Sequence record: MF158045
Source of the DNA: Shigella phage Sf22
Reading direction: 5' to 3' (one strand)
Length of the DNA stretch: 64,000 nucleotides
In this document: in pieces, positions 1 to 64,000 of the stretch
Position numbering within the stretch: position 1 is the stretch's first letter
How the letters are laid out: every line of letters begins with the position of its first letter
The notes under the pieces: generated by a model
The model's input: the letters and a program-made list of their open reading frames with translations, nothing else
Told to the model about the DNA's origin: nothing
The model's database searches: none
Position numbers and translations under genes: made by a program

Positions 1-503
1 TAGACCCTTTGGTTATTTCATTTAGAATGGATTCAGAAGCTTGTAACTATCGTGCAATGCAAGACTGGGTTAACTCCGTTCAAGACCCAGTAACTGGATT
101 ACGTGCTTTGCCACAAGATGTCGAGGCAGATATTCAGGTTAATCTTCATTCTCGTAATGGATTACCTCATACTGCGGTGATGTTCACTGGATGCATTCCA
201 ATATCAGTGAGCGCTCCTGATTTATCATATGATGGAGATAACCAAATAACTACATTTGATGTTACTTTTGCGTATAGAGTCATGCAGGCTGGAGCGGTTG
301 ATAGACAAGCTGCGCTTGAATGGCTTGAATCTGCTGCTATAAATGGTATTCAAAGCGTTCTCGGAAATAGTGGAGGTGTTACTGGACTATCTAATTCGCT
401 TTCACGACTTAGTAGATTAGGAGGAACTGCAGGAAGCATTTCAAACATTAATACTATGACAGGGATTGTCAATTCGCAGAGTAAAATATTAGGAGCAATA
501 TAA
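1..503 (+). CDS. 54: Baseplate/tail-tube junction protein, C-terminal part; gene starts upstream of the window
   Basis: Open frame runs from the window edge to a stop at 503; sits immediately before alt as gene 54 does in T4; Gly/Ser-rich C-terminus. Assignment by synteny only. Confidence 0.5.
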   Translation, partial: DPLVISFRMDSEACNYRAMQDWVNSVQDPVTGLRALPQDVEADIQVNLHSRNGLPHTAVMFTGCIPISVSAPDLSYDGDNQITTFDVTFAYRVMQAGAVDRQAALEWLESAAINGIQSVLGNSGGVTGLSNSLSRLSRLGGTAGSISNINTMTGIVNSQSKILGAI

Positions 504-531
504 CAATGGGGACCTTTCGGTCCCCACATTT

Positions 532-822
532 TTATTTACGGAATGAAATGAAAGCAGCAACTGAAGCAACTAAACTGTCTTCAATATAAACTTCAATTTT
601 TACCGGAGCTTCTGACTCAAATTTACCTGTTACTACACCTTGGAAAATACTTTCAGTTTGTTCTGGCTTTGAAAAATTTTCAGAAGGAAAAATTCCGAAC
701 TTTTTATCTGTTCCAAAAATTTTAATAAATTCATCGTAAACTGCTTCATTAAAAGCATTATCAGCAGGAATAACGCCTTCAACTACAAGTTCTTGACCTA
801 AAAAGCGTAAAGAAGATTTCAT
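532..822 (-). CDS. Hypothetical protein (96 aa) downstream of alt
   Basis: ORF track; start is preceded by GAGGA and the conserved promoter-leader cassette. Confidence 0.55.
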   Translation of the reverse strand: MKSSLRFLGQELVVEGVIPADNAFNEAVYDEFIKIFGTDKKFGIFPSENFSKPEQTESIFQGVVTGKFESEAPVKIEVYIEDSLVASVAAFISFRK

Positions 823-853
823 TTTGTGTTCCTCATGTTATGTCAGTAAGACT

Positions 854-883
854 ACTATAACACAACACGAGGGACTTGTAAAC
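854..883 (-). promoter_or_regulatory. Early sigma70-type promoter (-35 GTTTAC, -10 TATAGT), copy 1 of an exactly duplicated 54-bp promoter-leader cassette
   Basis: Minus-strand reading GTTTAC-N18-TATAGT then leader ending in GAGGA; identical sequence recurs at 16152-16205. Confidence 0.5.
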
Positions 884-2940
884 TACATTTTGAACTTTTT
901 AGACATTCCGTTGATGTTAACCAAAGAAGCTAAGATTTGAGAAACTTCATTTTCCTCTTCTTTTGATTCTTCTACAAGGAATTGATTAAATCCAGCCATT
1001 GGACGAACTTCACCAGTTTCCATTAAATGGTCGCCATCATATACTGATTCTTCTAATTGTTCAGAAGGAGGAACGATTGTACCTTCGATTAGATACTTGT
1101 TATAAGCAGTTTCTTTCATAAAGTACGTGCTCACTTTATTAATCTTCAGTAAAATTCCACGTGGTAGAATAACTTCAGCTTCTGATGGAAATCCTGATAA
1201 ATGACCCGGAACGATAACTTTGATTCGCTCAGCTCCTTTAATTACCATACCCACGCTAGTTTCAGCATCTTCATTAGCATATGTAGAATGACTACCCATA
1301 TGCATCAAATCTTCTGCATCAACAGAACCTTCTCCTTCGCCAGAAAATACTGCACCGGAATCATCTAGAGCCATATAGTTTTTACCATGCTCACCGAAGA
1401 TATTTGGTTTAAGTGATGTTGATACGAAGTTCTTGAAATAGAACATTTTATTTTCAATATTATGGCGTAAAGTTTTAAAGGTAACTTCTTGTCCACGATA
1501 AAGCGTAGTTCCTGGAGGAAGAACTGAACCTTTAGCGAATGCAGAATCCATTGTCTCGATGTGTTTAATAGCTCGTTCCATGTATTCTTCACGGGTAGAA
1601 TCTGGTTTACCCAAAAGGAACGAGTTCATTTCAACATATGAATCTGCACAATAATCTTCAATTACATCAGATTCAGCTTGAGTTAATCCTTTTGGAGTTA
1701 CTTCGGTGCTTGCGTATTCATATGCCTGGGCAGCAGATTCATTAATCAATTTATAAATGCCATTCATGACAAATTGAATAATAGCTGTCTTTTCATCTGG
1801 CGTAGCTTTAGAACCTTTAACTAAATCATTAATAATTTTCTTAATAACATCAAAGCTATTAGAAATATTAATGTCAGCAAGATCGCTTAAAATTTTATCA
1901 GTTTTATAATCAAAGAATTCTTTATTCTTTAAATATTCTTGAGAACCTTGATATGTTATATCGCTCTGCAACTTGATAGATGGATCACGTAAACGTGCAT
2001 GTGCTAATGCAATATGATTTCGGAAGTTTTCTAGTTCATAATCGTTAGATTTAAAACGAGAAGCACTTCTCATACCACCGATAGCTCCTTTGCTAAAGTT
2101 TGAACCAATCTGGATAACCCCGGAGTTCATTGGTCCTTCTGCTTTATATACCGGAACTTTAGATTCAAACTCTTGATATTTCTTGGCAGCGAAGCTATCA
2201 CCCTGAAGTGAAGCATCGACAGTAGAATATTGAGCTTGTGCTGCTAATCGACGACTAATTTTAGTTTTCTGAATAACAGCTTGATCAGTGCGCTTATCAT
2301 TTTCTAAAGCAATAGAAGCAGCAACAGCGACAGCTTTAGGAACAGCATTACCTGTTTTAACGTCTACATAAACATCACCAACCTTTGATTCAACTTTTGT
2401 GAATAACTCAGTTGAAATAGGAGGTACACCTGGAATGTCTTCTAAATTGGCATTTTTACGGTAAACCATAATATATGCGTACTTTTTATCATAGTCCCAG
2501 ATTTCCTTTAAAAGAACATACCGACCTGCTCCTTTAGTACGTACTAAACGGTCAGCAATAACTTGCATTTGACGAGCTGCGCCATTTGTTTTACTCTTTA
2601 GTACGCGGAATAGGCATGCGTCGATTTTATACTGCTTCATTGTTTGAAGAGCAGTATCAAAAACAGCATTAATGACGCCAATTGGATTTCCACCCAAGTT
2701 TCTAAGCTTAACCAGCGATAATTTCTCGTTGACACCTATCATTACGATATGCATCATTTTATCGCCTGGCTTAACGTTTTTATTCGTATCACCACCAGAG
2801 GTGTATGTACAAAATCTAAATCCAGGAAGCACGCTTTCTTCGCCGGCTTGAATAGCAAAAATTTGTGGTATTTTATGCTTAGGATTTAAGTTAACAACCG
2901 GCGCCGAAGCGCCGTCAAATAATTCTGTAATAAGTTCCAT
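883..2940 (-). CDS. alt: Alt-family mono-ADP-ribosyltransferase, paralog A (685 aa)
   Basis: N-terminal MELITELFD... matches recalled T4 Alt; C-terminal domain carries R / STS / E-x-E motifs (LYRGQ, FVSTS, SEAEVILPRG). Confidence 0.85.
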   Translation of the reverse strand: MELITELFDGASAPVVNLNPKHKIPQIFAIQAGEESVLPGFRFCTYTSGGDTNKNVKPGDKMMHIVMIGVNEKLSLVKLRNLGGNPIGVINAVFDTALQTMKQYKIDACLFRVLKSKTNGAARQMQVIADRLVRTKGAGRYVLLKEIWDYDKKYAYIMVYRKNANLEDIPGVPPISTELFTKVESKVGDVYVDVKTGNAVPKAVAVAASIALENDKRTDQAVIQKTKISRRLAAQAQYSTVDASLQGDSFAAKKYQEFESKVPVYKAEGPMNSGVIQIGSNFSKGAIGGMRSASRFKSNDYELENFRNHIALAHARLRDPSIKLQSDITYQGSQEYLKNKEFFDYKTDKILSDLADINISNSFDVIKKIINDLVKGSKATPDEKTAIIQFVMNGIYKLINESAAQAYEYASTEVTPKGLTQAESDVIEDYCADSYVEMNSFLLGKPDSTREEYMERAIKHIETMDSAFAKGSVLPPGTTLYRGQEVTFKTLRHNIENKMFYFKNFVSTSLKPNIFGEHGKNYMALDDSGAVFSGEGEGSVDAEDLMHMGSHSTYANEDAETSVGMVIKGAERIKVIVPGHLSGFPSEAEVILPRGILLKINKVSTYFMKETAYNKYLIEGTIVPPSEQLEESVYDGDHLMETGEVRPMAGFNQFLVEESKEEENEVSQILASLVNINGMSKKFKM

Positions 2941-2943
2941 GAT

Positions 2944-5040
2944 TTATCCTTGAACGAACTTGTAAGGCATGTTTGTAATATCTATGCAAGACGCAATAAT
3001 TCCAAGAGATGATTCTACTTTCTGTTTAACATTTGATGAAACAAATGATGCAAAGTCAACTCTGTCTTCTATTTCAATATCACCTGTCATTGCAACTACT
3101 TCGCCAGTTTCCATTAAACGGTCACCGTCATAAATTACCGATTCGGTGAGTTCTTCGGTGGTCATAACTTCAGCTTGAATGAGTTTTGTATTATTAGACG
3201 TGGTTCCGTCATTATTAGAAGCATCAGTTATTTTATTAACTTTGACCATCAATCCGCGCGGTAGAATAACTTCGGCTTCTGTTGCTATTCCGAGACTTCC
3301 TGGATATACAACATTAACTTTATGAGCTCCATCAATTGCCCATCCTATTTGAACTTTAACGTATTCAGGATTTTCTTTATACGCTCTTATTTCGTTTGGA
3401 TTAATAGTTATTCCTTCTTCATTTTTATCAACTGTTAATTCATTGCGAGCTTCTGGTTCTAAAAGACCAATACCAGCATGTGTAATTCCAAAACGTCCAA
3501 AAATGATAGGAGTTAAAGAAGTAGATACAAAATTTCTGAAATAGAACACTTTATTTTTAACTAGTGCTTCGTATATAGGAGCAGTCATACTTTGAGCACG
3601 ATAAACTGTAATGCCTTCCGGTATACGGTCACCATTTTCAAAAGCTGAATCTAAATTATTTATAGCAGATTCAATTTCTTTTTCACTCATTATATCATAT
3701 CGTTCTGGATTGTAACGACCTAAAAGAAGATTATTGATGTCTGTATATCCTGAACCACAATACTCTCTAATGCCGCGCTTTTGTGATGGAGTATATTTAG
3801 AACCATCACGGGCAATAGTAATATCAATCATTGGACCTGCACCAATTCCGGAAAAGCTATAAATCATTCGTTTGAGGAATTTAGTTTTTGCTGCATTCCA
3901 GGCATTTTTAGTTATTTCTCCCCAGACTTCATCTGGTTGCCCTTTACGAGTTTTATTATGTTTATCAAGCCAATTATCTTTATATTCTTCAAAGAATTTA
4001 TTAACAGCTGCTGCGTATTTCTCTAAACATTTTATTGAAGTAGTTGGTTCATTTTTGATTGCGTTAAAAATTACATCTTTAATTTTTTCGGAAACTTCAT
4101 CAACCTCACTTTTTGAAAAGAATTTATAGTCATAGTGAAGTTCATTCGCAGTTCCTTCGGCAATAATTTTTGCTGCCTTAGTTTTAGAAGCTAATGAATT
4201 AATTCCAAGCTTCATTTCTTCTGCTTCGGGAATTAAAGGAGCGGTAGCAGGTTTATTGAAATTAGCTGCGGTAGATTCATACTTCTGGAATAATTCACTT
4301 TCAAATCTAGAAGACTCTAACGATTGACTTTGTGCAATTGCTCTACGGGAAATTTTAACTTTAACGATTACAGCTTGGTCAGAACGTTTATCGTTTTCTT
4401 GTGCAATAGATGCTGCAATTGCCTCATTTTTAGTTACTTGAGCCCCAGTATCTTTATTGATATAAACATCACCGACCTTCGATTCAACTTTAGTAAAGAG
4501 CTCGGTACTAATTTCCGGAACTCCTGGAATGTCTTCTAGTGATACATTTTTGCGATGTATAAGAATATATGCATACTTTTTATCATAATCCCAGAGTTCC
4601 TTAAGAAGGACGTATCTGCCACCTGAACGACTACGGATAAGTCTATCAGCAATAACTTGAATTTGTCGAGCTTGACCAGCGGTTTTAGACTTAAGAATAC
4701 GGAGCATACAGGCATCAATTTTATACTGACGCATTGTTTGCATTGCAACAGTAAAAACTGAATTGATATAATTAATTGGGCTTGGACCAAGACCTTTTAA
4801 TTTAGCAATTGAACCTTTAGCAGTTAATGTAAAAGGAACAATATGCATCATTTTATCGCCCATCTTTAAATCGCGATTAGTATCACCTCCAGATGTATAG
4901 GTACATAAACGAAAGCCTGGCTGTTCAATTGCATCATCAACGTGAACTGAAAAAATTTGCGGTATTTTCTTCTTTGGATTTAAGTTTGTAATCGGAAGAG
5001 TAGTATCTTCGTCAAATAATTCTGTAATAAGTTCCATCAT
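2944..5040 (-). CDS. alt: Alt-family mono-ADP-ribosyltransferase, paralog B (698 aa)
   Basis: First ~230 aa closely similar to paralog A; central region diverged; catalytic motifs retained (VYRAQ, FVSTS, TEAEVILPRG). Which copy is the T4 alt orthologue cannot be decided without alignment. Confidence 0.85.
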   Translation of the reverse strand: MMELITELFDEDTTLPITNLNPKKKIPQIFSVHVDDAIEQPGFRLCTYTSGGDTNRDLKMGDKMMHIVPFTLTAKGSIAKLKGLGPSPINYINSVFTVAMQTMRQYKIDACMLRILKSKTAGQARQIQVIADRLIRSRSGGRYVLLKELWDYDKKYAYILIHRKNVSLEDIPGVPEISTELFTKVESKVGDVYINKDTGAQVTKNEAIAASIAQENDKRSDQAVIVKVKISRRAIAQSQSLESSRFESELFQKYESTAANFNKPATAPLIPEAEEMKLGINSLASKTKAAKIIAEGTANELHYDYKFFSKSEVDEVSEKIKDVIFNAIKNEPTTSIKCLEKYAAAVNKFFEEYKDNWLDKHNKTRKGQPDEVWGEITKNAWNAAKTKFLKRMIYSFSGIGAGPMIDITIARDGSKYTPSQKRGIREYCGSGYTDINNLLLGRYNPERYDIMSEKEIESAINNLDSAFENGDRIPEGITVYRAQSMTAPIYEALVKNKVFYFRNFVSTSLTPIIFGRFGITHAGIGLLEPEARNELTVDKNEEGITINPNEIRAYKENPEYVKVQIGWAIDGAHKVNVVYPGSLGIATEAEVILPRGLMVKVNKITDASNNDGTTSNNTKLIQAEVMTTEELTESVIYDGDRLMETGEVVAMTGDIEIEDRVDFASFVSSNVKQKVESSLGIIASCIDITNMPYKFVQG

Positions 5041-5061
5041 AGCCTCTCTAGTGTTTATTCT

Positions 5062-5069
5062 ATTTATAA
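5062..5069 (-). promoter_or_regulatory. Candidate late promoter (TATAAATA) upstream of the alt pair
   Basis: Exact TATAAATA on minus strand ~25 nt upstream of the paralog B start; Alt is a virion-packaged protein. Confidence 0.45.
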
Positions 5070-5073
5070 AATT

Positions 5074-5091
5074 AAAGGCCCGAAGGCCTTT
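5074..5091 (-). terminator. Stem-loop AAAGGCC-CGAA-GGCCTTT with adjacent T-rich tract
   Basis: Perfect 7-bp stem, 4-nt loop; same hairpin sequence recurs at 52626-52643. Confidence 0.45.
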
Positions 5092-5278
5092 AGTAATCTA
5101 GTGGTAAGAGAGTACGATATATTTCAAACTTTGGTCCTTTTTCATAGGCATCAAATGTTTCTGTAAATTTATTATAAGCGTATGCATCTACAAATTCGAG
5201 AATGACTTGTGATACAGAAGTAGAAACATCTCCACCTTCTTTTTGAGCAATGACAATTGTTTCTAAGTAAGCTTTCAT
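5090..5278 (-). CDS. Hypothetical protein (62 aa)
   Basis: ORF track; start overlaps the ligase stop. Confidence 0.5.
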   Translation of the reverse strand: MKAYLETIVIAQKEGGDVSTSVSQVILEFVDAYAYNKFTETFDAYEKGPKFEIYRTLLPLDY

Positions 5279-6738
5279 AGACCAGTTACCTCATGAAAAT
5301 CACCAAATACATCCTCGAATGTATTAGCTTTAGTTTTATCTTCACGTAAACGAATCGCAATCGGAAGAAATAATTTAACGTAATCAGTGCGGCCATCAGA
5401 TTTTAACCAACCGTTGCATTCGCACTCTAGAATTTTTCCAATATAATAATTTTGGTTTTCCATAATGCGAGTACGGTCAAGCTCATGTGATTTTACGCCG
5501 GCTTTATCTTTTAAGCCTGAACCAGCATTTACTTTAATTTTTCCACATTCTGATTCAAGAATAAATCCACCCGCTTTAGTAGGGTCTTTACGGTGAGGAT
5601 AAATTCCTACAATTTTTAAATCAACATCAATTACTTCTTTAAATTTATAAAGATTTTTTGAACGAGCATTTTCCCATAATCCATCGATATTTTTGAGAAT
5701 AATACCTTCAAGACCTTGGTCAATATACTTTTTGTAAATTACCTTAGCTTCATCTAGGTTATTTACTACCTGGTTTTCAATTAAAATTACTTTATCATAG
5801 CCTGATGTCATTTGTTCTAGTTTAGAAAAACGTACATCATACTTTAAACGAAATGCAGGAAGACCATATATTTCTACTAATGGAACATAGTCCCAGACCT
5901 GAAACTTCATGCATTGTGCTTCTTTTTCGGAAATGGTTCCCTTTAAAGATTTATTAGCGATTCCATTAGAAGCAGTACGTGATTCAGCTACTTCGGCGAA
6001 TTCTTTAGCTTTACTAATTTCAGGATAAGCATCAAAAAGAAAATCTAGGCCTTCTGGTTCCTTTTTAACTTGCTCATGGTATACCAATTCGCCATCAATT
6101 AACACACCTTCTGGATGAATCTGGCGGGCTTCAGCGGTCATTTTGATTAACTCTTCCTTGAGAAGATCTAATCCTAGATATTCATTACCAGCTCGTGATA
6201 AAAGACGAACATCATCTAATTCATCACCTCTGACTTCAGCAAAGCACCGAGCTCCATCAGCTTTTAATTGGGCAAAGGCTGGAAATTTGATATTCTTATT
6301 AATGCCTTTTTCATCATAAGAACTTGCCAGCATTTGAGGTTGTTCAGGAATTAAACCTGGCCAAACTTTGTTTGCAATAGATACTGATGCACCACATTCA
6401 AGGTCTCGCATCATCACCCGACGCAAAACTTCAACATCATCTTTTTTACCGTCAGCAATATATCCAGTTAATTCCTCAATTGCCGCATTTCCGGTCAATT
6501 TCCGAGTAGCTAACGTTAATTCAATGAAGTCAAGCATATCGGTAAGAGTCAACATTCCAAAACTCTGGGTAGCAATACCAGGTTTAGGCCATTTCTTGAT
6601 ATAATACTGTAACCCACGAGAATAAGTCAGACGATATACTCGTTTAAGCAATTCATTATCTTTATTCTTTTCAAGAATTGCTTGCTTCTGCTTAGTTGAA
6701 CCAATAGATGCTATTTCGTTCAGAATTTTAAGAATCAT
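5275..6738 (-). CDS. 30: ATP-dependent DNA ligase
   Basis: 487 aa, MILKILNEIASIGSTKQKQAILEKNKDNELLKRVYRLTY... matches recalled T4 DNA ligase throughout. Confidence 0.97.
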   Translation of the reverse strand: MILKILNEIASIGSTKQKQAILEKNKDNELLKRVYRLTYSRGLQYYIKKWPKPGIATQSFGMLTLTDMLDFIELTLATRKLTGNAAIEELTGYIADGKKDDVEVLRRVMMRDLECGASVSIANKVWPGLIPEQPQMLASSYDEKGINKNIKFPAFAQLKADGARCFAEVRGDELDDVRLLSRAGNEYLGLDLLKEELIKMTAEARQIHPEGVLIDGELVYHEQVKKEPEGLDFLFDAYPEISKAKEFAEVAESRTASNGIANKSLKGTISEKEAQCMKFQVWDYVPLVEIYGLPAFRLKYDVRFSKLEQMTSGYDKVILIENQVVNNLDEAKVIYKKYIDQGLEGIILKNIDGLWENARSKNLYKFKEVIDVDLKIVGIYPHRKDPTKAGGFILESECGKIKVNAGSGLKDKAGVKSHELDRTRIMENQNYYIGKILECECNGWLKSDGRTDYVKLFLPIAIRLREDKTKANTFEDVFGDFHEVTGL

Positions 6739-7004
6739 TGTTCATCCTTTAGAGTTTGGTTTACAGCTCTATTATAAATCAATTCATCATTAAGCTCAGT
6801 CAAAGACCTGTGGTACGTGGTTCTAACTTTATTTCCTTGCATCCAGTGCTTGACGTAAATGAAACCTTGCTCTACACATTTTTTAAAAATTCGTTCGTCT
6901 TTTTGAGCTCGAAATTCTGGATTGCATCTAAAAAATTGATTTACGTGACCGTAATCACGTGTAGTATTACCTTCATTTTCATAAATAGTGTGAACGACAA
7001 ACAT
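6735..7004 (-). CDS. Hypothetical protein (89 aa), 30.1 position
   Basis: ORF track; synteny. Confidence 0.55.
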   Translation of the reverse strand: MFVVHTIYENEGNTTRDYGHVNQFFRCNPEFRAQKDERIFKKCVEQGFIYVKHWMQGNKVRTTYHRSLTELNDELIYNRAVNQTLKDEQ

Positions 7005-7840
7005 TAGAATGCTCCTTGGAAAATATTATCACCACCAGTAGGTCTATTATACAAATACTCTATGCCACCAGGTTTAATATAGTTCCATGTCTGAAAAGGA
7101 TGCGTCTGATATGGATGATATAGATTATAAGGATTAAATCCAGGAGTTCTCCAGGTAGTGTTCCAAGGAAAAGAATCGTTTTTAATCATCTTCTCAATTA
7201 CATCTTTTATAACTTTTTCACTATCAAAACTTTCTTTATTTTCCTTCGATGGAAAAAGTTTATTCTCTACATCATTCCATGTATAAACTCGCTGCGCAGT
7301 TTTTGGAATATTGTCACGCTCCCCTCGAGCCATCCAATAAACAGGAACATTTAATAATTCACTTGCATGATCGCAGTGGTGAGCGAGATCGTCAATATAA
7401 CAAATTACGTTATATTTCTCTTTTGCCTTTTTGAACAACTCTTCTTTTGAAGAATCATGACTACACATCAGTACTTCTGAGAAGGCACCAGGAAAAAGAG
7501 CATTCAAATTAAATTGACGATTCAACAGAGCGTCAATAGAATCACCCAGTGCTGTAACAGCAACAAAATTATAATCTTCTTTTAATTTGTTAATTACACA
7601 CAGAGCATCTTTATATGGAGACAAGTAACGAATAAAATCCGAACGATTGTATTTTTCAATTAGCTTAACGCCAAGATCTTCATCACAGTTAAAGAGTTTA
7701 CCTGGAGAAATAAATTTTTCGTCCTGAATCATTTTTAAAATATGTTCTAACGGAAGATTATATTTCTGAGCAAAATAAGGAAGACCTGATTGCCAGCTTA
7801 AACATACACCATCAATATCAGTCAAAATAGTAGGCTTCAT
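7004..7840 (-). CDS. HAD-superfamily hydrolase-like protein (278 aa), 30.2 position
   Basis: N-terminal LTDIDGVCL resembles HAD motif I (DxDG[VT]). Confidence 0.6.
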   Translation of the reverse strand: MKPTILTDIDGVCLSWQSGLPYFAQKYNLPLEHILKMIQDEKFISPGKLFNCDEDLGVKLIEKYNRSDFIRYLSPYKDALCVINKLKEDYNFVAVTALGDSIDALLNRQFNLNALFPGAFSEVLMCSHDSSKEELFKKAKEKYNVICYIDDLAHHCDHASELLNVPVYWMARGERDNIPKTAQRVYTWNDVENKLFPSKENKESFDSEKVIKDVIEKMIKNDSFPWNTTWRTPGFNPYNLYHPYQTHPFQTWNYIKPGGIEYLYNRPTGGDNIFQGAF

Positions 7841-8301
7841 AGAGAGTCTCTTAGTAGGTTTAACACATCAATAAATTCAGCTTCGGTTAGTATTGTATCA
7901 TCTTTTGTTAGACCACTAGCCATGCTGTGCTTCAAAACTTTTCCTTTTGAGGCTTGTAAGGCATCACGAAAGCCCTTGTTTTGGATCGCTGCTTCAAAAT
8001 ATGCATTTGTATACAACTCTTTCCACGCTGGAGAGTATCTTGAAAATGGAACTCCAAGCCAGAAGAGGGTCCCACGGTCCTGAGCTCTAGCATAAGACCT
8101 TCCAGCTTGTTGGGCGGCAAGCCCGGATAACCCAAATACACGACGTTGTTGTTCAACATTTTTCACCTTGCATCCTTGGAGGAATCCTTCAAGACCTCCA
8201 AATTGAATACCATCCATGACGAAAGGCCATTGGGCGAAATTACTTAATGCACATGATGGCCACCTAAAATTGCTTCTAATCTCTAACTCAGACATTTTCA
8301 A
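7837..8301 (-). CDS. NADAR/YbiA-like (DUF1768) protein (154 aa), 30.3 position
   Basis: LSNFAQWPFVMDGIQFGGLEGFLQGCK resembles the NADAR signature. Confidence 0.55.
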   Translation of the reverse strand: MKMSELEIRSNFRWPSCALSNFAQWPFVMDGIQFGGLEGFLQGCKVKNVEQQRRVFGLSGLAAQQAGRSYARAQDRGTLFWLGVPFSRYSPAWKELYTNAYFEAAIQNKGFRDALQASKGKVLKHSMASGLTKDDTILTEAEFIDVLNLLRDSL

Positions 8302-8494
8302 TGCTTATAATTTCAACATCAGCCCAATGACCATAGCAAGGAAGACGAAATTCAACTGGCCAGTTAGGGTCCTTTTCTAATATAATAGACTCAACTTGTG
8401 GTTCTTCATGTTCATCAGTATATGGATTTTTATCTGTTACTTTATATGTGACCTTAATGTACTGAATTCCAAAAATCTTATTAATTATATTCAT
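8288..8494 (-). CDS. Hypothetical protein (68 aa)
   Basis: ORF track. Confidence 0.45.
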   Translation of the reverse strand: MNIINKIFGIQYIKVTYKVTDKNPYTDEHEEPQVESIILEKDPNWPVEFRLPCYGHWADVEIISIENV

Positions 8495-8688
8495 ACTAAT
8501 TCCTTTAATCCGTAAATAGGAGATAATTCATCACCCATGCGAAGGTCTTCATTTCCATCTACCCAGGAAACAATATAAGCCTCTTTTATTTGAATACCAC
8601 TCCATTTAAATGGAGGTAGAACCTTAGAAATTAATCCAGGTATACCAACTCCCTTTAATTCAACAGTTTGACCTAAAAAGAATTTCAT
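8491..8688 (-). CDS. Hypothetical protein (65 aa)
   Basis: ORF track; start overlaps upstream stop. Confidence 0.45.
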   Translation of the reverse strand: MKFFLGQTVELKGVGIPGLISKVLPPFKWSGIQIKEAYIVSWVDGNEDLRMGDELSPIYGLKELV

Positions 8689-8975
8689 TAGAACCTCATC
8701 TGAAAACCGTGCGATTTAACATTACCGCCGCCAATATCAGAAATGTTAATTTCACGCGCAATTGAAGGGTCAATGTCAATTTCACGATTGAGTTTAGTGA
8801 TAGCTAAAGTATCGCGCCCATTTACAGTACGAAACTCTAAAGGACAAACCACATCAACATAGTTTTTAATCGATTCGCTAGTAGGTTGCAAATGTGCAGG
8901 AAGGTCTTTAGGCGCCTTTGAGAAAACTACTTCGCAGAAGTTTTTACGGGTATCAAAATAAGTGGTCATAAACAT
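8688..8975 (-). CDS. Hypothetical protein (95 aa)
   Basis: ORF track; GAGG RBS. Confidence 0.5.
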   Translation of the reverse strand: MFMTTYFDTRKNFCEVVFSKAPKDLPAHLQPTSESIKNYVDVVCPLEFRTVNGRDTLAITKLNREIDIDPSIAREINISDIGGGNVKSHGFQMRF

Positions 8976-9015
8976 AATAATTCCTCAGTAAGGGGCTGAA
9001 GCCCCTCATTTTATT

Positions 9016-9381
9016 TTAAATATCAAATTCGTTAAGAACTACATCAAAGATTGCTTCCAAGTGCTCAGGTTTAGCTTTGTTACTCAGAATATGACGAATC
9101 CAAGTTTTAACCAAAAGCTTGCGATTAACGCCATTCCAGCAAGGATGAGCCCCTAAATCGCGTTGACGGAAATCATCATCCAGAGCGATTTTAAAGTTGG
9201 AACCTTCCATTGTGATTGAAACCGTGATACCGTTTTCAAATCGCATATAAACGTAATTAGGAGTCATATACTGTTCAATTTCGCATACTGAACCATTTTG
9301 ATGTTTCCAGAGGCAAATAGTATCAATAGAACCTGCAATACCATTAGAAACATATTTACGTTCAAAGTTAATGTAGTTCAT
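9016..9381 (-). CDS. Hypothetical protein (121 aa; start moved to MNYINF)
   Basis: Conserved leader TTGGAGAATAAAATG; the track start is a TTG inside the RBS. Confidence 0.5.
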   Translation of the reverse strand: MNYINFERKYVSNGIAGSIDTICLWKHQNGSVCEIEQYMTPNYVYMRFENGITVSITMEGSNFKIALDDDFRQRDLGAHPCWNGVNRKLLVKTWIRHILSNKAKPEHLEAIFDVVLNEFDI

Positions 9382-9406
9382 TTTATTCTCCAAGATGTTT
9401 AATTGC

Positions 9407-9446
9407 GGTACAGGTATATAATATCATATCCTGTACCAAAGTAAAC
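9407..9446 (-). promoter_or_regulatory. Early promoter (GTTTAC -35) with 8-bp inverted repeat GGTACAGG/CCTGTACC bracketing the -10
   Basis: GTTTAC-N17-TATTAT on minus strand; arms at about 9407-9414 and 9430-9437. Confidence 0.45.
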
Positions 9447-9448
9447 AA

Positions 9449-9781
9449 TTATTTTACTACTTTCCAGTGCTTCATGTCAAGTTTACCAACTTTTTTCATC
9501 TTCTCAATTAAGCGTTCGGCACGTTGGCGAGCTGTAACATAATACCATTCACCTAATTCATTTTGTTCAATTTTTCCAACGATTACTGTATTCAATTCAT
9601 AAATCCAACCAGTAAAGAAATTATGAACTTGAATTGTAAAGGTGAAATCTGTTCCCATACCTTCTGTTGTTTCTACTTCAATAATATCACCTTCAACTGC
9701 CATTAAGAACCACATAGTTTCATCATATTTACCATTGAAGCATTTAGTTTTAACTGCAGCGTTCAGATTAATCGTTTTCAT
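9449..9781 (-). CDS. Hypothetical protein (110 aa)
   Basis: ORF track; AGGAGAATAAAATG RBS. Confidence 0.5.
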   Translation of the reverse strand: MKTINLNAAVKTKCFNGKYDETMWFLMAVEGDIIEVETTEGMGTDFTFTIQVHNFFTGWIYELNTVIVGKIEQNELGEWYYVTARQRAERLIEKMKKVGKLDMKHWKVVK

Positions 9782-9865
9782 TTTATTCTCCTTTGTTTGT
9801 GTAAGATAATACTATCACAAAGGAGCTATACTGTAAACAACTTTATGCAATCTTTGGAAAATAAA

Positions 9866-9890
9866 AAAGGACTCCCGAAGGAGTCCTCAA
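9866..9890 (-). terminator. Rho-independent terminator (GGACTCC-CGAA-GGAGTCC + T-run)
   Basis: Perfect 7-bp stem followed by TTTTTTATTTT on minus strand; identical hairpin recurs after soc. Confidence 0.6.
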
Positions 9891-9891
9891 C

Positions 9892-10068
9892 TTATGCTTT
9901 CTGCTTACCAAAACGAGAAGCATCATCTCGAAGAACCGCACGTGCTCGGCGCATGATCTTCTCAACAGTTTGATTGATACGAGAGTTCGACCCACGCTTG
10001 TAACCAGCGCGTTTAGAATCACCAACTTTCTTTTCAACTGCTTTCTTTGCTTTAACTTGTTTTGCCAT
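9892..10068 (-). CDS. Small basic protein (58 aa; start at MAKQVKAKK)
   Basis: Lys/Arg-rich ORF with AAAGAG RBS; the track's N-terminal extension lacks an RBS. Confidence 0.5.
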   Translation of the reverse strand: MAKQVKAKKAVEKKVGDSKRAGYKRGSNSRINQTVEKIMRRARAVLRDDASRFGKQKA

Positions 10069-10356
10069 TAAAAATTCTCTTTTAAACGAAAATGCAGGAC
10101 TTATTGGCATTGCCTGCGAAAGCCCTCAAAGGGGTACTTAGGTTTTGAATATTTACCGACAGGATAACCATAAACCCGTCATCATACCACCAAGACTTAC
10201 ACAGATAACACTTTTCTGACGCATGATAGTAACATTCAAGAGGTACACCGTAAAACTGCCGGGGTCTTAAAACTATAATGATTCGCAAATCATTAATCAG
10301 ACAGTTCGACGGCTCCTCGATTTTAGCTCACACTAAGGCAGTGAATCTCCAATAAA

Positions 10357-10605
10357 TTACTTCAGTGTTACCACAAAGTGACGAACTGCTTTTCGTGCAG
10401 CAGAAGCCAGAGGCTTAGCATATTTAAGTTCATCTTTTTCCTGAAGCTCAGCAGCTAATGCAGTTTGAGCAGGATTCAGATGTTTGAAATAACGCAGGAT
10501 TTCAAGAGCTTCGGCTTCAACATCAATAGATGCGCCATAGTTTTCGTGACCATTATTCCATGCGTTTCGTTGCAGTTCAAGAGCGTGTTGTAATTGTTTA
10601 ATCAT
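10357..10605 (-). CDS. rIII: rIII lysis-inhibition accessory protein
   Basis: 82 aa, MIKQLQHALELQRNAWNNGHENYG... matches recalled T4 rIII; synteny. Confidence 0.9.
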   Translation of the reverse strand: MIKQLQHALELQRNAWNNGHENYGASIDVEAEALEILRYFKHLNPAQTALAAELQEKDELKYAKPLASAARKAVRHFVVTLK

Positions 10606-10744
10606 TTAAAAATTCTCGTTAGAGATTAAAACTCGGTAGTCACGTTCTTCTGAATTTCATCTTCTTTCGACAGATCTCTCAGTTGTAGACTACCACATAG
10701 AATTGTTCGGTTAACTTATTATTCCGACACCCAATTCATATTAT

Positions 10745-10752
10745 TATTTATA
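10745..10752 (-). promoter_or_regulatory. Candidate late promoter (TATAAATA) in the 31-rIII intergenic region
   Basis: Exact TATAAATA on minus strand ~140 nt upstream of the rIII start. Confidence 0.3.
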
Positions 10753-11088
10753 TCACTTATAAAGACACGGAATAGCTTTATAATGACAGGTAACGAATTT
10801 TTGTTTAATTTCTTTTGGCTGCTTAAGACCCAGAGCTACAAAAGGATGCGGAACATTTCGAATTTGACCAACTGGAAGAGAAGTCAAATCACCAACTTCG
10901 CAGAAACCTTCAGGAACATCAGGACCGACAGAGTGAACTACACACAGTTCAGGAACTTCACCTTGAACACGTTTACCGATGATAAGTCCTGATTCTGTAA
11001 CTTCTTCATCACCGGCTTGTGCAGGTTCAGAAACTAAAATAACATATTCACCGACAGCACGAATTGGTAGCTGTTGTACTTCAGACAT
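10753..11088 (-). CDS. 31: Co-chaperonin (GroES analogue)
   Basis: 111 aa, [22 protein letters not shown]... matches recalled T4 gp31. Confidence 0.93.
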
Positions 11089-11144
11089 CGTTTTTCCTTT
11101 TTGTTAACAGATGAATTAATAATAACAAATAATTCTTAAAGCAT

Positions 11145-11453
11145 TTATTTACCAATAAATTGGAGTAAATGCTCAACTTTCATACCATTAACAGAAATCA
11201 ATTTGTCAATAGAAAAACCTCGCCATGCACCAAGCTCAACATCAAATACTGGAATCATGTCAGTAGATTCTTTCCGAGTAGATTCAGTCAATTTACCAGT
11301 TTGCATGGTTGGCATAAAGTCTGCATCACGAGTACCTTTCATAGTACGAATAGTACCATCAGACTTTTCAAAAACTACGTTTGAAACACCCATGGACAAT
11401 TTAGTTTTCAAAATTTCACGAATTGCTACTTTCTGCTCAGTTGTCAGTTTCAT
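11145..11453 (-). CDS. Hypothetical protein (102 aa)
   Basis: ORF track; synteny (31.1 position). Confidence 0.5.
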   Translation of the reverse strand: MKLTTEQKVAIREILKTKLSMGVSNVVFEKSDGTIRTMKGTRDADFMPTMQTGKLTESTRKESTDMIPVFDVELGAWRGFSIDKLISVNGMKVEHLLQFIGK

Positions 11454-11690
11454 TTATTTACCTATTACAGTTTTAATATGAGTTGTTCCACGTTCTTTAA
11501 GGGTGGAAAGTAATTTTTGGCATTTTTCTAAATCAGATTTCCAACTATATGGTCTATCAATACTAGTCCAATCAGTTTTATAATACTGTTTCCATTTAGA
11601 GAAAAAATATTTCTTATACTCTACAGCAAATGAGATGTTCTCATTAGAATAAGAACTAATTGCTGTGAGCTTTACCAAACGAAATTTCAT
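11454..11690 (-). CDS. Hypothetical protein (78 aa)
   Basis: ORF track; synteny (31.2 position). Confidence 0.5.
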   Translation of the reverse strand: MKFRLVKLTAISSYSNENISFAVEYKKYFFSKWKQYYKTDWTSIDRPYSWKSDLEKCQKLLSTLKERGTTHIKTVIGK

Positions 11691-12271
11691 TATTCACCAC
11701 AGAATTCGTTGATATTTTCCCAGTTTAACTTATTCAAGTTTTTCTTAGGAACATTAAACACTTCAATACCTGCATTTCGCAGAATATCATCCCAACCAGG
11801 TTTATTTTTATCGTATGTTTCACAATAAACTAGCTTTTTAATACCAGATTGAGCTATCGCTTTTGCGCAATCCGGACAAGGAGAAAGTGTTACATACATA
11901 GTAGCACCTTCAATAGAAGAACCATTTCGTGCAGCAAACAAAATTGCATTTAGTTCAGCATGAATTTCATTTTTAGATGACCATTCCGAGTGAGCACTAC
12001 GATGTTCTTTCGCCAAGACAAAACGATCAGTTGAACCAAACGATACACATTCAGGCTTATGACCTTGAATGATAGTATGTTTAGGTTTATTCAACAACCA
12101 ACCTTGCTCAGCAGCATAATCACAGCAGTTCACACCACCAGCAGGTGAACCATTATATCCGGTAGAAATAATACGTCCATTCTTTTCAATTACTGCTCCT
12201 ACTTTCCAGGAGCAACATTTTGATTCTTGTGATACTAAATATGCAATTTGAAGTACTGTACTCGCTTTCAT
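11690..12271 (-). CDS. cd: dCMP deaminase
   Basis: 193 aa; cytidine/deoxycytidylate deaminase zinc motifs (HAELNA, PCPDC); matches recalled T4 Cd. Confidence 0.93.
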   Translation of the reverse strand: MKASTVLQIAYLVSQESKCCSWKVGAVIEKNGRIISTGYNGSPAGGVNCCDYAAEQGWLLNKPKHTIIQGHKPECVSFGSTDRFVLAKEHRSAHSEWSSKNEIHAELNAILFAARNGSSIEGATMYVTLSPCPDCAKAIAQSGIKKLVYCETYDKNKPGWDDILRNAGIEVFNVPKKNLNKLNWENINEFCGE

Positions 12272-12606
12272 TTCATAATCACCAGATAAGCAGATTTAGC
12301 AGTTTCAACACGATAAATTTCGTGACGAAGTTTAGTTATACTTTTAATAACAGAACTAATTATATTCTGCCCATCTTTAAAGCGGTTTTTCTTATCAATA
12401 AAAATTGCACCAGCCATCTTTTTGTGAAGCTCAACTGGATACTTCGTCACAATAATAGCATCATACACAGAAGGATGAATACTATTCACTAGAGTGTCAT
12501 TCATTAAAGTTATTCTAATGAACTGTGCTGTGTCAGAGTCAAGCGCTCTATGATCGCCAGTATCATTTTCAAGACAATTATCAATTATATCAGTTAAATT
12601 CATCAT
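12268..12606 (-). CDS. Hypothetical protein (112 aa)
   Basis: ORF track. Confidence 0.5.
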   Translation of the reverse strand: MMNLTDIIDNCLENDTGDHRALDSDTAQFIRITLMNDTLVNSIHPSVYDAIIVTKYPVELHKKMAGAIFIDKKNRFKDGQNIISSVIKSITKLRHEIYRVETAKSAYLVIMK

Positions 12607-12839
12607 AGTACGCCATACACCCTTTGTGCTTCAACTAATCCATCAAAATCCAATTTGAGATGTGTTATTTGGTCACCATCACCTGGATTCACAATTACTA
12701 ATACTGAACGAGGAGTTTCGGTAATAACACGAACCGATGTTTCAGGAAATCGTTCAGAAACCTTATTTACCAATTCCTGTGCAAATAGCTTAACTTTTTC
12801 TTGGAATTCTTTAACAGTAATTGGTTTTTCACTTAGCAT
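12603..12839 (-). CDS. Hypothetical protein (78 aa)
   Basis: ORF track. Confidence 0.5.
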   Translation of the reverse strand: MLSEKPITVKEFQEKVKLFAQELVNKVSERFPETSVRVITETPRSVLVIVNPGDGDQITHLKLDFDGLVEAQRVYGVL

Positions 12840-12901
12840 TTTGTTTTCCTCATTTGTTTTGGTAGAGCTATAATATCACAACTCTACCAAAAAGTAAACT
12901 A

Positions 12902-13177
12902 TTAAATTGCCTTGAATTCTGATGTCTGTGATTCAAAGCGAATATCGCCTTTGATGACTAGCTCAGCATCAAGACCAAATACGACAATGATATGCGCGGA
13001 ACCCGGATACAGCGTAATTGCAATAGAATCCACCTGGTCTGGAAGCAAAGTGTTCAATACATGAGTCACTTGAGCATGAATTCGAAGCTCGGCTGCATTA
13101 TCAAGCTTTTCAAACATATTATTAGCAATAATTTGGCTAAACACTACTTCTACGATTTTAGAATAAGTTGGAAACAT
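12902..13177 (-). CDS. Hypothetical protein (91 aa)
   Basis: ORF track. Confidence 0.5.
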   Translation of the reverse strand: MFPTYSKIVEVVFSQIIANNMFEKLDNAAELRIHAQVTHVLNTLLPDQVDSIAITLYPGSAHIIVVFGLDAELVIKGDIRFESQTSEFKAI

Positions 13178-13179
13178 AT

Positions 13180-13372
13180 TTACCTCACATAATTTTCTTC
13201 AAGCCAATTAATAACATCCAACGCATTATCAAAAGTTGAACCATCTACTCTGTCTTCTGTTTCATAATCAAGAACATCTAAGCCTACTCTTCCATCAACA
13301 ATAGGCCATAAACAAAATAGATATTTCTTTTCTTTTTCAATTTTATCACAAAGACGATAAATCTTTTCTATG

Positions 13373-13380
<8 letters not shown>
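13180..13380 (-). CDS. Hypothetical protein (66 aa)
   Basis: ORF track. Confidence 0.45.
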
Positions 13381-14773
<1,393 letters not shown>

Positions 14774-14777
<4 letters not shown>

Positions 14778-15010
14778 TTATTTTTCTCAACCAATGATTG
14801 AATATAATCATGCAGGTCTTTAGATGCTTTACCCCACTTATTTTGGTATTCATTTTTAAGATTAGCACGTGATTGAGCTAATAAAACATCATTAGTTGGA
14901 GGTAAAGATTCTAATCGTTGAATCTGGCGTCCATAAATCATTGCAGCCATCTCGGATTCATAAATCAATCCTTTGAGATGTTCAAATTGATGCCATGAAA
15001 TCATTTGCAT
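14774..15010 (-). CDS. Hypothetical protein (78 aa)
   Basis: ORF track. Confidence 0.5.
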
Positions 15011-15300
15011 TTATCCTCTTTTAACTCTTGGCGATAATAACATATCATAGTTTTCTGATCATGTACATATCGTTTTACATCATTAAGCCAAATACGAAAT
15101 TCCTGGGAATCTTCGAATGGCATACCGACCCAAGCTTTACCATCAATAACTTTAACTTGCCAAGATAGTTTGGCTTCGTCATATGACTTTATTTGCACAG
15201 GCCAATTAGGATGAACTGTTTCTTTCTTTACTTCTAGAGGCTTTGTAGAACAACCAACTAGAAGACCAATAGATAATATTACTGCTGATAGTTTAATCAT
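15001..15300 (-). CDS. pseT.2: Outer-membrane spanin (lipoprotein, 99 aa)
   Basis: Signal peptide with lipobox LLVGCS; directly downstream of and overlapping the inner-spanin candidate. Confidence 0.6.
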   Translation of the reverse strand: MIKLSAVILSIGLLVGCSTKPLEVKKETVHPNWPVQIKSYDEAKLSWQVKVIDGKAWVGMPFEDSQEFRIWLNDVKRYVHDQKTMICYYRQELKEDKCK

Positions 15301-15650
15301 TTAGAAAGGTCCTGGATGTCTTCTGCGAACTTGTTGAAGGAGTTGTTGATTTGTTTTTCAACCAATCCTGGCTTATGAGCCACCACATCCGCCTTCTTTG
15401 CGTCTTTGCGCAGTTTTTCATTTTCACGCTCAATAGCAGCAATCGCCTCACGATTTTTATTATTCATCGCATCAATATAATTATACTGAATTCGCAAATT
15501 ATTTAATGCTAAGGCGTTTTCATTGGCCGTTTTTGTAATTTCTACAACAGACGTTTCTAATCTTTCAATTTTATTTTTTAAAATTAAAGAAGTTCCGCCT
15601 AATGCAATTACAATTAATAGCAAACCTGCTGTCGTATTACTTAATTGCAT
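15297..15650 (-). CDS. pseT.3: Inner-membrane spanin (117 aa)
   Basis: N-terminal transmembrane helix followed by charged coiled-coil-like region; T4 spanins occupy this position. Confidence 0.6.
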   Translation of the reverse strand: MQLSNTTAGLLLIVIALGGTSLILKNKIERLETSVVEITKTANENALALNNLRIQYNYIDAMNNKNREAIAAIERENEKLRKDAKKADVVAHKPGLVEKQINNSFNKFAEDIQDLSK

Positions 15651-16147
15651 AAAGTTTTAATAACCTCTATAATATCGTCTTGAGAAAGACCGTTAATTAA
15701 AATATGATGTTCAGCTGGAGATTTAGAAATTTTAAAGCATGCCTCAACATCTTCTGCCATATCCGATGCACTACGATTTGGATTACTAATACCAAGGCGG
15801 TGTTTTCCCGTCAAAGGATTAACGATGATATAGCATTTGCAGCTATTGATATGAACATTGGGTTGAGTCTGATTAATGAACACTTCACAATCATACTTAG
15901 CGAGTTGATTTTCTAAAAAGACTTTCATCTCTTCAACCGCATCAGGAAGCATATCACGGGCTTGCTCAAGACGACGATTTCGATATTCTTTAATGGTCGT
16001 TTTCCGCTTGACTTGCTTAGCTAAATCTTTCTTAAGATCGGTGATATATCCAACTCGACGATTTCCTTTGAATACAGAAATCCCATCTGTAGTATCACCG
16101 TATGCTTCAACGACCATTTCAGTAGTAATAAGTTGTAAATCCATCAT
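15641..16147 (-). CDS. alc: Alc, inhibitor of host transcription on cytosine-containing DNA
   Basis: 168 aa, MMDLQLITTEMVVEAYGDTTDG... matches recalled T4 Alc; synteny. Confidence 0.9.
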   Translation of the reverse strand: MMDLQLITTEMVVEAYGDTTDGISVFKGNRRVGYITDLKKDLAKQVKRKTTIKEYRNRRLEQARDMLPDAVEEMKVFLENQLAKYDCEVFINQTQPNVHINSCKCYIIVNPLTGKHRLGISNPNRSASDMAEDVEACFKISKSPAEHHILINGLSQDDIIEVIKTLCN

Positions 16148-16175
16148 AAAGTCCTCATGTTATGTCAGTAAGACT

Positions 16176-16205
16176 ACTATAACACAACACGAGGGACTTG
16201 TAAAC
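16176..16205 (-). promoter_or_regulatory. Early promoter, copy 2 of the duplicated 54-bp promoter-leader cassette
   Basis: Sequence identical to 830-883; GTTTAC-N18-TATAGT, leader and GAGGA immediately upstream of the alc ATG. Confidence 0.5.
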
Positions 16206-16208
16206 AGC

Positions 16209-17796
<1,588 letters not shown>

Positions 17797-17823
17797 AATA
17801 AAATGGGCCTTGCGGCCCACTCC
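17797..17823 (-). terminator. Stem-loop GGGCC-TTGC-GGCCC between nrdB and denA
   Basis: Perfect 5-bp GC stem followed by ATTTTATT on minus strand. Confidence 0.4.
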
Positions 17824-19002
17824 TTAAAAGTATTTTTTAAAACTCATCATAACTTTATCATCAACATCATTATCAATCTGTGCAACAAGATAAGATGACA
17901 GTTCTACTTCTTGTGGCGCGGATTGAACATTATCAGAATTAAGATATTCACGAATCCAAGGATATGGATGTTTAACCGGAGCATCGGTAATTGGGCATGG
18001 AAGACCGCACTGTTTCATACGAGATACAGTTAAGTAATCAATAAAGCTCCACATGCTATTTGTATTTAATCCAGGAACATCGCCATCTTTAAATAAATGA
18101 ACTGCCCAATCTTTTTCTTGGCGGTTAACTTCCATGAAAATATCAACTGCTTCTTGTTCACACTCTTGAGCAATTTTAACCCATTGACCGCCATCAGTAC
18201 CAGATTGAAGTTGACGAATAATATATTGGGTGCCTTTAAGGTGAAGCTGTTCATCGCGTGCAATGAACTTCATAATCTTGGCATTACCTTCCATGATTTC
18301 CATGTTCTTATGGAAGTTAAAGGTACATGCGAAAGATACATAAAAACGAATAGCTTCCAATGCGTTGATTACATGCAAACAGAGGTAAAGAGATTTCATT
18401 AGCTCACGCTTCCAATATGTCTCATGCTCAATAGCATCTTCAATAACGTCTTCGTCTGCATTAATTTCTTTTTGGTATTCGATATCAGCTTTAGCGTTTT
18501 CCCAATAACGAGTTTTAATCAGAACATCATCATAATAACGTCCAATGGATTCAGCACGTTTCATAATAGCTTCATCTAATACAATTTCATCAAATACCTT
18601 CGATGGATCAGTATAAAGATTTCGCATGATATGAGTATATGAACGACTGTGAATAGTTTCACTAAAAGTCCATGTAGCAACCCATGTATCAAGACTTGGG
18701 TCTGAAATTAATGACATAAGTACAGCAGATGGCGCGCGACCCTGAATACTATCTAAAAGTGATTGATACTTCAAGTTGTTAGTAAAAATATTTTGCTGAT
18801 ACTGAGGAAGCTTATTAAACTGTGCAGCATCCATCATCAAGTTTACTTCTTCAGGACGCCAGAAAAATGATAATTGCTTTTCGGTTAAATCTTCAAAAAC
18901 TTTATGACGTTGAATATCATAACGCGCAATACCAAGACCTGAACCAAAAAACATAGGTTCTTTTAAAACATCAACTGGATTTGTATTAAAAACTGTGCTC
19001 AT
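17824..19002 (-). CDS. nrdB: Ribonucleotide reductase small subunit, uninterrupted
   Basis: 392 aa continuous ORF with di-iron ligand motifs; no intron or internal endonuclease ORF. Confidence 0.95.
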   Translation of the reverse strand: MSTVFNTNPVDVLKEPMFFGSGLGIARYDIQRHKVFEDLTEKQLSFFWRPEEVNLMMDAAQFNKLPQYQQNIFTNNLKYQSLLDSIQGRAPSAVLMSLISDPSLDTWVATWTFSETIHSRSYTHIMRNLYTDPSKVFDEIVLDEAIMKRAESIGRYYDDVLIKTRYWENAKADIEYQKEINADEDVIEDAIEHETYWKRELMKSLYLCLHVINALEAIRFYVSFACTFNFHKNMEIMEGNAKIMKFIARDEQLHLKGTQYIIRQLQSGTDGGQWVKIAQECEQEAVDIFMEVNRQEKDWAVHLFKDGDVPGLNTNSMWSFIDYLTVSRMKQCGLPCPITDAPVKHPYPWIREYLNSDNVQSAPQEVELSSYLVAQIDNDVDDKVMMSFKKYF

Positions 19003-19053
19003 AAATTTTCCGCTTAGTTAATAGTTGGTGACTCGTCCGTGAGTCAAATTATA

Positions 19054-21318
19054 TCATAATTTACAGGATGAACAATCTTCAGCTTTTGGAGTTTCTATTT
19101 CATAATCATCAGTACCAGAACCATCGCGGGTATTATGATAATAGAAATTTTTTCCGCCAAAATACCAAAAATACAAAAGGTCATCAATCATTATTGACAT
19201 TGGAACCTTGCCTTTAGGGAAGATTTGGGGGTCATAGTATGTATTCGCCGAAGCTGATTGACATACCCATTTCAGCATAATAGCTACCTGCGTAAGATAA
19301 GGTTTATTACCTTTCTTAGCTAATTTCCATGTATAGTCGTAAAGGTCTATGTTATGCTCAATATTGGGCACGACCTGATTAAAGGAGCCTTCTTTTGATT
19401 CTTTAACAGAGACTGGTCCACGTGGAGGCTCGATACCGTTTGTACTGTTAGAAACTTGGGAAGATGACTCACATGGCATAAGTGATGATAATGTGCTATT
19501 ACGGATGCCAAAGAGCTTAAGGTCTTCCCGCAGCGCCGACCAGTCACAAACGTATTTTGGAGCTGCGATTTGGTCAATCTTTTTATTGTACCAGTCGATA
19601 GGTAATTCGCCTCGAGACCAACGAGTGTCTGAATAATATTCGCAAGGTCCTTTTTCTTTGGCGAGCTTAATGGATGCTTTAATGAGTCCATACTGTAATC
19701 TCTCAAATAGTTCATGTGTTAAATCGTTAGCATCTTCATAAGAAGCAAAGTTACTTGCCAGCCAAGCTGCATAGTTAGTAACACCTACACCAAGGTTTCG
19801 ACGCTTTTTAGCTTTTTCTGCTTCAGGAACTGGATATCCTTGGTAATCCAAAAGATTATCAAGAGCACGAACTTGAACTTCTGCTAATTCATTAATTTTA
19901 TCTTGGTCTTGCCAATCGAAGTTATCCAGCACAAATGCAGATAACGTGCACAATCCAATTTCAGCATCAGGACTATTCACATCATTTGTTGGAATAGCAA
20001 TTTCACAACACAAGTTACTCTGACGAATAGGTGCCTTTTCACGAATAAACGGAGTGTAGTTATTCGTATTATCAATGAACTGCACATAAATCCTTGCTGT
20101 TCCTGAACGTTCAGTCATGAGCAATTCAAATAGTTCACGGGCTTTAATACGCTTTTTGCGAATATTAGGGTCTTTTTCTGCTGCTTCGTATAATTCACGG
20201 AAACGGTCTTGGTCTTTAAAATAAGAATAATAAAGCTCGCCACCCATTTCATGCGGACTGAACAAAGTAATGTAATCGTTCTTTCCGAATCGTTCCATCA
20301 TCAAATCATTCAGCTGAACACCATAATCCATGTGACGAATGCGGTTTTCTTCTACGCCTTTGTTATTTTTCAAAACGAGAAGATTTTCAACTTCCAAATG
20401 CCAAATAGGATAATAAGCAGTAGCAGCGCCGCCACGAATTCCACCCTGTGAGCATGATTTAACTGCAGTCTGAAAATGTTTCCAAAAAGGAATAACACCA
20501 GTATGGCGTACTTCACCCATGCCAATCTTAGAACCTTCAGCACGAATCATACCAACGTTAATACCAATTCCAGCGCGTTTAGAGATATATTCAACAATTG
20601 AAGCGGAAGCCTTATTGATAGACTTTAATGAATCACCTGCCTCAATAACAACGCATGAACTAAACTGTCGAGTCGGAGTACGACAACCAGCCATAATAGG
20701 AGTTGGCAATGAAATCTGTCGAGTAGATACCGCTTCATAAAAACGGATAACATGTTTTAATCTATCAACAGGTTCATCTTGATGCAGTGCCATTCCAATA
20801 GTCATAAATGCAAACTGTGGAGTTTCATAAATTTGACCAGTGGTTTTATCTTTAACTAAATATTTTTCTTTTAATTGCATCGCCCCGGAATAAGTAAATT
20901 CCATATCCCGCTCGTGCTTAATTTTTGATTCTAAAAATGTAATTTCTTCTGCTGAATATTTTGACAATAATTCAGGGTCATATTTACCTGCATTTACACA
21001 ATAAGAAATATGGTCAATAAATGAACGTGGTTCATACTGCCCATAAACATGCTTACGAAGAGCGAACATTAAACAGCGAGCGGCTACATATTGGTAATCA
21101 GGCTCTTCAACCGAAATAGAATTCGCAGCAGCCTTAATGACAATAGTCTGAATATCATCAGTTGTCATTCCATCACGGAGATAAGATTTAATATTTTCAT
21201 ATAATTCATAAGGATCTACTGATGTTCCCTCAGCTGCCCAAGATAAAACTTTAATAATTTTTTGTGGGTCAAAGCTCTGAGAAACACCACTACTTTTGAT
21301 AACATTAATTAATTGCAT
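19054..21318 (-). CDS. nrdA: Ribonucleotide reductase large subunit
   Basis: 754 aa; N-terminal ATP-cone region and conserved C-terminal Cys; synteny. Confidence 0.95.
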   Translation of the reverse strand: MQLINVIKSSGVSQSFDPQKIIKVLSWAAEGTSVDPYELYENIKSYLRDGMTTDDIQTIVIKAAANSISVEEPDYQYVAARCLMFALRKHVYGQYEPRSFIDHISYCVNAGKYDPELLSKYSAEEITFLESKIKHERDMEFTYSGAMQLKEKYLVKDKTTGQIYETPQFAFMTIGMALHQDEPVDRLKHVIRFYEAVSTRQISLPTPIMAGCRTPTRQFSSCVVIEAGDSLKSINKASASIVEYISKRAGIGINVGMIRAEGSKIGMGEVRHTGVIPFWKHFQTAVKSCSQGGIRGGAATAYYPIWHLEVENLLVLKNNKGVEENRIRHMDYGVQLNDLMMERFGKNDYITLFSPHEMGGELYYSYFKDQDRFRELYEAAEKDPNIRKKRIKARELFELLMTERSGTARIYVQFIDNTNNYTPFIREKAPIRQSNLCCEIAIPTNDVNSPDAEIGLCTLSAFVLDNFDWQDQDKINELAEVQVRALDNLLDYQGYPVPEAEKAKKRRNLGVGVTNYAAWLASNFASYEDANDLTHELFERLQYGLIKASIKLAKEKGPCEYYSDTRWSRGELPIDWYNKKIDQIAAPKYVCDWSALREDLKLFGIRNSTLSSLMPCESSSQVSNSTNGIEPPRGPVSVKESKEGSFNQVVPNIEHNIDLYDYTWKLAKKGNKPYLTQVAIMLKWVCQSASANTYYDPQIFPKGKVPMSIMIDDLLYFWYFGGKNFYYHNTRDGSGTDDYEIETPKAEDCSSCKL

Positions 21319-21635
21319 AAGTCCTCAACTTGAAAATCGTCTTTAAACAATCGGTTAACTATATGAGCTATTATATCACCATGACACGGCTTTGGTTTAC
21401 ATGTGCATCCTAGCCTCATTCCACGTAAAGGCTCTAAATGTGCTTTAGTTATTTCTCCGGATTTAATTCGACGTATAAAATCTTTTTTGAATAATTCAAT
21501 GGCAGCCTCCCGGCTGCCAGCATCTTTACCGACGTAATTTCCCCAAAATGTACCGCGGTGAATATTAACATCAAAGTCGGATTTATATTTATTCACTACC
21601 CGGCATAGACGGCCCACGCTGGAATAATTCGTCAT
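21309..21635 (-). CDS. Hypothetical Cys-rich protein (108 aa), nrdA.1 position
   Basis: ORF track; [13 protein letters not shown] motif; overlaps nrdA start and the upstream ORF. Confidence 0.5.
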
Positions 21636-21864
21636 ATTGTTTTTCCGTTAATACAGTAATATCATAGTAACAGTCAGAAGAAGTTTTAACTGTGGAAATT
21701 TTATTATCAAAATACTCACGAGTCATTTTATGAGTGTAGTATTTTTTACCATAAATGGTAATAGGCTGTTCTGGTCCTGGAACTTCTAACTCGCTTGGGT
21801 TAGGAAGTGTAAAAAGAACGGCACCAGAAGTATCTTTAAATCGTAAAATCATATATCCTCGCAA
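21589..21864 (-). CDS. Hypothetical protein (91 aa)
   Basis: ORF track; 47-nt out-of-frame overlap with the next ORF. Confidence 0.45.
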
Positions 21865-21872
21865 TAATAAAA

Positions 21873-22733
21873 TTACACCGCCATCTTTCCTTTAATAGGA
21901 GGGTGTGATTCATAGTTGTTAAGAACAAAATTATGCGGCTTTGCGAATTGACTCAACCAAAATACCTGCGATTCTGTGTCCCATTCATCAAATTCATCTG
22001 GAAATTTTAATTGCAATTCGCATAAATCCATAGGTTCACGACGCAAAATTTCTTTACATTGCTCTACGTGATTCATATAGATATGAGTATTACCACCAGA
22101 AAATATCAAATCTCCGGGAATAAGATTACACATCTTAGCTACAATATGCGTCAAGGCAGCGTACGAGGCAATGTTGAATGGCAAGCCCAAGAAAACATCT
22201 ACACTTCTTTGGTACCACTGCAAATCCAAATAGCCATTACGCACATTAAACTGATAGAACATATGACAAGGCGGTAATGCCATATATTTAAGTTCAGCTG
22301 GATTCCACGCAGAAACAATTTGACGCCTATCATTCGGCAGTTTTTTAATACGATCAATAACTTCTACAATTTGGTCTACACCGCCAAAATCACGCCATTG
22401 TTTTCCATAAATTGGACCAAGTTCACCGCTATGGTATCCTAAATCTTTTGCCTGATTTTCGTAATTTTCATCCCAAACTGTTTTGCCTTGGATTAATGAA
22501 TCATGCTGAATTAATCGTAAATCATTGACATTTGTGCTTCCTGACAAAAACCATATTAACTCAGCAATGCATGCATTCCAGGCGAGCTTTTTAGTTGTTA
22601 CTGCAGGAAAACCTTTGGTTAAATCCCAACGCAATTTAGTACCGAACAAAGCAATTGTTCCTGTGCCTGTTCGGTCATCGGTTTCATAACCATTTTCAAA
22701 AATGTCTTTAATTAAATCTTGGTATTGTTTCAT
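21873..22733 (-). CDS. td: Thymidylate synthase, uninterrupted
   Basis: 286 aa continuous [29 protein letters not shown]...; no intron. Confidence 0.95.
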
Positions 22734-22777
22734 TTAGTACCTTATATAAATTATAATACATTTTATGAAGCTAATAA

Positions 22778-23137
22778 TTAATACGGTTTAGCATCAAATT
22801 TTCTCTCAATTTCAGGCGTGAAATATAATTCTTTACCGCGTTTGGAAAAACGACCAATAATATGATAATTATTCTCATCAAACGTGATATTGCCGATATC
22901 CATAGCTTTCAACCAAATATCGATATTTCTGTCAAGCTTTATATCAAAATTCCAATACGGAGAACTATTACCAAAAATACTGCAAGCGGATTCAGTGAAA
23001 CAACTGCTATAAATTTTGTCTTTAGGAACTATTAATTGATAGACGCCTTTAATAAACTGAGGACCTTGCCATTTTGGTTGTTTCGCGTCTTTTTCTAATA
23101 GAATAGGGTAATAATTAAAATTCATATTTTCCGCCAC
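22778..23137 (-). CDS. Hypothetical protein (119 aa from GTG, or 115 aa from ATG at ~23125) between frd and td
   Basis: ORF track; not recalled at this position in T4, where frd and td abut. Confidence 0.5.
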   Translation of the reverse strand: MAENMNFNYYPILLEKDAKQPKWQGPQFIKGVYQLIVPKDKIYSSCFTESACSIFGNSSPYWNFDIKLDRNIDIWLKAMDIGNITFDENNYHIIGRFSKRGKELYFTPEIERKFDAKPY

Positions 23138-23145
23138 GTATTATT

Positions 23146-23972
<827 letters not shown>

Positions 23973-23983
23973 ATTATCTCCTA

Positions 23984-24316
23984 TTAAAAAGGATCAGGAA
24001 TATATCCGCTAGCTTTAATCATTTTAATTAACGTTAGCATTCCTTTATTAACCGCTAGTGAGATTTCATCAAAAACTTCATCACTAAAAAGTTCTAACAC
24101 ACCCTTCTGAACTTTTAATTTACAGCCAACAATTTCGTCATCGCCTATAGTAAATTCATTACCACCAATTCCTCCGAAAAACTTAATTACACCAGTTAAC
24201 TGTCTTCCACGAGAATATGGGTCGTGTGATAAAGTAATATGAGTCACCCCGGGTACAGTTTTAAATTGGCAGCGAATATTTACTTGTGAAATTCCAGTTA
24301 CATGAATATCAGACAT
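23984..24316 (-). CDS. Hypothetical protein (110 aa)
   Basis: ORF track. Confidence 0.5.
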   Translation of the reverse strand: MSDIHVTGISQVNIRCQFKTVPGVTHITLSHDPYSRGRQLTGVIKFFGGIGGNEFTIGDDEIVGCKLKVQKGVLELFSDEVFDEISLAVNKGMLTLIKMIKASGYIPDPF

Positions 24317-24326
24317 AATATTTTCC

Positions 24327-24569
24327 TCAAATAGACTTTTTCACAATTTTCCAATCAGCTTTAAACTGATCGACGTCAGAGTGATAAATCCAAAATCCTG
24401 CGCTTTCTCCATCCTCATAAAGAGGGCATCCATCACATTCATCTTCCCATCCCATATCACGCAAAAGACGTTCAGCTTTTTCAACAAGTTCAGAATCTTT
24501 ACCAATAATATTAAAATACCATTTACCTCTAACTTCTGAATCTTTGATACTCTGACGTTGTAATCTCAT
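24327..24569 (-). CDS. Hypothetical protein (80 aa; start moved to MRLQRQ)
   Basis: The track's N-terminal 19 aa read through a promoter (GTTTAC at ~24619-24624) and the AAGGAG RBS. Confidence 0.5.
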   Translation of the reverse strand: MRLQRQSIKDSEVRGKWYFNIIGKDSELVEKAERLLRDMGWEDECDGCPLYEDGESAGFWIYHSDVDQFKADWKIVKKSI

Positions 24570-24626
24570 TTTATTCTCCTTAGTTGATAAGGCTATAGTA
24601 TCACTACCATAGCCTGTTGTAAACAA

Positions 24627-24887
24627 TTATTTTTGAATTTTATCGAGCCACTTACCAAGCTTAATCATTTCTTTAGTAGCCTTTTCCATACTTCTGAACT
24701 TAACCAATAGAGGATAGGTATCGACACCCATAACTAAGCTGGTTACAAGACTGTGTTCACCCACAAGCCATAACGAATACGTTTGAATATCGAGCCCATA
24801 ATTTCTGTCTTTATGGACCCGTACACCCATCACTTCAAATTTCTCACTAGCTTTTTCTACCGCATCCAGGAAATCATCTTTAGTCAT
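24627..24887 (-). CDS. Hypothetical protein (86 aa; start moved to MTKDDF)
   Basis: ORF track; internal Met removes a 41-nt overlap with the upstream gene. Confidence 0.45.
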   Translation of the reverse strand: MTKDDFLDAVEKASEKFEVMGVRVHKDRNYGLDIQTYSLWLVGEHSLVTSLVMGVDTYPLLVKFRSMEKATKEMIKLGKWLDKIQK

Positions 24888-24888
24888 A

Positions 24889-25269
24889 TTAGGCCTTAAA
24901 AGTTTTTCGCAAAAGTTCAATGATTTCATCTACATTGTTTTCGTCAACAATGCAGTGAATTTTTGTTACGCCAGAAACCTTGTCTTTGACTTCATCTTTT
25001 TCAGAAGTCGGTTCTTTATACTCACGAAAACAATGAAATTCGTCTTCGCAAATTTCTAAAAGTCTATCTTTGAGGTAAAAATGCTTTCCATTTGCGCATT
25101 CAATGTGTTTTACTGCTTTATATCCATTAGCGACGGAAACTTCTTTAACTTCAAACCATCCGCCATTATCTCGAATCGCTTTAACTATTGATGAATTAGA
25201 ACGTGGGCTATAATTAATAAATGTATCAATAAGTCTTGGAACAAGTTCATACTTTTTGCCGATATACAT
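24889..25269 (-). CDS. Hypothetical protein (126 aa)
   Basis: ORF track. Confidence 0.5.
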   Translation of the reverse strand: MYIGKKYELVPRLIDTFINYSPRSNSSIVKAIRDNGGWFEVKEVSVANGYKAVKHIECANGKHFYLKDRLLEICEDEFHCFREYKEPTSEKDEVKDKVSGVTKIHCIVDENNVDEIIELLRKTFKA

Positions 25270-25313
25270 TACGTTTTCCTCATTTTAACGGGGCTGTAAT
25301 AGCCCCTTGATAA

Positions 25314-25544
25314 TTATTGTTCAATCAATCCCATGTAAAATTCTGCGTCTTCAGAATCCATGCCATCACAATATTCATTAGCCATAAAGCGGGTGAGGTC
25401 TTCAAGAGGACCTTCAATGACAATAGAAAAATTGCAATAATTGGGATCATCGTGAATACTTGTGATACTAAGTTCAGGATAACGATTACGAATAATTTCT
25501 TCGATATATTCAAAATCAACGATGTCAATATCAACTTTAGCCAT
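25314..25544 (-). CDS. Hypothetical acidic protein (76 aa; start moved to MAKVDIDIV)
   Basis: AAAGAGGAAAATAAT RBS upstream of the internal ATG; early promoter GTTTAC at ~25612. Confidence 0.5.
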
Positions 25545-25640
25545 ATTATTTTCCTCTTTAATCATCAGCAGTATTGCCGATAGTTGTATAGTACCATGGA
25601 AGAACAGGGATGTAAACAGTTTTGTGAAAAAATTTTTGAA

Positions 25641-25667
25641 ATAAAAAAGGGGACCCTAGAGGTCCCC
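25641..25667 (-). terminator. Rho-independent terminator downstream of gene 32
   Basis: GGGGACC-CTAGA-GGTCCCC stem followed by TTTTTTAT on minus strand. Confidence 0.6.
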
Positions 25668-25689
25668 AATTAATTAGTAATATAATCTA

Positions 25690-26598
25690 TTAAAGGTCAT
25701 TCAAAAGGTCATCCAGGTCCGTGTCATCAGCACTAGATGAACTGCCAGAGCTTGAGCTCATAAAATCATCTTCAGTTTTTGTATTGAAGTCATCAACATT
25801 GAATGCATCCAAATCATCAGCAACTTTATCAGCTTTCTTAGCGGCAGTTGCTGCGGCACCGCCCATCACAGCAGTTCCCATAACTTGACCGAATTTAGTG
25901 CTCAGTTCTTCAAACGATTTGAATTTATCTTTAGAAGTCATTTCAGAAAGGTCAACCATTTGTTCGAACAGTTCTTTCTGGAAAGATTCATCATCAATGT
26001 TTGGAATCGCAGATTGATTCAGGAATTTAGATTCGTCGTAGTTACTAAAACCAGAAACTTGTTTAACTTTCAGTACAAAGTTAGCACCTTCCCACGGACA
26101 AGTTACATCAACCGGAGTTTCACCCATTTCAACATCAACTGCAATCATTGCATTGATTTTATCCCAGATTTTCTTACCGAAACGGTATTTAAATACTTTA
26201 CCTTCGTTTTCTGGAGCAGCTGGGTCTTTTACTACAAGAATGTTAGCCCAGTAAGAAGTTTTACGTTTAACAAGACCGTACTCTTTATTGTCAGTGTTGT
26301 ACAGATCATTTTTACTAATGTATTGACATACTGGGCAAGAATCGTAATCACCGTGGGTAGATGAACAGTTTTCAATATACCATTTACCATTTTTCTTGAA
26401 ACCGTGATTTACAAGAATTGCGAATGGTGCTTGTTCATCATTTTTAGACGGAAGAAAACGAATTACTGCTTGACCGTTACCCGCATTATCGAGTTTCAGT
26501 TTCCACTCGCCTTTATCTTCAGAAGAAAAACCGCCTTTATTTCCAGCCAGTTTAGCCATTTGTGCAGCGAGTTCAGCAGTAGATTTACGTTTAAACAT
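25690..26598 (-). CDS. 32: Single-stranded DNA-binding protein
   Basis: 302 aa, [51 protein letters not shown]... with acidic Ser/Asp-rich C-terminus; matches recalled T4 gp32. Confidence 0.97.
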
Positions 26599-26664
26599 TT
26601 TTATTTCCTTTTTAATTTAATTAACAGTTGGTGCTATGACGATGTATGACCTCATAGCTGGTCA
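26599..26664 (-). promoter_or_regulatory. Gene 32 translational operator: AU-rich leader plus upstream pseudoknot-forming segment
   Basis: Leader on minus strand reads ...GUGCUAUGACGAUGUAUGACCUCAUAGCUGGU... followed by UUAAAUUAAAAAGGAAAUAAAAAUG, matching the recalled T4 autoregulatory site. Confidence 0.6.
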
Positions 26665-26681
26665 GTGAGATAATTATAATC

Positions 26682-26689
26682 TATTTATA
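26682..26689 (-). promoter_or_regulatory. Candidate late promoter (TATAAATA) upstream of gene 32
   Basis: Exact TATAAATA on minus strand. Confidence 0.4.
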
Positions 26690-26697
26690 ATAAGCAA

Positions 26698-27351
26698 TTA
26701 ATACTTGCAAGATTTCACAGTTTCAATAAAAACACTTTTAGCTTTCTGTGAATCAATATTTAAAATTTTTCTATAAGCCTTTAACTTTATAGAATAATTA
26801 TTCCAGACTAAATTATCAGTCTGTTCATCATGTTTATCAATTATATTTAAAAACGAATCAAGCAAGATAAACGTCTCAAACGAAATTATGTTCGATTGCA
26901 GAAGTTTAAAAATATAACTTGACTGAACCTTTGGATTATATTCAAAGATTTCTTTAAAAGCAGAAACTTCAACTTTTTTACTAAAATAATAAATGTTGCG
27001 AATATCTTCTTCAAACTTAAATTTAATTTGCTTTAAGCGTCCGATATATTCACGATAAAACACAAGTGCATCAGCGTCAGAGATGTCACCAATCCAAGCA
27101 TCTTGGTTAGCAACCAAATTGCTTATAAAGATTAAAGCAAGTTCCTTTAATTTATATTTTTCTGATAACTTCTGGAAAAAATACTTATCCCTTCGCTTTT
27201 GATAAGCGGCATCAGACACCCGCATGCACCAATTATACTTAATAACATCATACTTTCCATTCATATGCTGTTTTATCATTAAGTATAATTTATAAACTGA
27301 TTTACCATCAATGTATCTTTCACCACCAGCAGGCATGCGGAGTTTAATCAT
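26698..27351 (-). CDS. 59: Helicase loader
   Basis: 217 aa, MIKLRMPAGGERYIDGKSVYKLYLMIKQHMNGKYDV... matches recalled T4 gp59. Confidence 0.93.
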   Translation of the reverse strand: MIKLRMPAGGERYIDGKSVYKLYLMIKQHMNGKYDVIKYNWCMRVSDAAYQKRRDKYFFQKLSEKYKLKELALIFISNLVANQDAWIGDISDADALVFYREYIGRLKQIKFKFEEDIRNIYYFSKKVEVSAFKEIFEYNPKVQSSYIFKLLQSNIISFETFILLDSFLNIIDKHDEQTDNLVWNNYSIKLKAYRKILNIDSQKAKSVFIETVKSCKY

Positions 27352-27686
27352 AGCAGAAAATCTAATGTATTAGTTTTTTCACAACGAACAACAGAAGGAC
27401 GTAAAAGATTTTCGTCAATGGCTTCTGACTGAATTTTTTCAATTATACCCGAAGGAATAAATTTAGCAAATTGAGTTTCAGGAATAGAATTTTCTTCCAA
27501 GAATGCTGTCGTAGCTTCAAGATAACTCATTCCAAATTCTTCTACCATTTTTTCAATAATAAATCCATTTTCTTGACGATCGAGAAGCTTTGCTATTTCA
27601 TCCTTTTCTTTCTTGATTGAAAGTTCTTTTTCTGAAAGACCGGTCTCATCGACCGGACGAATATCATTTAGAGAAAACTGTGTCAT
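27348..27686 (-). CDS. 33: Late transcription co-activator
   Basis: Start set at MTQFSLNDIRPVDETG... (112 aa); the track start is a TTG inside the RBS. Confidence 0.9.
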   Translation of the reverse strand: MTQFSLNDIRPVDETGLSEKELSIKKEKDEIAKLLDRQENGFIIEKMVEEFGMSYLEATTAFLEENSIPETQFAKFIPSGIIEKIQSEAIDENLLRPSVVRCEKTNTLDFLL

Positions 27687-27933
27687 AAAGTTCAACTACC
27701 TCTTCAGTTTCAGCTTCAAACACATCACGGTTATCTTTATGATACAAAGCTAATAGACGATTAAACATCTTACTATCAACGCCAAGTTCATCTTTGGCAC
27801 GAATTCGAATATCTTTAATCAGTTCATTATAACCGGAAATTTTCAGTTTATGATCAGATGCTTCTTTAATAAATTTAGCCAAGTCTTCGCCATGGATAGC
27901 TTCATCAAATTCAACCATTTCTTTTTTAGCCAT
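27664..27933 (-). CDS. dsbA: Double-stranded DNA-binding protein
   Basis: 89 aa, MAKKEMVEFDEAIHGEDLAKFIKEASDHKLKISGYNELIKDIRIRAKDELG...; synteny. Confidence 0.9.
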   Translation of the reverse strand: MAKKEMVEFDEAIHGEDLAKFIKEASDHKLKISGYNELIKDIRIRAKDELGVDSKMFNRLLALYHKDNRDVFEAETEEVVELYDTVFSK

Positions 27934-27941
27934 TATTCACC

Positions 27942-28859
27942 TCAAAATTCATTAATGCTATTAGTTAATTTAGAAAGACCCGCTTTTACAAAATATGAAT
28001 AAATTTTGCCACGCGGTGGTAATTTATATGAATTATAGTAATTCACAATGTTTGAAGCAATATTATCAGGAATATAATCAAAATCAATTAGAACTAAATT
28101 TTCTTTATAACGATTATATTCAGATTCTGTGAGAAGCACCTTAGCTTGCTCACGGTCATTAGCAATAGCTTCAACGATTGAAGTTTTCATTGAAGGAGTT
28201 CGTTCACCTTCAACTTTGGTAAACCAAAAGTCAGATCGTACTTTAACTGAAGCAACGTTATCCTTTTTGTCTCCTTTAAGGATTTTAGTCATGCAATCAA
28301 TTTCAGCAGAACCGCTTTTAATTTTAACCCATTTCTTATGCATCGGTGACCATTGCTTAACATTTGGGTATTTGTGAAGCTGTGTAAAGTCACCATCCGA
28401 CGAAATGATTAAAATCTTATGTCCTTCTAAAGAGAACTTTTTAACAAGAACAGCAATGTGGTCATCTGCTTCATACTTATCAATATCCATAACAATGTAT
28501 GGCATATAAGCTTTCAATTCATCTATAACTTTGTGGCTGGATTCAAAATAACCTTCCCAGTCCCAAGTCGATTCTTCTCGTGCTTTTCCACGGTTTTTCT
28601 TATAATAATACGCGAAATCACGACGCCAGTATCCAGATTTCGCGTTATCAATACACAGTACAATTTTAGTGTATCCAAGCGTTTTTGCTTTTTTGACATT
28701 AAACTTAATTGAGTTCAATATCAAATGACGAACCATTGATAAATTAATTTTTTCTTTATCTGGGAAGTTTACTAAAGCAGTTGAAAGCGCAATTTGACTA
28801 AAGTCAATAAAGCAAATTCCTTCTTTGTAATCTTCATCCAACATCATTTCTAAATCCAT
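27942..28859 (-). CDS. rnh: RNase H (5'-3' exonuclease / flap endonuclease)
   Basis: Start set at MDLEMMLDEDYKEG... (305 aa) with GAGG RBS; matches recalled T4 RNase H. Confidence 0.95.
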   Translation of the reverse strand: MDLEMMLDEDYKEGICFIDFSQIALSTALVNFPDKEKINLSMVRHLILNSIKFNVKKAKTLGYTKIVLCIDNAKSGYWRRDFAYYYKKNRGKAREESTWDWEGYFESSHKVIDELKAYMPYIVMDIDKYEADDHIAVLVKKFSLEGHKILIISSDGDFTQLHKYPNVKQWSPMHKKWVKIKSGSAEIDCMTKILKGDKKDNVASVKVRSDFWFTKVEGERTPSMKTSIVEAIANDREQAKVLLTESEYNRYKENLVLIDFDYIPDNIASNIVNYYNSYKLPPRGKIYSYFVKAGLSKLTNSINEF

Positions 28860-28911
28860 ATGAACCTCGTTCAATTAGTGAGATTTCTATTATATACCAT
28901 CCAAATCTTAA

Positions 28912-28919
28912 AGTAAACA
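28912..28919 (+). promoter_or_regulatory. Late promoter (TATAAATA) for the 34-35 transcription unit
   Basis: Exact TATAAATA ~45 nt upstream of the gene 34 ATG. Confidence 0.6.
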
Positions 28920-28963
28920 AGTATAAATACTTATTATTGAAAACACAATAGGAGCCCGGGAGA

Positions 28964-31900
28964 ATGGCCGAGATTAAAAGAAAGTTCAGAGCAGAAGACG
29001 GTCTGGACGCAGGTGGTGATAAAATAATCAACGTAGCTTTAGCTGATCGTGCCGTAGGAACTGACGGTGTTAACGTTGATTACTTAATTCAAGAAAACAC
29101 AGTTCAACAATACGATCCAACTCGTGGATATTTAAAAGATTTTGTAATCATTTATGATAACCGCTTTTGGGCTGCTATAAATGATATTCCAAAACCGGCA
29201 GGAGCTTTTAATAGCGGACGCTGGAGAGCATTACGTACCGATGCTAACTGGATTACGGTTTCATCTGGTTCATATCAATTAAAATCTGGTGAAGCTATTT
29301 CGGTTAACACCGCAGCGGGTAATGACATTACATTTACTTTGCCATCTTCTCCAATTGATGGTGATACTATCGTTCTCCAAGATATTGGAGGAAAACCTGG
29401 AGTTAACCAAGTTTTAATTGTAGCTCCAGTGCAAAGTATTGTAAACTTCAGAGGTCAACAAGTACGTTCAGTACTAATGACTCATCCAAAATCGCAGATA
29501 GTTTTAATTTTTAGTAATCGTCTGTGGCAAATGTATGTTGCCGATTATAGTAGAGAAGCTGTCGTTGTAACACCAGCAAGTCTCTATCAGGCGCAATCTA
29601 ATGATTTTATCGTACGTAGATTTACTTCTGCTGCACCAATTAATGTTAAACTTCCAAGATTTGCTAATCATGGCGATATTATTAATTTCGTTGATTTAGA
29701 TAAACTGAATCCACTTTATCATACAATTGTTACTACATACGATGAAACGACTTCAGTACAAGAAGTTGGAACTCATTCCATTGAAGGCCGTACATCAATT
29801 GACGGTTTCTTGATGTTTGATGATAATGAGAAATTGTGGAGATTGTTTGACGGGGATAGTAAAGCACGTTTACGCATTATAACGACTAATTCTAATATTC
29901 GTCCAAACGAAGAAGTCATGGTATTTGGTGCGAATAACGGAACAACTCAAACAATTGAGCTTCAGCTTCCAACTAATATTTCTGTTGGTGATACTGTTAA
30001 AATTTCCATGAATTACATGAGAAAAGGACAAACAGTTAAAATCAAAGCTGCCGGTGAAGATAAAATTGCTTCTTCAGTTCAATTGCTGCAATTCCCAAAA
30101 CGCTCAGAATATCCGCCTGAAGCTGAGTGGGTTACAGTTCAAGAATTAGTTTTTAATGGCGAAACCAATTATGTTCCAGTTTTACAGCTTGCTTATATCG
30201 AAGATTCCGATGGAAAATATTGGGTTGTACAGCAAAACGTTCCAACTGTAGAAAGAGTAGACTCTTTAAATAATTCTACTAGAGCAAGATTAGGCGTAAT
30301 TGCTTTAGCTACACAAGCTCAAGCTAATGTCGATTTAGAAAATTCTCCACAAAAAGAATTAGCAATTACTCCAGAAACGTTAGCTAATCGTACTGCTACT
30401 GAAACTCGCAGAGGTATTGCAAGAATAGCAACTACTGCTCAAGTGAATCAGAACACCACATTCTCTTTTGCTGATGATATTATCATCACTCCTAAAAAGC
30501 TGAATGAAAGAACTGCTACAGAAACTCGCAGAGGTGTCGCAGAAATTGCTACACAACAGGAAACTAATACAGGTACTGATGATACTACAATCATCACTCC
30601 TAAAAAGCTTCAAGCTCGTCAAGGTTCTGAATCATTATCTGGTATTGTAACTTTTGTATCTACTGCAGGAGCTACTCCAGCTTCTAGTCGTGAATTAAAT
30701 GGTACGAATGTTTATAATAAAAACACTAATAATTTAGTTGTTTCACCTAAAGCTTTGGATCAGTATAAAGCTACTCCAACACAGCAAGGTGCAGTAATTT
30801 TAGCAGTTGAAAGTGAAGTAATTGCTGGACAAAGTCAGGAAGGATGGGCAAATGCTGTTGTAACGCCAGAAACGTTACATAAAAAGACATCAACTGATGG
30901 AAGAATTGGTTTAATTGAAATTGCTACGCAAAGTGAAGTTAATACAGGAACTGATTATACTCGTGCAGTCACTCCTAAAACTTTAAATGACCGTAGAGCA
31001 ACTGAAAGTTTAAGTGGTATAGCTGAAATTGCTACACAAGTTGAATTCGACGCAGGCGTCGACGATACTCGTATCTCTACACCATTAAAAATTAAAACTA
31101 GATTTAATAGTACTGATCGTACTTCTGTTGTTGCTCTATCTGGATTAGTTGAATCAGGAACTCTCTGGGACCATTATACCCTTAATATTCTTGAAGCAAA
31201 TGAGACGCAACGTGGTACACTTCGTGTAGCTACACAAGTTGAAGCTGCTGCAGGAACATTAGATAATGTTTTAATAACTCCTAAAAAGCTTTTAGGTACT
31301 AAATCTACCGAATCGCAAGAAGGTGTTATTAAAGTTGCAACTCAGTCTGAAACTGTGACTGGAACGTCAGCGAACACTGCTGTATCTCCAAAAAATTTAA
31401 AATGGATTGTGCAGAGTGAACCTACTTGGGCAGCTACTACTGCAATAAGAGGTTTTGTTAAAACTTCATCTGGTTCAATTACATTCGTTGGTAATGATAC
31501 AGTCGGTTCTACCCAAGATTTAGAACTGTATGAGAAAAATAGCTATGCGGTATCACCATATGAATTAAACCGTGTATTAGCAAATTATTTGCCATTAAAA
31601 GCAAAAGCTGCTGATACAAATTTATTGGATGGTCTAGATTCATCTCAGTTCATTCGTAGGGATATCGCACAGACGGTTAATGGTTCACTAACCTTAACCC
31701 AACAAACGAATCTGAGTGCCCCTCTTGTATCATCTAGTACTGCTACGTTTGGTGGATCAGTTTCGGCAAATAGTACATTAACTATTTCTAATACTGGAAC
31801 GGCAACTCGTCTGATTTTTGAGAAAGGACCTCAAACTGGAACTAACCCAGCACAGACGATGACTATTAGAGTTTGGGGAAATCAGTTTGGTGGCGGATCA

Positions 31901-32833
31901 GATACAACACGTTCTACTGTATTTGAAGTTGGTGATGAAACGTCTAATCATTTTTATTCTCAACGTAATAAAGATGGGAATATAGCGTTTAGCATTAATG
32001 GTACTGTAATGCCAATAAACATTAATGCTTCCGGTTTGATGAATGTTAATGGCGTTGCAACATTTGGTCGTTCAGTCACAGCCAATGGTGAATTCATTAG
32101 CAAGTCTGCAAATGCTTTCAGAGCAATTAGCGGTGATTACGGATTCTTTATTCGTAATGATGCTGCTAATACCTATTTTATGCTTACTGCATCCGGTGAT
32201 CAGACCGGTGGATTTAATGGATTACGTCCTTTGGCTATTAATAATGCATCTGGCCAAGTAACGATTGGTGAAGGCTTAATCATTGCCAAAGGTGCTACTA
32301 TAAATTCAGGTGGTTTAACTGTTAACTCGAGAATTCGTTCTCAGGGTACTAAAGCATCTGATTTATATACCCGTGCGCCAACATCTGATACTGTAGGATT
32401 CTGGTCAATCGATATTAACGATTCAGCCACTTATAACCAGTTCCCAGGTTATTTTAAAATGGTTGAAAAAACTAATGAAGTGACTGGGCTTCCATACTTA
32501 GAACGTGGCGAAGAAGTTAAATCTCCTGGTACACTGACTCAGTTTGGTAACACACTTGATTCGCTTTACCAAGATTGGATTACTTATCCAACGACGCCAG
32601 AAGCGCGTACCACTCGCTGGACACGTACATGGCAGAAAACCAAAAACTCTTGGTCAAGTTTTGTTCAGGTATTTGATGGAGGTAACCCTCCTCAACCATC
32701 TGATATCGGTGCTTTACCATCTGATAATGCTACAATGGGGAATCTTACTATTCGTGATTTCTTACGAATTGGTAATGTTCGCATTATTCCTGACCCAGTG
32801 AATAAAACGGTTAAATTTGAATGGGTTGAATAA
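28964..32833 (+). CDS. 34: Long tail fibre proximal subunit
   Basis: 1289 aa, the T4 gp34 length; repeated ~40-aa modules (TPKKL...RRG..EIATQ) typical of tail-fibre shafts; synteny. Confidence 0.95.
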   Translation: MAEIKRKFRAEDGLDAGGDKIINVALADRAVGTDGVNVDYLIQENTVQQYDPTRGYLKDFVIIYDNRFWAAINDIPKPAGAFNSGRWRALRTDANWITVSSGSYQLKSGEAISVNTAAGNDITFTLPSSPIDGDTIVLQDIGGKPGVNQVLIVAPVQSIVNFRGQQVRSVLMTHPKSQIVLIFSNRLWQMYVADYSREAVVVTPASLYQAQSNDFIVRRFTSAAPINVKLPRFANHGDIINFVDLDKLNPLYHTIVTTYDETTSVQEVGTHSIEGRTSIDGFLMFDDNEKLWRLFDGDSKARLRIITTNSNIRPNEEVMVFGANNGTTQTIELQLPTNISVGDTVKISMNYMRKGQTVKIKAAGEDKIASSVQLLQFPKRSEYPPEAEWVTVQELVFNGETNYVPVLQLAYIEDSDGKYWVVQQNVPTVERVDSLNNSTRARLGVIALATQAQANVDLENSPQKELAITPETLANRTATETRRGIARIATTAQVNQNTTFSFADDIIITPKKLNERTATETRRGVAEIATQQETNTGTDDTTIITPKKLQARQGSESLSGIVTFVSTAGATPASSRELNGTNVYNKNTNNLVVSPKALDQYKATPTQQGAVILAVESEVIAGQSQEGWANAVVTPETLHKKTSTDGRIGLIEIATQSEVNTGTDYTRAVTPKTLNDRRATESLSGIAEIATQVEFDAGVDDTRISTPLKIKTRFNSTDRTSVVALSGLVESGTLWDHYTLNILEANETQRGTLRVATQVEAAAGTLDNVLITPKKLLGTKSTESQEGVIKVATQSETVTGTSANTAVSPKNLKWIVQSEPTWAATTAIRGFVKTSSGSITFVGNDTVGSTQDLELYEKNSYAVSPYELNRVLANYLPLKAKAADTNLLDGLDSSQFIRRDIAQTVNGSLTLTQQTNLSAPLVSSSTATFGGSVSANSTLTISNTGTATRLIFEKGPQTGTNPAQTMTIRVWGNQFGGGSDTTRSTVFEVGDETSNHFYSQRNKDGNIAFSINGTVMPININASGLMNVNGVATFGRSVTANGEFISKSANAFRAISGDYGFFIRNDAANTYFMLTASGDQTGGFNGLRPLAINNASGQVTIGEGLIIAKGATINSGGLTVNSRIRSQGTKASDLYTRAPTSDTVGFWSIDINDSATYNQFPGYFKMVEKTNEVTGLPYLERGEEVKSPGTLTQFGNTLDSLYQDWITYPTTPEARTTRWTRTWQKTKNSWSSFVQVFDGGNPPQPSDIGALPSDNATMGNLTIRDFLRIGNVRIIPDPVNKTVKFEWVE

Positions 32834-32841
32834 GAGGTATT

Positions 32842-33957
32842 ATGGAAAAATTTATGGCAGAGTTTGGACAAGGATATGTCCAAACGCCATTTTTATCGGA
32901 AAGTAATTCAGTAAGATACAAAATAAGTATAGCGGGTTCTTGCCCGCTTTCTACAGCAGGACCATACGTTAAATTTCAGGATAATCCTGTAGGAAGTCAA
33001 ACATTTAGCGCAGGTCTTCATTTAAGAGTTTTTGACCCTTCCACCGGAGCATTAGTTGATAGTAAGTCATATGCTTTTTCGACTTCAAATGATACTACAT
33101 CAGCTGCTTTTGTTAGCTTCATGAATTCTTTGACAAATAATAGAATTGTTGCTATATTAACTAGTGGAAAGGTTAATTTTCCTCCTGAAGTAGTATCTTG
33201 GTTAAGAACCGCCGGAACGTCTGCTTTTCCATCTGATTCTATATTGTCAAGATTCGACGTATCATATGCTGCTTTTTACACTTCTTCTAAACGAGCTATT
33301 GCATTAGAACATGTTAAACTAAGTAATAGAAAAAGCACAGATGATTATCAAACTATTTTAGATGTAGTATTTGACAGTTTAGAAGATGTCGGAGCTACCG
33401 GGTTTCCAAGAAGAACGTATGAAAGCGTTGAGCAATTCATGTCAGCGGTTGGTGGAACTAATAACGAAATTGCGCGTCTACCAACTTCAGCTGCTATAAG
33501 TAAATTATCTGATTATAATTTAATTCCTGGAGATGTTCTTTATCTTAAAGCACAACTATATGCTGATGCTGATTTACTTGCTCTTGGAACTACGAATATA
33601 TCCATTCGATTTTATAATGCATCAAATGGATATATTTCCTCAACACAGGCTGAATTTACCGGGCAAGCTGGGTCATGGGAATTAAAGGAAGATTATGTAG
33701 TTGTTCCAGAAAACGCAGTAGGATTTACGATATACGCGCAGAGAACTGCTAAAGCTGGTCAAGGCGGAATGAGAAATTTAAGCTTTTCTGAAGTATCAAG
33801 AAACGGCGGTATTTCAAAACCTGCTGAATTTGGCGTCAATGGTATTCGTGTTAATTATATCTGTGAATCTGCTTCACCTCCGGATATAATGGTACTTCCT
33901 ACGCAAGCATCGTCTAAAACTGGTAAAGTGTTTGGACAAGAATTTAGAGAAGTATAA
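32842..33957 (+). CDS. 35: Long tail fibre hinge/knee connector
   Basis: 371 aa; position between 34 and 36. Confidence 0.9.
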   Translation: MEKFMAEFGQGYVQTPFLSESNSVRYKISIAGSCPLSTAGPYVKFQDNPVGSQTFSAGLHLRVFDPSTGALVDSKSYAFSTSNDTTSAAFVSFMNSLTNNRIVAILTSGKVNFPPEVVSWLRTAGTSAFPSDSILSRFDVSYAAFYTSSKRAIALEHVKLSNRKSTDDYQTILDVVFDSLEDVGATGFPRRTYESVEQFMSAVGGTNNEIARLPTSAAISKLSDYNLIPGDVLYLKAQLYADADLLALGTTNISIRFYNASNGYISSTQAEFTGQAGSWELKEDYVVVPENAVGFTIYAQRTAKAGQGGMRNLSFSEVSRNGGISKPAEFGVNGIRVNYICESASPPDIMVLPTQASSKTGKVFGQEFREV

Positions 33958-33960
33958 ATT

Positions 33961-33986
33961 GAGGGAGCCTTCGGGTTCCCTTTTTC
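33961..33986 (+). terminator. Rho-independent terminator after gene 35
   Basis: GGGAGCC-TTCG-GGTTCCC stem followed by TTTTTC. Confidence 0.55.
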
Positions 33987-33988
33987 TA

Positions 33989-33996
33989 TATAAATA
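33989..33996 (+). promoter_or_regulatory. Late promoter (TATAAATA) for gene 36
   Basis: Exact TATAAATA ~25 nt upstream of the gene 36 ATG. Confidence 0.6.
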
Positions 33997-34019
33997 CTAT
34001 TAAAATAAAGGGGCATACA

Positions 34020-34679
34020 ATGGCTGATTTAAAAGTAGGTTCAACAACTGGAGGCTCTGTCATTTGGCATCAAGGAAATTTTCCATTGAATCCAGCCGGT
34101 GACGATGTACTCTATAAATCATTTAAAATATATTCAGAATATAATAAACCACAAGCTGCTGATAACGATTTCGTTTCTAAAGCTAATGGTGGTACTTATT
34201 TAAATAAAGTAATTTTTAATAAAGGAATGACTGTTCCTGGCGCAGGGTCAGGTGACAATGGTATTTTTGCTGGTCCTGGTGATAATGCCACGTATGATAC
34301 TACAAATATGGATATTGTTTCGTGGTATGGTATTGGTTTTAAATCATCACAAGGATCAGCAGCCAGAACTGTGGTAATTAATACACGTAATGGCGATATT
34401 AGTACAAAAGGCGTTGTGTCGGCAACTGGTCAAGTAAGAAGTGATGCGGCTGCTCCTATAGCAGCGAATGACCTTACTAGAAAGGACTATGTTGATGGAG
34501 CAATAAATACTGTTACGGCAAATGCAAACTCTAGAGTGTTGCGTTCTGGCGACACTATGACAGGTAATTTAACGGCGCCAAACTTTTTCTCACAGAATCC
34601 AGCATCTCAACCTTCACATGTTCCACGATTTGACCAAATCGTGATTAAGGATTCTGTTCAAGATTTCGGCTATTATTAA
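34020..34679 (+). CDS. 36: Long tail fibre distal connector
   Basis: 219 aa; synteny. Confidence 0.9.
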   Translation: MADLKVGSTTGGSVIWHQGNFPLNPAGDDVLYKSFKIYSEYNKPQAADNDFVSKANGGTYLNKVIFNKGMTVPGAGSGDNGIFAGPGDNATYDTTNMDIVSWYGIGFKSSQGSAARTVVINTRNGDISTKGVVSATGQVRSDAAAPIAANDLTRKDYVDGAINTVTANANSRVLRSGDTMTGNLTAPNFFSQNPASQPSHVPRFDQIVIKDSVQDFGYY

Positions 34680-34687
34680 GAGGACTT

Positions 34688-37600
34688 ATGGCTACTTTAA
34701 AACAAATACAATTTAAAAGAAGCAAAACCGCAGGAGCACGTCCTGCTGCTTCAGTATTAGCCGAAGGTGAATTGGCTATAAACTTAAAAGATAGAACAAT
34801 TTTTACTAAAGATGATTCAGGAAATATCATTGATCTAGGTATTGCTAAAGGCGGTCAAATTGATGGAAATGTAACTATTGATGGAACTTTACGCGTCAAT
34901 GGACCAATAAACAACTTTGGAAATTTTTCTACAAGTGGTACTATTACGGCAAGTAATATTGTTTCTGCTACAGTATTCAGATCAACATCCGGTTCATTTT
35001 ATACAAGAGCAATAAATGATACTGCAAATGCCCATCTTTGGTTTGAAAATACGAATGGATCGGAGAGAGGGGTTTTATATTCAAAACCACAGTCTGAAAA
35101 TGAAGGCGTAATTACAATGCGCGTTCGCCAAGGAACCGCAGCAGGGGCTCAAAATTCAGAATTTCATTTCATTTCTACTGATGGCGGTATCTTCCAGGCA
35201 CGCAAATTAACTGCTTTAACTTCTATTAGTACACCAACTATTAGTGTTAATTTAATTAATCATGATTCTAAAGCCTTTGGACAATACGATTCACAATCAT
35301 TAGTTCAGTATGTTTATCCTGGAACCGGTGAAACAAATGGTGTAAACTATCTTCGTAAAGTTCGAGCTAAATCAGGTGGAACTATTTACCATGAAATTTG
35401 TACAGCTCAGACTGGGCTAGCTGATGAAGTTTCTTGGTGGACTGGTAATATACCGTTATTTAAACTATACGGTATTCGTAACGACGGTAGAATGATTATT
35501 CGCAATAGCTTGGCCATTGGTACTGTGACGGAAGGGTTTCCGTCAAGCGATTATGGAAATACTGGGGTAATGGGAGATAGGTATTTAGCTCTTGGCGATA
35601 ATGCTTCTGGACTTAAATGGGTTCGTACTGGCGTTATTGACTTAATGGCTAACGGTATTTCTGCGGCGTCTATTATTAATAATGGTATTAACAGTACTAA
35701 AAAATTAATGGTTGGTTATAGTCGAGATTCTGGTTCTACTTGGGATTTCCCAAATAACAACCAAGCAATGTTTACTGCGCGTACCGATGTTGATGGTAAT
35801 AATAACGGTGATGGTCAAACTCATATCGGTTATAGCAGTAATTCTAAAATGTATCACTATTTCCGTGGTACAGGTCGTATGTCCGTTAGTATGGGCGATG
35901 GACTTCTTGTTGAGCCTGGCATTTTAGATATTAAAACTGGTTCAAATTCATTAAATTTGCGTGCTGATGGTACTGTTGCATCTACTCAAGAAGTTAAGCT
36001 TAATAATGGGTTATTCTTTAATAGTAGTTCTTCTAACGCCGGTCTTAAATTTGGCGCTTCTTCTTCTATAAATGGAACTAAGACAATACAATGGAACGCA
36101 GGCACCCGCCCGGGTCAGAACAAAAGCTATGTGACCATGAAAGCATGGGGCAATGCATTTGAGGATAATACTAATAAAAACAGAGAAACTGTATTTGAAT
36201 TAGGCGATGGACAGGGTTGGCATTTTTATTCACAGCGCGTTGCTCCTGCAGCAGGTTCTACTGCCGGTTCTGTTGAATTTGCGATGGCCGGTAGTTTATT
36301 AACTTCTGGTTCTATTACAACAAGATCTTCCCTGAATGCTGATAATGGATTGTCTGTAAATGGACAAGCTAAATTTGGTGGAACGGCTGATGTATTAAGA
36401 ATTTGGAATGCTGAATACGGTGCTATTTTCCGTCGCTCAGAAAGTAATCTTTATATTATACCGACTCCTAAAGATGCTGGAGAATCGGGCGGTATAAGTA
36501 ATCTTAGACCATTGATAATAGAACTGAACACTGGCACAGTTAAAATGTCGCATGATGTTCATTTAGGAGATTCTGGATCTGGTACAGGACTTTTACAAGT
36601 AAGTAATAGTCTTAAAACTATTAAAATGATATGTCCAGTAACTATTAATGAACGCAATGCAGCGCTTACCCTGGATTCTCCTTCATCTTCTTCTGCTAAT
36701 TATTTACAGGGTTCTAAAGCTGGAACTAGATCATGGTACGTTGGTCTTGGCGGCGCTGGAAATGATTTATCTCTTTATAGCCAATCTTATGGACATGGTC
36801 TTGTTATAAGTGATAATTTCACGTCAATCACTAAGCCTCTTAAAGTCGGCAATGCCCAATTAGGAACTGACGGTAATATTACCAATGGTTCAGGAAACTT
36901 TGTCAACTTAAATACCACGTTAAATCGTAAAGTTAATTCTGGATTTATTACTTATGGAGCAACCTCTGGATGGTATAAGTTTGCAACAGTAACAATGCCA
37001 CAATCCACTTCGACGGTCTTCTTTAAAATAGTTGGAGGTTCTGGATTTAATAGCGGATTATTCACACAATGTAATATTGCTGAAATTGTTTTACGTACTA
37101 GTAATGAAAGACCTTCTGACTTAAATGCTGTATTATACACAAGAACAACTGGAATGTATAGCGCAGCATTTAGAAATATTGCAGTTAACAATGTCTCTGG
37201 AAATACATATGACATTTATGTTTATGCTGGAACATATTGTAATCAACTAGTTTGTGAATGGTCATGTACCGAAAATGCTACTGTTAGCGTTATTGGTATT
37301 AACTCATCTACCCAATCACCTGTGGATGCTCTTCCAGATACAGCAGTTGATGGGCAAGTTGCTAATGTTCTTAATAACTTGGTTGATCGTGGTAAAGTTA
37401 AGCGTTATGAAGCCGATTCTGAAATAGCTATTAATAGCCAAACCGGTATTCGTATCAGAAGCAATGCCGATAAAACTGGTTCTGTGGCTACAATGTTACG
37501 AAATGACGGTGGCAGTTTTTATATTCTGTTTACAGATAAAAATGCCACTGATGGCGCAGCAACTGTTAATGGTGATTGGAATAGTAAACGTCCTTTCGCA

Positions 37601-38377
37601 ATTAACTTAACAACCGGCGAAGTGATGATGAATAACGGCATAGCTGTTCGCAGCGCTGCTTTATTCTATAATAGCATAAACGTCAAAGATAATGGTTCTA
37701 TTAACTTTGATAAGTCCGGCGCTAACCCGAGAAACATGCGTATATTCCATGCAGGTGATGGCACTCGTGGTAATCGCATTGAAATTGCTGATGAAACAAA
37801 CTATATTGCTTACTTCCAAAAATTACCTGGTGGTCAAAATCAGGTTTCATTCAATAGTGCTACACTTTCTGGATTAACACAGTGTAATCAATTTGGTGTT
37901 AACACAACAAACGCACTTGGTGGAAACAGTATAACATTTGGTGATACTGATACTGGTATTAAGCAAAATGGCGATGGATTATTAGACATATATGCGAACA
38001 ACGTGCAAGTGTTCCGTTTCCAAAATGGTGATTTGTACTCATATAAAAATATAAATGCTCCAAACGTTTATATTCGTTCTGATATTCGTTTAAAATCTAA
38101 CTTCAAACCTATCGAAAATGCACTTGATAAAGTTGAAAAACTCAATGGTGTCATTTATGATAAAGCTGAATACATCGGTGGAGAGGCAATTGAAACTGAA
38201 GCGGGTATTGTAGCTCAAACGTTACAAGACGTTTTACCAGAAGCCGTCCGTGAAACAGAAGACAGCAAGGGTAATAAAATACTCACTGTTTCTTCTCAAG
38301 CCCAGATTGCTCTTCTGGTTGAAGCTGTGAAAACGCTTTCTTCTCGTGTAAAAGAACTTGAATCTAAACTTATGTAA
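34688..38377 (+). CDS. 37: Long tail fibre distal subunit with C-terminal intramolecular-chaperone-like domain
   Basis: 1229 aa; shares a WGN.F....TVFE.GD...HFYSQR motif with gp34; last ~105 aa (...YIRSDIRLKSNFKPIENALDKVEKLNGVIYDKAEY...) resemble a self-cleaving chaperone module. Confidence 0.9.
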   Translation: MATLKQIQFKRSKTAGARPAASVLAEGELAINLKDRTIFTKDDSGNIIDLGIAKGGQIDGNVTIDGTLRVNGPINNFGNFSTSGTITASNIVSATVFRSTSGSFYTRAINDTANAHLWFENTNGSERGVLYSKPQSENEGVITMRVRQGTAAGAQNSEFHFISTDGGIFQARKLTALTSISTPTISVNLINHDSKAFGQYDSQSLVQYVYPGTGETNGVNYLRKVRAKSGGTIYHEICTAQTGLADEVSWWTGNIPLFKLYGIRNDGRMIIRNSLAIGTVTEGFPSSDYGNTGVMGDRYLALGDNASGLKWVRTGVIDLMANGISAASIINNGINSTKKLMVGYSRDSGSTWDFPNNNQAMFTARTDVDGNNNGDGQTHIGYSSNSKMYHYFRGTGRMSVSMGDGLLVEPGILDIKTGSNSLNLRADGTVASTQEVKLNNGLFFNSSSSNAGLKFGASSSINGTKTIQWNAGTRPGQNKSYVTMKAWGNAFEDNTNKNRETVFELGDGQGWHFYSQRVAPAAGSTAGSVEFAMAGSLLTSGSITTRSSLNADNGLSVNGQAKFGGTADVLRIWNAEYGAIFRRSESNLYIIPTPKDAGESGGISNLRPLIIELNTGTVKMSHDVHLGDSGSGTGLLQVSNSLKTIKMICPVTINERNAALTLDSPSSSSANYLQGSKAGTRSWYVGLGGAGNDLSLYSQSYGHGLVISDNFTSITKPLKVGNAQLGTDGNITNGSGNFVNLNTTLNRKVNSGFITYGATSGWYKFATVTMPQSTSTVFFKIVGGSGFNSGLFTQCNIAEIVLRTSNERPSDLNAVLYTRTTGMYSAAFRNIAVNNVSGNTYDIYVYAGTYCNQLVCEWSCTENATVSVIGINSSTQSPVDALPDTAVDGQVANVLNNLVDRGKVKRYEADSEIAINSQTGIRIRSNADKTGSVATMLRNDGGSFYILFTDKNATDGAATVNGDWNSKRPFAINLTTGEVMMNNGIAVRSAALFYNSINVKDNGSINFDKSGANPRNMRIFHAGDGTRGNRIEIADETNYIAYFQKLPGGQNQVSFNSATLSGLTQCNQFGVNTTNALGGNSITFGDTDTGIKQNGDGLLDIYANNVQVFRFQNGDLYSYKNINAPNVYIRSDIRLKSNFKPIENALDKVEKLNGVIYDKAEYIGGEAIETEAGIVAQTLQDVLPEAVRETEDSKGNKILTVSSQAQIALLVEAVKTLSSRVKELESKLM

Positions 38378-38379
38378 AA

Positions 38380-38400
38380 GAGGGCTTCGGCCCTCTAAGG
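38380..38400 (+). terminator. Stem-loop AGAGGGC-TTCG-GCCCTCT after gene 37
   Basis: Perfect 7-bp stem; weak T-tract, so may be a stability element rather than a strong terminator. Confidence 0.4.
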
Positions 38401-38407
38401 ATTTTTA

Positions 38408-39202
38408 ATGGCAATTGTAGGTGTTCCTGGCTGGATTGGTGAATCTGCCGTGAATGAAACTGGACAGCGTTGGATGGATGCTGCGATGAGAGCAGTTCGT
38501 GTTTCAGTTCCTGGTTGGATGAGCTCAATGGCTGGGCAATCTAAAGAAGTATATTATAGCATTGGTGCTAGCAATTCTTACAATAAAGACACACTAATAA
38601 ATTATCTCAAATCTCAAGGTAGTACTCCTGTTGTTGTTACTATTACTGGTAACCTAGTTTCTTCATCTGCAAGGCAACCTTGCTTAGATTTTCCTAGCTC
38701 ATTAACTAATGCTTATGTAACGCTTATTATAAATGGCGGTGTAACAGTATATGGTCGCGGAGGACGCGGCGCGCAAGCGGGAAACCAGGCGGGTGAAGCT
38801 GGTGGTACTGCAATTAACAATGGTATAGGTACTCGTCTACGAATCACTAACAATGGAGCAATCGCTGGCGGTGGTGGTGGTGGCGGCGCCCAATCAACTG
38901 ATAATGGATGGGGAGGTAAATATGTTTCTGGCGGCGGCGGCGGACGTCCTTTCGGAGCTGGTGGTAATAATGGAGCAAAAGCTCCGGGTGCATCAGCATC
39001 TTTAACATCTCCAGGCGCAGGTGGAAAAATGTATTCCGGCGTTGGATACTACGGTGGTGACGGTGGTAATGTTGGTGAACGAGGTAAGGATGCGGTTAGA
39101 TTGAACGGCTATTCGAACTCACCTGGCGCAGCAGGTAAAGCTGTTACTGGTAACGCACCAACATGGACTAAGGTTGGTACAATATATGGTTCAAGAGTAT
39201 AA
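38408..39202 (+). CDS. 38: Receptor-recognising adhesin (T2-type gp38) with glycine-rich motifs
   Basis: 264 aa; several poly-Gly blocks (GGGGGGG, GGGGG) separating variable segments; position after 37. Confidence 0.85.
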   Translation: MAIVGVPGWIGESAVNETGQRWMDAAMRAVRVSVPGWMSSMAGQSKEVYYSIGASNSYNKDTLINYLKSQGSTPVVVTITGNLVSSSARQPCLDFPSSLTNAYVTLIINGGVTVYGRGGRGAQAGNQAGEAGGTAINNGIGTRLRITNNGAIAGGGGGGGAQSTDNGWGGKYVSGGGGGRPFGAGGNNGAKAPGASASLTSPGAGGKMYSGVGYYGGDGGNVGERGKDAVRLNGYSNSPGAAGKAVTGNAPTWTKVGTIYGSRV

Positions 39203-39234
39203 TTTTTGAATAAATATCCTTAAAAGGAGGGTCT

Positions 39235-39891
39235 ATGGCAGCACCTAGAATATCATTTTCGCCCTCTGATATTCTATTTGGTGTTCTAGATCGCTTGTTC
39301 AAAGATAACGCTACCGGGAAAGTTCTTGCTTCCCGGGTAGCTGTCGTAATTCTTTTATTTATGATGGCGATTGTTTGGTATAGGGGAGATAGTTTCTTTG
39401 AGTACTATAAGCAATCAAAGTATGAAACATACAGTGAAATTATTGAAAAGGAAAGAAATGCACGCTTTGAATCTGTCGCCCTGGAACAACTCCAGATAGT
39501 TCATATATCATCTGAGGCAGACTTTAGTGCGGTGTATTCTTTCCGCCCTAAAAACTTAAACTATTTTGTTGATATTATAGCATACGAAGGAAGATTACCT
39601 TCAACAATAACTGAAAAATCACTTGGAGGATATCCTGTTGATAAAACTATGGATGAATATACAGTTCATTTAAATGGACGTCATTATTATTCTGACTCAA
39701 AATTTGCTTTTTTACCAACTAAAAAGCCTACTCCCGAAATAAACTACATGTACAGTTGTCCATATTTTAATTTGGATAATATCTATGCTGGAACGATAAC
39801 AATGTACTGGTATAGAAATGATCATATAAGTAATGACCGCCTTGAATCAATATGTGCCCAGGCGGCCAGAATATTAGGAAGGGCTAAATAA
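39235..39891 (+). CDS. t: Holin
   Basis: 218 aa, MAAPRISFSPSDILFGVLDRLFKDNATGKVLASRVAVVILLFMMAIVWYRGDSF... matches recalled T4 holin T. Confidence 0.95.
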   Translation: MAAPRISFSPSDILFGVLDRLFKDNATGKVLASRVAVVILLFMMAIVWYRGDSFFEYYKQSKYETYSEIIEKERNARFESVALEQLQIVHISSEADFSAVYSFRPKNLNYFVDIIAYEGRLPSTITEKSLGGYPVDKTMDEYTVHLNGRHYYSDSKFAFLPTKKPTPEINYMYSCPYFNLDNIYAGTITMYWYRNDHISNDRLESICAQAARILGRAK

Positions 39892-40164
39892 TTATTTGTT
39901 CGTATACATCTCTAGATATCGATATACACCCTCAAAACCCTCGTTGAATTCGTCGATGAGGGTTTTCTTATCTTCTTGAGTTAATTCAGAAACAATTTTA
40001 CGGAATGAATTCTGATTTAATTTTCTACCTTCATGCGTTACTCCAATCTCATTCAGAAATGCAATAAAATTAGCACGATTCTCAACAATATCTTCTCTGG
40101 AAAATTTAATCAAAATAGACGCAACAGTAATAATTTCACGAACTGTATCAATGTTTTTATTCAT
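39892..40164 (-). CDS. asiA: Anti-sigma70 factor
   Basis: 90 aa, MNKNIDTVREIITVASILIKFSREDIVENRANFIAFLNEIGVTHEGRKLNQNSF... matches recalled T4 AsiA. Confidence 0.93.
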   Translation of the reverse strand: MNKNIDTVREIITVASILIKFSREDIVENRANFIAFLNEIGVTHEGRKLNQNSFRKIVSELTQEDKKTLIDEFNEGFEGVYRYLEMYTNK

Positions 40165-40325
40165 TAACTATACCACTCAATTAGTTGACTTTGTTATAAT
40201 ATCATCAGACGCTTGATTTGTAAACTGGTCTGTGTTATTTTCTTCAAAAATTTTTTCTACGAATTCTTTGAACGACTCACGTTCCTGAGCTACATTATGC
40301 TCAATTACCATTTCAAGATTATGAC

Positions 40326-40604
40326 TCATTCGAAATAATCTTCAATTTCGTAATCATGGACATAAATCATTATAGTTTTTAATACATCATCGATACTTTT
40401 TCCTGGAGCTGGAATTACGTAAAAATATCCTGCTTTTGAGAGGTCTTTATAAGTTCCAATCAAGAAATCATTATTCTCGAGATGTAGTTCTTCAACTAAT
40501 TCATTGACAATTGAGTGGTATAAATTTGGTAGAAACTTATATAGCTTTTCTAGAATATCAATTTTGATTGTATATTGAACCACGGATTGAGAATCAATAA
40601 TCAT
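40326..40604 (-). CDS. arn: Anti-restriction protein (inhibitor of McrBC)
   Basis: 92 aa acidic protein at the T4 arn position. Confidence 0.8.
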   Translation of the reverse strand: MIIDSQSVVQYTIKIDILEKLYKFLPNLYHSIVNELVEELHLENNDFLIGTYKDLSKAGYFYVIPAPGKSIDDVLKTIMIYVHDYEIEDYFE

Positions 40605-40687
40605 AGACCTTCCCCTTATGTTTCTGTTTGCGATTAGATTCTTTAAACGCTTTCTTCTTATCCTTATGAACAGAAGCTTTATTAAAA

Positions 40688-40906
40688 TTATGTTTTGCGA
40701 CTAAATTGTTCATAGTGCTGAATTACCTCTCTTAAACATTTGCGTGTGAATGAAAACTTTTTAGCTACACCACATTCAAATATATGTTCTCTTAAATCAC
40801 GTGTATCGGTATATCCCATCTCAACAATAAAATGCCGTATTAAATTTTTATCTTTATCATTGAGAGAATTAAAATAGTCAGATTTTGAATTAATTTCCCT
40901 GGCCAA
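40688..40906 (-). CDS. Hypothetical protein (72 aa)
   Basis: ORF track. Confidence 0.45.
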   Translation of the reverse strand: MAREINSKSDYFNSLNDKDKNLIRHFIVEMGYTDTRDLREHIFECGVAKKFSFTRKCLREVIQHYEQFSRKT

Positions 40907-41186
40907 ATTGAATCACCTTCAGTTGACGTTTTAATTCTTTTATCATTTCTTCGTTCATCGCAATATAAAGATCGCGTAAAGCAGGTTTTAGCATTCCATT
41001 TATTGGAGAACTAAATGGACATACATAATCTTTTCCTACGAGCTTTTTGGTGAATTCCATATTACAGAACTTAAATCCCGGTTCATTGGCATAAATTCCC
41101 CAATTAGTTGACATCATTTTATTGGCATATTCCAATGCCTGGATTTGATTCATAATTCCATCAATTTGAAACTTTTTAATATTCAT
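40890..41186 (-). CDS. Hypothetical protein (98 aa)
   Basis: ORF track. Confidence 0.5.
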   Translation of the reverse strand: MNIKKFQIDGIMNQIQALEYANKMMSTNWGIYANEPGFKFCNMEFTKKLVGKDYVCPFSSPINGMLKPALRDLYIAMNEEMIKELKRQLKVIQFGQGN

Positions 41187-41647
41187 TAGTAAAGGTCCTC
41201 AGAGTAAAGTTCTTTTTCACTACCACCGCGTTCAATACGTACTTGTCCGGCGTAAGTTGCAATAATCATTGCTTCTTCACGTGTCCAATAATTACTATAT
41301 TGGTCAATAAACCCTTGGTCATCATCACAAACTTGCTGAGTAACTAATTGAGGTTTAACTACATCTAAAACTTCTGCCATATCTTTAGAATAATGACGAG
41401 CACCTGGAATAATAAGAGTTCGTCCATCTTTTAATTTAAAACGGTTGGCTGCGCAAACAATTCGTCGTTGATATTTTTGATTTTCGTCCCAATATGCAGA
41501 CTGCCAACAGATTTCAGGAACTTCTTTCAGAATATCTTCTTCTGTGCATTTATAACCATGCGCTTTAAATTTTTCAACAAGACTTTCTGGAGTCTCACGA
41601 GATAAAGGAACATTCAACATTTTTAAACGATTAATAAATGGGTTCAT
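41186..41647 (-). CDS. Hypothetical protein (153 aa)
   Basis: ORF track. Confidence 0.5.
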
Positions 41648-41973
41648 TTAAACCATCCTTTAATACGCTGCCACAAAGTTTTCTGTTGAGCTTTGTTAAC
41701 ACCAATTGAGCGAATAACTGGTTGAGATTCCTGGAATTCTTTATAATCAGCAAGGTAAATTTCATAAGCCGCTTGAACAAAAGTACTGATCGCTGCCATA
41801 AAGTTCTTGCGAATTCCCATAGAGGCTTCAGAACCGCCACGGATGATTAAATATTTACCAGTCTTAATCTTTACGATACTTCCAAGATAAGCTCCATGGT
41901 ACCAGATATCCCAACCCTCTTGAGTAGGTTCTGCACAACGACGAAGTTCATTGATAATTTCTAACTTGTTCAT
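41644..41973 (-). CDS. Hypothetical protein (109 aa)
   Basis: ORF track. Confidence 0.5.
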
Positions 41974-41983
41974 TATTTATTCC

Positions 41984-42619
41984 TCACAGTTCAGATGCTA
42001 CAGTGATTACAGCTTCAATGTTTTCTGCTGAACGTTTAATGTCAAGATACACATTACCGTTTTTAGCGATTTTACATGACATTCCGATATCAGTAAATTT
42101 CTGAATATGATGTTCCATCATTTTGTATCCAAAAATTCGCATATTTCCATTATTGTTAATTTCAAAATTACGAATTCCGTGAGTGCGTTTTTCTAAAATA
42201 GCGAGATAGTTACTGCGATAAGTTTCAACCTTTTTAAGAACAAATCCATTTTCATCTAAAAGTTTTAACATGAAGTCTTTATCTTCTTCCATATCAGAAG
42301 TAATCTCACGAGATTTACGAGTTGCTCGTTTTTTCAGCAGTTCCGGAGCATTTTCCTGTGCGTATAAAGTTGCTGCGTTTGAAATAATATCCTGAGCTTC
42401 ACCAGTAATGATTAATCCATCACCAGATTTCTCTACCAGGCCCTTTTTAATCAATACACCAATATTACTATTAACTACTGCGTTACCTAAATCTGGATGC
42501 ACCTCACGAACTTCTGCAGCTGTAATGAAATCTTTCTTAGCAATAGTAATTAAAATCGCAGCAGTTTTTTCATTCAGAACATCGTTAGAAGCTTTGATGA
42601 TGTAAGTTACTTTAGACAT
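41984..42619 (-). CDS. motA: Middle-transcription activator
   Basis: 211 aa, MSKVTYIIKASNDVLNEKTAAILITIAKKDFITAAEVREVHPDLGNAVVNS... matches recalled T4 MotA. Confidence 0.93.
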   Translation of the reverse strand: MSKVTYIIKASNDVLNEKTAAILITIAKKDFITAAEVREVHPDLGNAVVNSNIGVLIKKGLVEKSGDGLIITGEAQDIISNAATLYAQENAPELLKKRATRKSREITSDMEEDKDFMLKLLDENGFVLKKVETYRSNYLAILEKRTHGIRNFEINNNGNMRIFGYKMMEHHIQKFTDIGMSCKIAKNGNVYLDIKRSAENIEAVITVASEL

Positions 42620-42656
42620 TTTCTAATCTCCGTAATTCTGTATCAGTAGTTGATAG

Positions 42657-42689
42657 TTGTATAGTACCACAGTATGCTTTGGTTGTAAA
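42657..42689 (-). promoter_or_regulatory. Early promoter for motA (GTTTAC -35, TG-extended TACTAT -10, AT-rich UP element)
   Basis: Minus strand AAAATTTTTTTCACAAAACGGTTTAC-N18-TACTATAC then leader CAACTACTGATACAG...GGAG...ATG. Confidence 0.5.
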
Positions 42690-42700
42690 CCGTTTTGTGA

Positions 42701-42730
42701 AAAAAATTTAAAATAAAAAGGGAGAGCCGA
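42701..42730 (-). terminator. Rho-independent terminator (GGGAGAGCC-GA-GGCTCTCCC + T-run)
   Basis: Perfect 9-bp stem followed by TTTTTATTTT on minus strand. Confidence 0.6.
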
Positions 42731-42745
42731 GGCTCTCCCTAAAAA

Positions 42746-42895
42746 TTACTGCATGACTGTGATAACTGTCATGATAACACGTTGAATTCCGAACGCAAGA
42801 AGACCTCCTGCTACGGCTGGAACAACGCCTAAACCCGCCAGTAAAATGCTACCAGATACTAATGCCGCGCTTGTAATACCTATGAATGGACTCAT
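42746..42895 (-). CDS. Small hydrophobic protein (49 aa) between 52 and motA
   Basis: MSPFIGITSAALVSGSILLAGLGVVPAVAGGLLAFGIQRVIMTVITVMQ; below the ORF-track size cut-off; start overlaps the gene 52 stop. Confidence 0.5.
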   Translation of the reverse strand: MSPFIGITSAALVSGSILLAGLGVVPAVAGGLLAFGIQRVIMTVITVMQ

Positions 42896-44220
42896 TTGAT
42901 TTCCTCTAAATCTTTGGTGTATTCTGTAACTACATCAGTAGTTTTCCAATATTCGTTTTCTTCTTTTTTAGCTTTAGCTTCTTCTGCAAGTTTCTTTGCT
43001 TCGTCGGAAGTCATATGAAAAATATTCATTCCGACTAGTTTATCAACATAAGAAGAATACATCTCAATTTTAGAAAGTTCTTCAGTCAGTTCTTTACGAG
43101 TTTTACCCTGTACAACAATTTCACCTGAAATTACTTTCTTAATGAAATGTGCCTTGGCAAAGGCTAAACGAAATGCTGATTCAGTTTCTTTAATTTTGTT
43201 ATCAATTCGTTTTTGGACATAAGTTTTACGAACTTCAACAAAGTCTTTAATTAAATCAACTACGTTATCGTAAACTTGTAGCTTTCCTTTCTCATTAATG
43301 ACTGTAATATTTTGGGAACGACGCTCAATCAACCCGAAGTCTTTCATAATTTTTGCATGGCGTTCTTCTTCGTTATCGCTCAAAGAATATTCTTTACGGA
43401 ATTTAACTTTGAATCCAAACCCGTGCTCACCGCAAGCATCATCCCATGTAATGAAGCCTTTATCTTCAAGCGGGTCTAAGATTTTACTCACATAAGTTTC
43501 ACGATCATACTTATACGGAATCTCGGTGATATGCATTTGAGTTCGTGAAGTAAACTTATATGTTCCACGAATTTCATATTGCCCATCAATTTCAACGACT
43601 TCACCACGAAATTCTGGGAATTCTACCTTCGGTTTAGTTACTTTCTTTCCTTGAAGAGCTTGCAGTACAGCTTTCTTAACAGAAGAAACACTATGAGGAA
43701 GAATGTAAGTTGCATAACCAGTTGCAATACCGGAAACACCATTAAGAAGAACAGTAGGAATAATAGGCAAATAGAAAGCAGGCGGAATGTGTTCTTTATC
43801 TTGATGTACCGGAGCATATTCAGTATCTTTATATACGTTATAGAAATTTTTACTTACACGAGCAAAAATATAACGACTTGCCGCTGCCTTTTGGACAGTA
43901 CGAGAACCAAAGTTTCCTTGACCATCTAACAGAGGAAAGTTATTATTCCAAGTATTAGCCATCAAAGCACCTGCATCTTGTGCAGAGTTTTCGCCATGGT
44001 GATATCCAAGGTCCGCTACACCGCCTGCAATAGAAGCGAGTTTGTGAAACTTATCTTTATTTCCTCGTGCCAAATCAAGAGCTCGAGCAATAACAAATCG
44101 TTGAACTGGCTTAAATCCGTCAATCATATTTGGGATAGCACGATTTTCAACCGTGTACATAGCATAAGCCAGTGCTTCATTATCAATGATACTTTTTAAA
44201 TCGCGATTATTCAGTTGCAT
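42892..44220 (-). CDS. 52: DNA topoisomerase II medium subunit
   Basis: 442 aa, MQLNNRDLKSIIDNEALAYAMYTVENRAIP... with GyrA/ParC-like motif; matches recalled T4 gp52. Confidence 0.95.
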   Translation of the reverse strand: MQLNNRDLKSIIDNEALAYAMYTVENRAIPNMIDGFKPVQRFVIARALDLARGNKDKFHKLASIAGGVADLGYHHGENSAQDAGALMANTWNNNFPLLDGQGNFGSRTVQKAAASRYIFARVSKNFYNVYKDTEYAPVHQDKEHIPPAFYLPIIPTVLLNGVSGIATGYATYILPHSVSSVKKAVLQALQGKKVTKPKVEFPEFRGEVVEIDGQYEIRGTYKFTSRTQMHITEIPYKYDRETYVSKILDPLEDKGFITWDDACGEHGFGFKVKFRKEYSLSDNEEERHAKIMKDFGLIERRSQNITVINEKGKLQVYDNVVDLIKDFVEVRKTYVQKRIDNKIKETESAFRLAFAKAHFIKKVISGEIVVQGKTRKELTEELSKIEMYSSYVDKLVGMNIFHMTSDEAKKLAEEAKAKKEENEYWKTTDVVTEYTKDLEEIK

Positions 44221-44224
44221 AAAT

Positions 44225-44365
44225 TTACCATACTAGTGAATGTAGTGCCATAATAACATCAGAAATGAAAAGCACGACTTGAATTAATCCGAACATTACT
44301 CCATAATATAGTGCTACCAATAAAGTAGCAAGGGCTAATGAATAGCCCAAGATTTTCTTAATCAT
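44225..44365 (-). CDS. Small hydrophobic protein (46 aa)
   Basis: MIKKILGYSLALATLLVALYYGVMFGLIQVVLFISDVIMALHSLVW; hand-translated, not in ORF track. Confidence 0.4.
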   Translation of the reverse strand: MIKKILGYSLALATLLVALYYGVMFGLIQVVLFISDVIMALHSLVW

Positions 44366-44516
44366 TAGTAGATAACAACACAAATGTTAAATATGCACAC
44401 ATACCCTGGGCTAAAGCTTGTGAAAACACACTGCTAGCATCGATACAGATAGTTAAAACACATGCTACTATCCAACAAATAAATGAAATAACTCCTAATA
44501 ATTTTGCGATATTCAT
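44358..44516 (-). CDS. Small membrane protein (52 aa; start moved to MNIAKLLG)
   Basis: GAGGAG RBS upstream of the internal ATG; paralogous to the next ORF. Confidence 0.5.
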   Translation of the reverse strand: MNIAKLLGVISFICWIVACVLTICIDASSVFSQALAQGMCAYLTFVLLSTND

Positions 44517-44526
44517 AATATTCTCC

Positions 44527-44682
44527 TCAACTATTTTTAGAACCAATGTACGCGAATAATGATAAAATCGCTAATACACCCTGAGCTGATGCTTGCAAAA
44601 ATACTGAAGTTTCTCCAGTTATTACTGTTCCGATGCATAAAAAGAACCAACAGAAAAAGGCTATACCGTGAACAAATTTCAT
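44527..44682 (-). CDS. Small membrane protein (51 aa), ac-like by position and size
   Basis: MKFVHGIAFFCWFFLCIGTVITGETSVFLQASAQGVLAILSLFAYIGSKNS; shares an S[VS]F.QA.AQG motif with the preceding ORF. Confidence 0.5.
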   Translation of the reverse strand: MKFVHGIAFFCWFFLCIGTVITGETSVFLQASAQGVLAILSLFAYIGSKNS

Positions 44683-44689
44683 ATTTTCC

Positions 44690-44770
44690 TCACTGGCGTC
44701 CGAAGACGCCTTTGGTTTTAAGATTGTTACGATAAAACTGCATCACATGTTCGTTATGGAAATTACTCAT
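44690..44770 (-). CDS. stp: Stp peptide (26 aa), activator of the host PrrC anticodon nuclease
   Basis: Hand-translated [26 protein letters not shown] matches recalled T4 Stp; lies between ndd and the ac-like ORF. Confidence 0.8.
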
Positions 44771-45213
44771 TAATATGCCTGCAAAACAAATTTAAAGTTA
44801 TCAGCCAACATACGGTTCATTTCTTCAAGTGTTTGATACTCAGAATGATGATTACGAGTAAACGCTAAAGCTAACTGACCTTTTCCAAATCCCGTCGTCA
44901 GAGGTTTCATCTTAGAAGCAGGCAGATAAAACACCGTGTATACCATATTATTATTTGCAATAGTACGCGCAAGTTGAGACCGTCGTTGACGAATATGACT
45001 TAAAACCGCGCTGAATCCTTGCTTAGAACGCTGATTACCTACATAAAATCGTGCAGATACACATGAACCATCGAATTCACTTACTAAAAAGTAAAATCCA
45101 GGTTTAGACAAAATGTCTTTGTGTGGAGTTCCCAAAAACCACTCACCGCCCTTGATTGTACCAATAACAGTAGCGCCTGCGTTGTTCAGATCAGTAACAG
45201 CCATATATTTCAT
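44770..45213 (-). CDS. ndd: Nucleoid disruption protein
   Basis: Start set at [45 protein letters not shown]...; matches recalled T4 Ndd. Confidence 0.9.
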
Positions 45214-45273
45214 TTTAATTTCCTCTAAATTATTTTCTACTCCAAGGCCGCATGAATACATACGGCCGATAAA

Positions 45274-45489
45274 TTAATCGTCGCAGTCGACGCTCAATTC
45301 CCAAAACTCTTCTACAGTATAAGTTTCAGTATCATTTTCAATACAGAAACGTTCATTACTGTTATTTGCTAAAGTAGCGTTAACTGTCGGTTTCTCGCTA
45401 GTGCTCTTAAGAGGTGAAATACGAATTAACTGATCACCGTTATCTAAACAAAAAATTTCACCAACTTTTACATCTTTAAAACTTTTCAT
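45274..45489 (-). CDS. Hypothetical protein (71 aa)
   Basis: ORF track. Confidence 0.5.
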   Translation of the reverse strand: MKSFKDVKVGEIFCLDNGDQLIRISPLKSTSEKPTVNATLANNSNERFCIENDTETYTVEEFWELSVDCDD

Positions 45490-45604
45490 AATTCACCTCA
45501 AGGAGTATAAAATCCAAATGCAGTTGTTGACCATCCCATCCAATATGGGAAATTTGCACCAATGTAAAACATAAGAATATAAAACCAACCGCTCAACAAA
45601 TTCA

Positions 45605-45823
45605 TCATTTTACACCATTCCAAATTGTTTCAACTACGGATTTTAAACCATTTTGATGAATATCCATTCCGACTACCGCCATCAAATAGATTCCAACTAC
45701 AACTGAACCTAAGGCAAAAATCAGCATGAAAATGAATAAAGCCGGAAAAATATTATCGAAAAACCATTCAATAAATGTAAAAGCACTACGTTTACGCTTC
45801 ATATTTTCCTCACATAAATCCAA
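45605..45823 (-). CDS. Hypothetical membrane protein (72 aa)
   Basis: ORF track; two predicted hydrophobic helices. Confidence 0.5.
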   Translation of the reverse strand: MDLCEENMKRKRSAFTFIEWFFDNIFPALFIFMLIFALGSVVVGIYLMAVVGMDIHQNGLKSVVETIWNGVK

Positions 45824-45923
45824 AGTAAACGTTTAATACATCAATCATTAAAACGATTGGGAATATACTCAAAACTATTAGTATTATAACTACATTCCAT
45901 ATAGCTTTAATAATCTTTTTCAT
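45810..45923 (-). CDS. Small membrane protein (37 aa; start moved to MKKIIKAIW)
   Basis: The 82-aa track ORF reads through a promoter; the internal ATG has a GGAGG RBS. Confidence 0.45.
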   Translation of the reverse strand: MKKIIKAIWNVVIILIVLSIFPIVLMIDVLNVYFGFM

Positions 45924-46166
45924 TTTCTGTTCCTCCGTAGTTGATAGGGTAATAGTACCACGGAAGAACAGTCTTGTAAACAACTTTTTTAAAAATATTC
46001 GTAATAAATGTGAATACCAACTACTACCGCTGAAACCTGTGCAACCCACCACGCGCAAGCAATAAGTACAGAATTCAAAATTTTCATAATAACCTCATTA
46101 CAAAAGTAAATGTTAAACAAATTACTGGAATACTAATTAACCAAACAAAACACCACCATAATGAAC

Positions 46167-46430
46167 TCATAGCTCAATCTCAGCGATTTTCATTTCATTA
46201 CTATTAATAGCCTCTTTAAGACTATCTGAAAGAATTACATTCCAGTGGTCATTCATATGACCATTAACTAAGCGTGTAATTTCTTCAGGAGTTGAAAAAT
46301 AAGGCTGATCAGACTCCCAATGCGATAATCCTAAGCGAGTATAAATCATGCCTTCATCATCGCTCGAATATTCAACTGACACAAACTCATCAGTTATTTT
46401 ATGTTTAGCGTAATAAAATTTAAATTTCAT
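46167..46430 (-). CDS. Hypothetical protein (87 aa; start moved to MKFKFYY)
   Basis: Conserved leader TTGGAGAATAAAATG. Confidence 0.5.
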   Translation of the reverse strand: MKFKFYYAKHKITDEFVSVEYSSDDEGMIYTRLGLSHWESDQPYFSTPEEITRLVNGHMNDHWNVILSDSLKEAINSNEMKIAEIEL

Positions 46431-46464
46431 TTTATTCTCCAAATCCGTATCAGTAGTTGATAGT

Positions 46465-46497
46465 TGTATAGTACCACGGTCCTTGTGGTATGTAAAC
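46465..46497 (-). promoter_or_regulatory. Early promoter (GTTTAC -35, TG-extended TACTAT -10) with conserved leader
   Basis: Near-identical module to the motA promoter at 42657-42689. Confidence 0.5.
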
Positions 46498-46512
46498 TGT
46501 TTTGTGAAATTT

Positions 46513-47070
46513 TTAAATGGAAAGATACCATCCGCTGTAGTTGCTTTTTCTTACAACTTTACGAAGGTCTTCTCTGTCACCGATGAACTTCGGAGTGTAC
46601 TGGATGACACCTGGATGAATTTCTTTAGTGTTGAATATAATTATACAGTCAGCGACTTGATGATTTAGAATGGGCCCTAGATTTATTCCAGAACCATATG
46701 GATACTCTCCGCTGCATCCTGTTGTTACCGAAATCCAACGCGAGTCAGTTTGATGTGTCTTAACTTCTACGCGAAGCCCGCAGTATTTTGGATGCGCCAA
46801 TACATCCCATGCATATGTGTACGGATCATCGACATCTTCTTGGCCTTTATTGACATATCCGCTTAGCCAATCTGCCACAAAAAACTCTGCGTACACAGCG
46901 ATACGGCATCTTTCGATAACTTCTGCCTTATCCTGATTTGGATTTTGTTTTAAAGAGTATCTTGCTGTATCAGCAATTTTGACCTTCATTTCACTAGTCA
47001 AGTCACTGTTCGATAGGGTAAATGTCGGAATCTGAAATAGTCTCCGTAAACCCGGATTCGTTTTCTGCAT
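46513..47070 (-). CDS. denB: Endonuclease IV
   Basis: 185 aa, MQKTNPGLRRLFQIPTFTLSNSDLTSEMKVKIADTARYSLKQNPNQDKAEVIERC... matches recalled T4 DenB. Confidence 0.9.
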   Translation of the reverse strand: MQKTNPGLRRLFQIPTFTLSNSDLTSEMKVKIADTARYSLKQNPNQDKAEVIERCRIAVYAEFFVADWLSGYVNKGQEDVDDPYTYAWDVLAHPKYCGLRVEVKTHQTDSRWISVTTGCSGEYPYGSGINLGPILNHQVADCIIIFNTKEIHPGVIQYTPKFIGDREDLRKVVRKSNYSGWYLSI

Positions 47071-47113
47071 TAAACTTTCCTTTATGTCGGAATCATAATT
47101 TCTCTTAAAACAA

Positions 47114-47129
47114 AAGGGCCGAAGCCCTT
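47114..47129 (-). terminator. Stem-loop AAGGGC-CGAA-GCCCTT, copy 1
   Basis: Perfect 6-bp stem with T-rich flank; identical copy at 47346-47361. Confidence 0.45.
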
Positions 47130-47132
47130 ATT

Positions 47133-47327
47133 TTATTTGAATTGTGCGATTCTTTTCTCTAGACACTCAGCATAAGATTTCATTGAGATGAACTGTGAAA
47201 GCAGCAGTTCTTGCTCAACTGCACTAACCGTTAGAAACTTTGTGCTTTCTAAAAATTTGCTCAGTGCATTAATTTTGAGCATTAATTGATCGTATTCTTC
47301 TTTTACTCGTGCTTGATAACCTAACAT
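47133..47327 (-). CDS. Hypothetical protein (64 aa)
   Basis: ORF track; bracketed by two identical hairpins. Confidence 0.5.
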   Translation of the reverse strand: MLGYQARVKEEYDQLMLKINALSKFLESTKFLTVSAVEQELLLSQFISMKSYAECLEKRIAQFK

Positions 47328-47345
47328 AATTTTCCTTAATATGAT

Positions 47346-47361
47346 AAGGGCCGAAGCCCTT
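47346..47361 (-). terminator. Stem-loop AAGGGC-CGAA-GCCCTT, copy 2
   Basis: Identical to the hairpin at 47114-47129. Confidence 0.45.
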
Positions 47362-48298
47362 ATTTAAATTGTTCAGTAACGTCTTCAACTACTTCGTATT
47401 GGCAGGTACGCATTTTAGCATCGTTGTAATCAATCGGAATTGATACTACATCACGCGGATGTACTTTAACTTTTACAACTCGGCTGGTTGAACTGCCAAA
47501 GTGACGAATATAAGATTTAGAACACACATGCAGACCACGAGAACAAGTTTGTGTATCATCGTCATTTACACGAGTACGTGGCATTTTAACTACTTTACCA
47601 GGACTGTTATCAAAGGTATTTGAGTGACAGTCAAAGTAATTGCTACGAACTACTTTCCAAGCATAGAAGTAACCATCTTCTGTAATTTCAATATCGTTTG
47701 CTACCAAGAAATCAAAGAGTCGAGATACCGCTTTCTGGCTTGGGTTTTCCAGCAGATTTTCCAAGAACGGAAAATAAAATTCAAAGTTTTCGCCTTTTTC
47801 CATCGAGTCAAGAATACGATCAACCAAACCAGACCGCAATTCGATATTTTGATAGAACAAGCTTCCACCTTCAATTCGAACATCGCCGGAAATATATTTT
47901 TCAACAGCGCGACGAACATTAATTTTTTGTGCCGCTTCTTCCAACTTATCTGCTACGAGCAGATTAAGAATTTCCTGGAAGTTTGAATGAGTATTAGGAG
48001 TTGCGTTATAAGTTACGCCATCAACAGTAATTGAAATGAATTTTTTAGATGCATTCCAAATAATGTCAGATTTAGCAACTGGAGCAATAACTGCATCGCT
48101 ATTAACTTTAACTGTAATATCACCGCTAATAGTAACTTTAGGGTGTTTAGCTTCTTCAGCATTTTTCAAAACACGACGGATTGTGTCAACCGATACATCC
48201 TTCCAATAAGCTAATTCCTGCTGAGTGTAATTACCACTTGAATACAGTTTAACAATTTCAGCTTGTTCGTTTTTGGTCAGGCATTTAATATTGTACAT
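47360..48298 (-). CDS. rIIB: rIIB protein
   Basis: 312 aa, MYNIKCLTKNEQAEIVKLYSSGNYTQQELA...; immediately downstream of rIIA. Confidence 0.95.
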   Translation of the reverse strand: MYNIKCLTKNEQAEIVKLYSSGNYTQQELAYWKDVSVDTIRRVLKNAEEAKHPKVTISGDITVKVNSDAVIAPVAKSDIIWNASKKFISITVDGVTYNATPNTHSNFQEILNLLVADKLEEAAQKINVRRAVEKYISGDVRIEGGSLFYQNIELRSGLVDRILDSMEKGENFEFYFPFLENLLENPSQKAVSRLFDFLVANDIEITEDGYFYAWKVVRSNYFDCHSNTFDNSPGKVVKMPRTRVNDDDTQTCSRGLHVCSKSYIRHFGSSTSRVVKVKVHPRDVVSIPIDYNDAKMRTCQYEVVEDVTEQFK

Positions 48299-48309
48299 AA
48301 TTTTCCTTA

Positions 48310-50487
48310 TTAGGCCGCAAGGGCCTTCATAGTTTTGGCGATTTGGGAAACTTCATCATCACTTAAAGAGTTGCGATATCCGATGAAGTCGGAAACAATA
48401 CGGAATTTCTTGGTAAACTCAGCAACCATTTTATCACTATTTTTTGAAGCATTACGTGATAATTCATCAAAAAGATTAGTTACCGTCCAGATGTCATGAC
48501 CGATGGTATCTTTTCCACCATTAAAATATACACCACGCAATGAACTAACTATATTAGCGAGTCGTGTATATTCTTCAGAAACTTCATCTGTACTGAAGTA
48601 CTTCATCATAAAATCTAGTTCAGGATACTTGATAATTTTATCAATATATCGTTGAGCTGAACTTGAATAACCTACGTACTTATCATAATCTACATCATCA
48701 AAAGCATCTACATATAAATCACGCAAAGCTTCAAAAATACATTGGCACTGACCGAGTTCTTTTACCTTTTTCTGTAAAAGCGGACGAATAACATAAAATT
48801 CATTAATGCCAATAAGATTAGCCATACGAATCAAAATATTCATAGATGGATGACAAAGAGATGTAGTACCATCCATAGAGAAAATATCAGAACGATGCAT
48901 ATACGCTACATACCCAGTAATTTCATCTGCTTCTGATGTGAGCGTAAATAATTCCTCTTTTTCCCAGCGCCCGTCTTTAATTTCAAACTTAAATGCTGTA
49001 GCAGCTTTAGGACGAGGAGCTTTACTTTTAACTATCTTTGGAATATAGCTTTTAACTAAAGCTTCAATTTCTGACAAATAATGAATGTTAACTTCATCAC
49101 TTTCAAACATCGCCATAATATCAGGAAGCAAATCAATCTGCGATTCTACTTCTGGATTAATAAACAGAAGGCGTTCGTTGTGATGAATATTCAAAGTGTT
49201 ATTAAATTCACTATCATCTAGCGCATGTGCTAATCCACGGACAATATTAACACGATTTTTAATATTATCAATAACGATATTAATTTTTGTTGTATTAATA
49301 CCAAACAGACGATAACTTGACGCAACGGCTGATGTTTCATGACTTTGCTTAATGCGTTTCAGTCGAGGGTCAAGATTTACTTCATACACAACTCCTGCAT
49401 TGCATAACTTACTGTCAGGTTCAAACATGCTCTGCATCTTTTTATATGACAGATTTTTAGTCGTGAATTTGACTGAATTACTAATCATATAATCTCGAGC
49501 AGAATACCCCATCTTCATTAATTCGCGATATGCGTGACGAGGAGATGTAGATTCTTTAAATCGTTTTACATCTTCATTAAATGCTTTCTCACTGAGTTCT
49601 TTAACTCGTTCAATGATATTTTTACGAGTGCGATCATCTAGTGAAAGAGCCTCGCGAGATGGAGCAATATCAAGTGAACCCATTGGAAACTTAATGTAAT
49701 TCACTTCATTGCGAATGCTTAGCCAGTTACGGTCTCTAATAACACCATCGATAGGATAAACAATACCGCCATAGATAGCATATAATCCACCACGATCAGG
49801 CCAGTATCTTTCTGGATTTACACCATAATAATCATCAAAATCAGGAAAATAATCAATTTCGCGGTCAAGACCATTAATGATAGCCAAATCTTTGAACGGT
49901 CGCATGATATAAGAAACTTCATAAGCAAAGTTTCTAAAGTCTTTTTCTTCAACTGGAACTACGATTTCAATACCAGTTTTATCATCTGGACCCATTTCTT
50001 TTACGAATGTAGGTTTAATCTGTGGGCCATCACCATCCATGTAAGCTACATAACCACGAATTTCACCTTTATGATACGAAGTAATACTAAACGTATCAGT
50101 ATAACTAAACGGAGATTTAGAACCTAAACCAAATCCGCCAATAAAGTCATTAGATTCAGCCTTAGATGAACTGAAGTATGAATTATACAGCCCAGGAGAA
50201 TTATCATCACCCTGAATATCAAAATCACTCATACCCGGACCAAAATCTCGACAAACAAATCGTGGATCTAATCGTCCTGGAACTTGAATGATAAATTTTT
50301 CAGGATTTCCATTAAGTGCATGAGCATCAATCATGTTAGTAATCAATTCACGGACTACTGCGCGAATCTTGTTTGTATACAAATCAGATGACAGAATTTT
50401 AAATACTTTAGGATTTGCTGCGATGCTAAATGCTTTTGATTTAGAACCATTGCCAAGAATTGTTTCTTTTTCAGTGGTGATAATCAT
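48310..50487 (-). CDS. rIIA: rIIA protein
   Basis: 725 aa; N-terminal GHKL-type ATPase-like region. Confidence 0.95.
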
Positions 50488-50497
50488 AATTTCCTCA

Positions 50498-50701
50498 TTA
50501 ATTCATATTACGTTTAATAACTTCAGCAACTTCTAGTAGTTCATCTTTAGTTGCGGTGTCGGATTGAATTTTATCTCTAATATCTTTAAAGCGGTTTTTA
50601 AATTCTTCGGCTTCTCCCATATCGAAAAAGCGTTGAATGATTCTATATTCTCGATGAACTGCTTTATCAAAAAGTTCTAAATTTACTCTATATGATTTCA
50701 T
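50498..50701 (-). CDS. Hypothetical protein (67 aa), rIIA.1 position
   Basis: ORF track. Confidence 0.55.
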
Positions 50702-50755
50702 TTCAATATCCTCATTTGCCCAATTAATTATACCACATCCTTGTGGTAAAGTAAA

Positions 50756-52576
50756 CTACTGGCTCATCCATTCTTTACGAAGGTCAGCATTATCTCCCAT
50801 GAGCATTTCAAAAAGCTCTTTCCAATTCTCAGGAAGTTTAACAACATCATATACTGGATTTTGAATCATCTCACGATATTCAGATTTTTCCAAAGAGCCA
50901 AGTCCCTTAATATAACGGATGCTATGTTTAGGTAGAGCATCTTTGGCACTCTCATATTCAGCGACTGTATAAAACCATTCTTGTTTTTTACCGACCTGAG
51001 CGATGATTACAGGAGTTTTGACAAAGCGAATTCGTCCTTGCTCAAACAATTCTGGCCAATTACTAAAAAATCCGAGCAGAGAAGGATAAATGCTTCCTAA
51101 ACCATCATGGTCAGCATCAGTCATAATAGCAATATTATGATAATTCAAGTTTTCAGCTTTTTCACCGAGAACTAGACCAGTGATTGCGCAAATATCAAAT
51201 AATTCTTTGTTTTTAAGCATATCTGCATAAGACATACCCCAACTGTTGAGAACTTTACCACGCAATGGATAACCACCGTGAAGTTCTTTATCACGAACAT
51301 CAATAAGATATCCGATAGCCGAATCACCCTCAGTCAAGAAAAGAGTAGTATCAGCATCTTTACCGCAAAGATTCGCTTTGATATGTTTATGAACTTTAGC
51401 TTTAGAAGCCTTTTTAGCTGCTTTAGTTTCAGCTGCTTTTTCTGCTGCCAATTTACGGGCCAAGGCAGCTTCAATAATCGGCATTAAAATTGCTTCATTA
51501 TTTAGAATAGCGCGTGAAATCTTTTTAGCATCAAGCTGAATATGACTACGAATTTCGCCAAATGGAGAAGTCAAACGCTCTTTAGTTTGAGAATCAAATC
51601 GCATGTTTTTCATATCACGGACAAACATAACGATAGTCAAACATTCTTTGACACGTGCTTTAGTTACATCAATTTTGAACTTACGTTTGATTTGTGGAAT
51701 AAGGTCTTCACAAATATCATCCATAACACAGTCAATGTGATGGCCACCATTCTTAGTGTGAATGTTATTCACATAAGTTAATTGGCGAAATCCATCCGGT
51801 GAACGACCAACCGCAATAGAACAATTTTCTTGTTCTTGAACAATAGCATGTTCATCATACTGTCGTGCATATTTCTTAAAATTGCCCTGAACCTTTTTAC
51901 CATTAAAGGTAAATTGAATATCAGGATAAACTACTGCAAGTGTCTGGAGACGATCCAGTGTAATGTCAAGATAAACTTGGGACAGCTCATTAGTTTCAAA
52001 TGACATAAAATCTGGAATGAAAGTAACACGAGTTCCTTTCCATTTTCCAGGAATAGTTTCCCAGGATTTATTTTCCATGCCATTTGAACAACGAACTACA
52101 ATATTATTTTGACCATCGCCAGTTTCACCGACAAACATCACAGAAAAAATGTTAGTTAAACTAGAACCAACACCATTCATACCACCGGTGACACGTTCTT
52201 TATCATCACCAAAGTTACCACCCGCTTTTGGAATAGTCCAAGCAGCAACTGGACCAGGAATTTCTTCACCGGTAGGTGTTTTAACCATCGCTTGTGGAAT
52301 ACCACGACCGTTATCTTCAACTGTTACTTGATTGTTTTTGATAGTAACATTAATTTTATTTGCGAATTTAAACTTAGTACGAATACCTTCATCTACTGAG
52401 TTATCGATAATTTCATCAATAAGCTTAACAAGACCAGGTACATACTGAACACTTTCCCATTTACCAAACAGAAAGCGCTCATGCATTTCATTAGCAGAAG
52501 AGCCAATATACATGCCGCTACGCTTTTTGATATGTTCAATATCGCTCAGAATTTTAATTTCATTCTTAATCATCAC
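50756..52576 (-). CDS. 39: DNA topoisomerase II large (ATPase) subunit, single uninterrupted ORF
   Basis: 606 aa GyrB-like protein; continuous, so it covers the regions that T4 splits into genes 39 and 60. Confidence 0.93.
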   Translation of the reverse strand: MMIKNEIKILSDIEHIKKRSGMYIGSSANEMHERFLFGKWESVQYVPGLVKLIDEIIDNSVDEGIRTKFKFANKINVTIKNNQVTVEDNGRGIPQAMVKTPTGEEIPGPVAAWTIPKAGGNFGDDKERVTGGMNGVGSSLTNIFSVMFVGETGDGQNNIVVRCSNGMENKSWETIPGKWKGTRVTFIPDFMSFETNELSQVYLDITLDRLQTLAVVYPDIQFTFNGKKVQGNFKKYARQYDEHAIVQEQENCSIAVGRSPDGFRQLTYVNNIHTKNGGHHIDCVMDDICEDLIPQIKRKFKIDVTKARVKECLTIVMFVRDMKNMRFDSQTKERLTSPFGEIRSHIQLDAKKISRAILNNEAILMPIIEAALARKLAAEKAAETKAAKKASKAKVHKHIKANLCGKDADTTLFLTEGDSAIGYLIDVRDKELHGGYPLRGKVLNSWGMSYADMLKNKELFDICAITGLVLGEKAENLNYHNIAIMTDADHDGLGSIYPSLLGFFSNWPELFEQGRIRFVKTPVIIAQVGKKQEWFYTVAEYESAKDALPKHSIRYIKGLGSLEKSEYREMIQNPVYDVVKLPENWKELFEMLMGDNADLRKEWMSQ

Positions 52577-52625
52577 TTATCCTCGTTTGGTTTCGGGAAT
52601 ATTATACTCCGGTAATCATAAAGCT

Positions 52626-52643
52626 AAAGGCCCGAAGGCCTTT
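52626..52643 (-). terminator. Stem-loop AAAGGCC-CGAA-GGCCTTT
   Basis: Same hairpin as 5074-5091; lies between the lipoprotein ORF stop and the gene 39 start. Confidence 0.4.
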
Positions 52644-52912
52644 TATTTAAAACGAATAGTTGAATCCTTAAAGAACAGCCCAGAACATACTGTTCCTTCT
52701 ACTTTCTGCCCAGTAGGTCCAACAGCACGAAATCCAGTATGTTGGAAATCATTTTCAGAGCAACCAAACCAATTATATCCAGTGATTTCAATATTAGTAA
52801 AACCGCTTGATGACAAAATTTTGGTTGCATTATCAGCATCAGTACATCCTGCTAAAGACACTGCTAATACTAATGCTGCGATAGAACGATTAATATATTT
52901 CATAATTTTCAC
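52643..52912 (-). CDS. Predicted lipoprotein (89 aa)
   Basis: Signal peptide with lipobox LAGC. Confidence 0.55.
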   Translation of the reverse strand: MKIMKYINRSIAALVLAVSLAGCTDADNATKILSSSGFTNIEITGYNWFGCSENDFQHTGFRAVGPTGQKVEGTVCSGLFFKDSTIRFK

Positions 52913-53280
52913 TTAAATTTAATGGCTTGAAGAAGACTAATAATTCTCAAGCGACTTCTTTCATCTTTAACTGTAAAAGAAAGAGGGTCACCAGATTTCA
53001 TAGTAATAGTACATTCAAAATCAAAATCTTCGGAAACTTCTTTGAAGAAGTCAAATTCTTCATCATAAATTAGAACATTACTCTGACAACTATGAAGAAT
53101 TTTTCCATCATTTCCGGATGCTGTACTAATCATTGTAACATTATGACCTTTCATATCTTCAACGATAAATTCGCTTGTAGATATTACAGCATTAATAGAA
53201 CCATTCCTATAAATAGCAGACATTAGATATTTCTTTTCTTCGCCTTTGCGAATACGATACTTCTTACCGATTTTAAACAT
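52909..53280 (-). CDS. Hypothetical protein (123 aa)
   Basis: ORF track. Confidence 0.5.
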   Translation of the reverse strand: MFKIGKKYRIRKGEEKKYLMSAIYRNGSINAVISTSEFIVEDMKGHNVTMISTASGNDGKILHSCQSNVLIYDEEFDFFKEVSEDFDFECTITMKSGDPLSFTVKDERSRLRIISLLQAIKFK

Positions 53281-53282
53281 AA

Positions 53283-53459
53283 TTATCCTTTAAGTAAGTC
53301 GTAAAATCCACCATTCACATGCTTAGGAGCAGAAGGCCGACGAATAGACAGACGATGACATTTAGGGCAAACATCATTTTCTCGTTCAGAAATCTTTTTA
53401 ATTTTTTCATATTCATGCCCGCAATCTTCGGATTGGCATTTATAATCATACATTGGCAT
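53283..53459 (-). CDS. Small zinc-ribbon protein (58 aa), FmdB-like
   Basis: Hand-translated MPMYDYKCQSEDCGHEYEKIKKISERENDVCPKCHRLSIRRPSAPKHVNGGFYDLLKG; two CxxC pairs; below the ORF-track cut-off. Confidence 0.5.
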   Translation of the reverse strand: MPMYDYKCQSEDCGHEYEKIKKISERENDVCPKCHRLSIRRPSAPKHVNGGFYDLLKG

Positions 53460-53461
53460 AA

Positions 53462-53887
53462 TTATTCCTTAAAGTGAGCTTTCAACATCTGATACAAGGA
53501 CCATGCCTGTTCATTATTTTCAATAGTAACTTTCATGACTGGGAATTCTGTGAAATCTTCTATTTGTTCTTGCTCTTTCTCTTCCTGCTCTTGCTCTTCA
53601 ACTGCCTGATATGGATTTTCCACTTCATCAAAGAACTCGGCTTCGTTAGTAGAGAGCCAGATAAAGTTTTCGTCAAGGATATCACCATGTGTTGCATATC
53701 CAATTGTGCCAGTAAATGACATAATTTTAGTAGGACGACCAAGATGGTCAACATCTAAAATTTTAAAAGGATGCATACCTAAACGTCGTGCATAAATTCC
53801 ATTATCAGTATGGTCTTTAATAAAAGCTTCTTGAGCTTGTTTATTTTTAAATTGATACCATTTATTAACTTCAAATTTAATAGCCAT
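53462..53887 (-). CDS. Hypothetical acidic protein (141 aa)
   Basis: ORF track; Glu/Gln-rich central linker. Confidence 0.5.
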
Positions 53888-54102
53888 TAATAAATTTCCT
53901 TCCAGTAAGTTGTGCCATCTTCAGTAATTTCACGAAATACACCGTAAATTGGTTGTTTATCACCAACCTTTTCATACACATAAACCGAAGTCAAGTGAGT
54001 AAACTTAACGGTATGTTCCTTTTGAACCACTACCAAATCTGGATCAAATAATACATCTTCAAATTCGTCATTAGTGCAATTCTGAACAATTTTACGTTTC
54101 AT
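53887..54102 (-). CDS. Hypothetical protein (71 aa)
   Basis: ORF track. Confidence 0.45.
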
Positions 54103-54208
54103 TACAATTTCCTCATTAATTAAACATTGGAGCGATACGTTTCAGAAGAGTAGCAGCACCTTTAGCGAATTTTACATCATGAAAAACAGTTTCTTCTTCT
54201 GTAACAAC

Positions 54209-54385
54209 TCAAACTTTAATATTTTCACAATCCCAATTTTTACGAACAATCTTCAAAAGCTGCAGTAAATCTTTACATTCAGCAATATCGATAACACATC
54301 CACGAGAATCTTCCATTATCGCACGATAACCGTAAGCCATACCATAATCATTAAAAGATTGCTCGATGATAATTAAGTTTTCCAT
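54209..54385 (-). CDS. Hypothetical protein (58 aa; start moved to MENLIIIEQ)
   Basis: Conserved leader TTGGAGAATAAAATG. Confidence 0.45.
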   Translation of the reverse strand: MENLIIIEQSFNDYGMAYGYRAIMEDSRGCVIDIAECKDLLQLLKIVRKNWDCENIKV

Positions 54386-54409
54386 TTTATTCTCCAAGTT
54401 GTTTTCTGT

Positions 54410-54450
54410 ATCAGTAGTTGATATTGATATAGTACCATAATCAACTACTG
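54410..54450 (-). promoter_or_regulatory. 13-bp perfect inverted repeat (ATCAGTAGTTGAT / ATCAACTACTGAT) bracketing a TACTAT -10-like element
   Basis: Arms separated by 17 nt; overlaps the conserved early-promoter/leader module. Confidence 0.4.
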
Positions 54451-54482
54451 ATGTATATAGTTTTATGAAAAAATTTTAAACT

Positions 54483-54974
54483 TTATGCATAGCGAGCTTT
54501 GCTGTAGTGTTTAATCCAACTTTCAGGAATGACTTTGTATGTTCCTAAAAATACCGCGTTGTATAACTTAACGCCATCTTCTACCCATTGATCAGTAATG
54601 TATGCACACATAGCGCGAGTACGGTTAACAACACCTTCCTCACCTTCAGTAAATTCAAACTCATAAGGAGCAACGAACTTGATAGCTTGACCGAGTTTCC
54701 ACTTAAAGTCTACACCTACATGCGAAGTATCAATCGTTTCAATTCCTTTAGCGGGAACAGCTTTCAAAAACGCAGGCTCAAGAAATTTCCATCGAACATA
54801 ACCAAACTGAGGTTTAGACATTCCATCTTTAGGAATGATACGCACTTTTACTTCAGAATCTTCATCTTTAACACCATGTTTAAGCTGAATGCTTACGACT
54901 TCAACCAATTTTCCTGCTGCCTTAGAACGGGATTTATCAGATACACGAGCAATTTCACCGATATTAATATTCAT
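54483..54974 (-). CDS. MotB-like protein (163 aa), by position and size
   Basis: ORF track; C-terminal region paralogous to the next ORF. Confidence 0.5.
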   Translation of the reverse strand: MNINIGEIARVSDKSRSKAAGKLVEVVSIQLKHGVKDEDSEVKVRIIPKDGMSKPQFGYVRWKFLEPAFLKAVPAKGIETIDTSHVGVDFKWKLGQAIKFVAPYEFEFTEGEEGVVNRTRAMCAYITDQWVEDGVKLYNAVFLGTYKVIPESWIKHYSKARYA

Positions 54975-55047
54975 AATTATCTCTCACTTGTTAAAAAGAT
55001 TTTATACTCCACGGGACCATTATACTCTGGTCCCAAGAGTTTGTAAA

Positions 55048-55485
55048 CTAGCTTACACGAACATTAATCACTGCGCTGCGAGGAACTACAGAGTACTCTC
55101 CAGCATGAACTACGTTCAGAAGTTCAACACCATCTTCAATCCACTGATCAGTCACCCATCCACCCACAGGATTCGCGAATGGACGACGAATATAAACTGC
55201 CTTACACAGCAGATCAGTTGGATCTTCAGGTTTTTCAATTTCTGTCAATAGACTAAAATCTTTTTCATAAATAATAAGCGGTGATACCATTCCATAATAG
55301 TTTCTAATTTCAATATACATCATACCGATAAGAATTCCGCTATTAACACTAATAACAGTAAAAGGATATCCGCCAGTTAAACCAAGAAGTTCACAAAACT
55401 TATTATGAGCTGTATTAGACAGTACCGAAAAATTCTTAATTTCATCAAATTTTTTCAATTGATAAACAGCATTATTTTTAATCAT
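55048..55485 (-). CDS. Hypothetical protein (145 aa), paralog of the C-terminal domain of the preceding ORF
   Basis: Shared segment ...TDQW[IV]EDGV.L.N.V..G.Y.V.P.S... Confidence 0.5.
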   Translation of the reverse strand: MIKNNAVYQLKKFDEIKNFSVLSNTAHNKFCELLGLTGGYPFTVISVNSGILIGMMYIEIRNYYGMVSPLIIYEKDFSLLTEIEKPEDPTDLLCKAVYIRRPFANPVGGWVTDQWIEDGVELLNVVHAGEYSVVPRSAVINVRVS

Positions 55486-55495
55486 AATTTTCTCT

Positions 55496-56038
55496 TTAAT
55501 CTAAGGTAATAAAGCCTTTTAATTCGGCATGGGATTTACGGAACATTACTTGGTGCCCGCCAATGATAACTTGATCATCTGGAACTTCGTATACAGCGAG
55601 ATAAAATCCTTTAGAAGATAATTCTTCACGCTCTTCTCGTGTGAACCATCTCATCATATCATATTCGCTAGCGAAAGCAAAATGATAAAGAGCTATAAAC
55701 CATCCTGGAATATAGTGATCTACGCCTACATATTCTTCTTTCTCAAAATTAGTATTAATTGCTATATTAGCATTTTTAACTAATAATTTGTCTTCGTGTG
55801 GAAGAGGAATTCTTTTATTATCATTACTATGATGCATAAAATTAGGTCTGTCATAACCTACGTGTAATAACCACTCTTCGCTCCATGAATCTATTATACT
55901 CCTGTATGGCGTTATTTGAACACAAAGATCTCGACGTATTGTTATAGCATCTTCATAATTAAGAATACTAAACGATGATTCAACACGATAAATTTTCATT
56001 TTATTATCCTCAGTAGCTATGGTGTTATAATACCACAA
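55496..56038 (-). CDS. Hypothetical protein (180 aa)
   Basis: ORF track. Confidence 0.5.
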   Translation of the reverse strand: MWYYNTIATEDNKMKIYRVESSFSILNYEDAITIRRDLCVQITPYRSIIDSWSEEWLLHVGYDRPNFMHHSNDNKRIPLPHEDKLLVKNANIAINTNFEKEEYVGVDHYIPGWFIALYHFAFASEYDMMRWFTREEREELSSKGFYLAVYEVPDDQVIIGGHQVMFRKSHAELKGFITLD

Positions 56039-56062
56039 CTAACCGAGGAAGTAAACAACTTT

Positions 56063-56746
56063 TTATCGTTTAGTTGGAAGAGATAGAGGATCGCATTCTT
56101 CCTCTGACGGAGCATCTTCAAGACCCATAGCATATCGCAAAGCATACTTCATCATCAGGATGTCTTTCGCACAGTCATGAATAGAATCATGTGCAACGAA
56201 TCCATCTAAAGTTCCTTTTGGAAGAGGACACGTGGTCATATCACGAACAAGCAGAAGTGCTTCAATTCTGGTACGAATATCACGCTGATTCCAGAATTTA
56301 CATGGTTCTAACTTAAATGTATCAAGCTCATTCTCGGAAACGCCATTAAGACGTTGAATATCGCGAATGAGATCGACTAAAATTGGAAAATCAAACGACA
56401 TTCCACGGCACCAGCCTTGAGATTTCCAAGGATCGATATTATGTGCATTGATGTAATCGTTGAATTTTGCAATACCATCAATGGTGCTTACATCTTCATC
56501 GGATGGTGCAATATTTTTTCGAGCTTCAGGAGACTGATTTTTCCACCATTCGATAGTGCTTTTAGTAAAAAGACGATGTCCTTTTTGGCTTTTTAAATCA
56601 AATTTGATTTTAATGCCACGTGAAACTAGTTCATCGAATGATTCAACTACTTCTGGGTTAGGGTCAAAAGCAATTACAGCCAAATCAATAACAGCTGCTT
56701 TTTCACCGCTTCCCATTGTTTCAAAATCTATAATAAAATCAAACAT
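56063..56746 (-). CDS. dexA: Exonuclease A (DnaQ-like 3'-5' exonuclease)
   Basis: 227 aa, MFDFIIDFETMGSGEKAAVIDLAVIAF... with DEDD-type motif; matches recalled T4 DexA. Confidence 0.9.
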   Translation of the reverse strand: MFDFIIDFETMGSGEKAAVIDLAVIAFDPNPEVVESFDELVSRGIKIKFDLKSQKGHRLFTKSTIEWWKNQSPEARKNIAPSDEDVSTIDGIAKFNDYINAHNIDPWKSQGWCRGMSFDFPILVDLIRDIQRLNGVSENELDTFKLEPCKFWNQRDIRTRIEALLLVRDMTTCPLPKGTLDGFVAHDSIHDCAKDILMMKYALRYAMGLEDAPSEEECDPLSLPTKR

Positions 56747-57003
56747 TAAATTTTCCTCGCTAAATCACGAATTTGGCCTACAGTATAGTCTTGAATATAA
56801 ACTTTATTAATAGGCTCATCAATAAATTTTGCCATAGATTCAATATCTTTTTGTATCTCTTCAAGACTGTATACTATCTTTAAAGCTTTTTCGCGAATAG
56901 TAACATTATCAGGTCCTGAATTTTCTTGAATGACAGCTTTAACATTTGCCATAAGAGATTTAAACTGGTACCAACTTAATTCAATCATTAATAATCGCCT
57001 CAT
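56746..57003 (-). CDS. Hypothetical protein (85 aa)
   Basis: ORF track; similar in size and charge pattern to the next ORF. Confidence 0.5.
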   Translation of the reverse strand: MRRLLMIELSWYQFKSLMANVKAVIQENSGPDNVTIREKALKIVYSLEEIQKDIESMAKFIDEPINKVYIQDYTVGQIRDLARKI

Positions 57004-57241
57004 AAAGATAGCTAATTTCGCCTAAAACGTAATCATTGATTGTAACAGTTTTCACTTCACCACAAAAGAATTCTAACGCAATTAAATCTCGTTCAATTTC
57101 TTCTAATTGAAGCATCAACTTACTAGATTCAATTTTTACAGTTTCACGATTTTTACCATGAGCAATTTCATAAATTTCGCTAACTTTATCCTGAAGAAGA
57201 TAAAACTGATCTTTAGTTATTTCCACGAATAGCTTCCTCAA
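56981..57241 (-). CDS. Hypothetical protein (86 aa)
   Basis: ORF track. Confidence 0.5.
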   Translation of the reverse strand: MRKLFVEITKDQFYLLQDKVSEIYEIAHGKNRETVKIESSKLMLQLEEIERDLIALEFFCGEVKTVTINDYVLGEISYLYEAIIND

Positions 57242-57473
57242 ATTTAATTAGTAATTTACAGACACTTTCATCTAGTGTAATTACCGTATCTGTATTACTG
57301 TGATATGATTGTTTTTCAATTCGTTTAATTGCTAATATAGTATCACTTATAAGATAAAGCTTATGAAGGAGCTCAGCTCCTGTTACCATAACATTAAGAT
57401 TATCTTGCTTATTAGTATGCTTCCTTATACCATCTATTAGACGATTTAAATATTTTGAATTGATGTTAATCAT
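57213..57473 (-). CDS. Hypothetical protein (86 aa)
   Basis: ORF track. Confidence 0.45.
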   Translation of the reverse strand: MININSKYLNRLIDGIRKHTNKQDNLNVMVTGAELLHKLYLISDTILAIKRIEKQSYHSNTDTVITLDESVCKLLIKFEEAIRGNN

Positions 57474-57479
57474 ATATCC

Positions 57480-58799
57480 TCACACATAAAACACATCATA
57501 ACGACCACGAGTGACACCTACATAAAGAAGTTGCTGAGCTAATTCAGCATCTGCATAATGAATACAAGGCGTATAAATGAAAGCACGGTCTACAGACATA
57601 CCCTGAGCTTTATGGAATGTTGATGCAGGAAGTGCTTTCACTTTACTGAACTGTGATTTAGCATCCCAAAAATCACTCCATGGAGCTTTTCCGCCTTTGT
57701 TCCAATTTTTATAAGTTTCTGCCGTTTTACCTAAAAATAGGTTAAACTTATATAGCTCTTCATCAGATGAAATTATTTTAATCTTTTCACGATAATATTC
57801 ATCATCGCCGTAAGTTTCTACTGTTAAATCCCAATGACGAATTAAGTATTCTCCAGGAACACCACGAGCTTTAACAAACGTTGATGTATACTCTGCTTCT
57901 ATAATACGAACTAATTGTCCATTATTAAAAATAATTTCTGATACAGGCTTTCCATCAATTTTATATGTTTTAATTAATGGTTCCTGCATTACAATAATTT
58001 CACCGACAATAAAATCTTTATCAGTTTCAAAAATCTTTTTACGAATAATGCTATTTAACTTGTCAACAGATTTATTCGTAAATGCCATTACGCGATTTTC
58101 AAACAAATCATCTAGAGATTTGACGATTGAAAAATAATTTACCATAAAATCGCGTAAAGCGGTATCACCAGTAAATCCACGTACTCCATGCCCGTCAACA
58201 ACTTTATCATAAATCCACTTACCGTTGCGAACATCAGTAGCTACATCAATAATAGGAGCATTACTGCGTTTAACTTCAGTGAGTTCACACTGATAAAAAT
58301 CTTTATGTGTAAAGAATGGACTGATATAAGCAGTGTTTTCTCCTGGGTCAACAGGTCTAATTTGCTTATTATCGCCTATTCCAATTATAGTACACCACGG
58401 TGGGATAGTTGAAAGCAAAATTTTGAAGAGCTTTCTATCATACATTGACACTTCGTCGCAGATTAATACCCTGCATTTAGCTAAATCTGGTACTTCTTTT
58501 TGTTCAAAAAGAACGTTTTCTTCATACGTAACTGGGTTAATTTTAAGAATACTGTGAATAGTACTCGCTTCTTTCCCCGACAGTTTTGAAAGAATCTTTT
58601 TAGCTGCATGAGTAGGAGCTGCTAAAATAATACCAGTTTCACCCGTAGATATTAAAGCTTCAATGATGAATTTTGTAAGAGTAGTCTTACCAGTACCAGC
58701 AGGTCCATTAATAGTTACATGATGTTTCTTTTCTTTAATAGCCCTCATAACGATGTTAAAGGCATTTTTTTGGCCTTCTGTCAAATCATCAAATGTCAT
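57480..58799 (-). CDS. dda: Dda DNA helicase (SF1B)
   Basis: 439 aa; Walker A GPAGTGKTT; matches recalled T4 Dda. Confidence 0.95.
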   Translation of the reverse strand: MTFDDLTEGQKNAFNIVMRAIKEKKHHVTINGPAGTGKTTLTKFIIEALISTGETGIILAAPTHAAKKILSKLSGKEASTIHSILKINPVTYEENVLFEQKEVPDLAKCRVLICDEVSMYDRKLFKILLSTIPPWCTIIGIGDNKQIRPVDPGENTAYISPFFTHKDFYQCELTEVKRSNAPIIDVATDVRNGKWIYDKVVDGHGVRGFTGDTALRDFMVNYFSIVKSLDDLFENRVMAFTNKSVDKLNSIIRKKIFETDKDFIVGEIIVMQEPLIKTYKIDGKPVSEIIFNNGQLVRIIEAEYTSTFVKARGVPGEYLIRHWDLTVETYGDDEYYREKIKIISSDEELYKFNLFLGKTAETYKNWNKGGKAPWSDFWDAKSQFSKVKALPASTFHKAQGMSVDRAFIYTPCIHYADAELAQQLLYVGVTRGRYDVFYV

Positions 58800-59107
58800 C
58801 GGAAAGTCCCTGCAATTGGAATACTAACAATACGCCCAGTATCTAGAATTCGTTGATATAATCTTTGTGTATCTACATCAGGCTTAACATGTTTAACTTC
58901 TATTTTATTAAACCAAAACTTGCGTGGAGTCTCAACTAATCTTGGAATTCCTTTACCTAAAGCTAATCGATACTGCTCTTTAAGAGTAGTAAATACTTTA
59001 TCAGCAATATTCCATTCAAAAAATACAGCAGGACGATGTTCATCAAGCGGAACTGGCGCCGTAAATCCGTCTTTGTCTCGGTAAACTATCGCATATACAT
59101 AAACCAT
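58796..59107 (-). CDS. Hypothetical protein (103 aa), dda.1 position
   Basis: ORF track. Confidence 0.5.
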   Translation of the reverse strand: MVYVYAIVYRDKDGFTAPVPLDEHRPAVFFEWNIADKVFTTLKEQYRLALGKGIPRLVETPRKFWFNKIEVKHVKPDVDTQRLYQRILDTGRIVSIPIAGTFR

Positions 59108-59108
59108 A

Positions 59109-59855
59109 TTATCCTCGGATAAGTTTAAAAATTGAACAATTCAGCGGATATCCTCTTTTCAGTTTAAGTTTATCAATAAAAGACAAGTTTTGATACCGCT
59201 CTACACCTTGAATAATTTTATCACACATATCATATTGCATTTCTGCTTCTGACAACTTTTTCACAGTTTTCCAATCCGAGCCTTTAAGAAGAACGTTCAG
59301 TTTAACAACTTCAGCGCCTTCTGCTATGCGAGAACCATCAATACGAGCTTTAAGTGCTATAATTCTTAGCTTAATGTCAGAGGTCTGTTTTGATTTAGAA
59401 AGCTGAGAAATGTGTTCAATTCGGTTTTCACGTTTTTTCTGTATAGCTTTAATTTGATTATAAGTCTTTTTGATTTTAGCCCATTTCTTTTCATCTAAAT
59501 TTAGTTTATGAACTTTTTTCGCAGATGAACGACCAATTCGCAAAGCAAATAAATCACGCTTTTCAATCAACTCTTCTAAAGTATAATCAGAACGAAATGT
59601 ATTATACTTTTTCTTTACTGCAATAACATTCCCTTTAATGTATCCAACGTTATTATCAAAACGTTCTAATGATAATTTCTCTCCTTCAATACGATTATCA
59701 AAAGGTTCTCCCGAGTAAGCGCAAACTTTCTGATCTAAAATGTTCTTAATGTAATTGAAGTCTAAGTTAAAATCTTTAGAACGTCTTTTTGCAGATGCCT
59801 GAGTATGCTCTAAACGACGTTTAATTTTACGAATTTGATTATTAGACAGTTTCAT
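59109..59855 (-). CDS. Basic protein (248 aa), possibly Srd-like
   Basis: Lys/Arg-rich; lies between dda.1 and modA where T4 has srd; assignment by position and size only. Confidence 0.4.
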   Translation of the reverse strand: MKLSNNQIRKIKRRLEHTQASAKRRSKDFNLDFNYIKNILDQKVCAYSGEPFDNRIEGEKLSLERFDNNVGYIKGNVIAVKKKYNTFRSDYTLEELIEKRDLFALRIGRSSAKKVHKLNLDEKKWAKIKKTYNQIKAIQKKRENRIEHISQLSKSKQTSDIKLRIIALKARIDGSRIAEGAEVVKLNVLLKGSDWKTVKKLSEAEMQYDMCDKIIQGVERYQNLSFIDKLKLKRGYPLNCSIFKLIRG

Positions 59856-59977
59856 ATTTTTCTCACATCTTACGGACGATTGACTACTATACTATAACAT
59901 TTTTACTTTAACTTGTAAACAACTTTATGTAAAAATGCTTTAAAAATTTCATGGTATAATGAATCTAAGTCCTTCCA

Positions 59978-60580
59978 TTATAGATTAAATCCTTCAAAAT
60001 CAAGAGTATAGATAGTGTATGTTGAATACTTTTTGTACTCATATCTATCTGCAATTTTAAATACACTTCCAGCTGGTATCATTACTTCTTGTTCATCTGA
60101 AACTAATTCCATATTACGATAACGATGGCTATCCGGAAACTTAAAGTTTGGATTGTATTCTTTACAGCGTAGAGCTTTTATAGCATACTCCTGGAAATTG
60201 AATACCATAGGAGCTTTGAATTCAAAAATAACTTGTGTGTTATACTCTAAACCGGAAGCAAAATGTAGAGCTATATTTTTATCATATGAAGCTGATACTA
60301 CTTTATCAAATGTAATAATATCAATTCCTTGATTTAATATTTGTTTAGTCTCAACTGGAACACCTCTCCAAAGAGGTTTATCGTTTGGAACCAAACGAGA
60401 TTTGATTATTTCATTTAACCAAGTATGGTCATCTGGCTTATTAGTAATACAATGAATTAAAAGTTCAATTTCAGATAAATTAAACCCTTCAGAAAGTAAT
60501 TCTTCACGAATAGAAGCACGCACCGATGCATCCATTGATTTTATTTTAAAATCTTTTAGTTGCATTACTGAGTATTTCAT
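59978..60580 (-). CDS. modA: ADP-ribosyltransferase ModA
   Basis: 200 aa, MKYSVMQLKDFKIKSMDASVRASIREELLSEGF...; Arg / S-x-S / Q-E-V motifs. Confidence 0.85.
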   Translation of the reverse strand: MKYSVMQLKDFKIKSMDASVRASIREELLSEGFNLSEIELLIHCITNKPDDHTWLNEIIKSRLVPNDKPLWRGVPVETKQILNQGIDIITFDKVVSASYDKNIALHFASGLEYNTQVIFEFKAPMVFNFQEYAIKALRCKEYNPNFKFPDSHRYRNMELVSDEQEVMIPAGSVFKIADRYEYKKYSTYTIYTLDFEGFNL

Positions 60581-61200
60581 TCAACTACCTCAATATCATA
60601 AACTTTAAATGTTCCAAATGAATCGTGTAATTTTTCTTTTGAAATAGAAGTTATTTTATACTTTCCAATTGGAATCATCCATTCTTGTTCATGTACAATC
60701 ATCATTAAGTTATCAGTACGCTCTGAATCTAATCCATCAGTATCTTCATACGTGTACTTAAACTCAGTATTAGGAGAAGAAAGTATAATATCGCTGATAT
60801 GGTCAGAGTAATTAAAAGCTTTATCAGTTTTTAAACGAAGTATTGTTTCAGTGAAATATTCAGCATAAGAAAAAGAACACGCTGTATGCAAACTAGTAGT
60901 AAATGAATCTACCCTGTTCGTTGAAAACACTTCTCCAACTTGTAAATCTTTAATAAGTTCTTTTGTCGATTTTGATATACCACGATATAACTGATAAGGC
61001 GATTTAGTTAAATGCTTTTTAATGATTTTATTCAATTGCCGATGAAGAGCTTCATTCTTTTTAGCTTCCATACATTGCCAAAGAACAGACTGCTCAAAAT
61101 CAGTAAATTTTTCACAGACCTTTTTATACATATCATATTGAAAATCAACGCTTTCAGCTTTTATAGATAACTGTTCAACATCTGCAAGATTAATAATCAT
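60577..61200 (-). CDS. modB: ADP-ribosyltransferase ModB
   Basis: 207 aa, MIINLADVEQLSIKAESVDFQYDMYKKVCEKFTDF...; overlaps the modA start. Confidence 0.85.
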   Translation of the reverse strand: MIINLADVEQLSIKAESVDFQYDMYKKVCEKFTDFEQSVLWQCMEAKKNEALHRQLNKIIKKHLTKSPYQLYRGISKSTKELIKDLQVGEVFSTNRVDSFTTSLHTACSFSYAEYFTETILRLKTDKAFNYSDHISDIILSSPNTEFKYTYEDTDGLDSERTDNLMMIVHEQEWMIPIGKYKITSISKEKLHDSFGTFKVYDIEVVE

Positions 61201-61267
61201 GATAGCCTCCGTATACTTCAGAAGCTATCATATCATCGTTAGAAAGGAAAGTAAACAACTTTTTGAA

Positions 61268-61450
61268 TTATTTTGCCCAGGGAGCCCAGGGCGGAGGGTC
61301 AAGATGGTATGAAGCTAGTTCTTCTAGAAGAGCATCTGGGGCTTCAATTCCATAATTCTGTAATACTATACGGTACTCTTTCTTATAATCACTAGAATCA
61401 TTCTGGATATTCGTAGAATGATTATCTTCTAACATCTCAAATAAATCCAT
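61268..61450 (-). CDS. Hypothetical acidic protein (60 aa)
   Basis: ORF track. Confidence 0.45.
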   Translation of the reverse strand: MDLFEMLEDNHSTNIQNDSSDYKKEYRIVLQNYGIEAPDALLEELASYHLDPPPWAPWAK

Positions 61451-61458
61451 ATTAATTC

Positions 61459-61929
61459 CTAGCGATAAAAACCAAAGTGACGATTAGCTTCAACAATCTT
61501 TCTTTCTTCTTCAGACATTCTCCAGCGTAGTCCAACATCAAAATGAGCCCAGACCATCTTAACAAATGCGTTTATATCTTTAATATCTTCAATAATGAAT
61601 GTTTTACTTTTAGAAGGTTGACTCGCTAATTTAACTTTATCGTCTTCAAACATGTCAAAAAGACCATATTCATGAGCTCTTTTATAGCCTTTAATAGTTA
61701 AAGCTTCAGAAGAAGAAAATGGTGAATCTGTATTCTGCAAAATATCTTCAGTATGCTTTATAATTAGAATAACATTTTCTGGATATTTTCTTTCTTTTAT
61801 ATCTTTAATTAAAATATCCGGATTTTCTGCTAAAGGAATAATTAACGAGCATTTTTTATCAAGTGTATTTACTGATTTACCTTCTTTAGACATAAATTCT
61901 ATTGAATATAATTTTGCTACTTCAATCAT
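61459..61929 (-). CDS. Hypothetical protein (156 aa)
   Basis: ORF track. Confidence 0.5.
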
Positions 61930-62082
61930 GTGATTTCCTTTTGCCTACTAATGGACCGTCAGGAATTTTGTTTTCCTGAATGTATTTCTCATTTTCTTCC
62001 ATCATTTTACTACCGATTTTAAGAAGCAAATCTAAGGCTTCATTTGCTTTAGCTTTAGCCTCTTCTAACGTCATGTTCTTGT

Positions 62083-62286
62083 TCATGATTTATCCCCATA
62101 GATATCTCTCATCAATTTAAGTGCTGAGCGTTCTAATTTCTTTTCTTTCTCAGCACTAATCATTGATTTCATCCATTCTTCCGATTCGTTCTGCATTTCT
62201 TTATTTGCCTGTTCAACCCAACCATCGTCAATATACATTGAGTTTGGTCTACTGAACCATTCAAGCATCTTCTTCAGAACTTTCAT
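62083..62286 (-). CDS. Hypothetical protein (67 aa)
   Basis: ORF track. Confidence 0.45.
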
Positions 62287-62746
62287 TTGTTTTACCTAAA
62301 ACAATAGTAGGAGCATCGTCAAATTCATGAATTTTTAGCAATTTTGGATTTAAATTATTCCATACATAATAAATAAAGTATGATAAAGCATCTTCACTCG
62401 CAATTATAAATTTATTTCCTTCATTTATTTTCCAGTCATATACTGAATCGTACGAATAAAAAGATAAAGGATTACCATTATATTGTTCTGCGCTAACATT
62501 AATGTATTCGGATTTAGTAAATGCTTCAATTGCTCTAAACGGACTATTTGGCACAGTTTCAATAATTCCGATCTTTTTAAGTTTTATTTCAACATCTTCT
62601 GGAACTGGCATTGAAACGAAATTTTCTACGAGATACATAGGGTTACAATAACCCTTATCAATCACTACGGCTACAGTAATTGGAACATCTTTAGCAAACG
62701 ACATGCTATTACTGCTAATATACATTTCAAACAAAATCGCTTCCAT
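62261..62746 (-). CDS. Hypothetical protein (161 aa)
   Basis: ORF track. Confidence 0.5.
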
Positions 62747-62754
62747 AATTTTCC

Positions 62755-63249
62755 TCAGTCACAAGATGTAGATGAACAACCAGAATCACAAGAACTTCCA
62801 CATGAATCACCAGTCCAAGAACTAACAGCCGTGACTGTTATAATAGGAGCGGTATCGATATAGCTTTCTGAACGTCTTGAATCTAAATGTTCTTTTAACT
62901 TTTTAGAATTCAATGGAAGCGCACCTGCACCAACATTACCAGCTTTTTCTGGTTGACGAATAATTTCTTCCATCGTATCGTCGCTCGCATAAACATTAGT
63001 ATCATATGAATCAGAACTAGACTGTGTATTAGATGATGTAGTAGGTACTGACCAGCGCCAAGGATTTTTATAATATTCTTGGGCTTCTTCATAAGTCATA
63101 GTAACTGCTTCTACTGTTCCATCTCCCATATAAACATATTCAACTACAGTTAAAGGAAGATAGTCATTTGAAATAGGAACTACACCTTCTCCCGGAGTTG
63201 TAGAGAAAAAATCTGTAAAGAAATTTTTAAACCAATTAAAGATAAACAT
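62755..63249 (-). CDS. Hypothetical protein (164 aa) with Cys/Ser-rich C-terminal tail
   Basis: C-terminus ...[22 protein letters not shown]. Confidence 0.5.
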
Positions 63250-63455
63250 TACAAAAAGCCTCTTTTGAATTCGACCTGCTTCTCACCATAATCATATCGA
63301 ATCTCTGCGTTAAATTCAACAGAACCATCTGCGTACATCATAAATGAATGCACAACAACTTCTGTAGACCATGGTTGCAATTCATATTTCTTCATTACAT
63401 GCCGTGAAATGATAATATCTAAATCTTCATTTGGTTTAATCCAACGATTTAACAT
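63249..63455 (-). CDS. Hypothetical protein (68 aa)
   Basis: ORF track. Confidence 0.45.
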   Translation of the reverse strand: MLNRWIKPNEDLDIIISRHVMKKYELQPWSTEVVVHSFMMYADGSVEFNAEIRYDYGEKQVEFKRGFL

Positions 63456-63520
63456 AGTGCTCTCCTCTATAAGATAATTCTATTATACCATACTCATTTT
63501 GATATGTAAACCATTTAAAT

Positions 63521-63544
63521 GAAAAAGGACTCCCGAAGGAGTCC
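63521..63544 (-). terminator. Rho-independent terminator after soc (GGACTCC-CGAA-GGAGTCC + T-run)
   Basis: Identical hairpin to 9866-9890. Confidence 0.6.
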
Positions 63545-63553
63545 TTAAATTAT

Positions 63554-63811
63554 TTAACCACCTACACCTGGTGTAGGTGTAACAGTCCAAAGACCTTCAT
63601 TAGCAGTGATCCATTCAGTACGCTGATTTTCTTCATATACTGTAGAATATGCTGCTTTTTCAGAAGGGAATGTCTGATAATGAGCACCAGAAATTTTGTG
63701 AACATCAGAATAAAGAGGGAAAGCTACAGAAATTTCTTTACCCTGAATTGTACCACCATCAACTGCTTGGTCAAATGTTTTGATATTAACATAACCGCGA
63801 GTACTAGCCAT
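63554..63811 (-). CDS. soc: Small outer capsid protein
   Basis: 85 aa, MASTRGYVNIKTF...EISVAFPLYSDVHKISGAHYQTFPSEKAAYSTVYEENQRTEW... matches recalled T4 Soc with a variant C-terminus. Confidence 0.9.
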   Translation of the reverse strand: MASTRGYVNIKTFDQAVDGGTIQGKEISVAFPLYSDVHKISGAHYQTFPSEKAAYSTVYEENQRTEWITANEGLWTVTPTPGVGG

Positions 63812-63833
63812 GTAATTCTCCTTTTATTTAAAT

Positions 63834-64000
63834 TACATGATTATTTATAATAAATTCTCGCGGAACGTTAAAATACCCGATTTTAGTTAATATAACAACA
63901 TCACCGTTAATAATTACCGGAGAATAATCTTCTGGAGCATTAAATTTCCAATGGGCTCTAATATTATATCCATCAGAACCAAATGCTCGAGTAGCCGGTC
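63834..64000 (-). CDS. 3' end of an unidentified minus-strand gene that starts beyond the window
   Basis: Open frame from the window edge to a stop at ~63834 (...GYFNVPREFIINNHVI*). Confidence 0.4.
63843..63850 (-). promoter_or_regulatory. Late promoter (TATAAATA) for soc
   Basis: Exact TATAAATA on minus strand ~30 nt upstream of the soc ATG, inside the 3' end of the upstream ORF. Confidence 0.55.

Follow-up and report, generated by a model that had tools for sequence, protein, structure and literature searches.

Early promoter modules recur in the window

What keeps the sequence ahead of motA so like the sequence ahead of several other genes of the same phage? In the 64,000-nucleotide stretch of Shigella phage Sf22 analysed here (record MF158045, hereafter the window), a promoter and leader upstream of motA (42620–42689) return with few changes upstream of other open reading frames (ORFs), and the initial annotation took this likeness, which runs beyond the promoter hexamers, to imply shared post-transcriptional control. 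The window comes from a Tequatrovirus, a relative of T4: the 4.8-kb stretch around the locus is 95–97% identical to Tequatrovirus genomes, and the several hundred records that match it include ECML-134, PST and T4 variants. T4 has the same modules upstream of motA, upstream of ndd.6, and between motB and cef.

The module ahead of motA comprises the following features.

41984–42619, minus strand: motA coding sequence, the gene behind the first module (Pfam PF09114 and PF09158, MotA_activ and MotCF; aligned to T4)
42719–42740, minus strand: intrinsic terminator downstream of motA.1, a hairpin (AGGGAGAGCCTCGGCTCTCCCT) with a trailing T-run (terminator scan)
42691–42718, minus strand: A/T-rich UP-element region ending in TTTTTTCACAAAACG, common to the promoters at 25617, 46497 and 54458
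42685–42690, minus strand: −35 element GTTTAC of the motA early promoter (minus_35_signal in T4 record Z48569)
42670–42684, minus strand: 15-nt spacer, AACCAAAGCATACTG, different from that of the 46497 module
42661–42669, minus strand: extended −10 element TGGTACTAT (TGn + TACTAT; minus_10_signal in Z48569)
42634–42660, minus strand: discriminator ACAACT, putative +1 and shared initial transcribed block ATCAACTACTGATACAGAATT, an exact repeat
After the +1 A at 42654, minus strand: motA leader, ATCAACTACTGATACAGAATTAC
42621–42631, minus strand: Shine–Dalgarno (SD) sequence and predicted RegB/S1 target GGAGATTAGAA, immediately followed by the motA ATG (42617–42619)

Z48569, the T4 motA record, annotates the −35 and −10 elements at exactly corresponding bases, and the record of phage fPS-2 places a 'terminator' and a 'predicted early promoter' at the motA site; the reading of these segments as early promoters with leaders was thus correct. 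A literature search for a genome-wide T4 start-site data set returned nothing usable, and we infer the motA start at 42654, the A of ATCAAC, from its 7-nt distance to the −10 element. The hairpin after motA.1 folds at −18.6 kcal/mol (z −5.07) and is the stem-loop part of the motA cassette.

The other modules studied lie on the same minus strand, upstream of ndd.6, ndd.4 and frd.3 or in the motB–cef spacer.

46431–46525, minus strand: second module, at the T4 ndd.6 position, with the same module in T4
46498–46525, minus strand: UP block of the second module
46492–46497, minus strand: its −35 element, GTTTAC
46477–46491, minus strand: its spacer, ATACCACAAGGACCG
46468–46476, minus strand: its extended −10 element TGGTACTAT, with the putative +1 A at 46461
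46430–46440, minus strand: its SD sequence GGAGAATAAAA, preceded by the leader ATCAACTACTGATACGGATTT
46167–46430, minus strand: 87-aa ORF behind the second module (phrog_2390, function unassigned)
54386–54473, minus strand: third module, between motB and cef, with UP block
54453–54458, minus strand: its degenerate −35 element, ATATAC (4/6 match)
54429–54437, minus strand: its extended −10 element TGGTACTAT, with the putative +1 A at 54422
54385–54395, minus strand: its SD sequence GGAGAATAAAA, preceded by the leader ATCAACTACTGATACAGAAAACAACTT
25545–25667, minus strand: frd.3 module, with terminator hairpin (25649–25667), UP block, GTTTAC (25612–25617), spacer ATCCCTGTTCTTCCA, then TGGTACTATACAACTATC and a different leader
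45924–45981, minus strand: ndd.4 module, with GTTTAC (45976–45981), spacer AAGACTGTTCTTCCG, TGGTACTAT (45952–45960) and leader ATCAACTACGGAGGAACAGAAA; ATG at 45921–45923

The second and third modules follow the plan of the motA module and both end in GGAGAATAAAATG. No obvious stem-loop was found directly upstream of the second module, which we class as an ordinary early promoter and not as a complete PeSL, the cassette type discussed below. The 15-nt spacer of the third module includes 13 nt (54440–54452) that are the exact reverse complement of the bases opening its own transcript (54410–54422), so that RNA reading through from motB would form a 13-bp hairpin across the −10 element (−20.2 kcal/mol, z −5.06); the T4 motB–cef promoter has the same self-complementary arrangement. 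Behind the third module lies a 58-aa ORF (phrog_3720, function unassigned; 54209–54385, minus strand), where T4 has the promoter and leader followed by only an 11-codon remnant.

The likeness between modules is concentrated in blocks. A 31-nt block, GTGGTACTATACAACTATCAACTACTGATAC, is 100% identical upstream of motA (42640–42670) and of the ORF starting at 46430 (46447–46477), which bears out the recurrence ahead of these two genes. Within it, the exact 30-mer TGGTACTATACAACTATCAACTACTGATAC occurs at 42640–42669 and 46447–46476, both on the minus strand, with no occurrence expected from shuffled sequence. The leader and −10 context had also been noted at the ORF starting at 54385, where a third copy of TGGTACTATACAACTATCAACTACTGATAC with three mismatches lies at 54408–54437 (minus strand), and the variants reported near 25575–25617 and 45931–45980 correspond to partial block copies at 25617 and 45981. 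The pattern GTTTAC-N15-TGGTACTATAC is found at 25586–25617, 42659–42690 and 46466–46497, all on the minus strand (0 expected from shuffles). Upstream of the −35 element, the block TTTTTTCACAAAACnGTTTAC is exact at 25612–25632 and 42685–42705 and returns with three mismatches at 46492–46512 and 54453–54473 (0.05 expected). A spacing of 17 or 18 nt after GTTTAC had been proposed, but only 15 nt separate GTTTAC from TGGTACTAT; counted from one sigma-70 hexamer (TTTACA) to the other (TACTAT), the distance is 17 nt.

Local BLAST between the motA and second modules returned two blocks: the 31-nt block, with 100% identity, and one of 19 nt around the −35 element, with 95%. The modules are thus near-identical in these blocks but not in the spacer or in the leader past about +21, where the two sequences diverge up to GGAG. 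At the 15-nt spacer between the blocks only 6/15 positions agree (T4 count), a mismatch that is also seen in the window's own promoter alignment. Such a spacer between identical blocks rules out a simple recent duplication of the whole module.

Conservation outside the hexamers is partly a family property

The T4-specific pattern GTTTAC-N15-TGnTAnnnT retrieved 17 promoters from the window's early strand, all about 20–45 nt ahead of an ATG and each mapping to a T4 early gene. The loci are mrh.2, modB, srd, motB.2, rIIA.1, ndd.6, ndd.4, motA, asiA, frd.3, frd.1, alc, cd.2, 30.8, 30.7 and alt.-3, together with the motB–cef promoter. When the 17 promoters are aligned on the −10 element, information content is high at −44 to −40, −36 to −31, −16 to −6 and −2 to +3, and it fades past about +6. 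The conserved upstream positions are A residues at −44, −42 and −40, within a shared UP block, TTTTTTCACAAAAC. The exact GTTTAC (−36 to −31) is present in the motA, second, frd.3 and ndd.4 modules, and the extended −10 element TGGTACTAT stands at the 17-bp sigma-70 spacing of a T4-type early promoter.

Some conservation outside the hexamers is therefore a general property of this promoter class, whereas the block from +7 to +21 is not. The T4 early promoters are known for a consensus that extends beyond the hexamers and have been called 'uber' promoters (Hinton 2010 review, PMC2988021). That unmodified host RNA polymerase transcribes T4 motA as soon as infection begins, with no need for phage protein synthesis, is known from the literature (Uzan et al. 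1990, as cited in the reference list of PMC3014915).

The modules share with the T4 early promoters (motA, ndd.6) the GTTTAC −35 element, the TGn extended −10 element, the A-rich UP region and the site ahead of early genes. The sequence upstream of motA is the same in window and T4 apart from a few substitutions, and the window promoter regions are mostly about 96–99% identical to T4 (frd.3 and cd.2, 92–93%). Some window promoters have other spacers (frd.3) or other downstream ORFs, but nothing essential differs. A consensus for the T4 early promoter (Pe) was reportedly given by Liebig and Ruger in 1989.

We also scanned 129 kb of T4 (coordinates 1–80,000 and 119,500–168,903), which hold nearly all its early genes. 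There, TGGTACTATacaactATC occurs at about 10 promoters and ATCAACTACTGAT at five, those of imm.1, e.8, motA, ndd.6 and motB–cef. A search of the full-text literature for the literal sequence strings returned matches only in unrelated primer lists.

Promoter segments and small genes are replaced between relatives

Comparison with close relatives, phages about 95–99% identical, revealed changes at the scale of both single promoter segments and whole ORFs, with other spacers and leaders at orthologous promoters. Both flanks of the window frd.3 promoter are about 98% identical to T4 frd.3, and a patch from −37 to −17 (25597–25617, minus strand) is replaced. From the UP block to +5, the window frd.3 module differs from the T4 e.8 promoter by a single mismatch. 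Judged from the sequences, this patch appears to be a short-patch ectopic gene conversion between promoters separated by about 76 kb in T4.

At least three versions of the motA promoter are found in phages whose MotA proteins are 99% identical. The first is the type of T4 and the window, with the leader form ATCAACTACTGATACAGAATTA, for which other phages have ATCAAATAAATGAACTGAAA. In the second, found in phage a48, the motA spacer is replaced by AAGCATAAAGCTTTA, the frd.3/nrdC.10 spacer, and the leader is ATCAAATAAATGAACTGAAA. The third, in relatives L002–L004, includes an extra 75-aa ORFan (phrog_10955) flanked by two promoters with leader ATCAAATAAATGAACTGAAA. This ORFan, inserted between motA.1 and motA and flanked by two cassettes with leader CTATCAAATAAATGAACTGAAAC, is present in 138/552 phage records (in L002, an IMG/VR contig, at 5560–6010) and absent from the window and T4; phages such as Pinarejo and HP3 have it in this arrangement. 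A requirement for the T4-type leader in the control of motA is ruled out, as a different leader serves in phages whose MotA is 99% identical.

At the ndd.6 position, the window equals T4 up to ATGAAA, after which the genes are unrelated (the 87-aa phrog_2390 ORF in the window, ndd.6 in T4). The window's 87-aa ORF stands behind a different leader, ATCAGCTACGGAGGAGTAAAAATG, in L005 and fPS-2. The same leader thus precedes different genes, and the same gene follows different leaders. The leaders at this position read ATCAACTGATAC in L002, ATCAACTAATAC in a48 and ATCAGCTACGGAGG in L005 and fPS-2; the alternative early leaders can be contrasted as ATCAACTACTGATAC versus ATCAAATAAATGAAC.

More distant phages, the IMG/VR sequences L007–L011 with MotA 67–69% identical to that of the window, have a recurrent leader of their own, ATACCAAACAAA. 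Their discriminator and leader, tacctcATACCAAACAAA, are shuffled among promoters, and their block upstream of the −35 element is aaactaaccGTTTAC. This pattern suggests lineage-specific homogenization of promoter cassettes.

Elsewhere in the window, the topoisomerase large-subunit gene (50756–52576) is uninterrupted, with 606 codons. T4 2807–3910, comprising the gene 60 bypass region, 60.1 and mobA, is absent, and about 51 nt stand in its place at window 51105–51155.

A predicted RegB site lies in the ribosome-binding region

The conservation extends past the hexamers into the leader and the ribosome-binding site, as had been noted, and is not limited to the −35 and −10 elements. As regards shared post-transcriptional control, the SD block is the only part for which the proposal stands, through a known consensus; the identity from +7 to +21 does not support it. 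Compared with the RegB/S1 consensus GGAGRAYARAA, the SD sequence GGAGAAUAAAA ahead of the ORFs starting at 46430 and 54385 is exact, and that of motA matches at 10/11 positions. The predicted motA target reads GGAGAUUAGAA or GGAGATTAGAA, and the leaders are unstructured. Exact copies of GGAGAATAAAA number five in the window, all of them on the early strand and adjoining an ATG.

GGAGAAUAAAA is the published recognition consensus of RegB/S1, a site that must be single-stranded (Durand et al. 2006, PMC1702504). The motA mRNA is a good RegB substrate (PMC1702504; Uzan & Miller 2010, PMC3014915), and T4 motA RNA is cleaved in vivo between the G and A of GGAG in a regB-dependent manner (PMC1702504). 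As at the RegB/S1 sites of T4 early mRNAs, the leaders that hold the SD blocks here are unstructured, and the start codon follows at once. Only the final 11 nt of the module belong to this site; RegB leaves the identity from −16 to +21 unexplained. No motif matching a MotA-box middle promoter or a RegA operator was noticed.

An alternative that would account for the remaining identity is that the shared leader (+1 to about +21, beginning AUCAACUACUGAUAC) acts as a cis-regulatory RNA for motA and the ORFs starting at 46430 and 54385, besides RegB, whether as a 5′ stabilizing hairpin, a protein-binding site or an antisense target. The block has three exact copies in the window and five in T4, a 4-bp 5′ hairpin (AUCA/UGAU) can be drawn, and the third-module spacer holds a perfect 13-nt antisense that would be present in motB read-through RNA. 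However, the leaders fold no better than shuffled sequences (z −0.39, 0.01 and +0.82 for the three), and Rfam gave no match to them at the gathering threshold or, within the leaders, at E ≤ 1. The 5′ hairpin UAUCA-ACUAC-UGAUA shrinks, once the start is placed at the A, to only 4 bp of about −0.6 kcal/mol, and is also broken by indels in relatives (ATCAACTGATAC, ATCAACTAATAC, ATCAGCTACGG). The block is not retained at orthologous positions either, since motA in L002–L004 and a48 uses ATCAAATAAATGAACTGAAA, the ndd.6-position leaders vary, and the distant phages with MotA use ATACCAAACAAA. We therefore consider a regulatory role of this kind unlikely to a marked degree. No stable conserved fold or curated-family match of a structured cis-regulatory leader RNA was found. 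A sub-threshold Rfam match to SorY (E 0.49) overlaps the terminator and is noise. Being unstructured, without an Rfam match, not kept at orthologues and shared in a mosaic manner, the identity from +7 to +21 is not evidence of control.

A narrower proposal is that the block from +1 to +13, AUCAACUACUGAU, tags the 5′ end of a small subset of co-regulated early mRNAs and is recognized in trans. AUCAACUACUGAU heads five T4 early mRNAs (motA, ndd.6, imm.1, e.8 and the motB–cef ORF), and its partner could be the antisense copy in motB read-through RNA or a phage or host factor. We regard such a tag as highly improbable. Homogenization explains the persistence of the five sense copies of ATCAACTACTGAT in T4, while leaving room for an added function.

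Mosaic sharing among T4 promoters points to recombination

We analysed the sharing of blocks among 29 T4 promoters, with within-sequence shuffles and column permutation, which preserves the consensus, as controls. Spacers agree at 11/15 or more positions in 9 pairs, compared with 0.07 expected from shuffling and 0.68 from column permutation. From +1 to +20, at least 15/20 positions agree in 18 pairs, with 0.01 and 0.43 expected, respectively. The sharing of UP block, spacer, start region and SD sequence is discordant between promoters. The rIIA.1 and nrdC.5 promoters agree at 14/15 spacer positions, 6/30 UP positions and 4/20 positions of the start region; nrdC.10 and frd.3 agree at 15/15 in the spacer and 27/30 in the UP block, with 6/20 in the start region; imm.1 and ndd.6 share the start region at 20/20 positions and the spacer at 4/15. 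Such a mosaic is what patchy recombination between dispersed repeats would produce, and what selection towards a single optimum would not. We infer recombination from these mosaic patterns, and any direction given to an exchange is putative.

Pure convergence, with every position selected for promoter strength or escape and no exchange between copies, would agree with the information-rich nature of T4 early promoters, whose consensus reaches outside the hexamers (PMC2988021), and with the conservation of −6 to +3 family-wide and across genera. Against it, spacers are common to specific pairs only, with the 9 pairs observed far from the 0.68 expected when the consensus is preserved. The identity also enters coding sequence, the T4 ndd.6 copy continuing to match imm.1 for 9 nt past ATGAAA, and the frd.3 orthologues of window and T4 differ by a clean patch equal to another promoter. 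Convergence alone thus has very little probability. Chance or low-complexity matching in A/T-rich intergenic DNA is as good as refuted: the genome is A/T-rich and a generic sigma-70 consensus scan of the window was uninformative (66 sites versus 67 in shuffled sequence), but the specific patterns were observed 3–4 times against 0 to 0.1 expected in shuffles, and only the T4-specific pattern discriminates.

The modules resemble PeSL cassettes

Taken together, the segments are very probably T4-type early promoter (Pe) cassettes, in their PeSL form, kept alike by selection on promoter and RegB site together with recombination. They represent an instance of an already described system, with function read by homology to T4. 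PeSLs (promoter-early stem-loops) were defined as units of about 100 bp, with an early promoter, a stem-loop and an SD sequence, in hyperplastic regions; recombination between them, with crossovers between the −10 element and the ATG, excises mini-circles (Arbiol et al. 2010, PMC2839356). PeSLs of T4 and PST have the consensus TTTACW-N17-TAYWAT, which the modules here fit, and the worked example, an ndd.4/.5 exchange, concerns the locus of the second module described here (Comeau, Arbiol & Krisch 2014, PMC4122927).

Like PeSLs, several modules of the window combine a terminator or stem-loop, an early promoter and SD/ATG in roughly 100 bp, and the modules cluster in hyperplastic regions. A stem-loop accompanies the promoters of motA (42719–42740, z −5.07), frd.3 (25649–25667) and the third module (13 bp over the −10 element), and none the second. 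They also border small accessory ORFs and mark the junctions of indels and replacements between close relatives, as seen for the ORFan in 138/552 records and at the ndd.6 position. They differ in that the second module has no adjacent stem-loop, and in that the short-patch replacement of the frd.3 spacer is finer in scale than the published ORF-level events. The cassettes here are known from sequence, and mini-circles only from the literature.

In the mechanism that we propose, a cassette would consist, in order, of a terminator or stem-loop, an A/T-rich UP region, the −35 element GTTTAC(A), a 15-bp spacer, the extended −10 element TGgTAyTAT, a discriminator, a start near the A of ATCAAC, a short unstructured leader, the GGAG SD sequence and the ATG. 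According to the literature, host sigma-70 RNA polymerase would fire these promoters immediately after infection. The ribosome-binding site GGAG(A)AUAAAA would double as a site for RegB and ribosomal protein S1, through which RegB would later inactivate the early mRNAs. The identity between cassettes probably arises in three ways: through selection for contact with RNA polymerase (about −60 to about +6), through selection for the SD/RegB site, and through ectopic homologous recombination with short-patch gene conversion between dispersed cassettes. The third probably accounts for the remainder, namely spacers, +7 to +21 and even first codons, and the same exchange may move, delete and replace small accessory genes flanked by cassettes. 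Promoter activity, RegB cleavage and mini-circle formation are here taken from the literature; the anatomy, family consensus, mosaic sharing and cassette-associated replacements between relatives come from the present comparisons.

Several early promoters lie within hairpins

In T4 genes e, soc and I-TevI, hairpins mask the SD sequence in read-through transcripts, and the masking is relieved by transcription from an internal promoter. The 30.8, alc, alt.-3 and third-module promoters also lie inside strong hairpins. The 3′ arm of these hairpins begins no earlier than the start site and in three cases covers the SD sequence. By contrast, the motA and second modules have no such hairpin, and the classical cases involve late promoters.

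The alt.-3 (815–883, minus strand) and alc (16140–16205, minus strand) promoters are twins, identical from the −35 element to the SD sequence over about 55 nt. Their hairpins fold at −23 to −24 kcal/mol (z about −4 to −4.6), with a 3′ arm that covers the SD sequence GAGGA. On this folding model, the SD sequence would be hidden when transcription reads through and accessible when it starts at the internal promoter. The 30.7, 30.8 and cd.2 promoters (9376–9446, 9776–9838 and 12825–12899, minus strand) each lie in an inverted repeat spanning the −10 element (z −5.3, −3.5 and −4.75, respectively), and are PeSLs of the class with a stem-loop overlapping the −10 element. The 3′ arm of the 30.8 hairpin, CAAAGGAG, includes the SD sequence. 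A further hairpin, the palindromic GC-rich AAGGGCCGAAGCCCTT (47114–47129), lies between denB.1 and denB and has a terminator score on both strands.

Significance

These results confirm known T4 biology in a T4 relative, namely strong early promoters, a RegB-sensitive ribosome-binding site and promoter cassettes at which accessory genes recombine. In genome scans of T4-like phages, near-identical promoter and leader repeats should first be read as recombination-homogenized cassettes of the PeSL type; such repeats are not by themselves evidence for a new leader RNA. The frd.3 spacer swap and the three motA promoter versions illustrate in a compact way how fast the cassettes exchange, and could be the starting point for studying gene conversion of promoters at the population scale, over about 550 Tequatrovirus genomes.

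What the first reader, a model, noticed from the sequence alone, without database searches (positions are those of the whole stretch)
44225..44682. Three tandem small hydrophobic ORFs, two of them paralogous, between 52 and stp
ORFs of 46, 52 and 51 aa each encode one or two transmembrane helices. The 52- and 51-aa products share an S[VS]F.QA.AQG motif and similar architecture. The T4 ac gene maps in this interval; a duplicated small membrane protein could act as a lysis or transport modulator or a superinfection-exclusion factor.
Basis: partly seen in the sequence, partly recalled or inferred. Interest (0 to 1): 0.35.

Follow-up and report, generated by a model that had tools for sequence, protein, structure and literature searches.

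The report
T4 ac genes and 52.1
The three small membrane ORFs are known T4-type phage genes: 52.1, the acridine-sensitivity gene ac, and a second, divergent ac gene that T4 lacks. The finding is real but mostly ordinary.

Summary
The window is a Tequatrovirus, and all three ORFs lie on the minus strand between gene 52 and stp.

- **ORF1 (44225-44365, 46 aa)** is gp52.1 (Pfam DUF7396).
- **ORF2 (44358-44516, 52 aa)** is the ortholog of T4 Ac, with one extra Thr.
- **ORF3 (44527-44682, 51 aa)** is a second Ac-family gene ("type B"). It is absent from T4. Related type-B genes are the only ac gene in RB32, RB68 and wV7, and type-B-like ac genes occur in Mosigvirus and Jiaodavirus.

ORF2 and ORF3 are true homologs (43% identity, E 6e-10, both phrog_2501). 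ORF3 keeps every family-invariant residue, has its own ribosome-binding site, and shows dN/dS of about 0.2.

The B-A tandem occurs in 49 of about 540 related GenBank phage records, often annotated "acridine resistance (x2)". Its junction is chimeric: a B-allele body joined at GGTTCTAAAAAT to a T2/YUEEL01-type stp tail, spacer and A allele. This suggests unequal crossover between phages carrying different alleles, not local duplication.

Function is inferred from the literature. Ac is an early, two-helix inner-membrane protein that makes infected cells accumulate acridines. Blocking AcrAB-TolC efflux has been proposed but not shown. Lysis or superinfection-exclusion roles have no support.

The parts
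44225..44365 (-). ORF1 = gene 52.1, 46 aa. It is a very hydrophobic small membrane protein (DUF7396). Its ATG overlaps the stop of ORF2 by 8 nt, which indicates translational coupling.
   Evidence: Pfam DUF7396 at 3.5e-23, 81.9 bits against a cutoff of 27. phrog_3595 at 1.2e-25. One residue differs from T4 gp52.1. tblastn finds it in 811 phage records. The same stop/start overlap with ac is seen in other phages and genera.
44358..44516 (-). ORF2 = ac, type A. It is the ortholog of T4 Ac, 52 aa, with one extra Thr before the C-terminal ND.
   Evidence: The DNA is nearly identical to T4 ac apart from a 3-nt insertion. phrog_2501 at 3.7e-25. Type A is present in 461 phage records. The +Thr variant is reported as still acridine-sensitive in phage PP01.
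44517..44528 (-). ORF3-ORF2 spacer with the Shine-Dalgarno sequence GAGGAG (44523-44528, overlapping the ORF3 stop) and the 6-nt spacer AATATT.
   Evidence: Read directly from the sequence. It is identical to the stp-ac spacer of phage YUEEL01. It is unpaired in the RNA fold.
44527..44682 (-). ORF3 = a second ac-family gene, type B, 51 aa. It is absent from T4, where a 166-nt block is missing.
   Evidence: phrog_2501 at 4.9e-26. Aligned single-copy type-B ac genes: RB68 76%, RB32 71%, ECO78 82%, and wV7 86% over the first 36 residues. dN/dS against those alleles is 0.17-0.68, mostly about 0.2. All family-invariant residues are kept. The protein is 100% identical in many tandem-bearing phages.
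44533..44544 (-). Recombination junction GGTTCTAAAAAT (coding strand). Upstream is the type-B allele body. From this point on, the sequence follows a T2/YUEEL01-type stp tail, spacer and type-A allele.
   Evidence: From the junction, all 445 nt are 99.1% identical to YUEEL01, whereas T4 aligns only from position 20. The upstream part aligns to type-B phages up to the junction. Single-copy B alleles read GGTTCAAAAAATGATTAAG at this position. T2 and YUEEL01 match the junction probe up to exactly 44544.
44683..44691 (-). Shine-Dalgarno GAGG (44688-44691, overlapping the stp stop codon) and a 5-nt spacer before the ORF3 ATG.
   Evidence: Read directly from the sequence. The same context precedes ac in T4, RB32 and RB68.
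44690..44770 (-). stp (26 aa, T4-type allele), the upstream neighbour. Its 3' end carries a C(UUCG)G hairpin at 44695-44710.
   Evidence: The translation is identical to T4 Stp. The hairpin folds at -12.2 kcal/mol.

Best explanation
The interval holds three real, early-transcribed phage genes for small inner-membrane proteins: 52.1, ac (type A, the T4 ortholog) and a second ac (type B).

**Structure (inferred).** Ac proteins are helical hairpins of about 50 aa. Charge placement suggests both ends lie in the cytoplasm, with the acidic loop in the periplasm. Helix 2 carries the family-invariant polar face V-F-x-Q-A-x-x-Q-G.

**Function (from published T4 work).** Ac makes the infected or expressing cell accumulate acridines. 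Loss of ac, or the G38R change in the QG motif, makes the phage acridine-resistant.

**Mechanism (inferred, about 40% likely).** The polar face binds a host inner-membrane partner, most plausibly the AcrB pump of AcrAB-TolC, and blocks efflux.

**Role of 52.1 (inferred).** gp52.1 is translationally coupled to ac in every genus examined, so it probably acts with Ac.

**Origin of the tandem (inferred from the junction).** It arose by unequal crossover at a 12-of-13-nt microhomology, between a genome carrying stp(T4-type)-acB-52.1 and one carrying stp(T2-type)-acA-52.1. The phage therefore makes two isoforms that are only 43% identical.
For: **Identity**
- The window is 99.3% identical to Tequatrovirus genomes.
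- The T4 annotation and alignment show ORF1 = 52.1 and ORF2 = ac, with ORF3 a 166-nt block that T4 lacks.

**ORF3 is functional**
- It has its own GAGG ribosome-binding site.
- dN/dS is about 0.2.
- The invariant residues W12, T19, V27, Q30, Q34 and G35 are kept.
- The protein is identical in many tandem-bearing records.
- Type-B or type-B-like genes are the sole ac gene in RB32, RB68, wV7, ECO78, Yersinia phage P8, a Mosigvirus and Jiaodavirus phages.

**Structure:** two helices.

**Expression:** T4 52.1, ac and stp are classed as early transcripts.

**Function:** a preprint shows that T4 delta-ac and the G38R mutant are acriflavine-resistant. It also shows that Ac expression alone sensitises E. 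coli about 1000-fold to acriflavine and also to ampicillin. The authors propose a block of AcrAB-TolC.

**Coupling:** ac and 52.1 have overlapping stop and start codons in Tequatrovirus, Jiaodavirus, Mosigvirus and Yersinia phage P8.

**Origin:** the junction is chimeric. Flanks are 94-100% identical between phages, against 77-87% among B alleles and 52-56% between A and B.
Against: - No direct evidence links Ac to AcrB. The preprint has no binding, efflux or delta-acrB epistasis data.
- T4 is resistant to daunorubicin and doxorubicin. From general knowledge these anthracyclines are also AcrAB-TolC substrates, so a general efflux block is not obviously consistent with this.
- Ac shows no detectable similarity to AcrZ or to any solved structure.
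- No acridine phenotype has been measured for a type-B Ac or for a tandem phage.
- Ac and gp52.1 were not detected in the T4 proteome, which is expected for tiny membrane proteins.
- The direction of the recombination event is not proven. A deletion in a tandem ancestor could instead have produced the T2-type stp tail.
- One lineage (BCH953P4) matches ORF3 in two pieces over 152 nt, which may be a frameshift.
Confidence: 0.75

Rival explanations
1. Ac proteins raise inward permeability to acridines, for example by forming an oligomeric leak or altering the membrane. They do not block an efflux pump. This is the older permeability model.
For: - The preprint summarises the older T2/T4 work as showing more acridine uptake in wild-type-infected cells.
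- Two invariant Gln residues and a Gly on one helix face would also suit self-association.
- T4 is not sensitised to anthracyclines, which argues against a general efflux block.
Against: - Ac expression also sensitises cells to ampicillin. The authors attribute this to loss of efflux.
- Expression without drug costs little viability, which argues against a general leak.
- No channel-like family or structural match was found.
Confidence: 0.3
2. ORF3 is a functionless by-product of a recombination accident and is on its way to becoming a pseudogene. Only ORF2 matters.
For: - T4 and most relatives manage with one ac gene: about 490 of 542 records lack the tandem.
- ORF3 has lost the ancestral stop/start coupling to 52.1.
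- BCH953P4 may carry a frameshift.
Against: - The frame is intact and the protein is identical or nearly identical in 46 records.
- dN/dS is about 0.2 against single-copy B alleles.
- All invariant residues are retained, including the Gly equivalent to T4 G38.
- It has a strong ribosome-binding site.
- A more diverged tandem-type variant, P0003, keeps the frame and the GSKNS tail.
Confidence: 0.1
3. The pair arose by tandem duplication in place followed by divergence. Single-copy phages such as T4 and RB32 then lost one copy or the other.
For: - The stp-ORF3 and ORF3-ORF2 junctions share a GAGGA(A/G)AATAT..ATGAA repeat that could mediate deletion of B to give the T4 state.
- An intermediate-looking family member exists, P0009.
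Against: - The tail of ORF3 plus the spacer is identical to a T2/YUEEL01-type stp tail and spacer, and the downstream 445 nt are 99.1% identical to YUEEL01. A single crossover explains this. The duplication model needs extra substitutions.
- Every locus outside the tandem lineage that was examined has exactly one Ac-family copy.
- ORF2 is about 98-99% identical to single-copy A alleles, whereas the ORF3 body is only 85-89% identical to any sampled B allele.
Confidence: 0.15
4. The three proteins are lysis-timing or superinfection-exclusion factors.
For: They are small membrane proteins made early, like T4 Imm, Sp and RI. This is general knowledge only.
Against: - They match no holin, antiholin, spanin or defence-related family.
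- The published Ac phenotype concerns acridine accumulation, and titres without the drug are unaffected.
- A 218-aa ORF of the size and position of T4 holin t lies elsewhere in the window, at 39235-39891.
Confidence: 0.05

Closest known systems
T4 Ac (gene ac, NP_049877, 51 aa; phrog_2501; Pfam PF26944 is recorded on some homologs)
   Same: ORF2 is this protein plus one Thr. ORF3 belongs to the same family: same length, two-helix architecture, invariant W...T...VFxQAxxQG residues, and the same position between stp and 52.1.
   Different: ORF3 is only 43% identical to T4 Ac over 40 aligned residues. It is uncoupled from 52.1 and ends in KNS instead of ND. T4 has no second copy.
The 'ac' genes of RB32, RB68 and wV7 (type B), and the type-B-like ac genes of Mosigvirus and Jiaodavirus
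   Same: ORF3 shares 71-86% identity with the Tequatrovirus type-B alleles and carries the same TGETSVFLQA core. This type is the widespread one across genera.
   Different: In those phages it is the only ac gene, and its stop overlaps the 52.1 start codon. Here it sits upstream of a type-A copy and carries a tail that matches a T2-type stp.
T4 gp52.1 (NP_049876; Pfam DUF7396)
   Same: ORF1 differs from it by one residue and has the same 8-nt overlap with ac.
   Different: Nothing of note. No function is known.
E. coli AcrZ, a 49-aa accessory protein that binds AcrB
   Same: This is a functional analogy only: a membrane protein of about 50 aa proposed to act on the AcrAB-TolC pump.
   Different: No sequence or profile similarity was found. 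From general knowledge, AcrZ has one transmembrane helix and tunes the pump's substrate range. Ac has two helices and is proposed to inhibit the pump. Binding of Ac to AcrB is untested.

Membership tests
Ac family (phrog_2501) | Significant profile match over the full length | tested here: met
   ORF2 scores 3.7e-25 and ORF3 scores 4.9e-26 against phrog_2501, each covering positions 1-50 of 50.
Ac family (phrog_2501) | 47-52 aa, with two hydrophobic helices joined by a short acidic loop | tested here: met
   Hydropathy profiles. The AlphaFold2 model of ORF3 has helices at 2-22 and 27-50. The preprint's ESMFold model of T4 Ac gives the same fold.
Ac family (phrog_2501) | Invariant residues W, T, V, Q, Q and G, including the Gly whose G38R change abolishes function in T4 | tested here: met
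   All are present in ORF2 and ORF3 in the 13-sequence alignment. The G38R phenotype comes from the preprint.
Ac family (phrog_2501) | Position between stp (or ndd) and 52.1/52, on the same strand | tested here: met
Ac family (phrog_2501) | Confers acridine sensitivity on the infected or expressing cell | not testable with these tools
   This has been shown for T4 Ac and reported for the +Thr variant. It has never been tested for a type-B protein such as ORF3.
gp52.1 / DUF7396 | Pfam match above the gathering score, and a start codon overlapping the ac stop | tested here: met
   81.9 bits against a cutoff of 27. The ATGATTAA overlap is visible in the sequence.
AcrZ-like small accessory proteins of RND pumps | Sequence or profile similarity to AcrZ | tested here: not met
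   No AcrZ match in Pfam at E up to 1. No PDB sequence match at E up to 10 for 52.1 or for the Ac profile. No Foldseek match.
AcrZ-like small accessory proteins of RND pumps | Physical binding to AcrB | not testable with these tools
Phage lysis or superinfection-exclusion proteins (holin, antiholin, Imm, Sp) | Family match or a lysis/exclusion phenotype | tested here: not met
   No such families were found in Pfam, PHROGs, NCBIfam or PADLOC. The phenotype itself cannot be tested here.

The most novel reading that the evidence does not exclude
The ac locus is a balanced, fast-diverging allele cassette, and the tandem phages have fixed two isoforms in cis to widen their target range. For example, type A and type B might each disable a different host RND pump or a different host variant, acting together with gp52.1 as a phage-encoded small-protein inhibitor of multidrug efflux. 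This would be the first natural protein inhibitor system of AcrB-type pumps, and the tandem phages would be the natural test case.
Probability: 0.15. Interest if true: 0.6.

Novelty: already known. Interest (0 to 1): 0.22.

Why it matters
The practical gain is correct labelling. The three ORFs are 52.1, ac and a second ac-family gene, and they are not unknown lysis or exclusion factors.

Two smaller points may interest T4 specialists:
- The well-studied T4 Ac belongs to a type (A) found here only in Tequatrovirus-like records. The widespread form across genera is type B-like.
- A subset of phages, including the publicly available BASEL phage Bas41, carries both types in tandem. These are ready-made material for asking what Ac really targets and whether the two types are redundant.

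If the efflux-inhibition hypothesis holds, Ac proteins would be natural peptide inhibitors of a clinically important multidrug pump.

Tried and rejected
- **Pfam** gave no hit for either Ac protein, although PF26944 is recorded on some database homologs, so the local copy seems to lack it.
- **NCBIfam and PADLOC** gave nothing meaningful.
- **PDB sequence searches** with 52.1 and with the Ac profile gave only chance-level hits at E about 1.
- **Foldseek** of the ORF3 model against PDB gave no match.
- **Rfam** on 43800-45400 gave no match.
- **The word-indexed protein search** returned only 7 clusters. The exhaustive profile search of 1.84 billion representatives added only a few more proteins of about 50 aa plus two long chance hits. 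No bacterial or distant relatives exist to inform function.
- **The IMG/VR scan** gave only 7 loci, all single-copy.
- **The 1974 genetics paper (PMC1213221)** is not held.
- **A literature search for phage inhibitors of AcrB** found nothing beyond the 2025 preprint.
- **The antisense ORF at 44559-44735 (+)** was considered and dismissed. It lies opposite conserved coding sequence and has no support.
- **An AcrZ-mimic idea for gp52.1** was considered and dropped for lack of any detectable similarity.

Full report
**What is in the sequence**

The window is a T4-like phage (Tequatrovirus). The interval 44100-44800 is 99.3% identical to Shigella phage sb3, Escherichia phage ECML-134 and Shigella phage pSs-1.

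All genes here run on the minus strand. The order is motA, motA.1, gene 52 (42892-44220), the three ORFs, stp (44690-44770, identical to the 26-aa T4 Stp) and ndd.

Using the ATG starts that match annotated relatives, the ORFs are:
- ORF1: 44225-44365, 46 aa.
- ORF2: 44358-44516, 52 aa.
- ORF3: 44527-44682, 51 aa.

The mechanical ORF list merely extends two of them to upstream TTG codons.

ORF3 and ORF2 each have a GAGG or GAGGAG ribosome-binding site 5-6 nt upstream of the ATG. ORF1 has none, but its ATG sits inside the last codons of ORF2 (ATGATTAA), the classic layout for translational coupling.

An open stretch of about 50 codons has only a 2-3% chance at this base composition, and shuffled sequence yields about 0.55 such ATG-ORFs per kb per strand. 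Three ORFs tiling 458 nt is therefore not chance. Conservation settles the question independently.

**Identity**

T4 has 52.1 (46 aa) and ac (51 aa) between gene 52 and stp.
- ORF1 differs from T4 gp52.1 at one residue. It matches Pfam DUF7396 (3.5e-23) and phrog_3595.
- ORF2 is T4 Ac with one extra Thr codon.
- ORF3 corresponds to a 166-nt block, the gene plus a 10-nt spacer, that T4 simply lacks.

ORF2 and ORF3 are homologs. BLASTP gives 17/40 identities at E 6e-10, and both hit phrog_2501 at about 1e-25.

**Two allelic types of ac**

In RB68, RB32, wV7 and ECO78 the single ac gene between stp and 52.1 is not T4-like. It resembles ORF3, at 76%, 71% and 82% identity for RB68, RB32 and ECO78, and 86% over the first 36 residues for wV7. 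I call the T4 form type A and this form type B.

Between phages the flanks are 94-100% identical. The cassette is only 77-87% identical among B alleles and 52-56% identical between A and B.

B-like proteins with the core TGETSV(F/I)xQA are also the sole ac gene in a Yersinia phage, in Mosigvirus and in Jiaodavirus. In each case the gene is immediately followed by 52.1 with overlapping stop and start codons.

Type A was found in 461 phage records, all apparently Tequatrovirus-like. Type B-like genes are the widespread form, so type A is probably derived.

An exhaustive profile search of 1.84 billion representative proteins found only six clusters of proteins 48-52 aa long. The family is therefore confined to these phages.

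**Is ORF3 a working gene?**

- It has its own ribosome-binding site.
- It is identical or nearly identical in 46 records.
- It keeps every residue that is invariant across the family: W12, T19, V27, Q30, Q34 and G35. G35 corresponds to T4 G38, and a G38R change abolishes Ac function.
- dN/dS against single-copy B alleles is 0.17-0.68, mostly about 0.2. The counts are small but consistent.
- One lineage (BCH953P4) may carry a frameshift. I did not follow this up.

**How the tandem arose**

A 101-nt probe across the ORF3/ORF2 junction is covered in full by 49 records. This matches the 49 of 542 records that cover the whole interval.

Phages T2 and YUEEL01 match that probe up to exactly position 44544. 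They carry a different stp allele whose tail and stp-ac spacer read GGTTCTAAAAATAGTTGAGGAGAATATTATG. This string is identical to the end of ORF3 plus the ORF3-ORF2 spacer in the window.

From that point, all 445 nt (tail, spacer, ORF2, 52.1 and the start of gene 52) are 99.1% identical to YUEEL01. Upstream of it, the window follows type-B phages. Single-copy B alleles read GGTTCAAAAAATGATTAAG at the corresponding place.

The simplest account is one unequal crossover at this 12-of-13-nt microhomology, between a genome carrying stp(T4-type)-acB-52.1 and a genome carrying stp(T2-type)-acA-52.1. The reverse event, in which a deletion in a tandem ancestor created the T2-type stp tail, needs additional substitutions but is not excluded.

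Every locus examined outside this lineage has exactly one Ac-family ORF.

**Structure and likely mechanism**

Hydropathy and an AlphaFold2 model (mean pLDDT 75.8) give a helical hairpin: helix 2-22, loop TGET, helix 27-50. Lys residues near both ends and an acidic loop suggest that both termini lie in the cytoplasm. This is an inference.

The invariant Q30, Q34 and G35 lie on one face of helix 2, which is a plausible helix-helix contact surface. This is also an inference.

T4 52.1, ac and stp are classed as early transcripts. The proteins were not seen by mass spectrometry.

A 2025 preprint reports the following:
- T4 delta-ac and point mutants plate about 10^4-fold better on acriflavine.
- Ac expression alone sensitises E. 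coli about 1000-fold to acriflavine, and also to ampicillin.
- The +Thr variant, which is the ORF2 form, remains sensitive.

The authors propose that Ac blocks AcrAB-TolC, but they show no binding, efflux or epistasis data. A 2026 PNAS paper repeats this as an assumption. It also reports that T4 resists daunorubicin and doxorubicin. That fits poorly with a general efflux block, unless T4 is intrinsically insensitive to those drugs.

I therefore put efflux inhibition at about 40% and a permeability-type mechanism at about 30%. The strict ac-52.1 coupling suggests that the two proteins work together, which is an inference.

**Comparison with known systems**

No similarity to AcrZ or to any solved structure, defence family or RNA family was found. 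Membership of the Ac family and of DUF7396 is met on every testable criterion. The functional criterion is untestable here for ORF3.

**Verdict**

The genes are known and annotated, several GenBank records already label the pair "acridine resistance (x2)", and the suggested lysis or exclusion roles are unsupported.

The modest additions from this analysis are:
- the A/B allele picture;
- the recombinant origin of the tandem;
- the pointer to tandem phages as test material for the open question of what Ac does for the phage.

Noticed in passing
window 45626-45823 (-): A contiguous 65-aa membrane ORF (MKRKRSAFTFIEWFF...) with a GAGGAAAATATG start context corresponds to T4 ndd.2a plus ndd.3. The T4 reference has a 1-nt deletion just after the ATG. 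T4's two annotated mini-ORFs therefore look like a frameshifted version of one gene.
   Followed up: partly
window 44695-44710 (-): A C(UUCG)G tetraloop hairpin (GGCGUCUUCGGACGCC, -12.2 kcal/mol) lies inside the 3' end of stp, just upstream of the ORF3 ribosome-binding site. The T2/YUEEL01-type stp tail lacks it.
   Followed up: partly
L012 (phage T2, MH751506), locus positions 392-547: This T2 record carries a nonsense codon (TCA to TAA) early in ac, which leaves a 13-aa annotated 'ac'. This sequenced stock may therefore lack functional Ac.
   Followed up: partly
L013 (YUEEL01) and L012 (T2), stp: stp has a second allele with a different C-terminus...NNLKNFGILGSKNS in YUEEL01 and ...GILGFKK in T2, against ...[12 protein letters not shown] in T4. 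Whether this changes activation of the host PrrC nuclease is unknown.
   Followed up: no
window 50756-52576 (-): This is a 606-aa ORF. By position and size it looks like an unsplit topoisomerase large subunit, equivalent to T4 genes 39 and 60 joined. If so, it lacks the T4 split and the gene 60 translational bypass. This reading comes from the ORF list and general knowledge only.
   Followed up: no
window 38408-39202 (+): A 264-aa ORF follows the long tail-fibre gene. It is much longer than T4 gp38 (183 aa), which suggests a T2-type gp38 adhesin instead of the T4-type assembly chaperone.
   Followed up: no
window 44303-44331 (-), inside 52.1: A promoter-like site, TTGCTA-17 nt-TATTAT, lies on the coding strand upstream of gene 52. 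It also resembles a MotA-box middle promoter. It could give gene 52 its own transcript.
   Followed up: no
L008/L009 (Jiaodavirus), locus positions 1337-1510: In Klebsiella Jiaodavirus phages the position of stp, between ndd and ac, is occupied by an unrelated two-segment hydrophobic ORF of 51-57 aa (MGYVFLMALMICSGTF...).
   Followed up: no

Follow-up and report, generated by a model that had tools for sequence, protein, structure and literature searches.

What does a reading frame of only 81 nucleotides encode in the genome of a T4-like phage, and why do its last codons carry a very stable RNA hairpin? These two questions are raised by positions 44690..44770 (minus strand) of the DNA analysed here, a 64,000-nucleotide stretch of Shigella phage Sf22 (sequence record MF158045) to which we refer as the window. 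The original prediction was that this frame encodes Stp, the peptide which in T4 activates the PrrC anticodon nuclease of the host, that the enzymes repairing the cleaved tRNA are encoded in the same window, and that a hairpin sits inside the 3' end of the stp frame. We thus asked whether the frame is a gene at all, what it would do, and what the hairpin may be for.

In the ORF listing the frame has an ATG start and 26 codons; on recount, which might have revealed a disruption, it proved intact and gave the translation proposed originally. Openness of a 26-codon frame is in itself no proof of a gene, as short ORFs are abundant at this place (in the surrounding 2.5 kb there are 34 with 20 aa or more). 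It could be argued, therefore, that the frame is merely open and encodes nothing, the more so as it is left out of the annotation of many genome records. However, the peptide is identical to the genetically and biochemically defined T4 Stp (NP_049878) at all 26 positions, in agreement with the match noted originally, and the three nucleotides in which its DNA differs from that of T4 are all synonymous. The peptide matches the Pfam family PF08133 'Anticodon nuclease activator' along its full length (residues 1-26 of 26) with 75.3 bits (E=2e-21), the curated cutoff of this family being 25 bits, and PHROG 6763 'activator of host PrrC lysyl-tRNA endonuclease' with E=4e-21, so that both models respond at E≈1e-21. 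A tblastn search of 50,697 phage records found Stp in 816 of them, in 421 at an identity of at least 99%. Conservation on this scale, which extends to other phage families, already refutes the idea of a chance ORF, whose probability we consider practically nil.

The position of the frame leads to the same conclusion. A 1-kb query around stp matched 552 records, almost all of them from Tequatrovirus; the best match (Shigella phage SHBML-50-1) reached 98.1% and none was identical. By these matches, the window can be assigned to a Tequatrovirus that is T4-like, yet distinct from T4. The minus-strand order is 52, 52.1, ac, ac-like, stp, ndd, which places stp between ndd and ac/52.1/52, as in T-even phages. 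Gene 52, encoding a topoisomerase subunit, is at 42892..44220 and 52.1 at 44225..44365. They are followed by the orthologue of ac, the acridine resistance protein (44358..44516; PHROG 2501 over residues 12-61 of the listed ORF, the protein itself starting with MNIAKLLG), and by an additional ac-family small membrane protein of 51 aa (44527..44682; PHROG 2501, E=5e-26), which lies directly downstream of stp. On the other side lies ndd, encoding the nucleoid disruption protein (44770..45213; Pfam Phage_T4_Ndd, E=3e-86); the Pfam match begins at residue 17 of a 163-aa ORF, and an SD with an ATG is found at 45213. All of these genes are on the minus strand.

The last base of the ndd stop TAA is also the first base of the stp ATG (TAATG), and upstream of stp there is only a weak AGG, so that stp is probably translated by coupling to the termination of ndd. 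At its other end, the stp stop UGA (44690..44692) runs into the ribosome-binding site of the next gene, sharing bases with its GAGG; this site together with the start of that gene forms the block GAGGAAAAUAUG (44680..44691, minus strand). The identity with T4 at the cost of synonymous changes only, the Pfam and PHROG matches, the location between ndd and ac and the broad conservation together argue that stp is a real gene.

The two repair enzymes are encoded ~27-31 kb from stp. The gene pseT (13570..14478, minus strand) encodes Pnkp, a polynucleotide 5'-kinase/3'-phosphatase, with AAA_33 at residues 6-149 and HAD_PNKP at residues 160-302; its product aligns to residues 1-301 of PDB 1LTQ (E=2.6e-209) and thus combines a P-loop kinase and a HAD DxDxT phosphatase in one polypeptide of ~301 aa, as is characteristic of Pnkp. 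The gene rnlA (gene 63; 16209..17333, minus strand) encodes RNA ligase 1, Rnl1, with both the nucleotidyltransferase domain (RNA_lig_T4_1) and the Rnl1-specific C-terminal domain (T4_Rnl1_C), and its product aligns with all of PDB 2C5U (1-375, E=3e-253). The listed ORF (16209..17369) has a GTG start that lies 12 codons too far upstream; the true start is M13 (MQELFNNL), at 17333. The presence of both genes in the window, claimed beforehand, is therefore borne out by the domains as well as by full-length alignments.

The circuit of Stp, EcoprrI-PrrC, Pnkp and Rnl1 has been known since the 1980s–90s and is among the oldest phage-host defence and counter-defence circuits to be worked out. In the work of Kaufmann and colleagues, pnk- and rli- T4 are restricted on prr+ hosts, and this defect is suppressed by stp mutations, which cluster at residues 4-14 (PMC3014915). 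Stp binds to EcoprrI, a type Ic complex of the host, whose DNA restriction it blocks; it relieves type Ic restriction (EcoprrI, EcoR124I) but not type Ia, which implies the Hsd complex as its target (PMC3014915). On prr+ hosts, the block of EcoprrI unmasks the associated PrrC nuclease, tRNA-Lys is cut 5' of the wobble base, and the ends are healed by Pnkp and sealed by Rnl1 (PMC3014915). The activity of Stp sits in its N-terminal 18 residues, which hardly vary among the relatives of T4, in contrast to the polymorphic remainder, and deletion of the last eight codons lowers both activities only moderately (PMC3014915). How Stp inhibits EcoPrrI was described as still unknown in a 2025 review (PMC12707154). 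For the phage itself, Stp is proposed to serve as an inhibitor of type Ic DNA restriction by EcoprrI and EcoR124I (PMC3014915, PMC12707154). The word 'trigger', used in the original prediction, thus describes the use that the host makes of Stp, whereas the phage-side role in the literature is anti-restriction.

In the window, the N-terminal 18 residues of Stp, including the suppressor positions 4-14, are the same as in T4. We assume from this identity that the peptide acts both as a type Ic restriction inhibitor and as a PrrC activator, and the established T4 model (PMC3014915) may be carried over on the same grounds. Stp would bind EcoprrI of the host and block its DNA restriction; in a prr+ host, the blocked EcoprrI would unmask PrrC, leading to cleavage of tRNA-Lys 5' of the wobble base, and Pnkp would then heal and Rnl1 seal the cut tRNA. 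All in all, the feature is very probably the intact stp gene of a T4-like phage (Tequatrovirus), in its T4 position and accompanied by full-length Pnkp and Rnl1, and in this assignment we have high confidence. At the same time, stp and the repair set are T4 biology that is already known, which makes the present finding a rediscovery of a classic circuit, of which the window carries an intact copy. Its value is mainly for annotation, and little for discovery.

How uneven this annotation is can be seen from public records. In the nearest one, NC_031085 (98.1% identical), the stp interval is unannotated. T4 itself (NC_000866) has stp annotated, with a note describing the anticodon-nuclease biology; the FriedrichZschokke record calls the product 'type IC restriction inhibitor', and the Sfk20 record 'activator of host PrrC'. 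In the match list, 18 records have an identical Stp; one of them names it, two have a 'hypothetical protein' and one carries no annotation whatsoever; the remaining 14 list only ndd, by virtue of its one-base overlap with stp, two of them together with a 'terminator'. In the record MG867727 (phage vB_EcoM-G28; L005 461..476) there is no stp CDS, and the in-frame hairpin is annotated as 'putative transcriptional terminator'; in MK327945, a 'terminator' is likewise paired with ndd in the match table. Being 'unannotated' is thus a common database artefact for the 81-nt stp, a gap in annotation and no new biology. As stp is unnamed in most listed records, gene callers miss a functionally defined anti-restriction peptide.

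We now turn to the second question. The predicted hairpin is indeed there: the sense strand of stp reads GGCGUC-UUCG-GACGCC from 44710 to 44695 (44695..44710, minus strand), a C(UUCG)G tetraloop hairpin spanning codons G21 to R25 and the first base of Q26. RNA folding of the stp 3' region, a check named beforehand, gave the hairpin at -12.2 kcal/mol (z=-2.95). The wider context of 141 nt is not unusually structured (z=-0.72), and a second stem, which seemed to cover the ribosome-binding site of the ac-like gene, proved not to be robust. A scan of the whole window at Rfam gathering thresholds gave zero matches, so no curated RNA family explains the hairpin.

One objection is that the hairpin has no role at the RNA level and is a by-product of the codons for GVFGRQ, within which it entirely lies. 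Against this speaks the choice of codons. GGC, GTC, GGA and CGC have usages of 0.17, 0.085, 0.29 and 0.15, respectively, in the long genes of the window, which gives the required codon set a joint P=6e-4 for the given peptide. When the last nine stp codons were replaced by usage-weighted synonymous versions, 5,000 recodings folded at -3.0 kcal/mol on average (sd 2.05); the best of them reached -11.5 kcal/mol, and none was as stable as the observed -12.2 kcal/mol. Moreover, Kagunavirus copies of stp encode ...KTKGVFGK by GGAGTGTTTGGAAAA, without any hairpin (-1.7 kcal/mol), which demonstrates that GVFG does not force one. The stp hairpin is not explained by the peptide. The Kagunavirus copies may also be quoted in favour of a mere by-product, for they keep the peptide tail and manage without the hairpin.

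Comparison with relatives is less decisive. In Tequatrovirus, including the window (-12.2 kcal/mol) and T4, stem and loop are intact; Dhakavirus has a G.U pair at the stem base (-9.3 kcal/mol), and Gaprivervirus keeps the stem with a UUUG loop (-10.8 kcal/mol). The stem is thus kept in three genera of Tevenvirinae while the flanking residues change, and it is kept also in metagenomic variants with different neighbouring residues (KIT..RL, KII..RL). In FriedrichZschokke, a natural isolate, R25S breaks one pair and weakens the hairpin to -6.0 kcal/mol. Among 24 distinct sequences, each of the synonymous or terminal changes in the stem (GGC→GGT, GGA→GGG and a terminal C→T) turns a Watson-Crick pair into G.U. 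In the formal count, 98.6% of stem cells are paired with a single break, a value which is inseparable from that in a shuffle control. Covariation analysis of 12 distinct T4-like sequences found only one-sided, G.U-compatible changes and no double compensatory substitution, so that covariation speaks neither for nor against the stem. T2-type phages have a different C-terminus and no hairpin at all, hence the hairpin is not essential. Comparison therefore lends the stem only modest support, and codon choice remains the main argument. Lack of compensatory double changes and the existence of T2-type phages count in favour of an incidental hairpin; with the codon data on the other side, we regard such an origin as unlikely.

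A further argument against an incidental origin comes from the window itself, in which the special C(UUCG)G form of loop and closing pair is shared by nine other hairpins on sense strands, eight of them at cistron ends. Altogether, ten G+C-rich hairpins of this form with a stem of 6 bp or more (6-9 bp in the nine others) occur in the window, with first bases at 33961 and 38379 on the plus strand and at 63546, 52643, 47363, 47129, 44710, 9888, 5092 and 2914 on the minus strand, and all ten are sense-oriented with respect to the local genes. Nine of them, that of stp included, stand at a cistron's 3' end. The exception, at 2914, is located 30 nt past the stop of a 698-aa ORF (2944..5040), within the 5' end of the ORF 883..2940. 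Those at 63546, 9888, 47129 and 33961 resemble terminators, with a T-run after the hairpin (63546 and 9888 are near-identical 22-mers); others, again including that of stp, have the start of the next gene within 12-17 nt. With its UUCG loop, C-G closing pair and stem on the transcribed strand, the stp hairpin fits this class; it departs from the 'predominantly intergenic' location of its members in lying inside an ORF. The stp stop ends 20 nt after the first base of the hairpin, while at the other eight cistron ends the distance is within -8 to +3 nt, and among cistron-end members the stp hairpin alone is read through by an ORF, for 5⅓ codons. It is unusual only in being crossed by a reading frame.

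Could the palindrome serve transcription termination instead? One possibility is an intrinsic terminator on the plus strand, stopping antisense or late-strand read-through. There the sequence reads GGCGUC-CGAA-GACGCC followed by UUUGGUUUUA and folds at -12.0 kcal/mol, and a consensus scan calls the site terminator-like on this strand only. Yet the late-promoter consensus TATAAATA was not found on the plus strand between 33996 and the site, and from ~39.3 kb on all genes in the region are on the minus strand. The T-run consists of the codons of K-T-K and decays in Gaprivervirus (AGTTAATTTCAG) though the stem is kept there. The extra-stable UUCG loop, finally, exists on the sense strand only, and ten of ten class members are sense-oriented. 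Mostly on account of the missing late promoter and the unconserved T-run, we find a plus-strand terminator quite unlikely.

Another possibility is a terminator or attenuator on the sense strand, which would end the ndd-stp transcript. It is in this sense that MG867727 was annotated ('putative transcriptional terminator, -10.30', on the stp strand), and siphophage relatives do have a hairpin after their Stp-like ORF, sometimes with a T-run. An intrinsic terminator, however, combines a G+C-rich stem with an immediate U-tract, and here the stem is followed by AGUGAGGAAAAUAUG, without a U-tract, and by the ribosome-binding site of the next gene only 2 nt away. The sense tail reads AGUGAGGAAAAU, the T-run being present on the antisense strand only, and the consensus scan makes no call on the sense strand. 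Termination on the sense strand is thus very unlikely.

The reading that we prefer is that the hairpin acts at the nucleotide level, as an element of the C(UUCG)G class which would stabilise the sense mRNA, insulate the adjacent ribosome-binding site, or both; we hold it with about even confidence. In this scenario, the stp frame reads through a hairpin of a normally intercistronic kind, and the weakly constrained tail GVFGRQ would be largely the translation of that hairpin. Most likely it is on the sense mRNA that the hairpin acts, with mRNA stability or coupling to the next gene as its presumed function. It could stand in the way of exonucleases that degrade the ndd-stp segment, or it could stabilise or insulate, in the manner of a 5' cap, the ribosome-binding site that follows after 2 nt, and both roles could apply. 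As the hairpin codons fall within the eight largely dispensable C-terminal codons of Stp, the simplest explanation seems to be that an intercistronic-type hairpin and a tolerant tail share the same nucleotides. Still, synonymous variation in Kagunavirus copies preserves GVFGK, which suggests that the tail is under some constraint at the peptide level, too. Codons 21-26 thus place a very stable RNA hairpin in a part of the peptide which is tolerant in function, and in them one can readily test how constraints on RNA and on protein overlap.

The junction downstream of the hairpin deserves a separate comment. The GAGGAAAAUAUG block is near-invariant across all hairpin-bearing T4-like copies though the gene that follows varies, and the hairpin with this block stands ahead of whichever ac-family paralogue comes next. 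This conserved unit ahead of changing paralogues may be a recombination joint for the family of small ac-like genes.

Some rearranged copies of stp were noticed as well. JS98-like genomes (L026 2703..2783 and ~3001..3072, 170.5 kb; L027 likewise) have two stp copies in tandem modules. The first, after ndd, is an intact stp of the Gaprivervirus type. The second is of the T4 type, with CGG in place of ATG and no canonical in-frame start within 30 nt upstream; its hairpin and SD are still intact, ahead of another ac-like gene. In T2-type phages (T2, L006 401..484; YUEEL01, L008 401..~487) the N-terminal 18 residues of Stp and the gene position are the same as in the window, but the tail reads NFGILGFKK or NFGILGSKNS instead and there is no hairpin. 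In YUEEL01, the 3' end of stp together with the ribosome-binding site that follows it (GGTTCTAAAAATAGTTGAGGAGAATATTATG) matches the 3' end of the extra ac paralogue of the window (44527..44560). The T2-type stp looks like the product of a deletion or recombination by which the end of an ac-like gene was joined to stp codon 18.

Stp is also found outside the T-even phages. Siphophages of the Guernseyvirinae type (12 loci, among them Kagunavirus PDP21P8, on contigs of ~43-45 kb) encode a near-identical Stp (MSNFHNE[HR]...), just downstream of a lysozyme-like ORF and without the hairpin; in one of these loci (L022) the Pfam score is 70 bits. It was probably acquired by horizontal transfer from T4-like phages. 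In Drexlerviridae (26 loci, among them Tlsvirus PHB07, on contigs of ~50 kb) there are unannotated 26-aa ORFs which resemble Stp in residues 1-18 only and end with [QH]RIKK[IM]LNSTNC; they score 36 bits against the Pfam cutoff of 25 and match PHROG 6763 with E=9e-15. Located ~450 nt downstream of these ORFs is a gene for a 190-aa protein with the HAD_PNKP (Pnkp phosphatase) domain only (in L044, for example, the Stp-like ORF occupies 3001..3081 and the phosphatase-only protein 3519..4091). The PHB07 record labels this protein 'polynucleotide kinase'; among the ORFs scanned in the 6-kb Drexlerviridae locus there was neither a kinase nor a ligase. A 35-aa relative of Stp with an N-terminal extension of 8 residues (compare PHROG 28068) is encoded at L078 577..684, and likewise in L079, on contigs of ~46-47 kb. 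The hairpin found there, GCGCCAC-UUCG-GUGGCGC (~693..710), differs from that of stp; it begins 8 nt after the stop and is followed by the ribosome-binding site of the next gene. In further siphophage copies (L011/L066, L067) a stable hairpin comes directly after the stop. A literature search returned no prior report of Stp or type IC in Drexlerviridae, or of 'activator of host PrrC' in siphophages. We do not claim these siphophage peptides as new, because Pfam and PHROG models already capture them.

That Stp-like peptides occur with hairpins of their own, different from that of stp, in genomes of Kagunavirus, Drexlerviridae and other siphophage size suggests a broader idea. A functional mRNA element might have been absorbed into the stp frame, and a Stp-like ORF with an adjacent stable hairpin might travel as a mobile module. 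GVFGRQ would then mainly translate a C(UUCG)G stabiliser or insulator serving the ndd-stp and ac-family cistrons. We put this forward tentatively, as a possibility towards which we remain rather sceptical. If true, it would extend the arms race over type Ic restriction and anticodon nucleases far beyond T-even phages.

The window departs from T4 at other places, too. The large subunit of topoisomerase II is encoded by a single ORF of 606 codons (50756..52576, minus strand), running from the ATPase domain to TOPRIM_C, whereas in T4 it is split into 39 / mobA / 60.1 / 60 with a 50-nt translational bypass; as its gene is continuous, the phage of the window lacks the gene 60 bypass element. In T4, td and nrdB are each interrupted by group I introns. 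In the window, td, encoding thymidylate synthase (21873..22733, minus strand, 286 aa, full Pfam match), and nrdB (17824..19002, minus strand, 392 aa) are continuous ORFs, and a group I intron was not found by Rfam in any part of the window.

When compared with known systems, the locus is closest to T4. All three phage components of the T4 anticodon-nuclease circuit are present at full length, and the phage side shows no difference; PrrC, belonging to the host, lies outside the window. The T4 stp gene has the same neighbours (ndd upstream with TAATG, the ac family downstream), the same in-frame hairpin and the same ribosome-binding site downstream; in T4, however, ac comes directly after stp, while in the window an extra ac-family gene lies between them. 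Other defences that guard restriction systems, such as Ronin, share the logic in which an anti-restriction factor frees a toxic effector held by Hsd subunits (bioRxiv 10.1101/2023.04.06.535777). Their effectors and triggers differ from Stp and PrrC, and they are mentioned here as context only. As to the hairpin, two later papers (PMC8948821, PMC4371310) present C(UUCG)G hairpins as a class reported for T4 by Tuerk et al. in 1988, predominantly intergenic and able to halt reverse transcriptase, with varied functions that include stabilisation of gene 32 mRNA in T4. The stp hairpin has in common with this T4 class the UUCG loop, the C-G closing pair, the G+C-rich stem and the sense-strand orientation, as well as its site, which is the 3' end of a cistron with the next ribosome-binding site immediately after it.

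Follow-up and report, generated by a model that had tools for sequence, protein, structure and literature searches.

The large subunit of the type II topoisomerase of Shigella phage Sf22 is encoded in one piece. We have very little doubt that its gene 39 is an intact, uninterrupted Tequatrovirus gene for the GyrB-like large subunit of a type IIA topoisomerase. A first-pass annotation of the same DNA had proposed this unsplit arrangement, and it is borne out by the integrity of the reading frame, by its collinearity with the two corresponding T4 genes, and by the lack of both a mobile cassette and a translational bypass. The analysis covered a stretch of 64,000 nucleotides of sequence record MF158045, hereafter the window. 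A 24-kb stretch of the window is 95–97% identical to many Tequatrovirus genomes (e.g., ESh33 and GiZh), and the DNA is therefore that of a T-even phage. Gene 39 is placed between rIIA.1 and 39.1 (rIIA, rIIA.1, 39, 39.1), as in T2 and T4; rIIB, rIIA, and rIIA.1 lie downstream, and 39.1, 39.2, goF, cef, and motB upstream, a gene order found around gene 39 in T4, T2, and MLF4 alike. An unsplit gene 39 is what textbooks set against the split gene and the bypass of T4, and it has been known for decades. The arrangement seen in Sf22 is thus already known, being both common and published.

Three subunits in a type IIA enzyme are known only from the topoisomerase II of T4, made of gp39, gp60, and gp52; the T2 and T6 enzymes consist of two subunits, gp39 and gp52 (PMC11461880). 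Strand-passage activity has been demonstrated for both the T6 and the T4 enzymes; the T4 insertion in the TOPRIM domain, of about 70 amino acids, hangs outside the domain, affects activity little, and is dispensable (PMC11461880). MobA is a free-standing HNH endonuclease, and the insertion of its gene split the topoisomerase gene (PMC2988022, a review); the accessible part of another review (PMC5009743) holds no mention of mobA. The MobA element is 1097–1106 nt long, is always inserted at residues 466–473 of the large subunit (Topo2L), ends just after D490 or G491, and adds a C-terminal extension (CTE), an N-terminal extension (NTE), and the bypass cassette (bioRxiv 10.1101/2022.08.31.505936). 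According to the same preprint, cassette-free genomes with a “parental” Topo2L, 96–99% identical to the invaded ones, are found in every clade. The first-pass annotation had described the T4 gene as divided by a mobile element and had listed the 50-nt bypass beside the split as a further peculiarity. The mobile-element origin of the split holds; the bypass, however, is not a separate feature, as it belongs to the same MobA cassette.

In Sf22, the list of open reading frames gives a frame of 606 codons on the minus strand (50756–52576), beginning with GTG and closed by a stop at 50756–50758. Re-translation of this interval found no internal stop, the terminal one being the only one, and the claim of a frame free of stops and frameshifts was upheld. 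The length of 606 amino acids that had been given with the single reading frame needs correction, since it goes back to the mechanical start at the GTG. The gene almost certainly starts one codon further on, at the ATG at 52573, for a predicted protein of 605 amino acids, and the GTG is probably unused. This reading is based on the spacing of the Shine-Dalgarno-like GAGGA, which stands 6 nt 5′ of the ATG vs only 3 nt 5′ of the GTG in GAGGATAAGTGATG (the sequence upstream of the start being ...AACGAGGATAAGTGATGATT), and on the homologs, all of which begin with MIKNE: this start and the length of 605 amino acids are common to T4 gp39, T2 gene 39, MLF4, and the T6 chain in the PDB. Gene 39 is likewise 1818 nt long in T2 and in the MLF4 ortholog. 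A promoter and terminator scan of positions 50400–53400 returned 8 sigma-70-like sites, fewer than the 11.5 of shuffled sequence, and is uninformative. The coordinates of the features discussed here are collected in Table 1.

Table 1 Features of gene 39, its partner and neighbor genes, and the DNA blocks shared with T4 (positions in the window unless stated otherwise)
Feature	Position	Strand	Position in T4	Description or basis
Gene 39, topoisomerase II large subunit, GyrB-like (GHKL ATPase, transducer, TOPRIM)	50756..52573	minus		605 aa + stop, uninterrupted
GTG, mechanical ORF start behind the length of 606 aa	52574..52576	minus		one codon 5′ of the ATG
Shine-Dalgarno-like GAGGA, inferred to serve the ATG at 52573	52580..52584	minus		read from the sequence
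GHKL motifs: N-box EIIDNSVDE (aa 54–62), G1 DNGRG (aa 87–91), G2 GGMNGVG (aa 130–136)	52166..52414	minus		motif scan
QTK loop of the transducer (aa 329–331), context RFDSQTKE	51581..51589	minus		motif scan
TOPRIM catalytic Glu motif EGDSA (aa 415–419)	51317..51331	minus		motif scan
TOPRIM DxDxD motif DADHDG (aa 486–491)	51101..51118	minus		motif scan
63 nt replaced by the MobA cassette in T4 (gene nt 1420–1482, aa 474–494)	51092..51154	minus		BLAST junctions and codon view
Gene 52, GyrA-like DNA breakage-reunion subunit	42892..44220	minus		442 aa, with ...AAASRYIF...; ORF list and NCBIfam
rIIA.1, directly downstream of gene 39	50498..50701	minus		Pfam T4_RIIA1, 2.2e-33
DNA block 1	52905..51156		5661..3911	96.4% identity
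DNA block 2	51136..51102		2888..2854	80% identity, weak block
DNA block 3	51091..50400		2793..2102	98.7% identity

That a single reading frame spans both T4 parts was confirmed by a collinear and nearly identical alignment to gp39 plus gp60. Residues 1–473 of the Sf22 protein correspond without gaps to residues 1–473 of T4 gp39 (465/473 identical, 98.3%), and residues 472–605 correspond to residues 27–160 of the bypass-joined T4 gp60 (128/134 identical, 95.5%). The sole gaps relative to T4 are the 43-residue C-terminal tail of its gp39 and the N-terminal leader of about 30 residues of its gp60. A PDB chain in which T4 gp39 and gp60 are artificially fused (682 residues) also matches the Sf22 protein in two stretches. 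Counted over residues 1–473 and 477–605, identity to the T4 counterparts is 95–98%, and the flanking genes are alike. At the DNA level, the shared sequence falls into three blocks (Table 1); 19 nt of the window lie between the first and the second, vs 1022 nt in T4, and 10 nt lie between the second and the third, vs 60 nt in T4.

When the two genomes are viewed codon by codon, T4 departs after codon 473 (...GEKA) into the 43-residue tail and a stop. Its gene 60 then contributes the leader of about 30 residues, a copy of ...MNYANVAIMTDADHDG, a UAG, and the 50-nt gap, after which reading resumes at LGSIYPS.... Sf22 gene 39, in contrast, reads straight through as ...GEKA ENLNYHNIAIMTDADHDG LGSIYPS.... 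The T4 split point thus coincides with the 5′ edge of the replaced 63-nt stretch, after codon 473 at position 51155, and the place of the 50-nt gap is after Gly491, between positions 51101 and 51100, where Sf22 reads GAT GGT TTA GGA. The published ends of the MobA element agree exactly with both junctions, the one behind codon 473 and the one behind Gly491. Sf22 fits among the “parental” Topo2L genes (bioRxiv 10.1101/2022.08.31.505936), with 96–99% identity to an invaded relative and no notable difference from them; its homology to the invaded gene stops cleanly at codon 473 and again directly behind Gly491. The T4 features missing from Sf22 are the mobA/60.1 insert of about 1 kb, the tail of gp39, the leader of gp60 with its nascent-peptide signal KYKLQNNVRRSIKSSS, and the 50-nt gap with its GGA/UAG take-off, its hairpin, and its GGA landing site. 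The Sf22 enzyme is therefore predicted to be built from two kinds of subunit rather than three.

No trace of the MobA cassette is left in Sf22 gene 39. A tblastn search of all six frames of the 64 kb, with the intact 272-residue MobA of T4T, the gp39 tail (CTE), and the gp60 leader (NTE) as queries, returned only chance matches (best E values from 0.37 to 2.5). In particular, the window holds no NTE similarity that could correspond to the nascent-peptide signal, and Sf22 has ...LGEKAENLNYHN... at that position. Codon 491, which occupies the T4 take-off position, is GGT and not GGA, and is followed by TTA GGA AGC without a stop. A search of the 64 kb for the opening 24 nt of the bypass element, comprising the take-off GGA and the start of the gap, gave no match even with three mismatches allowed. 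Folding of the RNA surrounding the would-be take-off site showed no gain in stability over shuffled sequence (z = −0.41) and no significant take-off hairpin, whereas the T4 region forms its GC hairpin (z = −2.05). Residual take-off or landing sequence, which the first-pass annotation had suggested looking for, is thus absent. A bypass cassette in Sf22 gene 39 was ruled out as a candidate feature, there being no GGA-UAG, no hairpin, and no match to the 24 nt.

The closest comparison is with the other phages in which the gene is whole. In T2 and T6, as in Sf22, gene 39 encodes 605 residues with an uninterrupted TOPRIM region, and the Sf22 protein aligns with the T6 chain from residue 1 to residue 605. 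The T2 gene differs from that of Sf22 at 65 of 1818 nt (96.4% identity) and at two amino acids; 63 codons are affected, 61 synonymously and 2 non-synonymously. With synteny the same, the two genes are set apart only by this neutral-looking, mostly synonymous drift. The 63 nt that the cassette replaces in T4 carry a single difference from T2, as against 17 differences from the element-borne copy of T4T, counted over the 57 positions for which T4T has an equivalent (6 nt, in codons 474 and 475, have none). Nucleotides 1408–1473 of the gene are identical to those of T2. At nucleotide 1474, immediately on the 3′ side of the place where the bypass is inserted, Sf22 has TTA where T2 has the synonymous CTA, and T4 also has TTA.

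An uninterrupted gene might also have been restored secondarily, by the “hit and run” proposed for some Aeromonas phages, in which an ancestor carried the MobA/bypass cassette and then lost it. Loss of the element has been published for other clades (bioRxiv 10.1101/2022.08.31.505936), and the flank 5′ of the insertion site is indeed nearer to T4T than to T2, with 2 vs 10 differences over gene nucleotides 1201–1419 and 10 vs 24 over nucleotides 901–1200. This T4T-like flank implies that gene 39 shares recent ancestry, or has recombined, with an invaded lineage. However, the mosaic recombination of T-even phages accounts for such a flank without a past invasion. The described hit-and-run cases, moreover, retain the CTE and the NTE, whereas the Sf22 window is devoid of similarity to the CTE, the NTE, and MobA; the replaced 63 nt belong to the parental type; and, at exactly 605 residues, the protein is as long as that of T2 and T6. 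We therefore regard a past invasion followed by loss as very unlikely. It may be added that, had recombination with a naive phage replaced the cassette precisely, no trace would remain and function would be unaffected.

The gene as read is also well represented in the public record, which bears on whether the open frame could be due to a faulty assembly or consensus, or to a dead pseudogene in which no stop has yet arisen. The identical 605-residue protein has been recovered independently on 376 public contigs, under names that include ‘DNA topoisomerase large subunit [Escherichia phage AV121]’, and its cluster at 90% identity has 281 members; the same collinear DNA is found in hundreds of phage genomes. 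The ratio of 61 synonymous to 2 non-synonymous codon changes relative to T2 points to purifying selection on a working protein, and the catalytic motifs are all intact. Together with the 376 contigs, this ratio also shows that the frame is not open by chance. On these grounds, namely independent recovery, synonymous bias, and intact motifs, an artefact or a pseudogene was rejected, and the probability that we would still assign to either is negligible.

The intact form of the gene is by far the more frequent one. The junction was queried with 171 nt that span both T4 insertion points, at least 80% of which had to be covered in one piece. Uninterrupted junctions were found in 447 phage records, with T2 among the best matches (98.8%), and the T4 MobA cassette was found in 43 records of the phage collection. 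The unsplit form thus exceeds the split form by about 10:1 in the collection searched. At least 80% of the whole-gene query is covered in 518 records, a figure that is not usable as a count of unsplit genes because, at that query length, the pieces flanking the 1-kb insert of T4 get joined; the short junction query was used for counting for this reason. The unsplit gene 39 is the majority state and apparently also the ancestral one, and finding it in Sf22 is therefore no surprise. It is T4, rather than Sf22, that is the exception in the layout of gene 39.

The protein carries the domains and motifs of its family. Pfam matches cover the ATPase (HATPase_c, 1.9e-09, above cut-off), the transducer (DNA_gyraseB, 1.5e-13), and TOPRIM_C (4.2e-07). 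The core Toprim model of Pfam is absent from the match list, and the motif scan nonetheless found the EGDSA and DxDxD motifs. In Sf22, both of these metal-binding motifs, the Glu and the DxDxD, are on one polypeptide; in T4, EGDSA precedes the split point and is part of gp39. Residues 4–604 align in one stretch with positions 13–630 of the 641 positions of a cellular GyrB model, so that the one-piece layout is the general one among type IIA topoisomerases. Cellular GyrB and ParE have this domain order and these catalytic motifs as well, as does eukaryotic Topo II in its N-terminal half; over residues 10–603, the Sf22 protein is collinear with human Topo II alpha and beta. In bit score, eukaryotic Topo II (206) lies nearer to the phage protein than GyrB does (130), and both human enzymes outscore bacterial GyrB.

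Scores against the cellular families were far below their thresholds, at 218, 169, and 209 bits for NCBIfam TIGR01059, TIGR01055, and TIGR01058 (cut-offs 882, 723, and 900) and 234 bits for the curated GyrB/ParE equivalog (cut-off 740). Because the scores lie so far under the equivalog cut-offs, gp39 is to be classed, on its sequence, as a homolog of GyrB/ParE and not as a gyrase or topoisomerase IV ortholog in the strict sense. The partner subunit behaves in the same way. Gene 52 lies about 6.5 kb from gene 39 on the same strand, and its product, an A-type subunit with the catalytic tyrosine that is annotated in relatives as the type II topoisomerase medium subunit, matches GyrA/ParC-type NCBIfam models at 2e-45 to 1e-23, every one of them under the cellular equivalog cut-offs. 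Such sub-cut-off scores for gp39 and gp52 are what is expected of a divergent phage enzyme.

The best PDB match to the Sf22 protein was a 611-residue chain, present in 8ylu and five more entries, which aligned from 1–605 on 1–605 with 1388 bits. We take 8ylu to be the T6 gp39 of the Nat Commun 2024 cryo-EM study. T6 gp39 (PDB 8ylu, 8yo1, and others) offers a structurally solved close ortholog of the Sf22 protein. Like the topoisomerase of T4, the Sf22 enzyme is expected to relax DNA and not to supercoil it. The cryo-EM structures reported are those of T6 topoisomerase II (Nat Commun 2024, PMC11461880).

With these relatives as a guide, the working of the Sf22 enzyme can be proposed. The N-terminal GHKL ATPase and transducer domains would bind and hydrolyze ATP, and the C-terminal TOPRIM domain, through Glu415 of EGDSA and the DADHDG at residues 486–491, would bind the catalytic Mg2+. 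Paired with gp52, gp39 would form a (gp39)2(gp52)2 complex, as in the T2 and T6 enzymes and unlike the three-subunit version of T4. By analogy, this complex is presumed to support phage DNA replication as an ATP-dependent relaxing topoisomerase; the activity, the subunit stoichiometry, and the sensitivity to MobA that we ascribe to Sf22 are inferred from the literature on T2, T4, and T6. For annotation, the product is best labeled as a T2/T6-type two-subunit topoisomerase II; gene 39 should be called from the ATG, for a length of 605 residues.

In T4 and a minority of its relatives, a MobA homing-endonuclease cassette of about 1.1 kb has entered the TOPRIM region between the two metal-binding motifs, and this cassette supplied new tails for both half-proteins together with the 50-nt bypass gap. 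The Sf22 gene has either never been invaded or bears no trace of an invasion. In work by Bonocora et al. (2011), to the extent that it is related in bioRxiv 10.1101/2022.08.31.505936, MobA nicks T2 inside the region that the element replaces, both the split and the bypass pass to T2 through MobA when infections are mixed, and the bypass insert blocks MobA. Across this reported nick region of T2, Sf22 keeps the parental sequence. Because the homing-site region is identical to that of T2 over gene nucleotides 1408–1473, we predict that Sf22 would be open to MobA homing and would acquire the cassette in mixed infection. There is a slim chance that the Sf22 gene is instead a scarless revertant of a MobA-invaded ancestor, or that the TTA-for-CTA allele alters recognition by MobA, which would make Sf22 a naturally resistant cassette-free phage. 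Under the preferred reading of an intact parental gene, Sf22 could be used as a naive recipient for MobA homing.

A 29-aa C-terminal motif, TDQW[VI]EDGV.L.N.V..G.Y.V[IV]P.S, is common to the MotB homologue and the adjacent ORF on its upstream side (Table); the two are 55% identical over it (E 7e-10), and the upstream ORF also matches a 'MotB-like' PHROG (2.7e-15). Judged from their sequences, the two look like tandem paralogues with a common C-terminal module. Between cef and motB lies a small ORF of 62 aa. No gene is annotated at this site in the T4 record, but the relative MLF4 carries an annotated protein of 89 aa there.

The ORF between the 39.1 and 39.2 homologues has a counterpart of the same length (123 aa) in MLF4, whereas T2 has a 105-aa ORF in its place and T4 only a spacer of ~106 nt. 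It is a member of PHROG 622 (9e-30), and its N-terminal part is weakly similar to a goF family (2e-07). The 39.2 homologue is as long as that of T2 (58 aa) but is annotated at only 45 aa in the T4 record, and because of this difference the T4 start codon may have been set too far downstream. T4 39.1 is annotated only in a 65-aa version, compared with 86 aa in the window, where the N-terminus bears a lipoprotein-type signal (…LAVSLAGC); the homologue in one relative is named 'putative lipoprotein'.

Features upstream of gene 39 in the window
Feature	Coordinates	Strand	Length	Remarks
39.1 homologue	52643..52903	-	86 aa	from MKYINRS...; PHROG 902
ORF between 39.1 and 39.2 homologues	52909..53280	-	123 aa	
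39.2 homologue	53283..53459	-	58 aa	FmdB-like zinc ribbon (CxxC…CxxC)
Small ORF	54209..54397	-	62 aa	from TTG; PHROG 3720 (1.6e-28)
MotB homologue	54483..54974	-		
Upstream neighbour of MotB homologue	55048..55485	-		

Within gene 39, at aa 326-328 (51590..51598), directly ahead of the QTK loop of the transducer domain, the T4 reference (NC_000866) reads MRLIRQTKE, whereas the window has MRFDSQTKE, as do T2 and re-sequenced T4T. The underlying DNA of the T4 reference shows a compensated pair of changes, a T lost and a G gained 7 nt later (ATTTGATTCT vs ATTGATTCGT). On this comparison, the T4 reference reading of this conserved motif appears to reflect either an early sequencing error or a change that arose in a laboratory strain.

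Elsewhere in the window, GC skew is positive at ~30000..40000, where GC content rises to 0.40, and negative across the remainder; this composition suggests a block of plus-strand genes, presumably tail-fibre genes 34-38 by synteny with T4.

Follow-up and report, generated by a model that had tools for sequence, protein, structure and literature searches.

The gene most closely related to the locus described here is 39.2 (nwgI) of the phages T4 and RB69. In T4 it encodes "a 58-amino acid peptide" (PMC5153855). Two secondary accounts of work by Ang and Georgopoulos (2012, Genetics 190:989–1000) indicate that its product, Gp39.2, shifts host GroEL towards an open, co-chaperonin-binding state and suppresses groEL/groES alleles, that growth on some groEL mutants depends on it, and that T4 lacking 39.2 fails to grow on specific groEL mutants (PMC5153855; PMC4396842). 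As far as these accounts go, the GroEL phenotype comes from mutant groEL hosts or from overproduction, so that the role on wild-type hosts is subtle.

The second described system is Ruc (Rv0991c) of M. tuberculosis, in which residues 1–49 form a CxxC-N17-CxxC ribbon that holds one zinc through Cys thiols, as measured by ICP-MS (PMC7448276). The disordered C-terminal half of Ruc is required for its oxidation-activated holdase activity, the 1–49 fragment being inactive. Ruc interacts with DnaK and is co-regulated with groES/groEL as part of the HrcA regulon, and Ruc genes adjoin dnaK, groESL and hrcA in many phyla; across the family, the disordered hydrophilic C-terminal region is 7–61 residues long (PMC7448276). 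The pull-down table S2 of the same paper lists GroEL1/2 as well as DnaK, and was not counted as evidence, the meanings of its columns not being visible (PMC7448276). The paper makes no mention of FmdB, Pfam or phage (PMC7448276), and we found no paper in the searchable literature that links Gp39.2 with Ruc.

The window analysed here is a stretch of 64,000 nucleotides from Shigella phage Sf22 (sequence record MF158045). It belongs to a T4-like phage of the genus Tequatrovirus: over the 1.7-kb region around the ORF, identity is 99.2% with Escherichia phage JLBYU22 and 90–97% with hundreds of Tequatrovirus genomes. Positions 53283–53459 hold, on the minus strand, an ORF of 58 codons plus stop that runs from ATG to TAA and encodes exactly the peptide quoted in an initial annotation made from the sequence alone; the plus-strand translation of the same positions is nonsense. 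This ORF is the orthologue of T4/RB69 39.2, an already known gene of which the T4 and RB69 versions have been studied experimentally. The gene was reportedly first selected from RB69, in work attributed to Ang and Georgopoulos and dated 2012. Nor is the gene overlooked, being annotated in many relatives: its nucleotide sequence is identical to JLBYU22_6, a "zinc ribbon domain-containing protein", and hundreds of phage records carry it, usually as "zinc ribbon" or "FmdB-like transcriptional regulator" and in other cases as "gp39.2" or "hypothetical protein". Its absence from the ORF track is probably most simply explained by a length cut, 58 residues being below the usual 60-residue minimum.

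The orthology is clear from both sequence and position. Over the 58 residues, identity is 81% to T4 (modern assembly) and to T6, and 90% to RB69-like Mosigvirus; the 11 of 58 positions that differ from T4 Gp39.2 include none of the invariant columns described below. The ORF is flanked by goF and gene 39 in the same slot as T4 39.2. Krischvirus and Muldoonvirus have a different upstream gene (dexA or cef), and gene 39 is still downstream.

As the initial annotation had observed, the gene is tightly packed among genes on the same strand; the gaps are of 2 nt on either side. Its upstream neighbor goF (53462–53887, 141 aa; minus strand, like the other genes and motifs given below unless stated) is transcribed in the same direction, and 2 nt separate the goF stop codon (53462–53464) from the ATG of 39.2. 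The Shine–Dalgarno sequence AAGGA (53466–53470) is 6 nt 5′ of this ATG, within the last goF codons, and the goF/39.2 junction, AAGGAATAAT(T), is the same in T4, T6, Mosigvirus and Dhakavirus. Downstream, the ATG of a gene for a 123-aa goF-like protein (52909–53280) follows 2 nt after the 39.2 TAA; T6 has this gene and T4 does not. We note that both goF and the 123-aa gene match phrog_622 (E 1e-40 and 9e-30, respectively). BLASTP of the 123-aa protein against goF gave no alignment, and the two are therefore distant goF-like paralogues at most, despite their common phrog_622 match. We also note a near-identical junction, AAGGA(A/T)TAATTATG, consisting of Shine–Dalgarno sequence, stop, 2 nt and start, at both ends of 39.2 (53275–53291 and 53457–53473, minus strand). 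This repeated arrangement suggests that translation of goF, 39.2 and the next gene may be coupled.

In the wider region, the minus-strand genes run from motB through an interrupted small ORF, then cef, goF, 39.2, the 123-aa goF-like gene and the 39.1 lipoprotein gene, to gene 39. The interrupted ORF (54116–54397), between cef and motB, is the counterpart of JLBYU22_9, a 93-aa hypothetical protein; it has an in-frame stop at codon 63, amid a cluster of substitutions, and a 62-aa ORF (54209–54397) remains. T4 has no gene of this type between cef and motB. The 39.1 homologue (52643–52912, 89 aa), with its signal peptide and the lipobox LAGC, is a predicted lipoprotein. Gene 39, encoding the topoisomerase II large subunit, is unsplit (50756–52576, 606 aa), whereas T4 has in its place the gene 60/mobA insertion and translational-bypass arrangement; the listed GTG start of gene 39 is probably one codon 5′ of the true ATG. 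A promoter and terminator scan of 50.5–57.5 kb gave counts equal to the shuffled expectation, and one near-consensus site in it, upstream of motB (55047–55019), is suggestive only.

The ORF is a real gene under purifying selection. It scores 45.8 bits against Pfam PF09723 (Zn_ribbon_8; cut-off 34.4, E 6.3e-12) and 44.2 bits against NCBIfam TIGR02605 (FmdB family; cut-off 31.3, E 1.4e-11), so that the profile search proposed in the initial annotation places it above both curated cut-offs, and it also matches phrog_1076. A tblastn search with the 58-aa ORF matched 875 phage records, with query coverage of at least 80% in 856 of them. Orthologues were compared from Tequatrovirus (T4, T6), Mosigvirus, Dhakavirus, Krischvirus, Roskildevirus, Moonvirus and Muldoonvirus, together with two Certrevirus homologues. 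All the homologues fetched, from these seven Straboviridae genera and Certrevirus, have an uninterrupted frame of 57–65 codons with an MP.Y.Y.C start, so that the frame is maintained in relatives. Calculated pairwise for the closer genera, dN/dS is 0.02–0.15, and substitutions fall mostly at the third codon position (9/4/20 by codon position in the comparison with T4). Two overlapping ORFs, one of 44 aa (minus strand) and one of 52 aa (plus strand), were taken as chance, since it is the 58-aa frame that the pattern of substitutions matches.

The homologues from Certrevirus (Vequintavirinae) phages CR9 and F5M2A (segment positions 1201–1377) have 33–35% identity and a canonical C-x2-C first knuckle, and sit directly after a gene for a MazG-like pyrophosphatase, a context unlike that in T4-like phages. 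They show that 39.2 also occurs outside the T4-like phages. Apparent bacterial homologues (Enterobacter hormaechei; a Plesiomonas MAG) lie on contigs of about 150 kb, which matches the size of Certrevirus genomes, and are most likely phage sequences under bacterial names.

The T4 reference record requires comment, since NC_000866 still carries 39.2 as a 45-aa product. The missing C-terminus (KH..NGFYDLLKG) is present in another frame, and in comparison with a modern T4 assembly the record contains a 1-nt insertion and several clustered substitutions (segment positions 3640–3880). The shortened product is apparently the result of a 1-nt insertion error in the old record: modern T4 assemblies encode the full 58 residues, in agreement with the published length (PMC5153855). 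The adjacent gene 39.1 is annotated in the same T4 record from an internal Met (65 aa), with the signal-peptide part in a separate 24-aa ORF, which is probably a further error in this stretch.

The protein begins MPMYDYKC, the N-terminal MPxYxYxC pattern that the initial annotation had recognized, and has Cys at positions 8, 13, 31 and 34. The same annotation described two CxxC pairs, but only the second knuckle, C31-PK-C34 (53358–53369), is of this type; the first, C8-QSED-C13 (53421–53438), is C-x4-C, where relatives have C-x2-C, C-x-C or C-x2-H. The knuckles are separated by 17 residues (14–30). The two-residue insertion in the first knuckle is common to Tequatro-, Mosig- and Dhakavirus, and the C-x4-C form is a variant that involves no loss of ligands. 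Between the knuckles lies the motif K22-I-S-E-R26 (KISER; 53382–53396), of which I23, E25 and R26 are invariant and K22 at least 90% conserved in the phage group; judged from this conservation and from its absence in bacterial Ruc, KISER is a candidate for a phage-specific interaction surface. The ribbon is followed by a second conserved motif, S43-APKHVNGGFYD54 (53298–53333), in which A44, P45 and G51 are invariant and which is probably a flexible tail.

At the N-terminus, each of M1, P2, Y4, Y6 and C8 is either invariant or conserved to 90% or more. In an alignment of 11 phage sequences the invariant residues are M1, P2, Y4, Y6, C8, I23, E25, R26, C31, C34, A44, P45 and G51. In a broader alignment of 49 clusters, which reaches bacterial relatives, Y4, C8 and C34 remain invariant, and conservation is 90% or higher for M1, P2, Y6, C31 and P45. 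Conservation of the cysteines, which the initial annotation had proposed as a check, is borne out in a form that allows for histidine: four Cys/His ligands are kept in 48 of the 49 homologue clusters, 10 of them with a Cys-to-His swap. The first knuckle is C-x2-C in 29 of the 49, C-x2-H in 10, C-x-C in 5, C-x4-C in 4 and a single Cys in the remaining one. Metal sites can accommodate His in place of Cys as a ligand, and the swaps fit such a site. The two β-hairpin knuckles (C8/C13 and C31/C34) thus most likely hold one zinc ion, a prediction based on the conservation of the ligands and the Cys-to-His swaps, and on the zinc bound by Ruc as a homologue.

The AlphaFold2 model, built with the homologue alignment, contains four short strands (residues 3–8, 16–20, 28–30 and 37–40) with a mean pLDDT of 76, and as a prediction is what would be expected of a zinc ribbon. 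Residues 41–58 form a low-confidence tail with pLDDT 54–63. The best structural match among viral models (BFVD) is T4 Q01434, the 39.2 product, followed by phage FmdB-family proteins. A Foldseek search against the PDB gave no match with E < 0.29 and returned generic small zinc ribbons only. Sequence matches of the family profile in the PDB were to C2H2 zinc-finger arrays, through their short YKCPECGKSF repeat, and were rejected as not homologous. No solved structure of a true relative was found by the PDB profile search or by Foldseek.

We consider it likely, by orthology with T4 Gp39.2, that this orthologue of 39.2 acts on host GroEL and not on DNA, as a zinc ribbon that favors the co-chaperonin-binding state. 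The effect on GroEL is taken from the literature on T4, as summarized above. In the mechanism that we propose, this early-region gene encodes a 58-residue single-domain zinc-ribbon protein, in which two knuckles would hold one zinc and be followed by a short flexible tail with the sequence SAPKxVNGGFYD. The protein, made early in infection, would shift host GroEL to an open state able to bind either GroES or the phage co-chaperonin Gp31, and GroEL-dependent folding of phage proteins would thereby be made robust to variation in the host chaperonin. In T4, the classic client of GroEL/Gp31 is the major capsid protein gp23. The window also contains gene 31, encoding the phage GroES-like co-chaperonin (10756–11088; found by tblastn and scoring 30.8 bits on Pfam Cpn10, where the cut-off is 21.1); some 42 kb separate it from 39.2, and in the published model its product is the functional partner of GroEL. 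We infer that Gp39.2 binds GroEL directly; KISER and the SAPKxVNGGFYD tail would be the obvious candidates for the contact residues.

The relationship of this group to Ruc was established by profile comparison. A database match named "conserved serine rich protein [Mycobacterium tuberculosis]" carries PF09723, and its N-terminus is the translation of the cloning and mutagenesis primers of the Ruc paper, with Cys at positions 8, 11, 29 and 32; this verifies it as Ruc, which scores 53 bits on Zn_ribbon_8. Alignment with hhalign of a phage-only profile against a profile of 15 actinobacterial Ruc orthologues gave a probability of 97.1% and E 7.8e-11 over 56 columns, including the G-GFY motif, and paired the phage tail with the Ruc sequence KGSGFYRTD. 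Pairwise identity between the phage protein and Ruc is only about 26% over 35 residues, and at the position of KISER Ruc has AFTDDAL. On these alignments, the phage 39.2 group is homologous to Ruc. The tail that follows the phage ribbon, of about 9–17 residues and with low pLDDT, is at the short extreme of the 7–61 residue range of the Ruc family, and its sequence is conserved rather than degenerate. The linkage to chaperone genes (dnaK, groESL, hrcA) was not found at this locus, where the neighbors are goF, cef, motB and gene 39. Both of the experimentally studied family members that we found, T4 Gp39.2 and Ruc, act in protein folding, which places them in the same area of biology.

This homology raises the question of whether the phage protein might itself be a redox-activated holdase like Ruc, in which oxidation would free the zinc and expose a client-binding surface. 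The homology extends over the full length, including the N17 spacing and G-GFY, and both proteins are above the PF09723 cut-off. However, Ruc needs its long disordered C-terminal half, without which the 1–49 fragment is inactive (PMC7448276), whereas the phage protein ends some 9–17 residues past the ribbon; moreover, its KISER motif is absent from Ruc. We therefore regard a holdase activity as unlikely. Given that the phage protein lacks the long tail of Ruc, a modulator of GroEL, rather than a holdase in its own right, is the reading that we prefer.

The name under which the gene is commonly annotated, and which the initial annotation also adopted, is that of an FmdB-type regulator. The family assignment is upheld by both profiles, whereas the regulatory function is not. 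If the protein were a transcriptional regulator, it would act on DNA or on host RNA polymerase in early infection. Such a role would agree with the annotation in RefSeq and PHROGs, with the early-gene surroundings of 39.2 (motB, goF, cef), which act to alter transcription and RNA metabolism in the host, and with weak, non-significant fold matches to the RNA-polymerase-binding ribbons RbpA, RpoP/Rpb12 and YdjO-SigA (E of at least 0.29). Against this, no DNA-binding domain was found, the sole profile above cut-off being Zn_ribbon_8 (Ogr_Delta reached 14.8 bits against a cut-off of 26.3); the Foldseek matches to the PDB are not significant; and the family members for which we found experimental data, T4 Gp39.2 and Ruc, act in protein folding. 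The regulator name comes from the label of the FmdB family and presumably goes back to a putative assignment for Methylophilus FmdB, and we found no experimental basis for it. A regulatory role is thus very improbable in our view, and the label "FmdB-like transcriptional regulator" is probably misleading. We therefore propose to replace this product name by "GroEL modulator Gp39.2/NwgI (zinc ribbon)".

That the ORF is a chance frame or a decaying remnant without function is scarcely conceivable: it is short, belongs to an AT-rich genome with an abundance of chance frames of 30–60 aa, and is shown as a 45-aa form in the T4 RefSeq record, but its HMM E-value is about 1e-11, it is under purifying selection and conserved across genera, and the T4 shortening stems from a 1-nt insertion and clustered substitutions that are missing in modern 58-aa assemblies. 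The gene call itself matters little, since hundreds of T4-like genomes already carry the annotation and a function has been published for the orthologue in T4. Of wider interest is only the homology of Gp39.2 to Ruc, a modest but testable result in a family that is very large and poorly understood.

A further system for comparison is the redox-regulated zinc chaperone Hsp33 of E. coli. Hsp33 is a much larger protein, with its zinc centre at the C-terminus, and to our knowledge no sequence or fold relationship is to be expected. It is a functional analogue only, in which a zinc-thiolate centre is coupled to chaperone function, an analogy drawn by the authors of the Ruc paper for their own protein (PMC7448276). 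In comparison with the FmdB family as defined by PF09723 and TIGR02605 ("CxxC_CxxC_SSSS"), the phage protein has its ribbon at the same N-terminal location, with the same spacing of the Cys pairs, and scores above both cut-offs, but it has the two-residue insertion in the first knuckle and no low-complexity Ser/Gly-rich tail.

The phage protein and Ruc both start at Met with MPxYxYxC and have four Cys, 17 residues between the knuckles and G-GFY after the ribbon; both are above the PF09723 cut-off, and each has links to the Hsp60/Hsp70 folding network. They differ in the first knuckle, which is C-x2-C in Ruc and C-x4-C in the phage protein; in KISER, which only the phage protein has; in the C-terminal region, where Ruc has about 50 disordered Ser-rich residues needed for holdase activity and the phage protein has almost none; and in their partners, Ruc interacting with DnaK and Gp39.2 being linked to GroEL. 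One possible reading of this pattern, which we put forward tentatively, is that the Gp39.2 proteins arose in phages as a tail-less branch of the Ruc family of bacterial chaperones, serving as a docking module for Hsp60/Hsp70 machines. If so, the large PF09723 family of "FmdB-like regulators" would consist of chaperone-network proteins in which the ribbon and G-GFY form the docking module, and the phage would have kept this module alone in order to bias GroEL, possibly in a redox-sensitive manner through the zinc-thiolate site.

The closest correspondence is with T4 Gp39.2 (NwgI) and RB69 39.2, with which the ORF shares its genomic slot, its length of 58 residues and all the invariant residues. 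The differences from T4 are the 11 substitutions and the 123-aa goF-like gene that follows the ORF here and is lacking in T4.
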